Positions 1-33,764 of a DNA stretch of 33,764 nt are shown one piece after another; the first letter of the stretch is position 1; every line of letters starts with the position of its first letter. The stretch is from Nitriliruptorales bacterium (GTDB lineage Bacteria; Actinomycetota; Nitriliruptoria; Euzebyales; Egibacteraceae). The stretch covers positions 1 through 33,764 of the forward strand of contig SLAO01000059.1 in NCBI GenBank assembly GCA_007126835.1. The letters are read 5' to 3'. The translations under genes and the position numbers were made by a program. The notes under the pieces are model-generated. The model was not told where the DNA came from and made no database searches. It saw nothing but the letters and a program-made list of their open reading frames with translations.

Positions 1-1
1 C

Positions 2-277
2 CTGGAGCCGTTCGCCGAGGTGGCTCACCGCCTCTCGGACGTCCTGGGAGACCATCACGACCTCTCGGTGCTGGCCCGGACCGTCGAGCAGACCGACGTC
101 GACCTTTCCACCCGCGCGCGCGATCGGTTGGAGCGGCGTCTGGGCGATCGCCGCGAGGAGCTGCGTGGGCAGGCATGGGACCTTGGCCTCCGGCTCTACG
201 GCCCGAAGCCCAAGGCCTGGACGGGAGTCGTCGGTTCGTGGTGGGTGGCCACCCGTCGCGTCCGCGGCACCTCCTGA
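2..277 (+). CDS. C-terminal fragment of a CHAD-domain-like protein (5' end lies outside the window)
   Basis: The frame is open from the window edge to the stop at 275-277. The sequence is helical and Arg/Leu/Asp-rich, and 'LGDHHDLSVL' resembles the conserved LGxxxDxxVL segment of CHAD domains. Codon third positions are GC-rich. Confidence 0.45.
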   Translation: MEPFAEVAHRLSDVLGDHHDLSVLARTVEQTDVDLSTRARDRLERRLGDRREELRGQAWDLGLRLYGPKPKAWTGVVGSWWVATRRVRGTS

Positions 278-317
278 CGTGGCCGCCGGTCCGGTCCATG
301 AACGCACCTGAGCCGCC

Positions 318-1859
318 GTGAGCCAGCCCGCACGTGAGCAGTGGGGAACCCGCGCGGGGTTCCTGCTGGCCGCCATCGGCTCGGCCATCGGGCTGGGCAA
401 CATCTGGCGCTTCCCGGCAGTGGCCTACGACAACGGCGGCGGGGCCTTCTTCCTCCCCTACGTGTTCGCGCTCCTGACCGCCGGCATCCCGCTGCTGGCG
501 CTCGAGTACGCCATCGGCCATCGTTTCCGGGGCTCGGCGCCCCTGGCCTTTCGGAGGCTCCACGCGCGAGCCGAGTGGCTGGGCTGGTGGCAGATCGCCA
601 TCAGCCTCGTGATCGCCTCGTACTACGCGGTCATCGTCGCCTGGGCCGGCAGCTACACGGTCTTCGCAGCCACAGAGGCCTGGGCTGACGACCCCGAGGA
701 CTTCTTCTTCGGCAGCTATCTCCAGCAGACAGCCGAGGCGGGGGCTCTGGGCGGTCTCGTGCCCGCGGTGGTCGTCCCACTGGTCGCGGTGTGGGCGGTC
801 GTGTTGATCGTGCTGCTGCGCGGGGTCCGCCGGGGGATCGAGCTCGCCAACCGCATCATGATCCCCACGCTGGTGATCACCTTCCTGGTGCTGGTCGTAC
901 GCGCGGTGTCCCTGCCCGGCGCCGCCGGCGGCCTTGACGCCTTCTTCCGTCCGGACTTCGCCGGCTTGTTCGATCCTGCCGTCTGGGTGGCGGCGTATGG
1001 GCAGATCTTCTTCTCCCTGTCGATCGCGTTTGCGATCATGATCACCTACGCGAGCTATCTCCCGCGCAGGACCGACCTGACCGGGTCTGGGATGATCGCC
1101 GGCTTCGCGAACGCCTCGTTCGAGCTGCTGGCGGGCATCGGCGTGTTCGCGGCGCTGGGGTTCATGGCAGCCACGCAGGGCATCGCCGTCGACGAGGTGG
1201 TCGCCGACGGCATCGGGTTGGCGTTCGTGGTGTTCCCGGAGATCCTGTCGACCTTCCCGGCGTTGCAGGGCCTGTTCGGTGTCCTGTTCTTTGGCTCGCT
1301 GCTCCTTGCGGGCCTGTCGTCGCTGATCTCGATCGTCCAGACGGTGGTGGCCGCCGTGGGCGACAAACTGGGCTGGCCACAGCGCCGCGCGGTGCTGGTG
1401 ACGGGCCTGCCGCTGGCGGCGGCCTCCCTGCTGTACGCGACGCGGGGCGGTGTCGCGTACCTCGACGTGGTGGACTACTTCATCAACGGCTTCGGGATCG
1501 CAGCCGCCGGTCTTGTCGAGGTGGTCCTGATCGCGTGGGTCCTGCGCACTCTGGATCGGCTGCGCAGGCACGCCGACGGCGTCAGCGACATGCGACTGGG
1601 TTGGTGGTGGACGATCGCTTTGGGGGTCGTCACCCCGGTCATGCTGGGCTACCAGTTGCTCGAGAACCTACGCACGGCCGTGCTGGCGGGATATGGCGAC
1701 TACCCCGTGGCGTTCCAAGCGGGCGCTGGGTGGGTCGTTGCCGCCGCGGTCCTGGTGGCAGGGTTGGCCCTGGCCCGTCAGGGCTGGCGGGCAGACGTGC
1801 TCCAACTGGAGGACTTCACCGTCGAAGCGGACCGCCGCTTCTTGAAGGATGCGTCGTGA
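318..1859 (+). CDS. Neurotransmitter:sodium symporter (NSS/SNF) family transporter, MetP-like
   Basis: The N-terminal signature 'WGTRAGFLLAAIGSAIGLGNIWRFPAVAYDNGGGAFFLPY' is the classic NSS TM1 motif. The 513-aa protein is polytopic and hydrophobic. Its stop overlaps the start of a small membrane ORF (GTGA). Confidence 0.9.
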   Translation: MSQPAREQWGTRAGFLLAAIGSAIGLGNIWRFPAVAYDNGGGAFFLPYVFALLTAGIPLLALEYAIGHRFRGSAPLAFRRLHARAEWLGWWQIAISLVIASYYAVIVAWAGSYTVFAATEAWADDPEDFFFGSYLQQTAEAGALGGLVPAVVVPLVAVWAVVLIVLLRGVRRGIELANRIMIPTLVITFLVLVVRAVSLPGAAGGLDAFFRPDFAGLFDPAVWVAAYGQIFFSLSIAFAIMITYASYLPRRTDLTGSGMIAGFANASFELLAGIGVFAALGFMAATQGIAVDEVVADGIGLAFVVFPEILSTFPALQGLFGVLFFGSLLLAGLSSLISIVQTVVAAVGDKLGWPQRRAVLVTGLPLAAASLLYATRGGVAYLDVVDYFINGFGIAAAGLVEVVLIAWVLRTLDRLRRHADGVSDMRLGWWWTIALGVVTPVMLGYQLLENLRTAVLAGYGDYPVAFQAGAGWVVAAAVLVAGLALARQGWRADVLQLEDFTVEADRRFLKDAS

Positions 1860-1978
1860 GCGGCGAGGCGATCGCGACCATGGCCGCCGGCATGCTGCTC
1901 ATCTGGGGTGGCCTGGCCGCCAGCGTTGCCCATGCCCTGCGCGCCTCTCGGCGCCGGCGCGACGACAGGAGCGGCTAG
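1856..1978 (+). CDS. 40-aa single-TM protein, MetS-like small subunit of NSS methionine/alanine importers (not listed as its own ORF in the track)
   Basis: GTG at 1856 overlaps the transporter TGA (GTGA). The product is VSGEAIATMAAGMLLIWGGLAASVAHALRASRRRRDDRSG. It has one hydrophobic helix with 'IWGGLAAS' followed by a basic tail, which is the pattern of MetS-type subunits encoded directly after NSS transporters. Confidence 0.55.
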   Translation: MSGEAIATMAAGMLLIWGGLAASVAHALRASRRRRDDRSG

Positions 1979-1980
1979 CG

Positions 1981-2583
1981 GTGGAGTTCTCCGAGGTGGT
2001 GCGCGGCCGGCGGATGGTGCGTCGCTACGACGGCAGGCCGGTCGACCCCGCGGCGCTGGACCGCATTCTCGAGGCCGCGTCCCGGGCGCCCAGCGCTGGT
2101 TTCGCTCAGGGGCAGTCGTTCGTCAGCGTCACCGACCCAGAGCTTCGTCGCGGGGTTGCCGGCTGCTGCGGCGAGGACCAGCAGGTCGCCGCCGGCCGCC
2201 CCCCCTGGGTCTCCTCAGCGCCCGTGCTCGTGGTGCCTTGTGTTCGGCCCGCCACTTACGCCGAACGGTATGCGGAGCCTGACAAGGGCGCGGCCGGACG
2301 GGCGGAATCGTGGGCGGTCCCGTTCTGGTGGGTGGACGGGGGAGCGAGTCTGATGCTGCTCCTGCTGGCCGCGGTTGACGAGGGACTGTCGGCCGGGTTC
2401 CTCGATATCGCCGATCGGGTGTGCCTGCGAGGTCTGCTGGGCGTTCCCGACGACGTCGAGCCGTTGGGTGTCGTCACGATCGGTTACCGCCATCCCGACG
2501 AACGCCCCGTCGGATCTGCAGTGCGGCGCGAGCGCAGGAACCAGGTTCACTCTGAGCATTGGGGAGGCACGTCGAGGACCTGA
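1981..2583 (+). CDS. Nitroreductase-family (FMN-dependent) protein
   Basis: GTG at 1981 lies immediately after the small ORF stop. 'VVRGRRMVRRYDGRPVDPAALDRILEAASRAPSAGFAQGQSF' is the typical N-terminal nitroreductase motif (R-R-S/Y ... P-S-A-G-N/F-x-Q). I trimmed the track ORF 1849-2583 to this start. Confidence 0.8.
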   Translation: MEFSEVVRGRRMVRRYDGRPVDPAALDRILEAASRAPSAGFAQGQSFVSVTDPELRRGVAGCCGEDQQVAAGRPPWVSSAPVLVVPCVRPATYAERYAEPDKGAAGRAESWAVPFWWVDGGASLMLLLLAAVDEGLSAGFLDIADRVCLRGLLGVPDDVEPLGVVTIGYRHPDERPVGSAVRRERRNQVHSEHWGGTSRT

Positions 2584-2660
2584 GGATGCTTCGAACATGG
2601 TGGGAGGCTGAACTAGACCGAAAATCCGTATTCGGCCTAGAGATCGCTGGGGGAAAGTGT

Positions 2661-2689
2661 TTGACATGAGATGAGAGATGGGGTACTGT
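2661..2689 (+). promoter_or_regulatory. Candidate sigma-70/SigA-type promoter for the HNH gene
   Basis: TTGACA (2661-2666), an exact 17-nt spacer, then TACTGT (2684-2689, fits TAnnnT). It sits in a visibly low-GC spacer about 30 nt upstream of the ATG at 2721, which has an AGGGG RBS. Confidence 0.4.
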
Positions 2690-2720
2690 TCGAATACAAG
2701 TTCGATCACAGGGGTAGCGG

Positions 2721-4733
2721 ATGGCCAAGGCAGGCGAGACGGGAGGCGTCTCGTCGCTGTGGGCGTCCGCGGGGGCAGCGTCTGAAAGCCGGCAGGCGCC
2801 GGTGGCCTCGGCCGCGGCGGCCGTTGACGGCGTGGCCGCGAAGTCCCTGGTCGCCCTCGCGAGCGCGATCGACGACATGGCGGGCACGGTGCTGTCGGGA
2901 GCGATCAGCGACGAAGAGCTGGTCGGTTCGGTGGGAGTGCTCCGTCGCCTGGAGGCGGTGATGGCCGCCGAGCGCTACCGACGCGTGGCCGAGGTCGACG
3001 CACGTTGCGCGTACAGGGTGGCGGGAGCCGGGTCGACCGAGACGTGGCTTTCGGAGGCCCAACAGGTCGCTCGCTCCGACGCCGCGGTGGAGGTGACCGT
3101 TGCTCGGGCTCTGTTGGAGCTGCCGGCCACGGCGGGGATGTTGGCGCGCGGTGAGATCGATGAGGCCCGCGCTCGCGTCGTGGGGACGGCTTGGCGTGAA
3201 GTGGCCCGCGAGACCGCCGCCGACGCCGAGGATGGCCCGGTGGGCGCTTCCGGCGATGACCGACAGCCTGACGGGGGAGCGGCACCAGGGGACGGGCCGC
3301 CCGGAGGCGCCGGCGGCGGCAACGACGCGCCGGGCGAGAGCGCACGGGCGGGTGGCGCTGGCGCTGCTGGTCGCGGTCCTGACGATGGCGGTGGCGCTCC
3401 CGTTGGCGAGGCCTGCGGTCCTGGTGGACCTGGCGTCAACGGTGACGGGGGCGGCGAGTGGTCTCGGGCAGACGAGGACGCCCGGGTGGCCGCGGCGGAG
3501 GCGGCGCGAGACCGCAATCGCGCGGCATTCGACAAGATGGTGGCGGGTCAAGCCGGTGACAAGGACCGCCATGGCGTCTCACGCGGGGTGAGACGGTGGC
3601 GGGATCGACAAGACCCCGACCGGCACGTCAGCCGGGCGAAGCGGGCGCATCGGCGTCGTGACCTGTGGATCGCCACCCAACGCGACGCCGACGGCACCAC
3701 GTTGATCAAGGGCAAGCTCGACGACGCCGGCGTGGCGAAGCTACGCGCCGCGGTCGACGCGCTGTCGCGGCCTGCGCAGGACGCCGAGCGCGCTCGAGAA
3801 GACAAGCGCACCCCGGGCCAGCGCCGTGCGGACGCGCTGGTGGCGTTGGCCGAGCGCTCCCTCGATGCCGGTGACCTGCCGTGGGTCGCGCGTCAGCGAC
3901 CCCACGTGCTGATGGTCACCTCGCCGGAGGGTCTCCACGGCATCGCCGGCGCGACAGCACCGCACCTTGACGGAGTCGGGGACATCGCCGCGGCGACTGC
4001 GCAGATGCTGTGCTGTGACGCCAGTATTGGCGAGGTGACGATCCGAAACGGCGAGGTGCTCGACGCCAAGCCGCGCCAGATGGCGGTGTCAGCTCGGCAG
4101 CGCGACGCGGTGCTAGCTCGGGACCGCCGCTGCGTCGGCTGCGGCGCTCGGGCGGCGCTGTGCCAGATCCACCACATCGTCTGGCTGTCCCGGGGCGGCA
4201 CCCACGACCTGTCCAACCTGGTGCTGGTTTGCTACGACTGCCACTTCCACATCCACCATCTGGGATGGCGGGTCGCCCGGCATGGCGATGGCGGCTACCG
4301 TCTCGACCGACCTCCAAAGCTGCGGTCGTCGGGTTCGCTGGGTGAAGACGCGAACGGCGACGACACGCTCGTGGGCGGAGACTCGGCAACCCGCAGGGAC
4401 GCCGCGGCTGATCGCGGCGCGAGAGACGGCGCCGACGGGAATCCCGAACCTGCCGAACCCCCCGAACCCGCACAGCGCGCCGGTGACCCCGGCGCTTCGG
4501 AAGGGGGGACGATGGCGGGAGGCGATGATGCCCGATCACGCCGCCCCAGACCGAGGTCGGGACCTACCCCAGATGACTCGGAGGCGCGGGCGTCCCGCGC
4601 CGGCCCCGGCAGACCGCGTCGGCGTCGCGGTCGGGGCAAGTCGAAAGCGCGTGACTCTTCCGAGCGCGCGCCCGCTGATCCCGTCGCCGAAGTCCCAGCC
4701 GAGCCAACGCTGTTCCCGGAAGGCCCTGGCTGA
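2721..4733 (+). CDS. DUF222 / HNH endonuclease domain protein (actinobacterial '13E12-type' family) with low-complexity insertions
   Basis: The N-terminal DUF222-like region reads 'SDEELVGSVGVLRRLEAVMAAERYRRVAEVDARCAYRVAGAGSTETWLSE...LPATAGMLARGEI'. The HNH motif reads 'DRRCVGCGARAALCQIHHIVWLSRGGTHDLSNLVLVCYDCHFHIHH'. There is also a Gly/Asp/Pro-rich insert and a roughly 130-aa disordered Arg-rich tail. Confidence 0.85.
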   Translation: MAKAGETGGVSSLWASAGAASESRQAPVASAAAAVDGVAAKSLVALASAIDDMAGTVLSGAISDEELVGSVGVLRRLEAVMAAERYRRVAEVDARCAYRVAGAGSTETWLSEAQQVARSDAAVEVTVARALLELPATAGMLARGEIDEARARVVGTAWREVARETAADAEDGPVGASGDDRQPDGGAAPGDGPPGGAGGGNDAPGESARAGGAGAAGRGPDDGGGAPVGEACGPGGPGVNGDGGGEWSRADEDARVAAAEAARDRNRAAFDKMVAGQAGDKDRHGVSRGVRRWRDRQDPDRHVSRAKRAHRRRDLWIATQRDADGTTLIKGKLDDAGVAKLRAAVDALSRPAQDAERAREDKRTPGQRRADALVALAERSLDAGDLPWVARQRPHVLMVTSPEGLHGIAGATAPHLDGVGDIAAATAQMLCCDASIGEVTIRNGEVLDAKPRQMAVSARQRDAVLARDRRCVGCGARAALCQIHHIVWLSRGGTHDLSNLVLVCYDCHFHIHHLGWRVARHGDGGYRLDRPPKLRSSGSLGEDANGDDTLVGGDSATRRDAAADRGARDGADGNPEPAEPPEPAQRAGDPGASEGGTMAGGDDARSRRPRPRSGPTPDDSEARASRAGPGRPRRRRGRGKSKARDSSERAPADPVAEVPAEPTLFPEGPG

Positions 4734-4803
4734 CGCCAGGCGCCTCGGCCCGACCGTGTCCAACCGCATCGGCGGCTACCGGGCGTGCGCGTATCGGCAC
4801 CTG

Positions 4804-4824
4804 GCCGCGGCCCCGCGGCTTTCT
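4804..4824 (+). terminator. Possible intrinsic terminator after the HNH gene
   Basis: GCCGCGG-CC-CCGCGGC inverted repeat (4804-4819) followed by TTTCT. It lies in the 127-bp gap between two convergent genes. Confidence 0.3.
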
Positions 4825-4860
4825 GGGCTTTCCTCGGACCGTGCCCGGCCCTACAGAGCC

Positions 4861-6246
4861 CTACAGATGCGACCAGTAGCCGCCGGGGGCGAACAGCTCG
4901 TCCACGCATTCGTCGAGCAGACCGGTCTCGATGGCCAGGTCCAACACCGTGTAGCGCGACCGGATCATCTGCGAGCGCCGGTACGTCGCTCGGAAGGCGT
5001 CGACGTCGAGGCCGATGTGGCCTGGTTCCGTCGGGCATCCGGCAGCGGCGAGCATGTCGCGCAGTTCATCGGGCGGCAGCAGCTGCTGGCCGAGGCGGTC
5101 GCGCAGCGTCGGCCAGGCGTTGGCCAGCCGCTTCAGACGCTCCCGGAGCTGGTCGGCGGTGATGTACTTCGCCGAGGTCTGCTTGACCGCGACCGCGCCG
5201 AGCAACGGATGGGCGTCGAGCACCGTGGCCTCCAGGTCGGCCGGGCTCGGCCACCGGTCACACACCGCATCGATGTCGATGGCAGCCAGGTCGCGGGCGA
5301 GCAGCCGCTCGTACAGCGCGGCAATCGCGATCGACCCGACCCCAACCTTGAAGCCGTGCGACAGCGGAGGGTCGTCGTCTCTGCCCAGCCCTTCCATCTC
5401 CCACAGGTGACTGAACTGATGCTCCGCACCAGACGCCGGCCGGGACGACGCATGGGCCTGCATCGCCAACCCCGACATGATCAAGCCCTCCACGAGAGCG
5501 CCGACCGCCTCGACATCGCCTGCGCGCAACTCGCTGGGTCGGCCGATGGACGCCCGCAGTGGACCTTGCACCAGCGACCACACCGATGTGTCGATCGCTT
5601 CGACGCCCAACGCGTCGGCGATGAGCCAGTCGGCGCCTGCGGGAACCTTGCCGAGCAGATCGCCGTACCCGTAGGCCGTCATCGGCGACGGCGCTGCCAC
5701 GAGCACGTCGAGGTCAGCGACGACAGCCCGCGGTGCGGGACACGACACGGTCTGCTTGTGCCCGTCCTTGGCCAGCGAGGCGCCAAACGACGAGTAGCCG
5801 TCCATCGAAGCGGCCGTCGCCACGGCCATGTACGGGCGCTCGGCTTCGTGCGCGGCGCGCTTGACGATGTCGTTCAACGTGCCGGCGCCCACCGCGACGG
5901 GGACCGCGTCGTGGGTCCGCAACGACTCCACCAACGGGCCCACGTTGTCGTAGCTGGCGTACAGCACGGGGCGCCCAGGGAACACGTAGGGCTCCACGCT
6001 GGGACGACCCTCCTGCGACAGCAGATCGGCGACCCGGGCGCCGGCGGCGTCCCACGTGTTGCCGTCAGCGACGATCACGACCGCGCGCTCTCCGAAGCAC
6101 CGGCCGAACACCGTGTTCACCGACGACAGCGCCCCCTGCGCGATGCGCACCTCATGGGTGTCGGTGGCGCCTTCGAGCGCCTTGCTGATCAGCTGGTCGT
6201 CCATCGCCTGCCCTTCGTCGTTGGCCGGGTCGGCGGAGCCTGGCAC
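4861..6246 (-). CDS. sn-glycerol-1-phosphate dehydrogenase-like (AraM/EgsA-type, DHQS/iron-ADH superfamily) polyol-phosphate dehydrogenase
   Basis: Nucleotide-binding 'VAVGAGTLNDIVKRAA', 'ATAASMDGYSS', and the metal-site motif 'SGAEHQFSHLWEM' typical of G1PDH-family enzymes. The start is either GTG 6246 or ATG 6204 (MDDQLISK, with a GAAGGG RBS). Confidence 0.75.
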   Translation of the reverse strand: MPGSADPANDEGQAMDDQLISKALEGATDTHEVRIAQGALSSVNTVFGRCFGERAVVIVADGNTWDAAGARVADLLSQEGRPSVEPYVFPGRPVLYASYDNVGPLVESLRTHDAVPVAVGAGTLNDIVKRAAHEAERPYMAVATAASMDGYSSFGASLAKDGHKQTVSCPAPRAVVADLDVLVAAPSPMTAYGYGDLLGKVPAGADWLIADALGVEAIDTSVWSLVQGPLRASIGRPSELRAGDVEAVGALVEGLIMSGLAMQAHASSRPASGAEHQFSHLWEMEGLGRDDDPPLSHGFKVGVGSIAIAALYERLLARDLAAIDIDAVCDRWPSPADLEATVLDAHPLLGAVAVKQTSAKYITADQLRERLKRLANAWPTLRDRLGQQLLPPDELRDMLAAAGCPTEPGHIGLDVDAFRATYRRSQMIRSRYTVLDLAIETGLLDECVDELFAPGGYWSHL

Positions 6247-6264
6247 CAGGCCCCGCCGACGGCG

Positions 6265-6726
6265 TCATCCCGTGGCCGAACCGCCGAGGTGGCGTTCTTC
6301 CACCGCGTTCATCTTCTCGACCTTTGGTGCGGAGCCTCCACCCTGGAACTCCGACTCCAGCCAGTGCTCCAGCACCAGCTCCGCAGCCTGCGGAGCGATC
6401 ACCCTGGCGCCCATCGTCAGGACCTGCGCGTCGTTTGACTTGCGGGCCCGCTCCGCCGAGTAGGCGTCGTGGGCCGTGGCCGCGCGCACGCCTGGCACCT
6501 TGTTGGCGGTGATCGCCATGCCGAGTCCGGTGCCGCAGACCAGCAATGCTCGATCGGTCTCCCCGCGCGCCACGCCTTCAGCAACCTTCTCGGCCACGTC
6601 GGGGTAGTCCTCACCCTCGCCGTTGCCGTAGTCCTTGACCTCGTGGCCGTGCTCGCGCAGGTACGTGACGAGGTGCTCCTTTAGTGGGGCGCCGGCATCG
6701 TCGGCGCCGACAGAGATGATCGCCAT
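6265..6726 (-). CDS. rpiB: Ribose-5-phosphate isomerase B / sugar-phosphate isomerase (RpiB/LacA/LacB family)
   Basis: 'MAIISVGADDAGAPLKEHLVTYL...ALLVCGTGLGMAITANKVPGVRAATAHDAYSAERARKSNDAQVLTMGARV' matches RpiB across the whole length, including the catalytic CGTG. A GAAGGAG RBS precedes the start. Confidence 0.9.
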   Translation of the reverse strand: MAIISVGADDAGAPLKEHLVTYLREHGHEVKDYGNGEGEDYPDVAEKVAEGVARGETDRALLVCGTGLGMAITANKVPGVRAATAHDAYSAERARKSNDAQVLTMGARVIAPQAAELVLEHWLESEFQGGGSAPKVEKMNAVEERHLGGSATG

Positions 6727-6760
6727 GGCAAGCTCCTTCGCGGGTTTCTCGTTTGCCGGT

Positions 6761-6799
6761 GGCGGCCGGCCCTGGCCTCACGGGGCGCAGCCGGCCGCC
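6761..6799 (-). other. Intercistronic GC hairpin between the FGGY kinase and rpiB
   Basis: Perfect 10-bp arms GGCGGCCGGC (6761-6770) and GCCGGCCGCC (6790-6799) separated by a 19-nt loop. It lies inside the 87-nt gap between the kinase stop and the rpiB start. Confidence 0.35.
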
Positions 6800-6813
6800 G
6801 TCGTTTCACGCTG

Positions 6814-8388
6814 TCAGCCGACGTGGTCCTCGCCGACGCGACGCACCACGCTGTGCACCAGGTCGCGCAGGGCGGGCCAGGTGTCGACGTAGTGGTCGAT
6901 GTAGAACTTGTATGTCTTGGTTCGCTGGGGATCGGGCTGGAACGTCTCGGTCTCGTGCACCATCGCCGCGGCGGCTTCCTCGACGCTGGGGAACACCCCC
7001 GCGCCGGCAGCGGCCAGGATCGCCGAGCCAAGCACCGCTGCGTCCCCGACCTTGGTCAGGGTCACGGGCACGCCTGTGACGTCGGCGTGCATCTGCGTCC
7101 ACACCCGGCTGTTGGTGGCGCCGCCAGCCGCGACGAACTGCTCGACGTCGAAGCCGGCGTCGGACATCGCCCGCAGCGTGTGAGCCACTCCGTAGCAGAC
7201 TCCTTCCTGGATCGCCCGGTAGACGTGCGCAGGGGAGTGGTGGAGGCTGAAGCCCCACATCACCCCACGGGCCTCCTGGTCGGTGTAGGGCGTGCGGTTG
7301 CCCTGCCAGTAGTCGAGCACGATCAGGCCCTCGGAGCCCGGGGGTATCTCGTCGGCCCGCTGGTTCATGATGTGATAGGGATCGACGCCCTCGGCCTCCG
7401 CCTCGGCGATGACGTCCTTCAAGAAGTTGTCCTTGAACCACTTCAGGACTGACCCGGTCGATACACCGCCACCCTCGACGGTGTGCTGGCCCGGCATCAC
7501 CGCCGACGGGTACGCGCCGAAGAACCCGCGCCCGCTCACCGACGCCGGGCTCTGGCCCGACAGCACGTGCGACGACCCGGTGATCAACGCCATCTTGCCG
7601 GGCTGGACGACGTTCAACCCGATCTGGGCGTGCCAGGCGTCGCCACCACCCTGCGCCACCGGCGTGTTGGGGGCCAACCCCAACTCCTCGGCGACGTCGG
7701 GCAGCAGACCGCCGACGTGCTCTCCGAGGTTCAAGACGTCGTCGGGCAGCTTCTCGAGCACGTCGCCGAGCCCGATCTCCTCGTAGAAGCTCGTCGGCCA
7801 CCCGCCGGTGTCGGCGTTGTAGTAGGCCCGCGTGCTGTTGGAGTTGATGTTGGCCGTCCAGCGGCCGGTCAGCCGGTACGTGATCCAGTCCGCACAGTCG
7901 ACTAGCCGGTGCGCGGCCTGGTAGACCTCGGGCTCCCGCTCCTTGAGCCACAGCGCCTTACAGGGGTACCACTCGGCGTTGACCGGCCCGCCGCCGTTGT
8001 AGGCCCGCGCAGGGTGGTCGGACTCGCCGATGCGCCGAGCCTGGTCGGTCGCGCGGACGTCCATCCACATGATCGCCGGTCGCAAGTGCTGGCCGTTTCC
8101 GTCGACGGCGACAAGCGTCAACGTGGTGGCGTCGTAGGAGATCCCAGCGATGTCTTGCGGGCTGACGCCGGTGCGCTGCATCGCGCCCCGAACCGACGAG
8201 ACGAGACCGTTCCACCAATCTGCAGGGTCTTGCTCCGCCCAGCCTGGATGTGGGTGGGTCAGTGGGTAGGGGGTGGCCTCGAAACCCAACGGTTGACCCT
8301 CGAGGTCGAACACGCCGACGCGCACGCTCTCGGTGCCCATGTCGATCCCGAGGACGTACGGTCCGCTGCTCTGTGCTGCGTCGGTCAT
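6814..8388 (-). CDS. FGGY-family carbohydrate kinase, pentulose (ribulokinase-like) type
   Basis: 'YVLGIDMGTESVRVGVFDLEGQP', 'GWAEQDPADWW' and the C-terminal 'VAAGGATNSRVWTQMHADVTGVPV' are FGGY N- and C-domain signatures. The size of about 524 aa fits pentulose kinases. I chose ATG 8388 because of the GGGAG RBS; the track start at 8412 has none. Confidence 0.85.
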   Translation of the reverse strand: MTDAAQSSGPYVLGIDMGTESVRVGVFDLEGQPLGFEATPYPLTHPHPGWAEQDPADWWNGLVSSVRGAMQRTGVSPQDIAGISYDATTLTLVAVDGNGQHLRPAIMWMDVRATDQARRIGESDHPARAYNGGGPVNAEWYPCKALWLKEREPEVYQAAHRLVDCADWITYRLTGRWTANINSNSTRAYYNADTGGWPTSFYEEIGLGDVLEKLPDDVLNLGEHVGGLLPDVAEELGLAPNTPVAQGGGDAWHAQIGLNVVQPGKMALITGSSHVLSGQSPASVSGRGFFGAYPSAVMPGQHTVEGGGVSTGSVLKWFKDNFLKDVIAEAEAEGVDPYHIMNQRADEIPPGSEGLIVLDYWQGNRTPYTDQEARGVMWGFSLHHSPAHVYRAIQEGVCYGVAHTLRAMSDAGFDVEQFVAAGGATNSRVWTQMHADVTGVPVTLTKVGDAAVLGSAILAAAGAGVFPSVEEAAAAMVHETETFQPDPQRTKTYKFYIDHYVDTWPALRDLVHSVVRRVGEDHVG

Positions 8389-8458
8389 GGTTGCGCTCCC
8401 TTGTTGCATCATCCCGTAGGTTTCGCGGCGGCGCGGCGCGCCTACCGCGTGGAACTGA

Positions 8459-9358
8459 TCATCCGTCGTGCCCGTCGTCCTCCTCCCATCCGAGGTACTC
8501 CCAAAGCCGGGGCGGCAGCAGACGATCCACGCGCTCGAGGACGAAGTCCGGTGCTTGCGCTGCAGGCAGCCCGTGCAGCTCGTCTCGCTGGGTGTCGCCG
8601 GTCAGCACCAGCGCGCTGGCAGCACCGGCTTCCCGCGCCAGCCGGATGTCCGTGCTGAGCCGGTCACCGACCATCACCGCGCGGGCGGGGTCAACCGTCA
8701 GCCCCGCCAGAGCGGTGTGCAAGATCGCCGGGTCGGGCTTGCCGACGTTGACCTCGCAGGTGGCGCCGGTGCAGGCTTCGATCGCCGCGACGACGGCGGC
8801 GCAGTCTGGTTCCCCGCGCCCTCCCGGCATCGGGCAGTACCGGTCGGGGTTGGTCGCCACGAGCCGCGCTCGCCTGTGGAACCACAAGGCGTCGAAGGCG
8901 ATCTGGAGCTTGCGGTACTCGAAGCCGCGGTCGTAGCTGGCGACGACGATGTCGATCTCGCTGGGGTCTTCGGACATGCGAATGCCGGCTTGCTCGAACG
9001 CCCGGATCAGCGGACCTTCGGCGATGGGGAACACCACCGCGTCGGGCGCGTTGTCGAGCAACCACCGGGTCATGACCACCACGGTGTTGACGATGTCGTC
9101 AACCGGTGTCGGCAGCCCCAGGGCCTCGAGCTTGTCCGCGTACTGCTGCGGGTCCTTCGTGGGATTGTTGGACAGGAACCGGACCGGGCGGTCCAGATCA
9201 CGCAACGCCGTGATCAGGCGGCCTGCCCCAGGCAGGAGGGCCTCACCGAGGTAGATCGTCCCGTCGAGGTCGAAGACGTAGGCGTCGTAGAGCTCGTCGG
9301 GGACCCGGCCCGCCGCCGGCCCCCGTCGGGGAGCCTGGCTCATCTGCGGGCTCGGCAT
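8459..9358 (-). CDS. HAD-IIA (NagD-like) sugar-phosphate phosphatase
   Basis: 'YVFDLDGTIYLGEALLPGAGRLI...RFLSNNPTK' gives HAD motifs I and II, and 'VGDRLSTDI' gives motif IV. ATG 9358 is preceded by GGAGGAACG. I trimmed the track ORF that starts at 9448. Confidence 0.85.
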   Translation of the reverse strand: MPSPQMSQAPRRGPAAGRVPDELYDAYVFDLDGTIYLGEALLPGAGRLITALRDLDRPVRFLSNNPTKDPQQYADKLEALGLPTPVDDIVNTVVVMTRWLLDNAPDAVVFPIAEGPLIRAFEQAGIRMSEDPSEIDIVVASYDRGFEYRKLQIAFDALWFHRRARLVATNPDRYCPMPGGRGEPDCAAVVAAIEACTGATCEVNVGKPDPAILHTALAGLTVDPARAVMVGDRLSTDIRLAREAGAASALVLTGDTQRDELHGLPAAQAPDFVLERVDRLLPPRLWEYLGWEEDDGHDG

Positions 9359-9780
9359 CGTTCCTCCGTTGGCCGGAGATCGTGCGGGCCGTCGGCCGTC
9401 CAGCTGGCGCCCGGGACGAGGCTCTTCCTGCGCGCGACCAGGCTCCACCGAGGCAACCCTGCTCGCGCCGACGGTCGCGTCCGTGACGGTACGACCTCCG
9501 CCCGGCAGTTGGCAATCGTCGCCATGGTCGCCCCTTACCCTCGAAGCCTGGAGCCTGTGCGCTGGCCGAACGTGCGTCCCAATCGTGCGCCGGCGCCGGT
9601 GCCGGTGTCGGCCCCGGAGAGCGTTGCCGCGGCAGCCGCCCTGCGCCAGGTCCTAAATCCCACGGTGGCCGGTGAGGCTCGGGGCCGCCGGGGGCCCGGG
9701 TTGTGCTCGCTTTCGACGACGGGTGCGCAAGGCCGGGAAGCCAGACCTGCCGTCGGAAGATCGGTCCGACTTCTGTTCAC

Positions 9781-9855
9781 TATCCGGTGGTTAGAACTAT
9801 CGTGTGTGTTACTCTACACATGAAATGTGTCGTTTACAACAGTCAAACGAACACG
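9781..9855. promoter_or_regulatory. AT-rich island with nested inverted repeats (candidate promoter/operator array or small-RNA element)
   Basis: GC content drops sharply here. It contains TGTGT-N6-ACACA (9804-9820), the 15-bp palindrome ACACAT-GAA-ATGTGT (9816-9830), and TCGTTT-N9-AAACGA (9830-9850). On the minus strand TTGTAA-17nt-TAGAGT reads as a possible -35/-10 pair pointing toward the HAD operon. Confidence 0.35.
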
Positions 9856-10016
9856 ATGCCGGGCACGGTGCCTGTGAGTGCGCACCACGGCCTGCCGACG
9901 GTCGACGCGCCACGGCGCGCGGAGACCGGATGACCACCGGCGCCGCCTGCGATGCGGTCCGCGCTAGCTCCCATGAGGTCCGAAGCGCGGTCCGGGGCAA
10001 CGGCTGCGGTCCCGCC

Positions 10017-10835
10017 TCAGGCGTCGGAGGCTGGCGCAACCTCCACCGCGACGCCGAGTTGGCGCAGCTCCTCGAGGTGCTCGGGTGCGATGCCCGAATC
10101 GACGATGACGAGGTCGAACTCCGTCACGGAGGCGAGATGATGGACCGCTCGCTTGCCGAACTTCGCGTGATCGGCCAGCAGGATCTTGCGGGCCGCCGCC
10201 TGCATGAGCGCCAGCTTGACCTCGATCGTCTCCTGGGAGCGGTGGTAGCAGCTTCCGGCGGTGATCGCGGTGGTCGACGCGAACAGCAGGTCGGCGGTCA
10301 TCGAGCCGACCGACTCGGCGGTGCGCAAGCCCAAGAACGCGTCGTACGCAGGGCGGTACGCGCCCCCCAGGGCGATCAGATCGATGCCGGGCTTGCGGCT
10401 GAGCAGCTGAAGGGAGGGCAGGAAGTTGGTGATGACCGTGACCGGTCGCCGGTTCGGCAGCAACTGGGCCAGCCCGTAGCCGGTCGTGCTCTCGTCGAGC
10501 ATGATCGTGTGGCCGCGCTCGACGTGGCCGAGGGCGTGCGCGGCGATCTCCCCCTTGGCGGCCGCCATGGCCTGCATCCGGTGGCGCACGTCGCCGTGGT
10601 AGAAGGCCGACGGCTCGGCAGTCGCGCCACCTCTGACCTTGCGGACCCAGCCCTGCTCCTCGAGCAGCTCGAGATCTCGACGGATGGTCATCCCGCTGAC
10701 CGCGAACGCGTCGGCGAGCTCGCCAACGGACACGAACCCGTGGGTCAGGATGCGCTCGCGGATCGCCTCTTGCCGGTCCTGCGGGCTCAGTTCGGACTCG
10801 GCTTCGGCGGGAATCTCGTCGGGCGTGCCTTCCAT
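10017..10835 (-). CDS. DeoR-family transcriptional regulator (HTH plus sugar-phosphate-binding DeoRC domain)
   Basis: 'RQEAIRERILTHGFVSVGELADAFAVSGMTIRRDLELLEEQGWVRKVRGGA' is the DeoR HTH. The C-terminal 'ADLLFASTTAITAG...KILLADHAKFGKRA' is the DeoRC effector domain. The start is ATG 10835; the track ORF extends to 11234 with no coding signal. Confidence 0.9.
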   Translation of the reverse strand: MEGTPDEIPAEAESELSPQDRQEAIRERILTHGFVSVGELADAFAVSGMTIRRDLELLEEQGWVRKVRGGATAEPSAFYHGDVRHRMQAMAAAKGEIAAHALGHVERGHTIMLDESTTGYGLAQLLPNRRPVTVITNFLPSLQLLSRKPGIDLIALGGAYRPAYDAFLGLRTAESVGSMTADLLFASTTAITAGSCYHRSQETIEVKLALMQAAARKILLADHAKFGKRAVHHLASVTEFDLVIVDSGIAPEHLEELRQLGVAVEVAPASDA

Positions 10836-11116
10836 GCGCGATCTCCGAACGACCGTTGCGGTCGCGGCAACTCCGACCGCGCCAAGGTCACACGGCAATG
10901 TAGCAGGGGCCAGGAAAAGCCCCGGAGCCGGATGCCCAACGCACACAACATCGCCGGTGGGCCTCCCCATTGGTGCGCGCCGATGCCGAGGCGTAGCGTC
11001 GAGGCAGCGGCCTTGGGCGTACGCTGCTGCCAGACGCAGCCACGTTCTGCGTTGCTGGTGCGGCAGCCGGCAACCCAGTCGGATTGACAGCCCACGGCAG
11101 AAGAGGAATTGAGCCG

Positions 11117-13144
11117 ATGCAGACCACTTCGACGGACACGACGACCGAGACGCTCGCGGTGGACACCGTGCGAGTGCTGGCGATGGATGCGATCGAGCGT
11201 GCAGGGGACGGCCACCCGGGCACGGCCATGGCACTGGCGCCAGCCGCCTACGTGCTGTGGTCGCAGTTCCTGCGCTTCGACCCCGCCGACCCCGACTGGC
11301 CAGACCGTGACCGGTTCGTGCTGTCGGTCGGTCACGCGTCGGTGCTCCAGCACATCGTGTTGCACCTGACCGGCTACGACCTCGGCATCGACGATCTCAA
11401 GTCCCAGCGTCAGCTGGGTTCGAGGACCCCCGGGCACCCTGAGCGCGGCCACACCCCCGGGGTCGAGACCACGACAGGCCCGCTCGGCCAGGGCGTCGGC
11501 AACGCGGTGGGTTTTGCGATCGCCGAGCGGCTGCTCGCCGACCGCGCCGGCGGCGACCTGGTCAACCACCGGACATGGGTCTTCGCCGGGGACGGCGACC
11601 TCATGGAGGGCGTGTCGGGCGAGGCGTCCTCCCTGGCCGGTCACCTCGGGCTGGACAAGCTCACCGTCTTGTACGACGACAACCGGATCACCATTGACGG
11701 CGGCACCGACCTTACCTTCAGCGAGGACGTGGGCGCCCGGTACGAGTCCTATGGCTGGCACGTGCAGCACATCGAGGACGCCAACGACCGCGACGCGATC
11801 GCCGCGGCGTACGCTGCGGCGGTGGCCGAGACCGAGCGGCCCTCGCTGATCCGGCTGCGCAGCGTCATCGCCTGGGGCGCGCCCAACAAGTCGGGCACGT
11901 CCTCGGCACACGGCTCGGCGCTGGGCGCCGACGAGGTGGCAGCCACCAAGACCTTCTACGGCTGGGATCCCGAGGCCACGTTCGTGGTGCCTGATGGGGT
12001 GCCCGAGCGCTGGCGCCAGCGGGTGCCCGAGCACCAGGCCGAGCGGCAGGCGTGGGAGTCTCGGGCGCAGGCGCGGGCCGAGCACGACCCAGACCTGGTG
12101 GCCAACTTGCGCTCCACGACCGGCGGCGTCCTGCCTGACGGCTGGGACGACGACCTCGAGGGCCTCTTCGACGACGCTGGCGCCATGGCCACCCGCAAGG
12201 CGTCGAGCAAGGTGATCCAGACCCTGGCGGCTCGCGTGCCCGGGCTCGTGGGTGGATCCGCCGACCTCGCGGGCTCGAACCTGACCACCATCGAGGGTGG
12301 GGGGGACCTGTCGCGCCACGAGGTCGGTCGCAACATCCACTTCGGCGTGCGCGAGCACGCGATGGGCGCGATCGCCAACGGCCTGGCTGCGCACGGCGGC
12401 CTGCATCCGTTCGTGGCGACGTTCCTGGTGTTCTCGGACTACATGCGGCCCTCGGTGCGCCTTGCGGCGTTGATGAGCTTGCCCGTGGTGTACGTGTGGA
12501 CCCACGACTCGGTCGGGCTGGGCGGCGACGGGCCCACCCACCAACCCGTCGAGCACCTGGCCTCGCTGCGGGCGATGCCCAACCTCGAGGTGATCCGCCC
12601 GGCCGACGGACCCGAGACGGTCGAGGCGTGGCGCGCGGCGCTGGCGCGCACCGACGGGCCCACGGCCCTGGCGTTCTCGCGCCAGTCGGTGCCGGTCTTG
12701 GACCGCGACGAGCTCGCCTCGGCGGCTGGTCTTGCCCGTGGCGGCTACGTGTTGCGGGAGGCCGGCGGTGGGGCACCGCAGCTGATCCTGATCGCCTCCG
12801 GCTCGGAGGTCGGCCTCGCGGTCGACGCGGCCGTGCGTCTCGAGGCCGAGGATGGCGTGCCGACGCGTGTTGTCTCCCTGCCCTGTTGGGAGCGGTTCTC
12901 CGACCAGGACGCGGACTACCGCGCCCGCGTGATCCCGGCGGACGTCCCGGCCCGCTTGGCTGTGGAGGCCGCCAGCCCATTTGGGTGGCGCGAGTGGGTC
13001 GGCGAGGCGGGGGAGACGCTGGGGGTGGAGACCTTCGGCGCGTCGGGCCCCGGCGGCGAGGTCCTGGCCGAGCGCGGCTTCACCGTGGACAACGTCGTTT
13101 CCAGGGCGCGCGGCCTGCTGTCCCGTCTTGACTCGAGCAAGTGA
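11117..13144 (+). CDS. tkt: Transketolase
   Basis: '[46 protein letters not shown]' and '[25 protein letters not shown]' are the ThDP-binding motifs. '[28 protein letters not shown]' is also present. An AAGAGGAA RBS precedes ATG 11117. Confidence 0.96.
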
Positions 13145-13220
13145 CCGCGAACAGGCATGGTGGACGTCGACGGCCACCGCGCACCGTCGGCCGACAGCCG
13201 CCCCGACCCCAGGAGGCATC

Positions 13221-14348
13221 ATGACCGACCGACTCGCCGAGCTTTCCGCCCAGGGCGTAGCCGTGTGGGTGGATTCGATCGCCCGCGACTGGATCGAGCA
13301 CGGCCACCTGGCACGCTTGCGTGACGAGCGGTCAGTGGTCGGCGTGACGTCGAACCCGACGATCTTCGAGCAGGCGATGCGCCAGGGAGACCGCTACGAC
13401 GCGTCGTTGACCGAGCTAGCCCAGCAAGGCCTTGACGCACGGACCATCTTCGAGCGGCTCGCGCTGGAAGACATCCGCGCAGCAGCGGACGTGCTGCATG
13501 GCGTCTACGACGCGACCGACGGCCACGACGGCTACATCTCCTACGAGGTCGCGCCCGACCTGGCACACGACAGCGATGCCACGGCAGCGGAGGCCACGCG
13601 GCTGTTCGCTGCGCTGGACCGCCCGAACGTGATGATCAAGATCCCGGCGACGCTCGAGGGCCTGCCGGCGATCCGCGAGGCGATCGGGGCGGGCGTCAAC
13701 GTCAATGTCACGCTGATCTTCTCGATCGCGCGCTACCGTGCCGTCGTGGACTCGTACCTCTCGGGGCTCGAGGATCGCTTGGCCGCCGGCGGTGATATCT
13801 CCGGCATCCACAGCGTCGCGTCGTTCTTCGTCAGCCGGGTCGATGGGCTCGTCGACCCGCGGTTGGCCAAGGTCGTCGACGAGGGCGGGCCCGGTGCGGA
13901 CCTCGCCGCGGCCCGGCTCGGGACCGCCGCGATCGACAACGCCAAGCTGGCCTACGAGGCCGGAAGTGAGCTGTTCGCCGGCGACCGCTGGCAGGCGCTG
14001 ACGGCCCGCGGCGCCAATGCTCAGCGTTGCCTGTGGGCCTCCACGTCGACGAAGAACCCCGAGTACCGGGACGTGGTCTACTGCGAGGAGCTCATCGGTC
14101 GCGGGACGGTCAACACCATGCCCCTGGCGACCATCGACGCGTTCGCCGACCACGGCGAGGTTCGCGGGCAGACGGTGGCGGAGAACATCGACCGCGCTCA
14201 CCGCCTGTGGCCCGAGCTCGCTGAGCTCGGCCTCGACGAAGACGCCGTCGGCGAGGAGCTCGAAGAGGACGGCGTCCGCAAGTTCGCCGCCAGCTTCGAG
14301 GCACTGCTCGAGACCATCGAGGATCAGCGCCGCCGCGCGCTCGGTTAG
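13221..14348 (+). CDS. tal: Transaldolase (actinobacterial long type)
   Basis: 'VWVDSIARD', 'GVTSNPTIFEQA', 'YISYEVAPDL', the Schiff-base lysine in 'VMIKIPATLEGLPA', 'NVNVTLIFS' and 'FFVSRVD'. An AGGAGG RBS lies at 13211. Confidence 0.95.
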   Translation: MTDRLAELSAQGVAVWVDSIARDWIEHGHLARLRDERSVVGVTSNPTIFEQAMRQGDRYDASLTELAQQGLDARTIFERLALEDIRAAADVLHGVYDATDGHDGYISYEVAPDLAHDSDATAAEATRLFAALDRPNVMIKIPATLEGLPAIREAIGAGVNVNVTLIFSIARYRAVVDSYLSGLEDRLAAGGDISGIHSVASFFVSRVDGLVDPRLAKVVDEGGPGADLAAARLGTAAIDNAKLAYEAGSELFAGDRWQALTARGANAQRCLWASTSTKNPEYRDVVYCEELIGRGTVNTMPLATIDAFADHGEVRGQTVAENIDRAHRLWPELAELGLDEDAVGEELEEDGVRKFAASFEALLETIEDQRRRALG

Positions 14349-14645
14349 CCTTGGCTTAGCTTCGAGCTAGCCCTCGAACGTCCCTGTGCGCGCCGGCGAC
14401 TGACGCTCCGGTGCCGGCGGCTCGTTGCGCCGTGGGACCCCCGACCTTTCAGGTGGGGACGAAGCGCACTGTGCCGGCTGCGTGTCCCGATCTACGGTAA
14501 CGCCACTACATGATGCCGCTGTCTCGGAGGCACGCCATGCCGGCGTTCGCAAAGCACTGCGTTGCACGTCCCGGTGGCCATGGCAGCGGCGTCGCAGGTC
14601 AGTCGATGTCGCCTCGCATTTCATGAGGCGTAGTCAGGGGCTAGC

Positions 14646-16031
14646 GTGACGCAATCTGGTCTGTCAGAGCAGGGCAACGGCGCTCAAGGCGGTCCCGGCC
14701 AGATGCCCGGCGACGTCGCCGAGCCGTCGGGCGGCTCGATGGTGCTGCCGCCGGTCGAACGGGGTGACGAGGCCTACGTCAGCCGGATCCCTGAGGGGAT
14801 GCTGGTCCGCGCGACCAGCGCAACCGGGGGCGCCTCTGGTGTGGGCGTGACGCCGCGGTTCAAGCAGGTCATCGACGAGTTCTCCGAGGCTGTCAGTGCC
14901 GGGGGCACGCCCGCGGGCTTTCGCATCGAATCGGCTGTCGATGGCGACGGCGCGGTCCGTTTCGACCTGGTGCGCGACATCTCACGCGACCGCAACGGCC
15001 AGCGGCGCCCCACGCCGCTGCTGTTCTCGGTGGACTCGGCCAACCCCTACGAGGTGGCGCCGTGTGCAGGCCTGGTCGCGAACCTCACCTGCAACCCGGG
15101 CATCGTCTACGACTTGTTCCTCAACAACCCCGAGGCCAACGTCGGCAACCGCTTTTCCACGCTCGAGGAGGTGATCGCCGAGCTTGGCCGTGTGCTCGGG
15201 CCGGGCTGCGACATGAGCGTGGAGCTGAACAACCCGTTCGCTGACTTCGGGCAGATCCTCGAGGACATCCACCGCTACGAAGAAATCGTCTCGTCGCACA
15301 GGCTGGTCGTCAAGGTGCCCCACACCGGACCGGTCAACGCCGACAACGTCTCGCAGTTGCTCACCGGCGACAAGCGCCTCGATCGTCGCTACGACCAGGG
15401 CAGCACGCAGGACTACCTGCACGGCCACAACCTTGCGTTGCGGCTGCACGAGCACGGCTACCGGGTCAACTTCACGCTGATGTTCGAGCCCCACCAGGTG
15501 CCGCTGGCGCTGCAGGCCAGGCCGTACTTCATCAACGCGTTCTTGCGGCACCGTCGAGCTGCCACGCGCACGCTGCAAGGGCTCGTCGCGGCATACGAGA
15601 CCACCCACGAGCGCGGGTTCCTCACCCAGCTGCGGGAGTACATGCTCAAGCAGGACTTCCTGTCGGCCCACGACACCGAGGCGGATCTGCTGTCGGTGCT
15701 CGAGAAGGCTCGCACCTACCTCTACAACCGCCGAGCCGACGGGGAGGGCGCCGACGGACTCGATTCCGCACGTCAGGCCCTGCGGTGGCTGCGCACCGCC
15801 CACCTGCCCGACACCCGCCTGATCATCTGCAGCATGGAAGGTCCCACCTGGTACCCAGACGTCACCGCCATGCTCACCGAGCCCGAGTTCGCCGACATGC
15901 ATGACCGGGTGGTCATCACCACCGAGCCCAACTACCTCGCACGGTGGTCCAGCGCCCCCCAAGTCGTCAGCTACCAACGCCGGTTCATGAACGCCGCACA
16001 AGCCGCCAACGAAGCCGCTGAAGCCACCTGA
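14646..16031 (+). CDS. Divergent transaldolase/FSA-fold (class I aldolase) protein with N-terminal extension and internal insertion; function unknown
   Basis: It aligns by eye with the neighbouring Tal and with FSA. 'LLFSVDSANPYEV' corresponds to VWVDS (Asp). 'ANLTCNPGIVYD' corresponds to TSNP (Asn). 'MSVELNNP' corresponds to SYEV (Glu). 'LVVKVPHTG' corresponds to IKIPAT (Schiff-base Lys). 'VNFTLMFE' corresponds to VNVTLIFS. 'NAFLRHRR' corresponds to FFVSRVD. GC3 is high. The start is uncertain (GTG 14646 or an internal ATG). Confidence 0.6.
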   Translation: MTQSGLSEQGNGAQGGPGQMPGDVAEPSGGSMVLPPVERGDEAYVSRIPEGMLVRATSATGGASGVGVTPRFKQVIDEFSEAVSAGGTPAGFRIESAVDGDGAVRFDLVRDISRDRNGQRRPTPLLFSVDSANPYEVAPCAGLVANLTCNPGIVYDLFLNNPEANVGNRFSTLEEVIAELGRVLGPGCDMSVELNNPFADFGQILEDIHRYEEIVSSHRLVVKVPHTGPVNADNVSQLLTGDKRLDRRYDQGSTQDYLHGHNLALRLHEHGYRVNFTLMFEPHQVPLALQARPYFINAFLRHRRAATRTLQGLVAAYETTHERGFLTQLREYMLKQDFLSAHDTEADLLSVLEKARTYLYNRRADGEGADGLDSARQALRWLRTAHLPDTRLIICSMEGPTWYPDVTAMLTEPEFADMHDRVVITTEPNYLARWSSAPQVVSYQRRFMNAAQAANEAAEAT

Positions 16032-16083
16032 GCGACGGGTCGACATTCAGTCGCGCCATCTCGAACCGAGGAAAGGATCCGCA

Positions 16084-16803
16084 ATGGTCGACCTCGCGAC
16101 TGTGACCAGTTGGGAGCTCGGAAAGTGCTTTGACCAGTCGGTGCTGCCGAAGAACACCACCGAGGAGGACATCCGGGAGGGAGCACGCCTCGCGGTGAAG
16201 TACAACTGCGCGGCGTTTTACAGCTCGTCGCCGTATTGGACTTCGGTCGTGCTCGAAGAGCTCGAGGGCACTGACGTTCTGCCAGCCGCCGCGATTGCGT
16301 TCCCCTTCGGCTCGGCGACATCGCTGGTGAAGGTCAAAGAAGCTGAGGAGGCCGCCAGTCTGGGCTGCCGAGCTTTGGACATGGTGATGAACATCGGTGC
16401 ATTGAAGAGCGGACGCAGCGATGACGTGCGCCGCGAGTGCCGGGAGTTCCGAGACGCGGCCGGCGACGCGCTCACGAAAGTGATCCTGGAGACTTGCTTC
16501 CTCACCGACGACGAGATCCGTCGCGGCTCGGAGATCGTGGCCGAGGAAGGCATCGACTACGTCAAGACGTCATCCGGGCAGTTCGAGGGTCCCAGCATGG
16601 AGCACGTCCTGATCATGCTGGACGCTGTCTCCGAGACCCCGACCAAGGTCAAGGTGGCGGGTGTGAAGTTCCCCCGACCCCAGAACGCCTACGCCTTCCT
16701 GCTTGCGGGCGTCGACCTGATCGGCACGCGCGACGCACCGACGATCATCGATGCACTAGACCAGATGCGGCAGATCGGGCTCGTCCCGGCCTACCGCGGC
16801 TGA
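16084..16803 (+). CDS. DeoC/DERA-family class I aldolase, paralog 1
   Basis: 'FDQSVLPKNTTEEDI', 'AFPFGSAT', 'LDMVMNIGALKSG', 'TKVILETCFLTDDEI', 'DYVKTSSGQ' (Schiff-base Lys) and 'KVKVAG' follow the DERA motif order. A GGAAAGGA RBS precedes the start. Confidence 0.8.
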   Translation: MVDLATVTSWELGKCFDQSVLPKNTTEEDIREGARLAVKYNCAAFYSSSPYWTSVVLEELEGTDVLPAAAIAFPFGSATSLVKVKEAEEAASLGCRALDMVMNIGALKSGRSDDVRRECREFRDAAGDALTKVILETCFLTDDEIRRGSEIVAEEGIDYVKTSSGQFEGPSMEHVLIMLDAVSETPTKVKVAGVKFPRPQNAYAFLLAGVDLIGTRDAPTIIDALDQMRQIGLVPAYRG

Positions 16804-16814
16804 GGAGGCAGAGC

Positions 16815-17504
16815 ATGCTGACCGTGGCCGAGTACGCCAAACATCTCGACATGGCCGTGCACCTCCAGAAGCTGGGCGAGGCCGACATCCGCCAGTACGC
16901 GCGGCAGGCGCGAGAGGCCAACGTCGCGGCCTTCTACACCAACCCGTTCTGGAACGCGGTGGTGGCCGAGGAGCTCGCGGGGTCCGACGTGCGGGTGGGG
17001 GCCGGGATCGCGTTTCCCTACGGTGCCACCACGACCGGCGTCAAGTTCGCCGAGATCTCCGACGCCCTGGAGAACGGCGCGACCGCGGTGGACATGGTCG
17101 TCAACATCGGGGCGCTCAAGGACGGCAACTACGTCCTGATCGACAAGGAGCTCGCCGGGCTGCGGGACCGTTGCGCCGGCACCGCGCTGACCAAGCTGAT
17201 CTTCGAGGTCGCGTTCTTGACCGACGAGGAGATCGTCACCCTGACCCGGATGTGCTGTGACGCCGGCTTGGACTACGTGAAGACCTCGACGGGCACTGAG
17301 GGCTTCCCGACCGAGCACCACGTCAAGCTCATGCGCGACAGCATCACCAATGACCGGACCAAGCTGAAGGTGTCCGGGGTGCCCCGCCAGTTCACGCTCG
17401 CCGCAACCTTGTGGATGCTCGACATGGGCGTGGACCTGATGGGCACCCGCAGCGCCGCCAACCTCGTGGCCGAATACGCCGCGCACCTCGCCGAGAAGTC
17501 CTAG
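16815..17504 (+). CDS. DeoC/DERA-family class I aldolase, paralog 2
   Basis: 'AFPYGATT', 'VDMVVNIGALKDG', 'TKLIFEVAFLTDEEI', 'DYVKTSTGT' and 'KLKVSG'. A GAGGAGG RBS precedes ATG 16815. The gene starts 11 nt after paralog 1 ends. I trimmed the track ORF starting at 16437. Confidence 0.8.
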   Translation: MLTVAEYAKHLDMAVHLQKLGEADIRQYARQAREANVAAFYTNPFWNAVVAEELAGSDVRVGAGIAFPYGATTTGVKFAEISDALENGATAVDMVVNIGALKDGNYVLIDKELAGLRDRCAGTALTKLIFEVAFLTDEEIVTLTRMCCDAGLDYVKTSTGTEGFPTEHHVKLMRDSITNDRTKLKVSGVPRQFTLAATLWMLDMGVDLMGTRSAANLVAEYAAHLAEKS

Positions 17505-17520
17505 CCGGAAGGAACCGAAC

Positions 17521-19038
17521 ATGTCGCAGTACCTGGTAGGCATCGACGCCGGGACCACTGGCTGCAAGACGTGCATCTTCGATGTCGAAGGCACCGTCAT
17601 CGCATCCGACTACCGTGAGTACCCCTCGTACTACCCGAAGCCTGGCTGGGTCGAGCAGCTGTCGGAAGACCTCGTGCCGCCGCTGTTCGACTCGTGCAAG
17701 GCCGCGGTCGAGCGCTCCGGCGTGGACCCCGCAGAGATCGTCGCGCTGGCCATCTCGACACAGGGCTCGATCATCGGCCTGCTCGATGAGCGAGGCGAGA
17801 CCATCCGACCTTGGATCGGCTGGCAAGACCTACGGGGCGAGCCGTACCTCGAGGAGATCAAGAAGCTCATCCCGCAGGACCGGTACTACCAGATCACCGG
17901 CGACCCGCTCGGGGCGATCTTCTCGATCAGCAAGCTGGCCTGGCTCAAGGACAACGAGCCCGAAAACTGGGCGCGTGCCGAGCTGTTCTCCACCGAGCAG
18001 GACTTCCTCCTGCGCCAGTGGGGAGCCGACGAGTACTGGACGGACCTGTCCTCGGCTTCGCGCGAGGGCATGTTGGACATCGACAACTTCGTGTGGTCCA
18101 AGGAGATCCACGACCTGATGGGCATCCCCTTGGAGAAGCGGGCGAAGATTTCGACCGAGCCCGGCCAGGTGGTCGGGCGCCTGTCGAAGGAGGTCGCCGA
18201 GCGCAGCGGCCTGGCCGAGGGCACCCTGCTGTGCGTGGGCGCGCACGACCAGAACTGCTCGACGTTCGGGGCCGGTGCGGTTCGCGGCGGCGACACGGTC
18301 ATGGTCATCGGCACGTTCGGCTCGTGCTTCGTCGTCATGGACGAATCCAAGCGGGACCCCAACGCCAAGCTCGTCGTCAAGCCCAACCACGGCTTGGACA
18401 ACTGGACGATCGAGGCGTTCTCGGTCACGTCGGCATCGGCGTTCCGCTGGTACCGGGACACGTTCGCGGACCTGGAGGTCGCCGCCTCCAAGCAGCTGCG
18501 CGAGGACCCCTACGACCTGATCACCCGAGCCATCGCGGGCGTGCCTCCCGGCTCGGACGGCATCACGTTCCTGCCCTTCCTGCAGGGCGCGTCGGGTGCG
18601 CGCCTCAACGCCAACGCCCGCGGCACGTTCGTGGGGATGAGCCTGGGCACGTCGAAGGCCGCGATGGCCCGCGCGGTGCTTGAGGGAATCTCCTTCGAGA
18701 TGAAGGACATCCTGCTCGCCCAAGCCGCCGCCGGGATCGACATCGGCGCCATCCGTCTGACCGGCGGAGCGGCGAAGTCGCCGATGTGGTGCCAGATGCT
18801 CGCCGACATCTTCCAGCGACCCATCGAGCTGCTGCAGACCTCCGAAACCGGCGCCCTCGGTGCGGCCCTGTACGCCGGGGTTGGGGCAGGCATCTACGCC
18901 GACTGCACCGAGGCGGCCGATCGCGCGGTGAAGATCAGCAAGCGCTACGAGCCCGACCCCACCGTCGTGGACCAGTACGAGGAGGCCTTCGACCGCTTCG
19001 TCCGCGTCTACGAAGCACTCGACGGCCGGATCTTCTAG
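17521..19038 (+). CDS. FGGY-family carbohydrate kinase (xylulokinase-like)
   Basis: 'YLVGIDAGTTGCKTCIFDVEG', 'GWVEQLSEDL', 'LCVGAHDQNCSTFGAG' and 'RLTGGAAKSPMWCQMLADIFQRPI'. A GGAAGGAA RBS precedes the start, which is 16 nt after the preceding gene. Confidence 0.9.
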   Translation: MSQYLVGIDAGTTGCKTCIFDVEGTVIASDYREYPSYYPKPGWVEQLSEDLVPPLFDSCKAAVERSGVDPAEIVALAISTQGSIIGLLDERGETIRPWIGWQDLRGEPYLEEIKKLIPQDRYYQITGDPLGAIFSISKLAWLKDNEPENWARAELFSTEQDFLLRQWGADEYWTDLSSASREGMLDIDNFVWSKEIHDLMGIPLEKRAKISTEPGQVVGRLSKEVAERSGLAEGTLLCVGAHDQNCSTFGAGAVRGGDTVMVIGTFGSCFVVMDESKRDPNAKLVVKPNHGLDNWTIEAFSVTSASAFRWYRDTFADLEVAASKQLREDPYDLITRAIAGVPPGSDGITFLPFLQGASGARLNANARGTFVGMSLGTSKAAMARAVLEGISFEMKDILLAQAAAGIDIGAIRLTGGAAKSPMWCQMLADIFQRPIELLQTSETGALGAALYAGVGAGIYADCTEAADRAVKISKRYEPDPTVVDQYEEAFDRFVRVYEALDGRIF

Positions 19039-19146
19039 CGAGGGCCGCAGCGGTCGTCGGCAACGTCGCGGCCTCCGTGGATCGGGTGGATGAGCCCATC
19101 CACGGGGGCCGCGGAACGTGGCGTACGCGGCGCGGGCATTGGGCGA

Positions 19147-20040
19147 TCACGCGCTGGCTTCGCGAGGGTGGAGCAAGGCGCGGACCTGCGCGATCGTGGC
19201 GGTGGCCTTGGCCCCCGCGCGCCGAGCTGCGTCGTCGAGCCCCGAGAAGTCCAGCACCCGCACATCCGGACCAAGGTCCGGGCGCAGCGCCAGGTCCGCG
19301 TCCGACAAGCGCTCCTCGACGAACGCGCGCTGCCCCAGCTCCACTCCTCGCAGCAGCCCGCTGACCGGCCCTTCGGGCTCCTCGGCGAGCAGGCCCGGCC
19401 CGACCGGGACCGCCGCCACGACGACGTCGGCGCCCAGATCCCGAGCCACGTCCACTGGGGCCGGGTCGCTGAACGCTCCGTCCACCAGGAGCTGATCGCC
19501 GCGCCTGACCGGACGGGTCACGCCCGGCAAGGCAGACGAAGCCAGCGTCGCTTCGCTGACCAGCCCGCGGTCGAGCACCGCCCGGCTTCCGGCCGTCAGG
19601 TCGGTGGCGACCAGGGCGAGCGGGATGCGGGTGGCGTCGAACGTCAGTGACGCCCCCACCAGCTCGTCCAGCGAGCGGCGTCCCAGGGATTCGTAGCCCT
19701 GACGGCCCCACGTCCACACCGAAGGTGCCAGTTGGCGGGCGCTGCGCAGCGCGCCTCGCAGCCGGGCGAACGTCTCGTCGTCCGCGACGCCGGCGGTGGC
19801 CGGCAGGCGACTGCGGTCCACCGCCTGCAGGGCATCGGACCAGTCGGTGCGTGCCCCGTACGCCGCCGCCACGATCGCCGCGGTCGACACTCCGACGAGC
19901 ACGTCGGGCGAGAGCCCGGCGCGTTCGTACACCCCCAGCACCCCGGCGGCTGACAGGCCCCGTACGCCTGTGCCGCCGAGGACGAGGCCCAGCTTCAGCC
20001 GTTCGCCGTCCACACCCTCCATGGTGCCCACCTCGACCAT
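19147..20040 (-). CDS. Patatin-like phospholipase
   Basis: 'LGLVLGGTGVRGLSAAGVL' is the oxyanion-hole Gly-rich/Arg motif. 'LVGVSTAAIVAAAYG' is a GxSxA variant of GxSxG. 'LLVDGAFSDPAPVD' carries the catalytic Asp (DGA). The start is ATG 20040 or ATG 20022; the track ORF up to 20715 is an over-extension. Confidence 0.75.
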   Translation of the reverse strand: MVEVGTMEGVDGERLKLGLVLGGTGVRGLSAAGVLGVYERAGLSPDVLVGVSTAAIVAAAYGARTDWSDALQAVDRSRLPATAGVADDETFARLRGALRSARQLAPSVWTWGRQGYESLGRRSLDELVGASLTFDATRIPLALVATDLTAGSRAVLDRGLVSEATLASSALPGVTRPVRRGDQLLVDGAFSDPAPVDVARDLGADVVVAAVPVGPGLLAEEPEGPVSGLLRGVELGQRAFVEERLSDADLALRPDLGPDVRVLDFSGLDDAARRAGAKATATIAQVRALLHPREASA

Positions 20041-20161
20041 GACGATCGAGCGGTGCGCGTGGCCGGCGCATTCTCGTCGTCCGATTCTGCCCGGAACCGG
20101 GCCGTGTCCCGCGGGCGAACTACACTGTGGCCGCATCCCCGGCCCCGACCGTGAGGTCCCG

Positions 20162-21181
20162 GTGAACCAACCCCCGCAGCATCCCGGTTTCCGACGGCTG
20201 GCCACGGTGACCGCGGCGTTGACCCTGGGGCTCATCGCCCTGGGAGGCGCCGTCCGCGCCACCGACTCCGGCCTGGCCTGCCCCACGTGGCCTGGATGCT
20301 TCACCGCCGGGGACTTCATCCCGCCCGCGGACTTGAACGTCTGGCTGGAGCACTCCCACCGCCTCGTCGCCATCGTGGTTGGCTTGCTGGTCGCATGGTT
20401 GACCCTGTGGGTCCTGATGCGCTTCCGCCACCGCCGGGACCTGCTGTGGCCGACGCTGGCGGCGGCCGTGTCGGTCAACGTCCAGGCCGTGCTCGGGGCG
20501 TTCGTGGTGTGGCGCTGGCTCGAGGCCTGGCTGGTCACCGCGCACCTGACGTTGGCGATGCTGATCCTGGCGACGATGCTGGCCATCGCGGTCAACGCGT
20601 CGCATCCCCGGCCGACCCGGGCGGTCAGCCGGAAGCTCGACCTGCGCTTGGGACGCTGGTCGGCAGGCGTGGCGACGTTCGCCCTGGTGCAGATCGCGGT
20701 GGGGGGACAGGTCACCGGCGTGGGAGCCGGTCTTGCCTACCGTCTCCAGGGCTTTCCGCTGATGGACGGCGCGGTGTTCCCAGCCGTGACCGAGGCGACG
20801 AGCCGGCAGCTGTACCACGCAAGCCACCGCATGCTGGGGTTCGCGCTGCTGCTTGCCGTCGCATGGCTGTGGTGGCGCGCGGCCCGCGAGCGCTCTGCCC
20901 GACAGCAGGCCGGCAGCTGGAGCGAACGGCACGACTGGCTCGTTTGGCTGCCAGCCCTCGCCACCGGCTTGGTCGTCTTGCAGATCGGCATCGGGGTGAC
21001 CAACATCGCCTCGGACTTGTCCTGGCTGTCGGTCATCCCGCACCTGGCCGTGGCCAGTTGGATCTACACCGCGTTGTTCCTGCACACGATGCTGGCCTAC
21101 CGCTGGGCGGACCCTGTTGAGGCTCGAACCACAGGCCGGCCCGAGGCGACCGCAGACACCGCAGCGCAGGCCCGCCCGTGA
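20162..21181 (+). CDS. ctaA: Heme A synthase (COX15/CtaA family)
   Basis: 'LGLIALGGAVRATDSGLACPTWPGCF' and 'LEHSHRLVA' (His ligands), with a second half carrying 'YHASHRMLGF' and 'VIPHLAVASW'. The protein is polytopic. GTG 20162 has a GAGG RBS. I trimmed the track ORF starting at 19796. Confidence 0.85.
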   Translation: MNQPPQHPGFRRLATVTAALTLGLIALGGAVRATDSGLACPTWPGCFTAGDFIPPADLNVWLEHSHRLVAIVVGLLVAWLTLWVLMRFRHRRDLLWPTLAAAVSVNVQAVLGAFVVWRWLEAWLVTAHLTLAMLILATMLAIAVNASHPRPTRAVSRKLDLRLGRWSAGVATFALVQIAVGGQVTGVGAGLAYRLQGFPLMDGAVFPAVTEATSRQLYHASHRMLGFALLLAVAWLWWRAARERSARQQAGSWSERHDWLVWLPALATGLVVLQIGIGVTNIASDLSWLSVIPHLAVASWIYTALFLHTMLAYRWADPVEARTTGRPEATADTAAQARP

Positions 21182-22134
21182 ACCCTGGGCACACGTCGGC
21201 CAGGCCCGTTGCCGCCGACTACGCTGGTCACCGTCGCGGGTGGCGGGGCACCATCCGGGCCTACGTCGCGCTGACCAAGCCGCGGATCATCGAGTTGCTG
21301 CTGGTGACGACCGTGCCGACGATGATCGTCGCCGAGCGGGGGTTGCCCCACTGGTGGCTGATCCTCGCGACGCTTGTCGGGGGCACGCTGGCGGCTGCGA
21401 GCGCCAACACGATCAACTGCTTCGTCGATCGCGACATCGACGAGCGGATGGCGCGAACCGCGCACCGTCCCCTGGTCACCGACGACGTGGGCCCTGTCAA
21501 CGCGTTGCGGTTCGGCATCGTGCTCGGCGTGTTGTCGTTCGTCTGGCTGCTGGCGACGGTCAACGCCCTATCGGCGACGCTGGCGGTCGTCGCGATCTTG
21601 TTCTACGTCTTCGTCTACACCATCGGGTTGAAGCGTCGCTCGGCGCAGAACATCGTGATCGGTGGCGCCGCCGGCTGCATGCCGGTGCTGATCGGCTGGG
21701 CCGCCGTCACCGGAGAGCTGGGGCTGCCGGCGATCGTCCTGTTCGCGATCGTGTACTACTGGACCCCGCCGCACTTCTGGGCGCTCGCGCTCAAGCATCG
21801 CGTGGAGTACGCCGCCGCCGGCGTGCCGATGCTGCCGGTCGTGGCGGGCTTCGCCGAGACGACCAAGCAGATCCTGCTCCACAGCGTGATCATGGTCTCG
21901 GTCACGTTGATGTTCGGGGCCATCGGCGGGATGGGCCTGCTGTACCTGACCGCTGCCGTGGCCCTGGGCGCGCGCTTCCTCCATCTTGCGTGGCGCCTGC
22001 GCCGGGCGGAGGATGACCAAGCCGGCGACCGGCTCGCGATGCGGCTGTTCCGGTTCTCGATCACCTACCTGGGGCTGCTGTTCGTGGCCATGGCGGTCGA
22101 CGCGTTGCTGGCCGGGTGGGGCATTCTGGCCTGA
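21178..22134 (+). CDS. ctaB: Protoheme IX farnesyltransferase (heme O synthase)
   Basis: 'YVALTKPRIIELLLVTT', 'NCFVDRDIDERMARTAHRPLV' and 'YYWTPPHFWALAL' are the UbiA/CyoE signatures. The GTG start overlaps the ctaA stop (GTGA). Confidence 0.92.
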   Translation: MNPGHTSARPVAADYAGHRRGWRGTIRAYVALTKPRIIELLLVTTVPTMIVAERGLPHWWLILATLVGGTLAAASANTINCFVDRDIDERMARTAHRPLVTDDVGPVNALRFGIVLGVLSFVWLLATVNALSATLAVVAILFYVFVYTIGLKRRSAQNIVIGGAAGCMPVLIGWAAVTGELGLPAIVLFAIVYYWTPPHFWALALKHRVEYAAAGVPMLPVVAGFAETTKQILLHSVIMVSVTLMFGAIGGMGLLYLTAAVALGARFLHLAWRLRRAEDDQAGDRLAMRLFRFSITYLGLLFVAMAVDALLAGWGILA

Positions 22135-22151
22135 TCGGCGGTGCCGTCTGC

Positions 22152-22532
22152 TCAGCGGCTGCGCTGCTTGGCGTCTTCGGACGGACGCACCATCAGGTCA
22201 CCGCACAGCCACAGGGCCTTTGACCAGGGGTAGAACGCGATCGGGAACACGATCATCAAGCTGATGCCCCCGACCAGGAAGAAGGTCCATGGGGGATCAG
22301 GCCACGTCAGCGTCAACCCGCCGAGCAGGAACGCGAAGAACGCGAGCTGCGCCCCGCCGATGTTCAGGATCATCGCGCCGACCCAGTACCCCTCCTCGCG
22401 TTCGAACGGGAACCCGCAAGTGGGACAGGCCTCACGCAGCGTGAAGTAGCCGGAGAACACGCCCCGGCCGCCGCAGACCACACAGCGCCGCGCGAGCGCG
22501 CGGCCCAGCATCCGCAGTCGGCCGGGGCGCAT
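22152..22532 (-). CDS. DUF983-type zinc-ribbon membrane protein
   Basis: 'CVVCGGRGVFSGYFTLREACPTCGFPFEREEGYWVGAMILNI' is a CxxC...CxxC ribbon followed by two hydrophobic helices, the DUF983 architecture. A GGAGG RBS precedes ATG 22532. Confidence 0.7.
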   Translation of the reverse strand: MRPGRLRMLGRALARRCVVCGGRGVFSGYFTLREACPTCGFPFEREEGYWVGAMILNIGGAQLAFFAFLLGGLTLTWPDPPWTFFLVGGISLMIVFPIAFYPWSKALWLCGDLMVRPSEDAKQRSR

Positions 22533-22552
22533 CGGTCAACCTCCGCTCTGGG

Positions 22553-22582
22553 GCGCTGCGCGGCGTCGACGCCGCGCAGCGC
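22553..22582 (-). terminator. Perfect 30-bp palindrome; candidate U-tract-less terminator or processing hairpin after ppdK
   Basis: GCGCTGCGCGGCGTCGACGCCGCGCAGCGC is identical to its own reverse complement (15-bp arms, GTCGAC centre). On the minus strand it begins 34 nt after the ppdK stop and ends 20 nt before the DUF983 start. Confidence 0.4.
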
Positions 22583-22615
22583 ACCGGGCGGGACACCGCC
22601 TGGTGCCAGCCGGTG

Positions 22616-25249
<2,634 letters not shown>

Positions 25250-25275
25250 GGATGCTCCTCTCGGATGCGGGTGCG

Positions 25276-26409
25276 TTAGGAAAGCGGAGGCAGGAACGGG
25301 ACGACGTCATCCGTGCGCCATCCCAGCTCTCCGTCGACGGCGATCACCCCGTCGACGGCAGCCACCGCCATATGAATGGTGGAAACATGGCTGCGGGCCT
25401 GTGCATGGCCTGCAATCTCGACGATACCCCACTGGACGCGGGCAGTGACCTCCGGCTCGTCGAGTTCGGTCAGCACCTCGGTCACGGCGGCTTCGATGAC
25501 AGCGTCGGCCCGGATGAGGGCTCGCAGGACATCGTGTCGCGTGACGATGCCGACGATCCTACTTCCGTCGACCACGACGAGCCGGGCCACCCGTTCGTCG
25601 AGCATGACGCGCACGGCGGCGCGGAGCGCGGCGCCGGGCACGGTGACGAGCGCCGGGCGGCTGCAGGCCTCGCCGACGCTCCTGGCGCGAGCACGCAGGT
25701 CGTGTAACTCGGTCTCGCGGTGCAGCCCTCGCGGCGGCTCGGCCTCCTTGGCCAACAGATCGGCCTCGGAGATGACCCCGACCAGCGACCCGTCGCCGGC
25801 GATCACGGGGGCCCCGCCGATGCCGTGATGGAACAGCAGCAAAGCAGCGGTGCGCAGCGGCAGCTCCTCGTCGACCACGAGCGGGTCGGCGGTCATCACG
25901 TCGGCCACCGTCAGGGTCGAGGGACGCTCTTCCCGCTTGGGCGGCTCGGCCGGTCCGGTGGGCAGCCGCTCGGCGAGGCGCTCGACGAGTTCCTCCGCGG
26001 TGGCTTGCGCGAGCACGCGGAGCGCCCCGCCGTCGGCGAGGACGCCCACGGGGCCGAACGGGGGGCGGTACCGGCCCGTCAGGGTCACCTGGGCGCGGTT
26101 GCTCGATAGCGGTTCGAGCTCGACGGCACCGTCGAAGCGCGGGAAGGCCAACCGGCCGGGCTCGGCCTCCCACGTCAACGGGATGGACAGGCGCCTGCCC
26201 CGGCGACCTGCAACCCCGGCATGGACCCGGACCTGCTTGGCGGTGTCGAACCCGGCAACCTCGGCATGCAGTCGGGCCAGGAACGACCCGTCAACGTCCG
26301 GTGTAGCCTCGGGCTCGGCCAGGAGCGCGGTCAGCCCGACGCACAGGCGTTCCTCGAGCGCGGTGACGTCACCTGCGACGTGCCGGTACGCGTACAGCCA
26401 GCGTTCCAT
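25276..26409 (-). CDS. Three-part fusion: unknown N-terminal domain (paralog of 28915-29433), CBS pair and BON-like C-terminus
   Basis: The CBS pair reads 'VADVMTADPLVVDEELPLRTAALLLFHHGIGGAPVIAGDGSLVGVISEADLL' and 'LVTVPGAALRAAVRVMLDERVARLVVVDGSRIVGIVTRHDVLRAL'. The C-terminal 'VTARVQWGIVEIAGHAQARSHVSTIHMAVAAVDGVIAVDGEL' looks like a BON domain. ATG 26409 has a GGAGG RBS. I trimmed the track ORF that extends to 26565. Confidence 0.7.
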   Translation of the reverse strand: MERWLYAYRHVAGDVTALEERLCVGLTALLAEPEATPDVDGSFLARLHAEVAGFDTAKQVRVHAGVAGRRGRRLSIPLTWEAEPGRLAFPRFDGAVELEPLSSNRAQVTLTGRYRPPFGPVGVLADGGALRVLAQATAEELVERLAERLPTGPAEPPKREERPSTLTVADVMTADPLVVDEELPLRTAALLLFHHGIGGAPVIAGDGSLVGVISEADLLAKEAEPPRGLHRETELHDLRARARSVGEACSRPALVTVPGAALRAAVRVMLDERVARLVVVDGSRIVGIVTRHDVLRALIRADAVIEAAVTEVLTELDEPEVTARVQWGIVEIAGHAQARSHVSTIHMAVAAVDGVIAVDGELGWRTDDVVPFLPPLS

Positions 26410-26420
26410 GGTGGCCTCCG

Positions 26421-26441
26421 TGTCCGGGGGCGGCCCGGACA
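26421..26441. promoter_or_regulatory. Perfect 8-bp inverted repeat abutting the RBS of the CBS-BON gene
   Basis: TGTCCGGG-GGCGG-CCCGGACA (26421-26441). It lies 12 nt upstream of ATG 26409 on the minus strand, next to the GGAGG RBS. Confidence 0.3.
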
Positions 26442-26534
26442 GCAACGACGGTACGTCACAGCATCTCCTGCGAGGCGGGATGACAGCAGGGCCGTCGGCC
26501 TGTGCCGCCGAGGTCCTCATGGTCCTCCGCGATC

Positions 26535-26549
26535 GGGGACGATTGCCCC
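26535..26549. promoter_or_regulatory. DosR/DevR-box-like palindrome in the divergent intergenic region
   Basis: GGGGACGATTGCCCC. The 14-nt core GGGACGATTGCCCC matches 11/14 positions of the mycobacterial DosR core GGGACTWWAGTCCC. It lies about 95 bp upstream of the CBS gene ATG at 26637. Confidence 0.3.
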
Positions 26550-26636
26550 TGCCAAGGTGGCACATCCGGGGCAGACTCCGGGTGAGAGCGGTCCCGCCCG
26601 CGGGCAGCTCCAGATCCCGACGCGGGAGGAGGCGCC

Positions 26637-27065
26637 ATGCTGGTCCGCAACTGGATGAGTCCAGACCCCGTCACCGTCACACCGTCGACTGAGGTTGCCG
26701 AGGCTCGGCGCCTGATGCGCTACTACGGTGTCCGTCACCTCCCCGTCGTGGGCGACGACGGCTTCGTCGTCGGCATGATCAGCGACCGCGACGTCCGGAT
26801 CGACGATGCCGAGGTGCGCCGCCTGGCGGCCATGGGGCGCGTCGGCGAGGCGACCGGGGAGGGTCAGCTCGTCGAGGCGGTCATGAGCTCACCGGTGCAC
26901 ACCGTGGGCGTGGACGAGCCGGTCGAGGCCGCGGCGCGCCAGATGCTGTCCCGGCGCGTGTCCGCGCTGCCGGTGGTCGACGGTGAGCGGCAGATGCAGG
27001 GTGTGATCACCACCACCGACTGCCTCTTGGCCTCCCTGTCACCCGAACCGGTGGGCGAGGGGTAG
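26637..27065 (+). CDS. Stand-alone CBS-pair protein (Hrp1/Rv2626c-like)
   Basis: The two CBS motifs are 'VRNWMSPDPVTVTPSTEVAEARRLMRYYGVRHLPVVGDDGFVVGMISDRDV' and 'VMSSPVHTVGVDEPVEAAARQMLSRRVSALPVVDGERQMQGVITTTD'. A GGGAGGAGG RBS precedes the start. Confidence 0.85.
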   Translation: MLVRNWMSPDPVTVTPSTEVAEARRLMRYYGVRHLPVVGDDGFVVGMISDRDVRIDDAEVRRLAAMGRVGEATGEGQLVEAVMSSPVHTVGVDEPVEAAARQMLSRRVSALPVVDGERQMQGVITTTDCLLASLSPEPVGEG

Positions 27066-27099
27066 CTGAGCGAACGCGGGGCTGGTTGCGGCCGCGGGG

Positions 27100-27750
27100 C
27101 TAGTCGTTGCGGTCGTTGCGGTGCCGGCGTTCGGCGAGGTACGCGGCGGCCTCGGCGCGGCGGGACACCTGGAGTTTGGTCAGGATCGTCGAAACGTAGT
27201 TCTTGACGGTCTTCTCGGCGAGGTGGATCCGCTCGCCGATCTCTCGGTTGGTCAGCCCCTCGGCGATCATCTCCAGGATGCGCGCCTCGGTGGGGGTCAG
27301 CCGCGCCAGGCGCGGGTCCTCGTCACCCTTCGGGTTGCGCACCCGCTCCAGGACACGGGCGGTCACGGCTGGGTCGAGCAAGCTCTCGCCGGCACCCACG
27401 CGGCGTATCCCGTCGATCAGCTCGGTGCCGCGGATCTGCTTCAAGACGTAGCCGGCGGCGCCAGCCATGATCGAGTCGAACAGCGCCTGGTCGTCGGAGA
27501 ACGAGGTCAGCATCAGCACCGCCATGTCTGGGTGCTCGGCTCGGATGTCGCGGCAAGCCAGCACCCCGGAACGGTCCGGGAGCCGGACGTCGAGGACCAC
27601 GACGTCCGGCTTGTACGACCGCGCCCGCAGCACCGCCTCTCCCGCAGTGCCCGCCTCCGCCACGACCTCTAGATCCTCTTGGGCATCCAGCATCGCGCGA
27701 AGACCTTGCCGAACGACCTCATGGTCGTCGACGAGCATCACCTTGATCAC
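27100..27750 (-). CDS. NarL/LuxR-family response regulator (DevR/DosR-like)
   Basis: The receiver domain reads 'IKVMLVDDHEVVRQGL...PDVVVLDVRLPDRSG...VLMLTSF'. The LuxR HTH reads 'LTPTEARILEMIAEGLTNREIGERIHLAEKTVKNYVSTILTKL'. GTG 27750 has an AGGAG RBS, 25 nt after the kinase stop. Confidence 0.92.
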   Translation of the reverse strand: MIKVMLVDDHEVVRQGLRAMLDAQEDLEVVAEAGTAGEAVLRARSYKPDVVVLDVRLPDRSGVLACRDIRAEHPDMAVLMLTSFSDDQALFDSIMAGAAGYVLKQIRGTELIDGIRRVGAGESLLDPAVTARVLERVRNPKGDEDPRLARLTPTEARILEMIAEGLTNREIGERIHLAEKTVKNYVSTILTKLQVSRRAEAAAYLAERRHRNDRND

Positions 27751-27775
27751 GCTTGCTCCTATCGGTCCTCGCTGC

Positions 27776-28891
27776 TTACACCATGGGCTTGGACAGCCGG
27801 AGGCGCGTCCCCTCACCCGGCGCGCTGCTGATGTCCAAGGATGCGCTCAGCGCATCAGCACGCTCGCGGATGTTCTCGAGCCCGCGCCCGACCTTCAGGG
27901 TATCCGGAGTGAACCCGACGCCGTCGTCGGCGATGTCGAGCACCATCGTGTCGCCCAGATCCAAGACGATTCGGACCTCGGTCGCCCGGGCGTGCTTGGC
28001 CACGTTGGAAAGCGCCTCCCGCACGACCGCGAGCAGGTCCGGGACGAGCTGCGCCGGCAAGCGCGCGTCGACGTTGCTGGGGACCTCCAGGACTGGGCGC
28101 ACGAGGGCGTTGACCTCGTACTCGCGTGCCAGTTCGGTGAGCCCTCGGGTAAAGCCCATCGACGCGGCGTGCTCGGGACGCAGCTGGAAGATGAAGTTGC
28201 GCAACTCCCTGATGGCGCCGTCGATGGACTCGACCGTAGCGTCGATGCGGTCGTCGGCGCGGTCGGGGTCCACGCGGATCAGCCCGCGTGCTGCTTCCAG
28301 CCCCATGCCCAACGAGAACAGCGTCTGGATCACGCCGTCGTGCAGCTCTCGGCTGATCCGGTCGCGTTCGTCCTGCACCGCGAGCGATCTCAGCTGGTCG
28401 GACAGGATGGCGTTTTCGATCGCGGCGCCCGCTTGGGCGGCGAGCACGAGGATGGCGCGTTCGTCGTCGTCGTTGAACCCGCCGTCCTTCTCGGTGAGGT
28501 AGAGGTTGCCGAAGACCTGTCCGCCCGACCTGACGGGAGCGCCGAGGAAGCTGCGCATCTCGGGATGATGGGGTGGGAACCCGAAGGCGTCAGGATGCTC
28601 GCGGATGTCCTCGAGGCGGATGATGCGCTGCTCGCGGATGAGCAGCCCGAGCACACCTTTGCCGGTGGGATAGTGGCCGACGGCCTCGACCTCGTCGTCG
28701 CTCATGCCCTCAGTGATGAACTGCTCGATCGTCCCGTCGTCCCCCAAGACCCCAAGCGCGGCGTACTGCGCACCGGTGACGCGGGCCGCATGACTCACGA
28801 TCGTGCGGAGGACGCTCGACAGGCTCAGTTCGCCGGCGAGCGCAGCGGCTGCATCGGCGAGCGCGTCGAGCCGTTCGGCTCCGTTGAACAC
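27776..28891 (-). CDS. Single-GAF sensor histidine kinase (HisKA_3 + HATPase_c), DevS/DosT-like
   Basis: The GAF domain reads 'GKGVLGLLIREQRIIRLEDIREHPDAFGFPPHHPEMRSFLGAPVRSGGQVFGNLYLTEKDGGFNDDDE'. The H-box is 'ERDRISRELHDGVIQTLF'. The ATPase region includes 'EALSNVAKHARA' and 'DDGVGF'. The start is GTG. Confidence 0.9.
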   Translation of the reverse strand: MFNGAERLDALADAAAALAGELSLSSVLRTIVSHAARVTGAQYAALGVLGDDGTIEQFITEGMSDDEVEAVGHYPTGKGVLGLLIREQRIIRLEDIREHPDAFGFPPHHPEMRSFLGAPVRSGGQVFGNLYLTEKDGGFNDDDERAILVLAAQAGAAIENAILSDQLRSLAVQDERDRISRELHDGVIQTLFSLGMGLEAARGLIRVDPDRADDRIDATVESIDGAIRELRNFIFQLRPEHAASMGFTRGLTELAREYEVNALVRPVLEVPSNVDARLPAQLVPDLLAVVREALSNVAKHARATEVRIVLDLGDTMVLDIADDGVGFTPDTLKVGRGLENIRERADALSASLDISSAPGEGTRLRLSKPMV

Positions 28892-28914
28892 GCTGGGCAG
28901 ACTAGCGGGTCCTG

Positions 28915-29433
28915 CTAGCGGTTCGCCGTCACGTCATTGCGCGCCAGCCGCGCGGCAACGTCGAGGACGAACCGGCGCACGGTGGCTTCAGCCACCCGAT
29001 GGCCGAGCAGTCGATCGGTTGCCTCGCCCACGACCGATAGCGGAGGGCGGTACGTGCCCATGAGCGACAGCTGGCAGCCGCCGCCCTGCAGGGCGGCGAG
29101 CTCGAGGTCAGCCGACAGGACGGGGAAGACCTCGCTGGCGTCGGCGGCTTCCCACCGGACCGGGCGCAGCAGCCCTGCGCCCTGACCGTTGGTCGTGGCC
29201 TGGCCGTCGTCGATCGGCAGCGACCGTTCGGGTACTGGGCCGACCCGCACGATCCCGCGGCGCCGTGCCAGCGAGCCCGGCAGGGCACCGTCGGCGCGAA
29301 GATCGACCAGCCAGGCCTCGCCCGAAGGCTCTGCGGGCTCGGGCAGCCAGTGGCGGGGATCGCCGGCCAAGGCGGTGGCAGCCTCCCCGAACGGGGTGGC
29401 CAGGAGCTCGTAGTAGTACACGTGTCGCGGCAT
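28915..29433 (-). CDS. Hypothetical 172-aa protein, paralogous to the N-terminal domain of the CBS-BON fusion
   Basis: The shared pattern is 'VRWEAADASEVFPVLSADLELAAL...LSLMGTYRPPLSVVGEATDRLLGHRVAEATVRRFVLDVAARL' against 'LTWEAEPGRLAFPRFDGAVELEPL...VTLTGRYRPPFGPVGVLADGGALRVLAQATAEELVERLAERL'. ATG 29433 lies 4 nt after the upstream stop. I trimmed the track ORF that extends to 29709. Confidence 0.65.
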   Translation of the reverse strand: MPRHVYYYELLATPFGEAATALAGDPRHWLPEPAEPSGEAWLVDLRADGALPGSLARRRGIVRVGPVPERSLPIDDGQATTNGQGAGLLRPVRWEAADASEVFPVLSADLELAALQGGGCQLSLMGTYRPPLSVVGEATDRLLGHRVAEATVRRFVLDVAARLARNDVTANR

Positions 29434-29437
29434 GTGG

Positions 29438-29857
29438 TTAACGGTCCTCGCTGATCCGTCGGCCTGTGATGCGTCGCGGGAGCAGCCGGACGAAGTGCTC
29501 AAGGCGCCCCGGGACCCACGGCTCGAACGCGACTTCGCGTAGGTGCTGCAGTTCCTCAGGCGCCGTGACCTCCTCGGTCCGGCCGTGGACGACGACGCTC
29601 CACCCGGTGCCACGGTCGCGATCGACGTCGTCGATCTCGTACGCGGCGGGCAGGCCTCGCGCCAACTCGTCGAGCCGATCGCCGTAGTCGGTGCGGAACA
29701 CCACCGCACCTTCGACGAAGGTCCCGTTCACCGGCAGAACCTCGATGGTGCCACCGCTCGCGTAGGCGATGCGACCAAAGCTCTCAGCGTCTAAGAGGGC
29801 CATGCACTCGTCTACGCTGAGAGCCTCGATCGATCGCGGTGCTCGATCGGTGCCCAT
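29438..29857 (-). CDS. Pyridoxamine 5'-phosphate oxidase-family (flavin/F420-binding split-barrel) protein
   Basis: 'LSVDECMALLDAESFGRIAYASGGTIEVLPVNGTFVEGAVVFRTDYG...GWSVVVHGRTEEV' follows the PPOX-like/Pyridox_ox_2 pattern. A GGGAGGA RBS precedes the start. Confidence 0.75.
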   Translation of the reverse strand: MGTDRAPRSIEALSVDECMALLDAESFGRIAYASGGTIEVLPVNGTFVEGAVVFRTDYGDRLDELARGLPAAYEIDDVDRDRGTGWSVVVHGRTEEVTAPEELQHLREVAFEPWVPGRLEHFVRLLPRRITGRRISEDR

Positions 29858-29915
29858 GTCTCGGTCCCGTCCTCCCTCAGGCTCCTAGGCTCGTCGTGCC
29901 TCCCCCCGACAGTGA

Positions 29916-29929
29916 GGGCCGAAGGTCCC
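29916..29929. promoter_or_regulatory. Second DosR/DevR-box-like site, upstream of the PPOX / unknown / kinase / regulator operon
   Basis: GGGCCGAAGGTCCC matches 11/14 positions of GGGACTWWAGTCCC. It is centred about 65 bp upstream of ATG 29857. Further GGTCCC half-sites occur at 29863 and 29947. Confidence 0.3.
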
Positions 29930-29962
29930 CACGGCCGGTCGCCCTTGGTCCCGGGGTCTTGG

Positions 29963-30700
29963 CTACTCCCATCGGAAGGTCCGGGCCGCGACGACGCTGG
30001 CGACCACGGCCCAGCCTGCGAGCGCCGACAACCCGGCGACCACCGGCGGTCCGGTCGATGTCAACGTGGTCGACAGCGTCCCGGCCGCCCACGCTGTCGG
30101 CAGGATGCCCCCGAAGGCCGCCAACCAGTCGGGCATCTCCGCGAGGGGGACGGCGACACCGCCAAGCAGCACCAGCAGCAAGAACACGCCGTTGAGCATC
30201 GCCAACGCGCCCATCGCCGGAAGACGGCCGGCGATGGCCAAACCGATCCCCGCAAAGGCGCACGTGGCCAGCAGCAGAGCCAGCCCCGCGGCGGCCACGC
30301 CACCCGGCGTCAACCCGGGCCGCCACCCGAGCGCGGCCGCCGCGCCGGTGACCGCCGTGGCCTGCACAACCACGATGACTAAGACGGCGAGCGCCTTGGC
30401 CCCCACGAGCTCACCGCGTCGCAGCGGGGTCACGCCGTAGCGTCGCAGCACCGAGTGCTCGCGCTCGAACGCCGTCGAGATCCCCAACGCGACCATCGCC
30501 GACCCCATCACCGCGACCGTCAGGGCTCCGGGCACGAGGATGTCCAACGGCTCCCGCCCGGCGGTGGGAAGCACGGGAACCAAGGTGAAGAACACCAGCA
30601 TCCCCAGCGGGGCCCCCAACGTCACGAGCAGGTTCTCCCCGTTGCGCAGGAGCAAGCGCAGCTCGAGGGCGGTCTGCGCCCGGAGACGTCGGAGGTTCAT
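29963..30700 (-). CDS. ABC-2 type transporter permease
   Basis: A 245-aa protein with about six hydrophobic helices and the typical N-terminus 'LRAQTALELRLLLRNGENLLVTLGAPL'. Its ATG overlaps the ATPase stop (ATGA). Confidence 0.85.
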   Translation of the reverse strand: MNLRRLRAQTALELRLLLRNGENLLVTLGAPLGMLVFFTLVPVLPTAGREPLDILVPGALTVAVMGSAMVALGISTAFEREHSVLRRYGVTPLRRGELVGAKALAVLVIVVVQATAVTGAAAALGWRPGLTPGGVAAAGLALLLATCAFAGIGLAIAGRLPAMGALAMLNGVFLLLVLLGGVAVPLAEMPDWLAAFGGILPTAWAAGTLSTTLTSTGPPVVAGLSALAGWAVVASVVAARTFRWE

Positions 30701-31617
30701 GCCGCTTCGTCGGGGCTGTCGGTCAACCGCAGATACACGTCCTCAAGGCGCTCCCGTGCCGCGGCGATGCCCGTCAGCGGCAGGCCGCGGGCAGCGAACC
30801 AGCTGCTGACCTCGGCGATCATGTCCGTGCTGGCCGCGACGTGCCATCGACCGTCGCCGGCTCGGCTCACGGCGACCCCCAGGTCCTCCGCCAGCGTCGC
30901 GGGGTCGAGCGTTGTCGTGGTCTCCACGAGCAGGCCGGTTTTCGCCCCAGCGAGCGCCGAGGGCCGGTCCAGGGCGATCAGGGTGCCCCCATCGACGACC
31001 GCGACCCGGTCGGCGAGGCGCTCGGCCTCCTCCATCGCGTGGGTGGTCAACAAGATGGCGACACCCCCGGTGCGCAGCTCCTGCACGAGCGCCCACGTCT
31101 GCCGCCGGGCGGCAGGGTCCATCCCGGCGGTGGGTTCGTCGAGCAGAGCCACCCGCGGCTGCCCGACGAGCGCCAAGGCCAAGGCCACCCGCTGGCGCTC
31201 ACCCCCGGACAGGGTCCGGACCCGCTGGGCGGCAACCTGGCCGAGGCCCAGCCGCTCGATCAACGCCAGCGGCTCGAGCGGGTCGTCGTAGTAGGCGGCG
31301 AACGTGCGCAGCAGCTCGGCGGGGGTGGCAGACCGGTGCGTGCCGCCTTCCTGCAACATGACCCCGAGTCGCCCGACCACCTGCTCCCGCTCGCGGCGCG
31401 GGTTCACGCCGAACACCGACACGGTGCCCATGTCGGGTGCCCGAAGCCCGGCGATGCACTCCACCGTAGTGGTCTTGCCCGACCCGTTGGGACCCAGCAG
31501 GGCCAGGACCTCACCGGGATGCACCGTCAGTGAGAGGTCGGCAACCGCTGTGCGGCCGCCGTAGCGCTTGGTGAGACCGTCCACGACGATGGACGCGGGT
31601 GGTTCGGGCGTAGGCAT
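30697..31617 (-). CDS. ABC transporter ATP-binding protein (DrrA/ABC-2 exporter type)
   Basis: Walker A 'GPNGSGKTT', Q-loop, signature 'LSGGERQRVALA', Walker B 'ALLDEPTAGMD' and H-loop 'LLTTHAMEEA'. The start is ATG 31617. I trimmed the track ORF that extends to 31734. Confidence 0.92.
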   Translation of the reverse strand: MPTPEPPASIVVDGLTKRYGGRTAVADLSLTVHPGEVLALLGPNGSGKTTTVECIAGLRAPDMGTVSVFGVNPRREREQVVGRLGVMLQEGGTHRSATPAELLRTFAAYYDDPLEPLALIERLGLGQVAAQRVRTLSGGERQRVALALALVGQPRVALLDEPTAGMDPAARRQTWALVQELRTGGVAILLTTHAMEEAERLADRVAVVDGGTLIALDRPSALAGAKTGLLVETTTTLDPATLAEDLGVAVSRAGDGRWHVAASTDMIAEVSSWFAARGLPLTGIAAARERLEDVYLRLTDSPDEAA

Positions 31618-31626
31618 CGCTCGCCA

Positions 31627-31664
31627 GGATAGGGGCGCGGGGCCTCGGATAGGCTGCGGGGGCC
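31627..31664. repeat. Two 18-nt direct repeats, 20 bp apart start to start, in the divergent ABC / fabD promoter region
   Basis: GGATAGGGGCGCGGGGCC (31627-31644) and GGATAGGCTGCGGGGGCC (31647-31664). Both share GGATAGG-N6-GGGGCC. Confidence 0.3.
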
Positions 31665-31684
31665 GCGACGAGAGGAGGCAGTGG

Positions 31685-32593
31685 ATGGGGACCGCGCTCG
31701 TGTTCGCCGGCCAGGGAAGCCAGCGCGAGGGCATGGCCCTGGAGTGGCGGGGCGCGCGTGCCTACGCGCGATGGGAGGAGGCCAGCGACCTCCTGGGGTT
31801 CGACGTCGCTCGACTGGGCACCACCGCCTCCGCCGACGAGCTGCGGGAGCCCGCCAACTGTCAGATCGCCCTGTTCGTCCACGCCGCGGTCGTGCTGGAG
31901 TCCTGGCGGGAGGCCGGAGGCGCAGAGCCGGTGGCCGCGGCCGGTCACTCGCTTGGTGAGTACGACGCGTTGCTGGCCGCCGGCGTCCTGCCGTTCGCCG
32001 ACGCCCTCCGGCTGGTCGACGTGCGGGCCCGCGCGACCCAGGCTGCTGCGGACGCGCAACCAGGGCGGATGGTCGCCTGTCTCGGCTACGAGGTCGAAGC
32101 CGTGACCCAAGCCTGCGATGCGGTGGGCGCGTATGTGGCCAACGACAACGCGCCGGGGCAACTGGTGTGCGCCGGACCCGAGGCGGCGCTCGATGCGCTG
32201 AAGCAGCACCTCGCGGGCACGGGGGAACGGGGCAAGGTCGTCGACGTGGCGGTGGGGGCGGCCTACCACAGCCCGCACATGGCCTCGGCAGTCCCCGAGC
32301 TGTCGGCGGCGCTGGACGAAGCTCGCTTCACCGACGCCGCCGTTCCCGTCGTCGCCAACGTCGACGCCGCCCCGCACGTGGCGGCCAGCGACTGGCCCGA
32401 CTTGCTCCGCGAGCAGGTCACCTCGCCGGTGCGCTGGCGAGAGAGCGTGCCCGCGCTGGTCGCGCAGGGCGCGGACCAGGTCGTGGAGCTTGGGGCGTCT
32501 GCCGTCCTGACCGGGATGATCAAACGCATCGACCGCACATTGGACCGTCATGCGGTGACCACCCCCGCCGAGCTCGAGGAGGTCGTGCAATGA
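31685..32593 (+). CDS. fabD: Malonyl-CoA:ACP transacylase
   Basis: 'ALVFAGQGSQREGM', the active-site 'AAGHSLGEYDALLAAG', and 'AYHSPHM'. A GAGGAGG RBS precedes ATG 31685. Confidence 0.92.
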   Translation: MGTALVFAGQGSQREGMALEWRGARAYARWEEASDLLGFDVARLGTTASADELREPANCQIALFVHAAVVLESWREAGGAEPVAAAGHSLGEYDALLAAGVLPFADALRLVDVRARATQAAADAQPGRMVACLGYEVEAVTQACDAVGAYVANDNAPGQLVCAGPEAALDALKQHLAGTGERGKVVDVAVGAAYHSPHMASAVPELSAALDEARFTDAAVPVVANVDAAPHVAASDWPDLLREQVTSPVRWRESVPALVAQGADQVVELGASAVLTGMIKRIDRTLDRHAVTTPAELEEVVQ

Positions 32594-33318
32594 GCCGGGA
32601 GCCCTTGAGTTGGGCGCTGGTGACAGGCGCGTCGAAGGGAATCGGCGCGGCCGTGGCAGACGCGCTCGCAGCCGCGGGCCACGACGTGCTCGTCCACTAC
32701 GGAAGCGACGAGGACGGGGCGACCGCCGTGGCTGAGCGCGTGACCGCCCACGGGGTGCAGGCCAGGGTGGTGGGGTGTGATCTGGCGGGGGACCTCGCGC
32801 CGGTGCAGGAGTCGATCCAGGAGGTCGGCGGCCTCGGTGTGCTGGTCAACAATGCCGGCGTCGCCGTCGACGGCCTCGCGCTGTCGATGTCCGACGAGGC
32901 GTTCGCGCGCACCTGGCAGGTCAACGTGGCCGCGGCGTTCGCCCTCAGCCGCGCCGCGCTGCGCGGGATGCTGCGCGCCCGAGCTGGGCGCATCGTCAAC
33001 CTGTCCAGCGTGGTGGGGCTGCACGGCAACCCGGGCCAGGCCAACTATGCGGCGAGCAAGGCCGCGGTGGTCGGGATGACCAAGTCGTTGGCCCGCGAGG
33101 TCGGGTCTCGGGGCATCACCGTCAACGCCGTCGCACCCGGGTTCGTGACCACGTCGATGACCGCTGAGCTCGACGCCGACGCCCTGACCGAGCGCATCCC
33201 GCTCGGGCGGCTCGGCGCGCCAGAGGAGGTCGCCGCCGCGGTGGCGTTCCTCGCGAGCCCTGCCGCGGCCTACATCACGGGCACGGTCCTGCAGGTCGAC
33301 GGCGGCCTGTTCGCCTAG
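32590..33318 (+). CDS. fabG: 3-oxoacyl-ACP reductase (SDR)
   Basis: 'ALVTGASKGIGAAVA', 'NNAGV', 'SSVVGLHGNPGQANYAASKAAVVGMTKSLA' (S...YxxxK) and 'ITGTVLQVDGGL'. The ATG overlaps the fabD stop (ATGA). Confidence 0.9.
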   Translation: MSREPLSWALVTGASKGIGAAVADALAAAGHDVLVHYGSDEDGATAVAERVTAHGVQARVVGCDLAGDLAPVQESIQEVGGLGVLVNNAGVAVDGLALSMSDEAFARTWQVNVAAAFALSRAALRGMLRARAGRIVNLSSVVGLHGNPGQANYAASKAAVVGMTKSLAREVGSRGITVNAVAPGFVTTSMTAELDADALTERIPLGRLGAPEEVAAAVAFLASPAAAYITGTVLQVDGGLFA

Positions 33319-33322
33319 CGTC

Positions 33323-33764
33323 ATGCCGACCCGGGGCATGCGTTGGGCGCACACCGTCGTCTCGCCCCTCATCGTCGGGCGCCTGCGCGTGACGGTCCAC
33401 GGCCTCGGGTTCGTGCCCGGAGCGGGTCCGGCGATCCTGGCCGGCAACCACGTCTCGTACCTGGACAACTACGTGATCATGACCGCCGCGCCTCGGCCGC
33501 TGCACTTCCTGGGGAAAGCCGAGCTTGCCCGCGGGCCGATGGGCTGGTTCAACACCTCGCTGGGCATGGTCCCGATCGACCGCGGATCGCGGGACGCCGC
33601 CGCGCTGGACACGCTGATCGCGTTGCTCCGTCAAGGCGAGCTCGTCGCGTTGTTCCCCGAGGGCACGCGCTCGCCGACCGGCGACCTCCACCGGTTTCGG
33701 TCCGGCATGGCGCGGATCGCCGCCGCGGCTGAGGCGCCGGTCGTGCCCGTCGGCGTGGTCGGCA
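33323..33764 (+). CDS. 1-acyl-sn-glycerol-3-phosphate acyltransferase (PlsC family), 3' end outside the window
   Basis: This ORF is not in the track because it has no stop before the window edge. My own translation from ATG 33323 gives 'ILAGNHVSYLDNYVIM' (HX4D), 'FLGKAEL' and 'LVALFPEGTRSPTGDL' (FPEGTR). Confidence 0.85.
   Translation, partial: MPTRGMRWAHTVVSPLIVGRLRVTVHGLGFVPGAGPAILAGNHVSYLDNYVIMTAAPRPLHFLGKAELARGPMGWFNTSLGMVPIDRGSRDAAALDTLIALLRQGELVALFPEGTRSPTGDLHRFRSGMARIAAAAEAPVVPVGVVG

Follow-up and report, generated by a model that had tools for sequence, protein, structure and literature searches.

A conserved operon of phosphatase, kinase, isomerase and dehydrogenase genes in a soda-lake actinobacterium, and its possible role in tetritol catabolism

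The minus strand between positions 4861 and 9358 of the DNA under study encodes a HAD-IIA phosphatase, an FGGY kinase, an RpiB-family isomerase and a 447-aa AraM/G1PDH-like dehydrogenase, and this operon may serve in the breakdown of erythritol and/or threitol, possibly of free erythrulose, with D-erythrose-4-phosphate as its end product. We favour this reading tentatively, at a likelihood somewhat short of even. The gene cassette is widely conserved and would follow a route not yet described; in the literature we found no paper that characterises the cassette. The host actinobacterium (Nitriliruptorales) originates from a soda lake, and the window, that is, the whole stretch of DNA analysed, comprises 33,764 nucleotides. 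Its relevant features are the following:

4861..6204, minus strand: AraM/G1PDH-like dehydrogenase, 447 aa (Pfam Fe-ADH_2, 1.6e-33)
6265..6726, minus strand: RpiB-family isomerase, DerI/EryI type (LacAB_rpiB, 2e-49)
6814..8412, minus strand: FGGY carbohydrate kinase (FGGY_N and FGGY_C)
8459..9358, minus strand: HAD-IIA (NagD/AraL-type) phosphatase (Hydrolase_6 and Hydrolase_like; TIGR01460)
9359..10016, minus strand: spacer of 658 nt from the DeoR gene to the operon, read from the sequence
10017..10835, minus strand: DeoR/GlpR-family regulator (HTH_DeoR and DeoRC)
11084..14348, plus strand: tkt-tal, transketolase at 11084-13144 and transaldolase to 14348 (TIGR00232 and the transaldolase model)

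The initial annotation described four co-directional genes with short gaps and individual ribosome-binding sites, and this is what the coordinates evidence, the intergenic gaps being 46, 87 and 60 nt and each gene having its own Shine-Dalgarno-like motif. These are a strong GGAGGA before the phosphatase ATG at 9358, AAGGGAG for the kinase when read from the alternative start at 8388, where the motif is better than at 8412, AAGGAG for the isomerase and GAAGGG for the dehydrogenase. Homologues of the latter span the protein from the ATG at 6204, and a GTG at 6246 would give 461 aa. The operon does lie downstream of the DeoR gene, though not directly beside it, a spacer of 658 nt separating the regulator gene from the HAD gene. 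No transporter gene was found in the operon within the window, a point against the reading favoured above.

In the pathway that we propose, the FGGY kinase would phosphorylate a tetritol to D-erythritol-4-phosphate, by stereochemical reasoning the enantiomer opposite to that of Brucella, and the dehydrogenase would oxidise the carbinol beside the free CH2OH end to yield D-erythrulose-4-phosphate. A DerI-type isomerase would turn this into D-erythrose-4-phosphate, which the adjoining transketolase and transaldolase would take into the pentose phosphate pathway, and the DeoR protein, judging from its family, probably keeps the operon repressed for as long as no phosphorylated intermediate is formed. 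What the kinase and the dehydrogenase act on is deduced from genomic context, and we likewise infer the order of the two enzymes and the role of the phosphatase. If true, this would be a shorter, three-step route that runs via the other erythritol-phosphate enantiomer than that of Brucella.

The best-supported step is that of the isomerase, proposed from its residues and its phylogeny to be of DerI type. Its motifs GADDAG, VCGTG, KSNDAQ and GGGSAPKV are to be compared with GADSAG, FCGTG, KSNNAQ and GPSAGNV in a verified DerI, and with GSDHAG, SHNDAN and GGRHxxRV in canonical RpiB (GGRHQRRV in the copy on contig C147 of the same genome; also PDB 3he8 and 2vvr). The residue signature that tells DerI from RpiB is present, with the motif His lost, Ser replacing His twice, the motif Arg lost and the catalytic Cys retained; in both the isomerase and the Rhizobium DerI, Ser occupies the His99 and His134 sites, and His10 and Arg133 are absent. 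The roles assigned to these residues, ring opening and phosphate binding, follow work on RpiB of E. coli and of M. tuberculosis. The replacements recur among cassette-linked homologues, with Ser at the His99 site in 47 of 49, Ser at the His134 site in 48 of 50 and Lys at the Arg137 site in 47 of 50. In a FastTree analysis that included one verified DerI sequence (Rhizobium) as reference, the isomerase falls together with this DerI and with enterobacterial tetritol-cluster proteins in a clade of 32 sequences (support 0.91), the C147 RpiB and the canonical copies of loci L014 and L026 being placed outside. The nearest enterobacterial-plasmid relatives lie in tetritol clusters resembling those of M. 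smegmatis (Zn-ADH, MFS, DhaK/L, RpiB-like, tal, tkt).

An identity as ribose-5-phosphate isomerase B was considered and rejected, as the protein fails both the rpiB equivalog TIGR01120 (129.5 vs a cut-off of 138.65) and TIGR02133 (147.2 vs 168.2), and the canonical residues His10, His99, Arg133, His134 and Arg137 are all five replaced. On the DerI model NF051858 it scores 161.3 bits, under the equivalog cut-off of 240, a shortfall to be expected across phyla from a model built on Rhizobiales sequences; the Rhizobium DerI reference, itself of the RpiB family, reaches 256.9, and its gene is found in an oiaX / four-carbon-acid-kinase / TIM-like cluster. The initial annotation had left the choice between a tetritol and a pentitol open: because the isomerase has the DerI signature and groups with DerI, the tetritol branch is favoured and the pentitol branch is not. 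It had also named an objection, that the operon gene might be the only ribose-5-phosphate isomerase gene of the genome; this does not hold, as a canonical RpiB lies on another contig (C147; TIGR01120 167.8, above the cut-off, and 105 on the DerI model) and the operon gene is a paralogue.

The dehydrogenase was correctly recognised at the outset as a DHQS-like enzyme of G1PDH/AraM type, and not an FAD enzyme, as inferred from the Fe-ADH_2 match and from the alignment with PDB 9h4x; the GAEHxxSH metal site is present as ASGAEHQFSH. This best solved relative is a G1PDH that we take to be AraM (E 1e-46, ~40% identity over the catalytic part), and the two proteins have SMDG, GDLLGK and RPASGAEHxxSH in common. 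The segments GAGTLND, SMDG (D135), AEH (H262) and LSHG (H283) align with PDB 9h4x, 5fb3 and 4rgq and are invariant in the family, whose invariants include D135, H262, H266, H283, R415 and R417; of these, D135, H262 and H283 are, by alignment with AraM, the likely metal ligands. With archaeal EgsA (NF002022) the protein shares the DHQS-like Fe-ADH_2 fold, the GxGxxxD nucleotide motif and the Asp/His/His metal site, but it differs in its context, which is one of sugar catabolism and not of lipid synthesis, and in scoring about 163 bits (162.8) against the equivalog cut-off of 413, with residues 32-313 alone matched; as the model is archaeal, this low score alone does not exclude G1PDH activity. 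Homologues number more than 6400 and, among the matches listed, the nearest are all 423-493 aa long and 62-93% identical. This ~450-aa family carries a longer, strongly conserved C-terminal domain than AraM, which has ~394 aa and to our knowledge has been assayed only as a G1PDH. We propose a NAD(P)-dependent, metal-dependent tetritol-phosphate dehydrogenase; as it keeps every motif shared with AraM, however, the protein might be no more than a glycerol-1-phosphate dehydrogenase. The fact that its closest characterised relatives (AraM/G1PDH) act on a phosphorylated polyol argues for a polyol-phosphate substrate.

The kinase is below every cut-off of assigned specificity, namely ribulokinase (300.5 vs 428), xylulokinase (XylB, 293 vs 380), glycerol kinase (GlpK, 169 vs 590), gluconokinase and AI-2 kinase, and is proposed from its context to be a tetritol (or tetrulose) kinase. 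In the kinase tree it belongs to a cassette-specific clade of two sister paralogues, of which A, the operon kinase, adjoins HAD and RpiB, and B adjoins the dehydrogenase. A Skermanella homologue, 48% identical, adjoins a Zn-ADH and an ABC transporter, a layout in which a free polyol would be oxidised first. Contigs of an RNA library of the same soda-lake sample match the kinase gene letter for letter at 6818-7063 and 7454-7707, and weakly support its expression.

The phosphatase exceeds the HAD-IIA cut-off (TIGR01460, 109.1 vs 100.15), has FDLDGT as its DxDGT motif, and its PDB relatives are NagD-type p-nitrophenylphosphatases, pyridoxal phosphatase and glycerol-3-phosphate phosphatases. The closest precedent known to us for its pairing with the dehydrogenase, passed over in the initial annotation, is araL-araM of B. 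subtilis, which encodes a HAD-IIA sugar phosphatase and a Ni-dependent sn-glycerol-1-phosphate dehydrogenase within araABDLMNPQ-abfA. That operon likewise encodes an FGGY kinase (AraB) but serves a pentose as substrate, and we know of no RpiB/DerI gene in it. With kinase and phosphatase encoded together, a futile cycle would result if the two did not act on different substrates, an objection to the proposed pathway. On a speculative view, the enzyme would be a polyol- or sugar-phosphate phosphatase that acts as a safety valve or in proofreading, hydrolysing surplus or wrong-enantiomer phosphate, as has been proposed for AraL.

The association of these genes has been analysed in the genomes of 80 species that encode the ~450-aa dehydrogenase, counting neighbours within 10 kb. 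The HAD gene was present in 61 of the 80, a same-clade kinase in 63 and an RpiB homologue in 49, all three together in 40; when only the 61 loci with at least 4.5 kb of flank are taken, the complete set is found in 37, and HAD is the most constant neighbour (54/61). In the majority of 80 other genomes the gene set accompanies the dehydrogenase gene, far more often than chance would give. The comparison bears out the earlier suggestion of a conserved unit tied to tkt/tal and DeoR, with a Tkt gene in 12/80 loci, Tal in 7/80 and a DeoR homologue in 16/80. GpsA-like genes are neighbours in 24 loci and GlpD-like genes in 7; several related clusters have a separate Zn-ADH, for free polyols, and additional polyol dehydrogenases as well as transporters (MFS or membrane proteins) also occur in such clusters. 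Non-halophilic lineages that live in soil or with hosts commonly carry the cassette.

Comparison with known tetritol systems places the operon apart from each of them. The likeness of the proposed route to the Brucella/Rhizobium Ery pathway lies in an FGGY kinase acting on the polyol (for Brucella EryA, at the level of the FGGY family), the oxidation of a polyol phosphate, an RpiB-family D-erythrulose-4-phosphate isomerase, DeoR-type regulation and the tkt/tal exit. That pathway, however, uses a GlpD-type FAD dehydrogenase, EryB, plus the isomerases EryC and EryH/TpiA2; no homologues of EryB, EryC or EryH are found in the operon, which has instead an AraM-type NAD(P)/metal dehydrogenase and a HAD-IIA phosphatase and is not of Brucella type. 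The Brucella route was initially described as having three steps, but it comprises five, a kinase, a dehydrogenase and three isomerisations (PMC12542623). In the recovered genome one TIM gene was found (contig C141) and no second TIM-family gene; an EryB-like product would still call for EryC and EryH, neither of which is present in the cassette or in the recovered genome. The idea of a non-orthologous replacement of EryB is nevertheless too simple, as Rubrobacter clusters hold G1PDH-like, GlpD-like (EryB-type) and GpsA-like enzymes together. The M. smegmatis tetritol pathways (EltD/DthD, LerK/DerK, LerI, DerI) have in common with the operon the DerI-type last enzyme and the tal/tkt link (PMC10733421), but in these and in the enterobacterial routes a Zn-ADH or SDR oxidises the free polyol and the ketose is then phosphorylated; the enterobacterial plasmid clusters examined have DhaK/L-type kinases and contain neither a G1PDH-like enzyme nor a HAD-IIA phosphatase. 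One genome with the cassette, that of Pseudopropionibacterium massiliense Marseille-P6184 (L065), belongs to a strain that uses erythritol, ribitol and arabitols and does not metabolise glycerol (PMC6849414); because this erythritol-positive strain uses pentitols too, its phenotype does not discriminate between the two substrate classes.

The first two steps might occur in the M. smegmatis order, and this we regard as rather unlikely, although several observations speak for it. The G1PDH-like enzyme would make erythrulose from the free tetritol, much as glycerol dehydrogenase oxidises free glycerol, and the FGGY kinase would give erythrulose-4-phosphate, from which the same DerI-type end step leads to erythrose-4-phosphate. 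Ketose kinases (ribulokinase, xylulokinase) top the model matches of the kinase, paralogue A is always beside the isomerase, as if supplying its substrate, and the Skermanella homologue has the corresponding Zn-ADH and ABC transporter; also, one protein annotated as G1PDH turned out to be a glycolaldehyde reductase without G1PDH activity (PMC9700705). On the other hand, phosphorylated compounds are the substrates of the nearest characterised relatives, whose motifs the dehydrogenase retains; its gene is paired with those of GpsA-like and GlpD-like dehydrogenases for phospho-polyols, a separate Zn-ADH and a DAK kinase for such a branch are frequent in the clusters that contain it, and the tetrulose kinases named in the examined tetritol clusters are of the DAK family and not FGGY. 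A reverse flow, from erythrose-4-phosphate via erythrulose-4-phosphate and erythritol-4-phosphate to erythritol by action of the HAD enzyme, would serve as a redox valve or in making a compatible solute, with the kinase for re-uptake. It gives a direct role to the phosphatase, the most constant partner of the dehydrogenase, suits a host from a soda lake and recalls the erythritol-4-phosphate dehydrogenase and phosphatase postulated in erythritol-producing lactic acid bacteria but never identified (PMC12542623). We hold it improbable, as the cassette almost never comes without one or two dedicated kinases, the DeoR regulators, transporters and extra polyol dehydrogenases of related clusters are in keeping with uptake and catabolism, many carriers of the cassette are non-halophiles of soil and hosts, and the cassette-bearing P. 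massiliense consumes erythritol.

Were the dehydrogenase a true sn-glycerol-1-phosphate dehydrogenase, orthologous to AraM, the cassette would handle glycerol phosphates, for example in scavenging G1P from teichoic acids or phosphatidylglycerol or, with the phosphatase and the kinase, in turning G1P into G3P. Such a function leaves the DerI-type isomerase and the tkt/tal linkage unexplained; moreover, the kinases have little likeness to glycerol kinase (GlpK model 169 vs 590), no match to a PcrB/GGGPS-type G1P user was found in the recovered genome, which is 64% complete, and P. massiliense does not use glycerol. We give it little chance, despite a catalytic part that is ~40% identical to that of PDB 9h4x and keeps all motifs, the same pairing of families in B. 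subtilis araL-araM and the frequent GpsA-like and GlpD-like neighbours. Finally, ribitol or arabitol could be led through a pentitol-5-phosphate and ribulose-5-phosphate to ribose-5-phosphate by ordinary RpiB activity, in agreement with the nearness of the kinase to pentulose-kinase models, with the use of ribitol and arabitols by P. massiliense and with a tkt/tal linkage that suits pentoses as well. An isomerase devoid of the canonical RpiB His/Arg residues and grouping with DerI, a canonical RpiB elsewhere in the genome and recurrent neighbours among which there is no ribulose-phosphate 3-epimerase gene make this route very improbable.

As to regulation of the proposed tetritol operon, the DeoR/GlpR-family protein is below the cut-off on the AgaR, GlpR and SrlR models and is a probable sugar-phosphate-responsive repressor. 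The spacer at 9359..10016 gave no Rfam match and contains a 35%-GC island with a weak promoter-like pair, TTGTAA (9834-9839) and TAGAGT (9811-9816), 17 nt apart, which fell below the threshold of a consensus scan. Overlapping the pair, the perfect palindrome ACACATttcATGTGT at 9816-9830 is from its sequence a candidate operator, although it is not kept in related loci. The tkt and tal genes are on the plus strand, divergent from the minus-strand DeoR gene, and score well above their cut-offs (TIGR00232, 817 vs 682 bits; transaldolase model, 485 vs 367 bits). The tkt gene at 11084-13144 is the sole true transketolase found in the recovered genome (64% complete), and tkt-tal are probably the housekeeping copies of the genome; in other genomes (L014, L026 and L035), tkt and tal are embedded within the cassette.

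The metagenome-assembled genome to which the window (contig C49) belongs was recovered from a soda-lake metagenome, comprises 2.1 Mb and is 64% complete, the GC content of the window being approximately 70%. Having checked genes, strands and gaps, we find that the initial annotation had described the operon, the DeoR regulator and tkt-tal correctly:

8459-9358, minus strand: HAD-IIA phosphatase, by profile search
6814-8412, minus strand: FGGY kinase, by profile search, its start possibly lying at 8388 instead of 8412
6265-6726, minus strand: RpiB-family isomerase, by profile search
4861-6204, minus strand: Fe-ADH_2 protein of 447 aa; the models and structures closest to it are those of sn-glycerol-1-phosphate dehydrogenases (G1PDH)
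10017-10835, minus strand: DeoR-family gene, 658 nt upstream of the operon and divergent from tkt
11084-13144: tkt, accompanied by tal, both divergent from the DeoR-family gene

The intergenic gaps within the operon are 46, 87 and 60 nt, and a Shine-Dalgarno-like motif precedes every start. As tkt is the only true transketolase gene found in this genome (64% complete), the operon here adjoins what are probably the housekeeping pentose-phosphate genes. In the spacer between the DeoR and HAD genes, GC content drops to 35% over an island at 9811-9860, compared with 70% in the genome. The hexamers TTGTAA and TAGAGT, 17 nt apart, form a weak promoter-like pair there and are overlapped by a perfect 6-3-6 palindrome, ACACATttcATGTGT, at 9816-9830. 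The palindrome is a candidate operator only, since nine related loci do not conserve it ahead of the HAD gene. A consensus scan returned no promoters, and terminators at chance level only; if the promoter is real, the operon would have a leader of approximately 450 nt lacking an Rfam match, the Rfam scan of 4500-11300 having detected neither riboswitch nor leader RNA in the 658-nt spacer.

The initial annotation had raised the question of a separate housekeeping RpiB, and one is indeed present on another contig of the genome (C147). Aligned with the C. thermocellum and E. coli RpiBs of known structure, this copy shows the same canonical motifs, GSDHAG, SHNDAN and GGRHQRRV, and it passes the canonical rpiB equivalog TIGR01120 (167.8, cut-off 138.65), scoring 105 on the D-erythrulose-4-phosphate isomerase model (DerI, NF051858; cut-off 240). 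The operon copy scores 129.5 and 161 on the same two models, and its motifs at the aligned sites are GADDAG, KSNDAQ and GGGSAPKV. No RpiA was found in the 64% complete genome. As a DerI reference we used the RpiB-family gene of Rhizobium sp. N324 plasmid pRspN324e, which passes the DerI equivalog (256.9 against 240) and belongs to an oiaX / four-carbon-acid-kinase / TIM-like / RpiB-like cluster; its motifs, GADSAG, KSNNAQ and GPSAGNV, carry the same replacements as the operon copy. Among 50 RpiB homologues adjoining the dehydrogenase gene, serine occupies the His99 site in 47 of 49 and the His134 site in 48 of 50, while lysine is found at the Arg137 site in 47 of 50; two only are canonical, both Dormibacterota rpiB-tal-tkt copies. 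The DerI-type signature occurs on Cys-type as well as on Glu-type backbones, and in the tree the window isomerase falls in a 32-member clade (support 0.91) together with the Rhizobium DerI and RpiB-like genes from Salmonella and E. coli plasmids.

In RpiB, we take His99 to open the furanose ring and Arg133, His134 and Arg137 to grip the 5-phosphate. A tetrose 4-phosphate can form no furanose ring of that kind and has its phosphate one carbon nearer, so that the replacements of these histidines and arginines are chemically sensible. In all likelihood, the operon 'rpiB' encodes a D-erythrulose-4-phosphate isomerase, in which case the pathway would end in erythrose-4-phosphate. A polyol phosphate route had been proposed for either a tetritol or a pentitol: the route is partly supported, with a four-carbon substrate, and its pentitol branch becomes unlikely given an isomerase of the DerI type. 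The phenotype of Pseudopropionibacterium massiliense Marseille-P6184, which carries the cassette (locus L065), does not discriminate between four and five carbons: this strain metabolises erythritol, ribitol and both arabitols and does not metabolise glycerol (PMC6849414), which is consistent with polyol catabolism and argues mildly against a glycerol-centred role.

Other annotations are touched by the same residues. Some Glu-type (GGTGLGE) isomerases with the Ser/Ser/Lys replacements, from cassettes of Rubrobacteraceae and other Actinomycetota (loci L019, L025, L040, L041, L051, L059 and L062), pass the 'RPI_actino' equivalog TIGR02133; as they carry DerI-type replacements, some of the proteins that this model labels ribose-5-phosphate isomerase are probably erythrulose-4-phosphate isomerases. 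The Salmonella enterica and E. coli plasmids (L094, L095) have a compact tetritol-like cluster in which a SorC-type regulator, DhaL, DhaK, in some cases an SDR, an MFS transporter and a Zn-ADH are found, this whole group being divergent from the DerI-signature RpiB-like gene, tal and, in some cases, tkt. Their layout is that of the M. smegmatis-type tetritol route (PMC10733421), and their isomerase is annotated as plain rpiB. An RpiB-like match in Streptomyces rimosus was discarded, the other cassette genes being absent within 12 kb. For genome annotation, the residues provide a simple signature by which true RpiB and erythrulose-4-phosphate isomerases can be told apart.

The dehydrogenase family (approximately 450 aa, more than 6400 matches) is tightly conserved, with a mean column identity of 75% among 18 diverse members. 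We have surveyed a 10-kb radius around the dehydrogenase gene with the window's proteins in 80 loci from species-representative genomes, spanning Nitriliruptoria/Euzebyales, Rubrobacteria, Solirubrobacterales, Propionibacteriaceae, Dormibacterota and Chloroflexota. A HAD-IIA gene was present in 61 of the 80 loci, a same-clade kinase in 63, an RpiB homologue in 49 and all three together in 40 (37 of the 61 loci with at least 4.5 kb of upstream sequence); Tkt, Tal and DeoR were found in 12, 7 and 16 of the 80, respectively. The cassette gene string itself includes tkt and tal in Dormibacterota (L014, L026) and in L035, from a complete Rubrobacteraceae genome. Recurrent neighbours are a GpsA-like NAD-dependent glycerol-3-phosphate-type dehydrogenase (24 loci), a Zn-ADH (9), an MFS transporter (8), a GlpD-like FAD dehydrogenase (7) and, in Propionibacteriaceae, a membrane protein of 368 aa belonging to no known family. 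The latter, conserved, very hydrophobic and lacking a Pfam assignment, is encoded between the HAD gene and the DerI-type isomerase gene in L065 (6461-7567) as well as in L009, L044, L060, L064, L069, L073, L083 and L084; of these eight further loci, all except L009 and L083 are titled Propionibacteriaceae, Arachnia or Pseudopropionibacterium. We regard the protein as a candidate for a new polyol transporter. An expanded cassette is located on plasmid 2 of the cultured strain Rubrobacter radiotolerans RSPS-4 (L092, 58786-83232), the string comprising HAD-IA, FGGY, 2-hydroxyacid dehydrogenase, FGGY, Zn-ADH and a fused dihydroxyacetone-kinase-family protein, followed by HAD-IIA, G1PDH-like, DerI-type RpiB, FGGY, GpsA-like and GlpD-like proteins, with three kinds of glycerol-phosphate-type dehydrogenase in one gene string. 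The cassette kinases fall into a single clade made up of two sister paralogues, A, encoded between the HAD and RpiB genes, and B, immediately upstream of the dehydrogenase gene; many genomes have both, and the window has A only. A kinase homologue on a Priestia plasmid was set aside, its context being unrelated to the cassette.

The closest solved relative of the dehydrogenase is the 414-residue G1PDH of PDB entry 9h4x (E 1e-46), which we take to be B. subtilis AraM; all catalytic motifs are common to both, and the C-terminal domain of the window protein is longer and strongly conserved. On the archaeal G1PDH equivalog it reaches 163 bits against a cut-off of 413, and no PcrB was found in the 64% complete genome. 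The G1PDH annotation is unreliable for divergent members. One haloarchaeal protein that bears it is devoid of G1PDH activity and acts as a glycolaldehyde reductase (PMC9700705). From genomic context, the simplest scheme is that the substrate is tetritol-4-phosphate: the DerI-type isomerase requires erythrulose-4-phosphate, one or two dedicated kinases are present, GpsA-like and GlpD-like phospho-polyol dehydrogenases are frequent partners, and several clusters, such as that of the Rubrobacter radiotolerans plasmid 2, have separate Zn-ADHs for the free polyol. In this simplest scheme, the FGGY kinase would convert tetritol to tetritol-4-phosphate, the AraM/G1PDH-type dehydrogenase would oxidise this to D-erythrulose-4-phosphate, and the DerI-type isomerase would yield D-erythrose-4-phosphate. 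If the HOCH2-CHOH end is gripped as G1PDH grips sn-glycerol-1-phosphate, the (2S) carbinol of D-erythritol-4-phosphate would be accepted, this being the enantiomer opposite to the product of Brucella EryA, and the stereochemical argument would support the scheme. Oxidation at C2 of D-erythritol-4-phosphate makes the DerI substrate directly; oxidation of the phosphate-adjacent carbon, as in EryB, would need a TIM-like isomerase too, which is absent from the operon, the recovered genome having only one TIM gene.

The phosphatase had been left unexplained in the initial annotation, which missed a parallel: HAD-IIA and G1PDH families are neighbours also in B. subtilis, where araL-araM belong to the ara operon. 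No neighbour of the dehydrogenase gene is as constant as the HAD-IIA gene, and the structural relatives of the phosphatase include glycerol-3-phosphate phosphatases. A kinase and a phosphatase in one operon are sensible only if the molecules on which they act differ. The phosphatase may be a safety valve against sugar-phosphate build-up, may serve the reverse, erythritol-forming direction, or may remove the wrong enantiomer formed from a meso substrate. The last option enters a joint reading that we consider rather unlikely to hold as a whole: an undescribed three-step route for erythritol and/or threitol, in which the kinase would produce D-erythritol-4-phosphate, the enantiomer opposite to that of Brucella, an AraM/G1PDH-type tetritol-4-phosphate 2-dehydrogenase and DerI would follow, and HAD-IIA would recycle the misphosphorylated, dead-end enantiomer, a built-in metabolite repair made necessary by the meso substrate. 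The interpretation given in the initial annotation is partly supported, being sharpened to a four-carbon substrate, and the enzymatic roles of three of the four proteins are putative.

The end of the cassette route, DerI and then tkt/tal, has the logic of the tetritol pathways already known from Brucella and M. smegmatis, whereas the fronts differ: Brucella uses five steps with a FAD dehydrogenase and two extra isomerases (PMC12542623), and in M. smegmatis the free polyol is oxidised first (PMC10733421). Our literature search found no paper placing an AraM-type dehydrogenase or a HAD-kinase-isomerase-dehydrogenase cassette in tetritol metabolism. The cassette would convert erythritol or threitol to erythrose-4-phosphate by a short and testable route, using enzyme families new to that job, and hints at what phosphatase-dehydrogenase pairs of the AraL/AraM type do. 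The label sn-glycerol-1-phosphate dehydrogenase is attached to thousands of bacterial proteins, which are drawn on in discussions of the lipid divide between bacteria and archaea; our results suggest that the function of a large branch of these, from actinobacteria, Chloroflexota and Dormibacterota, lies instead in sugar-alcohol catabolism. Were the joint reading true, this large family would gain a catabolic function unrelated to archaeal-type lipids, a purpose would be suggested for the unexplained Bacillus araL-araM pair, and candidates would be at hand both for the erythritol genes of propionibacteria, which have never been identified, and for two enzymes looked for in lactic acid bacteria, an erythritol-4-phosphate dehydrogenase and a matching phosphatase. 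Cultured organisms suited to testing are Rubrobacter radiotolerans RSPS-4 (plasmid 2), Pseudopropionibacterium massiliense and Nigerium massiliense.

RNA-library contigs from the same soda-lake sample match tkt, tal, deoC, a second kinase gene and two stretches of the operon's kinase gene with full identity, a weak hint of operon expression; these contigs cover other stretches of the operon, among them most of the dehydrogenase gene, little or not at all, and are uninformative on expression there. At 16437-19038 (plus strand), deoC (deoxyribose-phosphate aldolase, passing TIGR00126) is directly followed by this second FGGY kinase, which is xylulokinase-like and below cut-off (314 against 380); one 2364-nt RNA-library contig spans both, and they may form a module of their own, for deoxy-sugars or pentoses, downstream of tkt-tal. 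Between tal and deoC, a 461-aa ORF (14646-16031, plus strand) covered by RNA-library contigs has no Pfam or NCBIfam family, its only match being transaldolase-like and sub-threshold (21 bits against 27); it occupies the usual zwf/opcA position of actinobacteria. At the other side, a DUF222/HNH endonuclease gene (2721-4733, plus strand), which has long low-complexity stretches rich in Gly, Ala, Asp and Arg, runs towards the dehydrogenase gene and stops 127 nt from its end.

Follow-up and report, generated by a model that had tools for sequence, protein, structure and literature searches.

In deoxyribose and deoxynucleoside catabolism, deoC, the gene for deoxyribose-phosphate aldolase (DERA), is accompanied either by deoK, whose known product is a ribokinase-family enzyme, or by deoB with deoD/udp. 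A second group of Schiff-base aldolases, the transaldolase/FSA superfamily, includes TalB, the short transaldolases (Tal) of Bacillus and Thermotoga, and FSA. In Corynebacterium glutamicum, tkt-tal-zwf-opcA-devB form one operon (PMC2230225). The sulfoquinovose (SQ) transaldolase/transketolase pathways are catabolic clusters whose core is a transaldolase that transfers DHA, a split transketolase, or both; alignments of the sulfo-TAL enzymes to the solved transaldolase 8BC4 cover 209 and 140 positions (PMC11659671). Finally, in loci of sugar-phosphate-utilising (SPU) bacterial microcompartments, DERA is found alongside a class II aldolase and a member of the RpiB family (PMC11585597). Here we compare with these systems a four-gene module in a 33,764-nt stretch of DNA from a Nitriliruptorales bacterium (contig SLAO01000059.1), hereafter the window.

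Gene content of the module and its surroundings

The genes considered here are as follows.

11084–13144, + strand: transketolase gene tkt, upstream partner (Pfam Transketolase_N, Transket_pyr and Transketolase_C_1), syntenic with loci L170 and L171
13221–14348, + strand: canonical transaldolase gene tal, 375 aa (Pfam TAL_FSA, 261.9 bits; homologues named transaldolase), its start set by exact match to P0121
14646–16031, + strand: transaldolase-like (TAL-like) gene, ORF1, 461 aa from GTG 14646 or 442 aa from ATG 14703
16084–16803, + strand: DERA-like aldolase of subfamily A (DeoC-A), ORF2, 239 aa
16815–17504, + strand: DERA-like aldolase of subfamily B (DeoC-B), ORF3, 229 aa, inside a longer ORF (16437–17504)
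17521–19038, + strand: orphan FGGY-family sugar kinase, ORF4, 505 aa, closest to xylulokinase
19152–20027 (approximate, carried over from the L172 gene call), − strand: patatin-like phospholipase gene (Pfam Patatin)
about 20.2–22.1 kb of the window: ctaA and ctaB

The original prediction of four co-directional ORFs, separated by 52, 11 and 16 nt and beginning 297 nt past the tal stop (14348), is borne out by the ORF coordinates if GTG 14646 is taken as the first start; the public gene call starts the TAL-like gene at ATG 14703, which widens the gap after tal to 354 nt. That these genes are real is directly supported, and their coding signature is strong (GC3 of 0.83–0.95 against GC2 of 0.42–0.46). 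A purine-rich ribosome-binding site had been proposed for each start: clear Shine-Dalgarno-like runs precede three of them (GGAAAGGA, GAGGAGG and GGAAGGAA), but the run before 14646 is weak. No promoter or terminator consensus delimiting a transcription unit was found; co-transcription is presumed. The window also holds a neighbouring deoR-HAD-FGGY-rpiB-G1PDH-like operon.

The aldolase–kinase cassette as an insertion

As in the actinobacterial operon, tkt-tal precede the other genes considered here and cta genes are close by (PMC2230225). In contrast to that operon, the genes following tal encode aldolases and a kinase, and no ORF in the window matched G6PD, OpcA or Pgl. These presences and absences had been correctly anticipated. 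It had also been proposed that the module occupies the position of zwf-opcA-pgl, which the genomic comparison does not bear out. The gene order of the window is found again in two loci, L170 and L172, and in L172 the patatin gene follows the FGGY gene. In L171, from a related Actinomycetota MAG, the backbone reads Dak1-Dak2-TAL-like-tkt-tal-patatin-ctaB-PPDK-CBS-CBS-RR-HK, with patatin directly after tal; its tal–patatin site contains neither zwf-opcA-pgl nor the DeoC-DeoC-FGGY cassette. Because L171 shares the backbone while lacking both, DeoC-DeoC-FGGY is read as an insertion rather than a replacement, a point with direct support. Judged from gene order, the patatin gene marks the downstream edge of the insertion, and the TAL-like gene is resident in the lineage, where it always lies beside tkt-tal. 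A functional substitution for zwf-opcA-pgl at the usual actinobacterial site, suggested by the C. glutamicum operon and by the missing oxidative genes, is consequently very improbable: the lineage never has those genes at this site, and none of the four enzymes would contribute NADPH supply or 6-phosphogluconate chemistry.

An isolated family with a predicted transaldolase fold

The TAL-like protein scored only 21.2 bits against Pfam TAL_FSA, under the gathering score of 27, and had no match or family name in NCBIfam. Its AF2 model (pLDDT 88, pTM 0.84) nevertheless agrees with the transaldolase fold originally assigned to it, as the top Foldseek matches were short transaldolases and FSA (target TM ~0.8, 15% identity). 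The modelled TIM barrel differs from solved Tal structures, to which identity is ~15%, by an N-terminal α/β domain of ~90 aa and a helical insertion of ~85 aa past strand 6, giving a protein of ~440 aa. Folds and catalytic residues are directly supported. D130, N150, E193, K223, N275, T277 and F299 are invariant in the family, and the active site is predicted from these motifs to be of transaldolase type, with Lys223 (in VVKVP) as the putative Schiff-base residue alongside Asp130, Glu193, Asn275 and Thr277 (of the NxT motif) and the transferase Phe299. At positions 193 and 299 FSA has Gln and Tyr; an F178Y switch has been described (PMC3962226).

More than 1700 homologues share 55–77% identity with the TAL-like protein, and 398 species representatives encode one. 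Only one full-length 50%-identity representative of the family was found among 1.84e9 proteins, and an exhaustive profile search from the TAL-like protein reached no canonical Tal. The family stands apart in sequence space, is very highly conserved, and is unnamed and uncharacterised. With a canonical tal also encoded in the window, a plain transaldolase role for the second enzyme would be redundant.

Among 83 loci with a TAL-like gene, its neighbours include TktN (32), TktC (30) and RpiB (29). In other genomes it is most often accompanied by transketolase/RpiB, or by DhaK/DhaL together with a class II aldolase (FBA) and a HAD phosphatase, the DhaK/DhaL linkage being seen in 13–15 of the 83 loci (Actinomycetota, Bacillota, Chloroflexota). 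This linkage would suit a small module for the assimilation of aldehydes or ketols. In it, free dihydroxyacetone would be a substrate or product of the TAL-like enzyme, as it is for FSA; DHAP and glycolaldehyde would be turned into xylulose-5-phosphate by a class II aldolase, a phosphatase and the XylB-like kinase; and acetaldehyde would be handled by the DERA-like enzymes. The lack of a transporter gene in the gut-type clusters and the kinase's best model, xylulokinase, are in line with this scheme. So is a motif comparison (CSMEG versus AASIR), according to which the TAL-like family seems to have Glu, Asp or Gln at one of the two Arg positions with which transaldolases bind phosphate; the TalB variant R181E prefers non-phosphorylated acceptors (PMC3962226). 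We nonetheless consider such a role improbable, given that Glu193 and Phe299 are the transferase states, that Dak, a class II aldolase and the matching phosphatase are absent beside the module in the window, and that the scheme is inferential throughout.

Two DERA-like subfamilies and an FGGY kinase

Profile matches agree with the families first named for the other three products. ORF2 and ORF3 scored 138.8 and 142.9 bits against TIGR00126 (deoC), both over the cut-off of 117.3. They share 44% identity and, by sequence, fall into two distinct DERA-like subfamilies, A and B. ORF2 matched the solved DERA 5dbu (E = 2e-32) and keeps the Schiff-base Lys in VKTS; the subfamily A motif is KVKV[SA]GVKFPRPQNAY...GTR, and copies in Bacillota, Verrucomicrobiota and L090 are 55–69% identical to ORF2. 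ORF3 is 60–70% identical to Actinomycetaceae and Propionibacteriales proteins named deoxyribose-phosphate aldolase, and among 120 homologues of subfamily B, K[VL]SGVP is kept in 91 and GTRSA in 114. In both aldolases the canonical phosphate-binding motifs are gone, KxSGG having become KV[SA]GV and the C-terminal SS having become R[SDA], so the substrate may not be dR5P.

ORF4 matched FGGY_N (179.7 bits, E = 1e-52) and FGGY_C (118 bits, E = 6e-34); its top NCBIfam match, XylB, reached 313.9 bits where the cut-off is 380, and no close relative was found among solved structures. Kinases beside DERA-like genes in L021, L064, L090 and L173 are 57–65% identical to ORF4, and both subfamilies pair with this type of kinase elsewhere. 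Of 35 long DeoC-A loci, 30 also contain an FGGY kinase, in most cases as the next gene downstream. No deoxyribokinase is known in the FGGY family.

In four loci (Lachnospiraceae, Oscillospiraceae and Treponema), a type-B DeoC lies immediately upstream of the TAL-like gene, and all four operons carry a uridine-phosphorylase-like gene, a Bmp nucleoside-binding protein, ABC transporter genes and an Fe-ADH; three include a bona fide DeoB (512 bits). Type B is counted as a real DERA because it sits in nucleoside operons with DeoB. Fe-ADH genes recur in DeoC-A loci too, which fits acetaldehyde as product. Deoxynucleoside catabolism had initially been excluded for want of a nucleoside phosphorylase or mutase, neither of which occurs in the window. 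As an argument against deoxy-sugar catabolism this is not borne out, given the type-B operons and given that both enzymes are dispensable if the kinase works on the free sugar. The module shares with known deoxyribose catabolism DERA-family aldolases that retain the catalytic Lys and adjoin a sugar kinase, and differs from it in its kinase family, its two DERA-like paralogues with replaced GG and SS motifs, and its attached TAL-fold gene.

Recurrence in other genomes

The combination of TAL-like, DERA-like and FGGY genes recurs, with direct support, in Actinomycetaceae, gut Bacillota, Verrucomicrobiota and Chloroflexota, including loci from Clostridiales (L021), Verrucomicrobiota (L044), Anaerolineaceae (L049), Eubacterium (L064) and Erysipelotrichaceae (L074). 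The high-GC contig L090 has the window's order DeoC-A, DeoC-B, FGGY (69, 56 and 65% identity) and a divergent TAL-like-RpiB-Tkt-GntR arm, and Actinomycetaceae have a six-gene cluster, TAL-like-GntR-DeoC-B-FGGY-FBA-HAD (58, 64 and 60%). The expected conservation therefore holds for the set, but not as one fixed four-gene unit, the TAL-like gene being resident and having other partners most often.

Indeed, only 8 of the 35 DeoC-A loci contain the TAL-like gene, which also has many other contexts and may therefore be loosely tied to the cassette. It might simply encode one more transaldolase-type isozyme for the tkt-tal locus, with deoC-deoC-kinase having landed beside it by chance. In keeping with this, 73 of the 83 TAL-like loci have no DERA-like gene, the TAL-like gene pairs with DhaK/DhaL, FBA and HAD in the relatives L171, L010 and L012, and 52 nt separate it from DeoC-A in a module whose co-transcription is presumed. 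However, adjacency of TAL-like and DERA-like genes turns up independently in at least five phyla, with both subfamilies and in different orders, and two of the four type-B nucleoside operons have a DeoC-B stop that overlaps the first start available to the TAL-like ORF. Such independent recurrence and overlap make chance adjacency of unrelated genes unlikely.

A proposed route

Tentatively, the most likely mechanism suggested by these sequences is phosphorylation and DERA-like cleavage of a 2-deoxy sugar followed by reshuffling of the products. The substrate of the kinase would be a 2-deoxy sugar in free form, in the simplest case 2-deoxy-D-ribose or something closely related. From its phosphate ester the DERA-like aldolases would release acetaldehyde together with an aldose phosphate, either glyceraldehyde-3-phosphate or another one, whose carbon the TAL-like enzyme and the neighbouring transketolase and transaldolase would spread over triose, tetrose, pentose, hexose and heptose phosphates. 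We infer both the substrate and the direction of flux.

Simple deoxyribose cleavage does not explain why some loci elsewhere carry two to four DERA-like paralogues in tandem, nor does it account for the partners of DeoC-A, which include a class II ketose-bisphosphate aldolase together with a phosphatase of the PHP or HAD type in 18 of 35 loci and a split transketolase in 15 of 35. These partners, together with RpiB and the TAL-like gene, raise a less likely but appreciable alternative, in which an unusual sugar (a longer 2-deoxy-aldose, or a C4–C7 ketose or polyol derivative) would yield erythrose-4-phosphate or another non-triose aldose phosphate. The TAL-like enzyme, or the class II aldolase and phosphatase via sedoheptulose-1,7-bisphosphate, would then make sedoheptulose-7-phosphate for transketolase, the two being possible alternative E4P-to-S7P routes. 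The phosphate site is remodelled in all DERA-like subfamilies, with new conserved Arg and Lys residues, and G1PDH-like Fe-ADH_2 dehydrogenases adjoin the kinase in some loci. The RpiB of the neighbouring operon in the window scored 161 bits against a D-erythrulose-4-P isomerase model, although this is below the DerI cut-off of 240. Against such a substrate, no abundant natural compound of this kind is evident, ORF2 and ORF3 both exceed the DERA equivalog cut-off, and type B occurs in ordinary nucleoside operons where DeoB supplies pentose-5-phosphates.

As originally noted, the module lacks the SQ isomerase, sulfolactaldehyde enzyme and sulfonate exporter of the sulfo-TAL route. The annotated genes include neither shell proteins nor the aldehyde dehydrogenase/PTAC core of SPU loci, in which DERA bears an encapsulation extension and whose descriptions mention neither an FGGY kinase nor a TAL-fold protein (PMC11585597). 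The absence of a match to any characterised pathway likewise stands, as we found no paper characterising the route. As part of the same tentative explanation, the region would be a composite sugar-phosphate operon of two pieces. One is the resident TAL-like gene, whose product has a transaldolase fold and belongs to the uncharacterised ~440-aa family; the other is a cassette inserted between this gene and the patatin gene, encoding DERA-family class I aldolases A and B and an orphan FGGY kinase. Together, the four genes probably form a small sugar-breakdown route.

Four co-directional genes of known superfamilies follow tal

The module consists of four co-directional genes separated by 52, 11 and 16 nt. 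As originally predicted, the earliest start of the first gene, a GTG at 14646, lies 297 nt after the canonical tal stop at 14348.

14646-16031, + strand: ORF1, transaldolase-like (TAL-like) protein; Pfam TAL_FSA 21.2 bits against a gathering score of 27; no NCBIfam match
16084-16803, + strand: ORF2, deoxyribose-phosphate aldolase (DERA)-like, subfamily A (DeoC-A); TIGR00126 deoC 138.8 bits, cut-off 117.3
16815-17504, + strand: ORF3, DERA-like, subfamily B (DeoC-B); TIGR00126 deoC 142.9 bits, cut-off 117.3
17521-19038, + strand: ORF4, complete FGGY kinase; top model xylulokinase, 313.9 bits, cut-off 380.25

Because each of the four ORFs has many homologues, we regard all of them as real genes. 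GC3 is 0.83-0.95 and GC2 0.42-0.46 in all four, in a window of ~70% G+C. The identical ORF1 protein in the public gene call starts at ATG 14703, and ORF3 is nested inside a longer ORF starting at 16437. A purine-rich ribosome-binding site had been predicted for every gene; such sites do precede ORFs 2-4, but that of ORF1 is weak. A G+C dip at 15-18 kb, considered as a trace of recent transfer, was rejected as evidence of such an event: GC3 holds at 0.83-0.95, and it is the first codon positions that lower the module's G+C. An Rfam scan of the whole window gave no match, and scanning 14200-19400 for promoter and terminator consensus sequences found no sites that would mark the operon boundaries. 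Pfam, NCBIfam and fold comparison together place the four products in the families originally named, and none of the components lies outside known superfamilies.

ORF1 is predicted to adopt a transaldolase fold

The PF00923 match of ORF1 covers only residues 200-300 and stays under the gathering threshold, and no curated transaldolase model was found for the protein (no NCBIfam family at E ≤ 0.1). Since PDB sequence searches with ORF1 and with the family profile returned only marginal Tal matches (E = 0.04-0.2), its placement required fold comparison. Alignment with hhalign against a canonical actinobacterial Tal gave a probability of 18%, with just the Glu, the Lys and the NxT block aligned. 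AlphaFold2, supplied with 30 homologues, produced a confident model (pLDDT 88, pTM 0.84), which Foldseek matched to 1vpx, 3r8r, 6ys0 and 4rz4, a group of short (~215 aa) transaldolases and fructose-6-phosphate aldolase (FSA), with probability 1.00, target TM 0.77-0.83 and ~15% identity. The model thus predicts a (β/α)8 transaldolase fold for the 461-aa protein, as had been proposed. Two additions set ORF1 apart from these ~215-aa enzymes: an α/β domain at the N-terminal end (~36-120) and a helical insertion (~303-385).

Across 30 sequences, D130, N150, E193, K223, N275, T277 and F299 are invariant and align with the catalytic motifs of the Bacillus and Thermus transaldolases and of the window's own Tal. 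K223 occupies the Schiff-base Lys position on strand 4, in the motif VVKVPHTG. The FSA signature (Tyr for Phe, Gln for Glu) is absent from ORF1, F299 and E193 being invariant, and by this alignment Glu193 and Phe299 represent the transferase states. The single exchange F178Y makes TalB an aldolase (PMC3962226).

Motif comparison set CSMEG (15833-15847, residues ~396-400) against the AASIR strand of the short transaldolases. One of two phosphate-binding Arg positions there is apparently Glu family-wide, replaced in some homologues by Asp or Gln, while R301 and R303 do not vary within the family. As a motif-level lead only, the apparent Arg-to-Glu change hints at a non-standard substrate.

The TAL-like family is widespread and apparently isolated

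The TAL-like family comprises >1700 protein clusters 55-77% identical to ORF1 and is carried by 398 GTDB species representatives from at least eight phyla, with Actinomycetota, Bacillota, Spirochaetota, Chloroflexota, Verrucomicrobiota and Bacteroidales among the groups represented. The closest relatives of ORF1 come from Nitriliruptoraceae (75%) and Nitriliruptorales MAGs (71%), which makes their class the probable origin of the window, and all members share above ~50% identity. Searched exhaustively with the family profile, 1.84 billion 50%-identity representatives yielded one full-length representative plus fragments and no canonical transaldolase; the family therefore appears to be an isolated, unusually slow-evolving sequence island. 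Databases call its members only "transaldolase family protein" or "hypothetical", and NCBIfam, the PDB and the open-access literature gave no curated name, structure or matching paper. A precomputed PF00923 match is on record for many ORF1 homologues and none for the orthologue in the Actinomycetota MAG L171 (L171:5188-6552); members are easily left annotated as hypothetical proteins.

A neighbour census of 83 non-redundant TAL-like loci recovered the N- and C-terminal parts of a split transketolase (32 and 30 loci, respectively), RpiB (29), a GntR/UTRA regulator (27), a DHDPS-family aldolase (21), a class II ketose-bisphosphate aldolase (20), a HAD phosphatase (16), DhaL (15), DhaK (13), an FGGY kinase (13) and a DERA-like aldolase (10). 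The commonest Actinomycetota arrangement is FBA-HAD-DhaL-DhaK-TAL-like. The TAL-like protein is thus consistently found in sugar-phosphate and triose-handling clusters, with varying partners.

A large conserved TAL-like cluster is present in Bacillota and one Burkholderiales-labelled MAG (L020, L026, L029, L033, L048, L061, L087). It reads ZnADH-ABC permease-DHDPS-RpiB-TktN-TktC-TAL-like-DHDPS-2-hydroxyacid dehydrogenase-KDG-kinase-like PfkB-Gfo/Idh/MocA (levoglucosan-dehydrogenase-like)-ABC transporter, and represents another uncharacterised catabolic setting of the family.

The DERA-like aldolases keep the catalytic residues and carry different phosphate-site motifs

ORF2 and ORF3, which share 44% identity, both exceed the TIGR00126 equivalog cut-off and match solved DERAs with E values down to 2e-32. 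In alignments with 5dbu and 8qps the catalytic Lys, second Lys and Asp are kept (VKTS, KV[SA]G, DMV). A class I Schiff-base Lys, as predicted for three of the four products, is accordingly seen by alignment in ORF1, ORF2 and ORF3. The DERA-like neighbours of the TAL-like gene fall into two subfamilies matching the window's two copies, type A (ORF2; KVKV[SA]GVKFPRPQNAY...GTR) and type B (ORF3; K[VL]SGVP...GTRSA), and a third, type C, is present in some loci. The canonical phosphate-binding motifs (the K-A/S-S-G-G loop, i.e. KxSGG, and the C-terminal G-x-S-S) are absent from types A, B and C, which carry KV[SA]GV and GTR[SDA] where solved DERAs have them.

A metagenome scan seeded with type A gave 35 loci of at least 7 kb. 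An FGGY kinase is encoded in 30 of these, mostly directly downstream, followed in frequency by GntR (22), class II aldolase (18), PHP phosphatase (18), split transketolase (15) and the TAL-like protein (8); genes of the Fe-ADH family also recur. Tandem type A is common, with two copies in gut clusters and four in L107.

Arrays of 2-4 DERA-like paralogues, 54-63% identical to ORF2, lie directly 5' of an FGGY kinase gene (L107:8001-11001; L120:8001-9504; L064:5967-7542; L102:7167-9554). Such multiplicity could mean a hetero-oligomer or different stereoisomers.

Type B is found directly 5' of the TAL-like gene in four loci from Lachnospiraceae, Oscillospiraceae and Treponema. All four operons contain a uridine-phosphorylase-like gene, an amidohydrolase, a Bmp nucleoside-binding protein, ABC transporter genes and Fe-ADH, and three a bona fide phosphopentomutase (DeoB, 512 bits); phosphorylase and phosphopentomutase adjoin the type-B orthologues in L067, L082 and L086. 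Judged by gene content, these operons belong to nucleoside catabolism, where one expects a working DERA. In two of the four loci the type-B stop overlaps the first possible TAL-like ORF start (L058:9225-11254, L082:9156-11170), which suggests translational coupling within these operons.

Kinase, DERA-like and TAL-like genes recur together

ORF4 has both kinase domains (FGGY_N 179.7 bits, FGGY_C 118 bits), scores below the equivalog cut-off for xylulokinase XylB (TIGR01312) and far below those of other FGGY equivalogs, and has no close relative with a solved structure. TAL-like, type A and FGGY genes occur together in L021, L064, L074 and L044, and TAL-like, type C and FGGY genes in L049. An Actinomycetaceae cluster reads TAL-like (58%)-GntR-DeoC-B (64%)-FGGY (60%)-class II FBA-HAD (identities to the window). 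L090, a contig of 67.5% GC, has DeoC-A, DeoC-B and FGGY ordered as in the window (69, 56 and 65% identity), together with a divergent TAL-like-RpiB-Tkt-GntR arm, a class II aldolase, HAD phosphatases and two more DERA-like copies. Because orthologous trios recur across such distant loci, the association of kinase, DERA-like and TAL-like genes is real and old. Conservation of the four-gene set, originally named as a check, therefore holds for the association, but the system is modular and the exact set in the window is just one of its variants.

The DeoC-A-DeoC-B-FGGY triplet is an insertion

The module had been proposed to take the place of zwf-opcA-pgl. The tkt-tal-zwf-opcA-devB operon on which this rested does exist in Corynebacterium (PMC2230225), and none of zwf, opcA and pgl was found downstream of tal or elsewhere among the window genes scanned. 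Comparison with syntenic Actinomycetota loci argues against replacement. L171, whose canonical Tal is 75% identical to that of the window, matches the window backbone gene for gene: Dak1-Dak2-TAL-like (opposite strand)-tkt-tal-patatin-ctaB-...-PPDK-CBS-CBS-response regulator-GAF kinase. Its patatin gene directly follows tal, and zwf, opcA, pgl, DeoC and FGGY genes are absent. Two closer relatives from another sample read Dak1-Dak2-tkt-tal-TAL-like (L170, 91% nucleotide identity) and ...DeoC-A-DeoC-B-FGGY-patatin-ctaA-ctaB... (L172, 98.7%). From these three arrangements, the TAL-like gene is resident near tkt-tal in this lineage, and the triplet has been inserted between that gene and patatin. 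As tkt-tal-zwf-opcA-devB is not ancestral at this site, the replacement argument fails.

Other genes surround the module. A second sugar operon lies on the minus strand, divergent from tkt (4861-10790):

~10017-10790, - strand: DeoR-family regulator
8459-9448, - strand: HAD-IIA phosphatase
6814-8412, - strand: second FGGY kinase, ribulokinase/xylulokinase-like
6265-6777, - strand: RpiB, 161 bits against the D-erythrulose-4-P isomerase model, below cut-off
4861-6264, - strand: glycerol-1-phosphate-dehydrogenase (G1PDH)-like Fe-ADH_2 protein, 467 aa

This operon may encode a polyol or tetrose route to E4P; L170 and L171 have Dak1-Dak2 at its position. Orthology of its G1PDH-like gene with the one adjoining the kinase in L107 was rejected at 24% identity. 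At 19147-21181, each strand has a long ORF with a Pfam match (Patatin and COX15-CtaA), and the two ORFs overlap; the bounds of the real genes follow the calls in L172:

~19152-20027, - strand: patatin, much shorter than the raw ORF
~20162-21181, + strand: ctaA, likewise much shorter than the raw ORF and divergent from patatin

L171 and L172 share synteny with the window over a conserved block at 22616-28933, which encodes pyruvate phosphate dikinase, two CBS-domain proteins, a LuxR-type response regulator and a GAF histidine kinase. High-GC3 ORFs without Pfam match occupy both strands at 2000-4800 (e.g. 2706-3578, 3741-4088).

A possible deoxy-sugar route

From the observed folds, catalytic residues, gene linkage and insertion we infer a mechanism of three steps. 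In the best-supported one, the DERA-like enzymes would act as acetaldehyde-releasing class I aldolases, since their scores clear the equivalog cut-off, the catalytic triad is retained, type B occurs with DeoB, and Fe-ADH is a frequent neighbour. Next in support, the FGGY kinase would phosphorylate a free sugar to give the DERA-like substrate, 2-deoxy-D-ribose being the simplest candidate, so that neither phosphorylase nor mutase would be required. Third, the TAL-like protein, with tkt and tal, would channel the triose phosphate (or other aldose phosphate) so formed into the pools of hexose, pentose and heptose phosphates. The class II aldolase and phosphatase partners frequent elsewhere would achieve this via a bisphosphate (FBP or SBP), and the DhaKL partners would fit a TAL-like module serving substrates that enter metabolism as trioses.

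A plain deoxyribose route is at odds with the remodelled DERA phosphate site, the paralogue arrays, the FGGY type of the kinase and the redundancy of the TAL-like protein with canonical tal. For these reasons we hold the deoxy-sugar mechanism as a whole tentatively, at somewhat below an even chance; the module may act on a different deoxy or tetrose-yielding substrate. Alternatively, it may have a role in assimilating DHA and small aldehydes, or its parts may have no functional link at all.

The closest described systems are deo-type catabolism, the non-oxidative pentose-phosphate genes, the sulfo-TAL/TK pathways and the SPU microcompartment loci, each of which differs from the module in defining features. 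As the original prediction stated, the window genes scanned include neither the nucleoside phosphorylase nor the phosphopentomutase that accompany deoC in the deo operon; they also lack the sulfo-TAL partners (SQ isomerase, SLA reductase/dehydrogenase, sulfonate exporter), which agrees with its exclusion of that route. The Faecalicatena sulfo-TAL/TK work concerns short transaldolases (PMC11659671). The open-access literature searched gave no match to the gene combination or the TAL-like family, and NCBIfam, the PDB and that literature hold no characterised member of the TAL-like family, the GTR-type DERA clade or this FGGY subfamily, in line with the failure to match the module to a characterised route.

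A broader reading, which we consider rather unlikely, sees in the ~440-aa TAL-fold family a new class of enzymes in the transaldolase superfamily whose donor or acceptor is non-canonical (e.g. free dihydroxyacetone, a non-phosphorylated or deoxy sugar) and which, with the GTR-type DERA-like A/B/C proteins and the orphan FGGY kinase, forms an undescribed, widespread catabolic route. Such a route would span human-associated Actinomycetaceae, gut Bacillota, termite-gut spirochaetes and soda-lake-type Actinomycetota, the window being an unusually compact version.

For the window itself, the tempting reading that the module replaces oxidative pentose-phosphate genes is corrected as wrong, and the interest lies mostly in the TAL-like family, which shows consistent genomic links with transketolase, DHA kinase, class II aldolases and DERA-like aldolases. 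Knowledge of its reaction would close a real gap in the charts of sugar-phosphate metabolism, those of gut and oral bacteria included, and would also clarify the role of the GTR-type DERA paralogue arrays.

Follow-up and report, generated by a model that had tools for sequence, protein, structure and literature searches.

The gene at positions 14646–16031 (+ strand) of the 33,764 nt stretch of Nitriliruptorales DNA analyzed here (contig SLAO01000059.1, in the following called the window) encodes a 461-aa transaldolase-fold protein that is a member of a separate branch of the transaldolase (TAL)/FSA fold with about 440 residues; this branch is tightly conserved and apparently uncharacterized. 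We coined the label TALL for this family of long transaldolase-fold proteins. In our preferred reading, to which we assign a probability of roughly 50%, TALL is a functional class I Schiff-base enzyme that transfers dihydroxyacetone in pentose-phosphate-type metabolism, its substrates being candidates. The gene was assigned using the open reading frame, its GC3, homologs, an AlphaFold2 model and Foldseek searches.

The reading frame extends from a GTG at 14646 to the stop codon at 16031. It is open throughout and its GC3 of 0.87 is typical of the genes in this window of 69% GC, in agreement with a real gene as initially proposed. A candidate ribosome-binding site, AGGGG (14636–14640), lies 5 nt before the GTG. 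Translation may alternatively start from one of two ATG codons further downstream, 14703 (aa 20) or 14739 (aa 32); in one database copy of the protein, P0001, the start was called at aa 20. The AGGGG motif is part of a 297 bp intergenic gap (14349–14645, + strand) between TALL and the upstream tal gene. This gap suggests that TALL may form a transcription unit separate from tal; a simple scan of it detected neither a sigma-70-like promoter nor a terminator.

The predicted structure is a (β/α)8 barrel with eight strand-helix units (AlphaFold2 pLDDT 87.1, pTM 0.84), the fold that the preliminary description of this DNA had assumed. The top 50 PDB matches of this model in Foldseek were all small TALs or FSA, with a probability of 1.00, E-values from 5e-11 to 1e-8, a TM of about 0.8 on the target and 14–18% identity. 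The type of the modeled barrel, the lysine on strand β4 and the catalytic set strongly support that TALL is a member of the transaldolase/FSA superfamily.

All motifs named in the preliminary description (VDS, TCNP, SVE, VKVP, NFTLMF and FLRHRR) were found in the correct order. They comprise the residues V129-D130-S131, T148-C149-N150-P151, S191-V192-E193, V222-K223-V224-P225, N275-F-T277-L-M-F280 and F299-L-R301-H-R303-R304. Eight of these positions, D130, N150, S191, K223, N275, T277, F299 and R303, are invariant in 122/122 TALL sequences, and E193 and R301 are each kept in 121 of the 122. With such conservation, the presence of the motifs in this order goes beyond chance. Profile-profile alignment by hhalign to the B. 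subtilis transaldolase (86%, E 5e-6) matches the motifs to the Asp, Asn, Ser/Glu, Lys, Asn/Thr and Phe that serve catalysis in that enzyme, and in the AlphaFold2 model the motif residues each end one of the successive barrel strands β1–β6. Strands β1–β4 (15018–15320, + strand), assigned from this alignment, the strand positions and conservation, carry Asp130 (15033–15035), Asn150 (15093–15095), Ser191/Glu193 (15216–15224) and the Schiff-base Lys223 (15312–15314). Strands β5–β6 (15468–15554, + strand), delineated by hhalign and conservation, contribute Asn275/Thr277, the TAL-type Phe299 and the Arg301-His302-Arg303 loop. The lysine of VKVP sits where it had been expected, with K223 in the predicted strand 220–224 (β4) and aligned to the catalytic Lys of the B. 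subtilis TAL. The three-dimensional places of Lys223, Glu398, Arg301/303 and the lids discussed below were derived from the alignment together with the strand register. Close to the end of the protein, the motif Y443-Q-R-R-F447 (15972–15986, + strand) was recognized by conservation and is located on the C-terminal helix of the model; Y443, R445, R446 and F447 are invariant, and Q444 is nearly so.

It is therefore very improbable that TALL is a decayed or non-catalytic paralog, such as a pseudoenzyme or a structural or regulatory protein. A Pfam score under the gathering threshold (21.2 versus 27) and the missing pairwise similarity to the neighboring Tal could be taken as signs of decay, but the catalytic positions are all invariant or nearly so in more than 120 homologs from many phyla with 52–77% identity. 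Furthermore, the mean column identity of the family is 60% across phyla, the gene is placed in operons of metabolic enzymes, its ORF is intact and its GC3 normal. In this respect, the initial view of TALL as an intact protein held.

Searches of Pfam, NCBIfam, the PDB sequences and 1.84 billion representatives placed TALL outside every characterized TAL subfamily, as had been suspected. The Pfam match of the window protein, to PF00923, covers aa 200–300 only; many TALL homologs have a precomputed match to this family, some of them flagged as weak. None of the NCBIfam TAL/FSA models matches TALL, the best being TIGR00875, which reaches 11 bits where its cut-off demands 246 (E 0.18), and there is no significant match to PDB sequences (phmmer E ≥ 0.2, profile E ≥ 0.04). 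In a profile search of the 1.84 billion 50%-identity representatives, TALL appeared as a single full-length cluster, and no bridge to canonical TALs was found among them. TALs are reportedly divided by Samland & Sprenger into five subfamilies: TalB-type (1), plant-type (2), actinobacterial long (3), small TAL (4) and FSA (5). To our knowledge, structures have been solved for all five. TALL members are 417–464 aa long, including an N-terminal module and two insertions, outside the ranges of subfamilies 1–5 (about 210–230 or 315–375 aa, no extra domain). The homologs (55–77% identity) form at least 1715 clusters at 90% identity, and of 185,579 species genomes about 403, from at least 8 phyla, encode one. 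In their source records they are called no more than “transaldolase (family protein)” or “hypothetical protein”, and our full-text literature and database searches found no family description, structure, curated model or enzyme assay of any TALL member.

The additional length is made up of three conserved elements and a variable tail. The N-terminus up to about aa 125 had been described as Gly/Ala/Pro-rich with no recognized motif, but only aa 1–35 (14646–14750, + strand) form a low-complexity, disordered tail with a pLDDT of 33–50 and no conservation. The following part, aa 36–124 (14751–15017, + strand), is instead a conserved, family-specific α/β module that is confidently folded, with a pLDDT of 85–95 in the full model and 92 when folded alone. 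Among the 122 sequences, P89, G91, L108 and R110 are invariant in this module and F79, F92, D111, R121 and T123 nearly so. A search for a known regulatory or binding domain yielded no convincing candidate (best Foldseek match in the PDB with E 0.55, TM ≤ 0.39). Right behind the Schiff-base Lys lies an insertion of about 30 aa (aa 225–253; 15318–15404, + strand), which the preliminary description had missed; it was delimited by the gap versus the B. subtilis TAL and by conservation, and H226 and G228 are invariant in it. The extra segment reported behind FLRHRR is present but shorter than the approximately 70 aa stated. It is a helical insertion of about 62 aa (aa 304–365; 15555–15740, + strand) in the β6–α6 loop, recognized from the hhalign gap and from helices 303–320, 323–335 and 348–361 of the model. 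Past this insertion, DGLD (370–373) re-aligns to NGLD of the B. subtilis TAL in the global hhalign alignment. The model strongly supports that the two insertions are placed at the catalytic side of the barrel. These appendages are fixed traits of the family and no peculiarity of the window gene.

The catalytic residue set had been called complete, which is correct for the chemistry residues; the phosphate site is non-canonical, because His302 occupies the canonical β6 Arg position, between Arg301 and Arg303, and β7 carries Ser396-Met-Glu398 (15831–15839, + strand; alignment DTRLIICSMEGP / DTQIIAASIRHP) versus the phosphate-binding Ser-x-Arg/Lys of TAL/FSA. Position 398 is E in 103, D in 16, Q in two and A in one of the 122 sequences. 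The match on β7 relies on the strand register (predicted strand 391–395) and a low-confidence global hhalign alignment. As judged from the alignment, the canonical site consisting of the β6-loop Arg and the β7 Ser-x-Arg/Lys thus appears to be absent from TALL. Together with the lids over the active site, the remodeled phosphate site suggests that TALL may recognize its acceptor differently from canonical transaldolases. A new substrate specificity would be favored by the extra segments at the catalytic face and by the Glu that replaces Arg on β7.

Two positions discriminate between TAL and FSA, and both are TAL-type in TALL: Glu193 (121/122) and Phe299 (122/122). The PDB entries 4xz9 (TacTAL E60Q/F132Y) and 4rz4 (FSA Q59E/Y131F) mark this pair as swapped positions. 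The FSA pair, Gln on β3 and Tyr on β6, which permits the release and uptake of free dihydroxyacetone, was not found in TALL. We propose that Lys223 would bind a ketose donor (fructose-6-P or sedoheptulose-7-P type) as a Schiff base, that the C3–C4 bond of this donor would be cleaved, and that the enzyme-bound dihydroxyacetone unit would be handed to an aldehyde acceptor. Transfer instead of release is expected because Glu193/Phe299 is the transaldolase signature, not the Gln/Tyr of FSA. In the cell, TALL would provide a transaldolase step in accessory operons for sugar-phosphate, pentose or nucleoside-sugar catabolism. Several observations count against the transaldolase reading. The Arg/Lys on β7 of TalB, small TALs and FSA is Glu/Asp in TALL, and the large, strictly conserved additions are unneeded for the canonical reaction, for which enzymes of 212 aa suffice.

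The presence of DhaK/DhaL in about one sixth of the TALL loci also speaks against a transaldolase and fits an FSA-like aldolase that would interconvert fructose-6-P, or a related ketose phosphate, with free dihydroxyacetone and glyceraldehyde-3-P. DhaK/DhaL, a HAD phosphatase and a class II aldolase would be its partners in a hexose phosphate/triose bypass. Clusters of class II FBA, HAD, DhaL, DhaK and TALL indeed occur in Actinomycetota, Rubrobacter and Anaerolineae (loci L009, L011, L001, L007, L010, L016, L040, L046 and L067); the proteins most closely related to that of the window are among them. E. coli fsaB shares an operon with gldA, which makes dihydroxyacetone, and we counted this precedent in favor as well. 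However, TALL carries Glu193/Phe299 where FSA has Gln/Tyr, transketolase and RpiB take the place of DhaKL at half of the loci, and an APH-like kinase substitutes for DhaKL in Nocardioides, Janibacter and Nostocoides. We therefore regard an FSA-like activity as unlikely.

To describe the genomic context, we used 50 loci in which TALL is flanked by 5 kb or more in each direction. A split transketolase was present at 25/50 and RpiB at 21/50 of them, and no canonical TAL was located within 10 kb in the transketolase/RpiB operons. A second aldolase (class II FBA, DHDPS family or DeoC) was found in 35 cases and a kinase in 32, the latter from the four unrelated families DhaKL, FGGY, PfkB and APH-like. 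Six loci had no sugar genes close by. One operon combines nucleoside uptake, phosphorylase, phosphopentomutase and DeoC with TALL. The grouping of DeoC, FGGY and TALL recurs in Clostridia, Verrucomicrobiota, Anaerolineae and Erysipelotrichaceae, and two separate DeoC lineages are each linked to TALL. The occurrence of one family with at least 52% identity in very different operons argues for a general, central reaction. Likewise, the varied contexts and the frequent transketolase/RpiB neighbors point to a reaction of the general pentose-phosphate type as the possible alternative to a new substrate specificity. A canonical Tal upstream in the window and a small TAL within the same operon as TALL at locus L065 both speak against simple redundancy.

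The same contexts could be explained by an aldehyde-salvaging transaldolase, which we consider a tentative option. TALL would then move the dihydroxyacetone unit of F6P/S7P onto a free aldehyde from the partner aldolase, for example, acetaldehyde (DERA) or glycolaldehyde or glyceraldehyde (DHDPS-type or class II aldolases), and the free ketose, once phosphorylated by the co-encoded kinase, would be channeled by transketolase and RpiB into the pentose phosphate pathway. Consistent with this are the frequent second aldolase and the exchangeable kinase families, the Glu/Asp398 in place of the phosphate-binding Arg/Lys, both insertions on the catalytic face, the coexistence of a canonical TAL with TALL in the window and at L065, and the association of each of the two DeoC lineages with TALL. 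However, Arg301 and Arg303 next to the canonical Arg position could still hold a phosphate, the six loci without nearby sugar genes do not fit, the cycle would be net-neutral for several candidate aldehydes, and there is no biochemical precedent for it as a dedicated pathway. If true, this reading would explain the recurrence of a second aldolase, a kinase and TALL across phyla, with or without transketolase/RpiB. Equally tentatively, TALL might be a sixth transaldolase subfamily, with lids and an acidic β7 residue suited to unphosphorylated aldehydes in general aldehyde salvage.

Small transaldolases (subfamily 4: B. subtilis 3r8r, T. maritima 1vpx, T. acidophilum 3s0c/6ys0) are the best structural matches of TALL (E about 1e-10). 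They share with it the barrel and the catalytic residues in the order Asp, Asn, Ser-x-Glu, Lys, Asn-x-Thr and Phe, including the Glu/Phe pair that marks a transferase. The DTAN/DSAN and TNP motifs are common to both as well, as is a long helix at the C-terminus. TALL differs from them in its low identity (14–18%; sequence E ≥ 0.04 against the PDB), in being twice as long owing to the N-terminal module, the 30-aa post-Lys loop and the 62-aa helical insertion, in RHR versus GR in the β6 loop, and in Ser-x-Glu versus Ser-x-Arg on β7. With FSA (subfamily 5; 1l6w family, 4rz4, 5zol), TALL shares the modeled fold and probably the Schiff-base chemistry, and part of the family shares a genomic link to dihydroxyacetone metabolism. 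Besides Gln/Tyr versus Glu/Phe, the two are separated by the same three additions, and hhalign of TALL against E. coli FSA was not significant.

SftT/SqvA, the 6-deoxy-6-sulfofructose transaldolase of the sulfo-TAL pathway, is reportedly short and FSA-sized, with an altered acceptor (anionic, non-phosphate group), and exemplifies the recruitment of a TAL-fold enzyme into a dedicated catabolic operon. Sulfoquinovosidase, SQ isomerase and SLA dehydrogenase/reductase were not seen around the TALL loci examined; nor were the genes that define the sulfoquinovose, apiose and inositol pathways. A link to erythrulose/tetritol via DhaKL and a class II aldolase-like LerI was dropped, as LerI is described as a TpiA homolog, not a class II aldolase (PMC10733421).

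TALL thus represents a further transaldolase branch that is isolated in sequence and strongly conserved. Its members are twice as large as the minimal enzyme and are distributed over many phyla. The genes regularly found near it, for split transketolase and RpiB, dihydroxyacetone kinase, DERA-like aldolases or nucleoside catabolism, hint at an unrecognized step of accessory sugar-phosphate metabolism, and TALL may supply the transaldolase step in operons or organisms without a recognizable TAL. Since TAL and FSA enzymes are in wide use as biocatalysts that form C–C bonds, a scaffold with a remodeled acceptor site could have practical use.

Within the window, TALL follows a full-length transketolase (11084–13144, + strand; TIGR00232, 816.8 bits) and a canonical actinobacterial-type transaldolase outside the TALL family (13221–14348, + strand; NF002881, 485.6 bits; TIGR00876, 343.6 bits). 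The latter, an actinobacterial long transaldolase (subfamily 3), belongs to the same superfamily, and its Ser-x-Glu, Lys and Asn-x-Thr align weakly to those of TALL (hhalign E 6.5e-4, 28%). It keeps the FVSR and STK phosphate motifs, and its extra elements differ from those of TALL. Without significant pairwise similarity (BLASTP E 0.16) and with only weak profile similarity, TALL is not a recent local duplicate of tal. A second TAL-fold gene next to tal had been called unusual, and indeed a canonical TAL lies within 10 kb at just 2/88 loci, the window included. The two genes, 297 bp apart here, do not lie together in relatives, so that a position beside the housekeeping tal does not characterize the family.

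Downstream, TALL probably heads a four-gene operon that also encodes two DERA-like aldolases and an FGGY kinase, with spacings of 52, 11 and 16 nt. The first aldolase (16084–16803, + strand; TIGR00126 138.8 bits, cut-off 117.3; PDB DERA E 2e-32) is the ortholog (55–64% identity) of the DeoC encoded beside FGGY and TALL in other phyla. The second (16815–17504, + strand), with an ATG at 16815 and a GAGGAGG ribosome-binding site, has its nearest counterpart (50%) in the DeoC from the nucleoside operons that combine DeoC and TALL. The last gene of the putative operon encodes the FGGY sugar kinase (17521–19038, + strand; Pfam FGGY_N/C), which scores 313.9 bits with the XylB model, below the cut-off of 380, and has gluconate, AI-2 and xylulose kinases as its best PDB matches. 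The TALL region has a G+C of 0.645–0.66 versus about 0.69–0.70, with ordinary GC3, and we considered a horizontal transfer of the operon.

The gene at 14646–16031 runs from a GTG start codon at 14646 and encodes 461 amino acids, with an AGGGG motif located 5 nt 5′ of the start. Its GC3 of 0.87 is on par with the surrounding genes in a window of 69% G+C and probably actinobacterial origin, in which positions 15001–18000 are slightly lower (0.645–0.66). ATG codons at amino acids 20 and 32 might serve as starts instead; in one database entry the protein is annotated as beginning at amino acid 20.

All motifs named in the preliminary description (VDS, TCNP, SVE, VKVP, NFTLMF and FLRHRR) were found in the protein, in the order claimed. 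In an alignment of 122 full-length members of its family (in the following called TALL), D130, N150, S191, K223, N275, T277, F299 and R303 are invariant, and E193 and R301 are kept in 121. Profile–profile comparison matched the motifs to the catalytic Asp, Asn, Ser-x-Glu, Lys, Asn-x-Thr and Phe of the Bacillus subtilis transaldolase (86%, E 5e-6). In an AlphaFold2 model built from a 24-sequence alignment (pLDDT 87.1, pTM 0.84) they lie where consecutive strands of the barrel end (126–129, 144–149, 189–193, 220–224, 274–279 and 295–299). A Foldseek search of the PDB gave, as its top 50 matches, exclusively small transaldolases or fructose-6-phosphate aldolases (FSA; E 5e-11 to 1e-8, probability 1.00, TM ~0.8 on the target, identity 14–18%). 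Because conservation, profile alignment, strand positions and structural matches agree, the motifs are not due to chance. Given catalytic residues that are intact and conserved, a predicted TAL-type fold and operon membership, the protein is not a decayed paralogue, in keeping with the earlier view of an intact enzyme.

TALL is predicted, with near certainty, to activate a ketose donor as a Schiff base and to cleave it between C3 and C4. Glu193 and Phe299 are transaldolase-type residues, the counterparts in FSA being Gln and Tyr; variants with these residues swapped (4xz9 and 4rz4) were among the Foldseek matches. The Glu/Phe pair would favour transfer of the dihydroxyacetone unit, as in transaldolase (TAL), over its release, as in FSA.

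The barrel begins at about residue 125. An N-terminal extension is thus present as initially described, but its variable and disordered part is restricted to residues 1–35. Residues 36–124 form a conserved alpha/beta module in which P89, G91, L108 and R110 are invariant and F79, F92, D111, R121 and T123 nearly so (pLDDT 85–95 within the full model, 92 when modelled alone); it has no significant match among PDB structures (best E 0.55). The insertion reported after FLRHR also exists, with a corrected size of about 62 residues (304–365, three helices), after which the B. subtilis TAL alignment resumes at a common (N/D)GLD motif. A second insertion of about 30 residues (225–253), absent from the preliminary description, immediately follows the Schiff-base lysine and contains the invariant H226 and G228. 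Both insertions exit C-terminal strand ends and are therefore predicted to lie on the barrel's catalytic face.

The predicted phosphate site is non-canonical. His302 takes the position of the beta6-loop Arg, with Arg301 and Arg303 on either side, and in beta7 Ser396-Met-Glu398 stands where a Ser-x-Arg/Lys motif is expected (E or D in 119 of 122 members), an equivalence drawn from the register of the strands and from a global alignment of low confidence.

The protein scored 21.2 bits against Pfam TAL_FSA (threshold 27), matched none of the NCBIfam TAL and FSA models and no PDB sequence below E 0.04, which supports its suggested position outside all known TAL subfamilies. No significant pairwise similarity was detected to the canonical Tal encoded directly upstream. 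Homologues fall into over 1700 clusters at 90% identity, are 417–464 amino acids long and share 55–77% identity with the window protein across ~90% of its length. They are encoded in ~403 of 185,579 species-representative genomes, among them Actinomycetota, Bacillota, Spirochaetota, Chloroflexota, Bacteroidota, Verrucomicrobiota, Elusimicrobiota and others; the nearest relative there belongs to a Nitriliruptoraceae MAG (75%). When 1.84 billion 50%-identity representatives were searched with a profile, one full-length cluster and some fragments came up, and not a single canonical transaldolase. From these searches, TALL is an isolated, strongly constrained island of sequence space. Three profile-search matches (P0129, P0130 and P0145; 367–499 aa) align to TALL over part of their length only and could be frameshifts, chimeric assemblies or genuine fusions. 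Source annotations read 'transaldolase (family protein)' or 'hypothetical protein', nothing more specific, and full-text searching found no description in the literature. The window protein represents an apparently uncharacterised family within a known enzyme kind.

In the window, tkt (11084–13144) and tal (13221–14348) lie upstream, with a 297-bp gap between tal and the TALL gene. Two DERA-like aldolase genes (16084–16803 and 16815–17504) and an FGGY kinase gene (17521–19038) follow after 52, 11 and 16 nt, respectively, in what looks like a four-gene operon. The tandem aldolases are just 45% identical and represent two separate lineages: the first is orthologous to FGGY-linked DeoC of other phyla (55–64% identity), the second is nearest to DeoC of DeoC-TALL nucleoside operons (50%). 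In Actinobacteria, zwf-opcA-pgl usually follows tkt-tal; here (11084–22134) these genes are missing behind tkt-tal, and the space from tal to ctaA/ctaB (20150–22134) is taken up by the TALL operon and, on the minus strand, by a patatin-like gene (19147–20100). Adjacent to tkt and divergent from it, a sugar cluster on the minus strand (4861–10940) encodes a glycerol-1-phosphate-dehydrogenase-like Fe-ADH_2 protein scoring under the equivalog cut-off, an RpiB for which the D-erythrulose-4-P isomerase model gives a score as well, an FGGY pentulose-type kinase, a HAD-IIA phosphatase and a DeoR regulator. The region is flanked by a sodium:neurotransmitter symporter family gene (312–1859) and a pyruvate phosphate dikinase-like gene (22616–25306), neither showing a link to TALL.

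We clustered TALL neighbours across 88 related loci and counted them in the 50 of these whose flanks reach 5 kb or more on each side. A split transketolase (TKn/TKc) occurred in 25, RpiB in 21, a GntR regulator in 20, a DHDPS-family aldolase in 18, a class II FBP-type aldolase in 12, an FGGY kinase in 10, DhaK/DhaL and a HAD phosphatase in 8 each, and DeoC in 7. Transketolase or a second aldolase was present in 44, and six lacked recognisable sugar genes. Four layouts recur: class II aldolase, HAD, DhaL, DhaK and TALL, chiefly in Actinomycetota, with the window protein's nearest relatives among its carriers; RpiB, TKn, TKc and TALL, optionally joined by DHDPS, 2-hydroxyacid dehydrogenase, PfkB and ABC transporter; GntR and TALL with TKc, TKn and RpiB in divergent orientation; and the window type, FGGY, DeoC and TALL, also found in Clostridia, Verrucomicrobiota, Anaerolineae and Erysipelotrichaceae. 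The DhaKL-linked loci would suit an FSA-like reaction releasing dihydroxyacetone, which we consider quite improbable.

DeoC-TALL heads an operon in Lachnospiraceae M18-1, in Faecalicatena orotica and elsewhere that goes on with genes for phosphopentomutase, Fe-ADH, amidohydrolase, a nucleoside-binding protein of PnrA type, nucleoside phosphorylase and ABC transporter. In the conserved order of locus L085 (9100–21155; also L081, L057 and L066), DUF1097 and a glyoxalase-fold protein stand between TALL and phosphopentomutase, and the remaining genes follow as just listed, the PnrA member being described as PnrA-like. Such an arrangement resembles an operon for nucleoside uptake and catabolism that includes TALL.

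The adjacency to tal, initially thought notable, is incidental: among the 88 loci, a canonical TAL lies within 10 kb of TALL only in the window and in one Bacteroidales locus (L065). Since one highly conserved protein serves very different operons, half of them with transketolase and RpiB and without canonical TAL, the most economical reading, to which we give a probability of about one half, is a transaldolase step of general pentose-phosphate type within accessory catabolism of sugars, pentoses or nucleosides. The beta7 Arg-to-Glu change, the pair of active-site lids, the canonical TAL alongside in those two loci and the recurring trio of TALL, second aldolase and kinase speak against a purely canonical role and would be compatible with a remodelled acceptor specificity, for instance towards unphosphorylated aldehydes, a reading that we rate as rather unlikely.

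In L065 (7921–13395, a Bacteroidales MAG), TALL separates E1alpha/E1beta from lipoyl-E2 in a gene set like that of a 2-oxoacid or acetoin dehydrogenase; next come a canonical small TAL/FSA, which shares 42% identity with the TAL of B. subtilis, then PfkB, GFO and an AP_endonuc_2 protein. Four loci from Nocardioides, Nostocoides and Janibacter (L070, L071, L074 and L076) carry an APH/choline-kinase-like kinase gene (~330 aa) between the HAD phosphatase and TALL, which looks like a non-homologous substitute for DhaL/DhaK. In an Erysipelotrichaceae MAG (L073, 2338–17248), a cluster of TALL, FGGY, DeoC, GntR, class II aldolase, a PHP-domain protein and HAD comes directly after a purF-purM-purN-purH-purD-purB operon.
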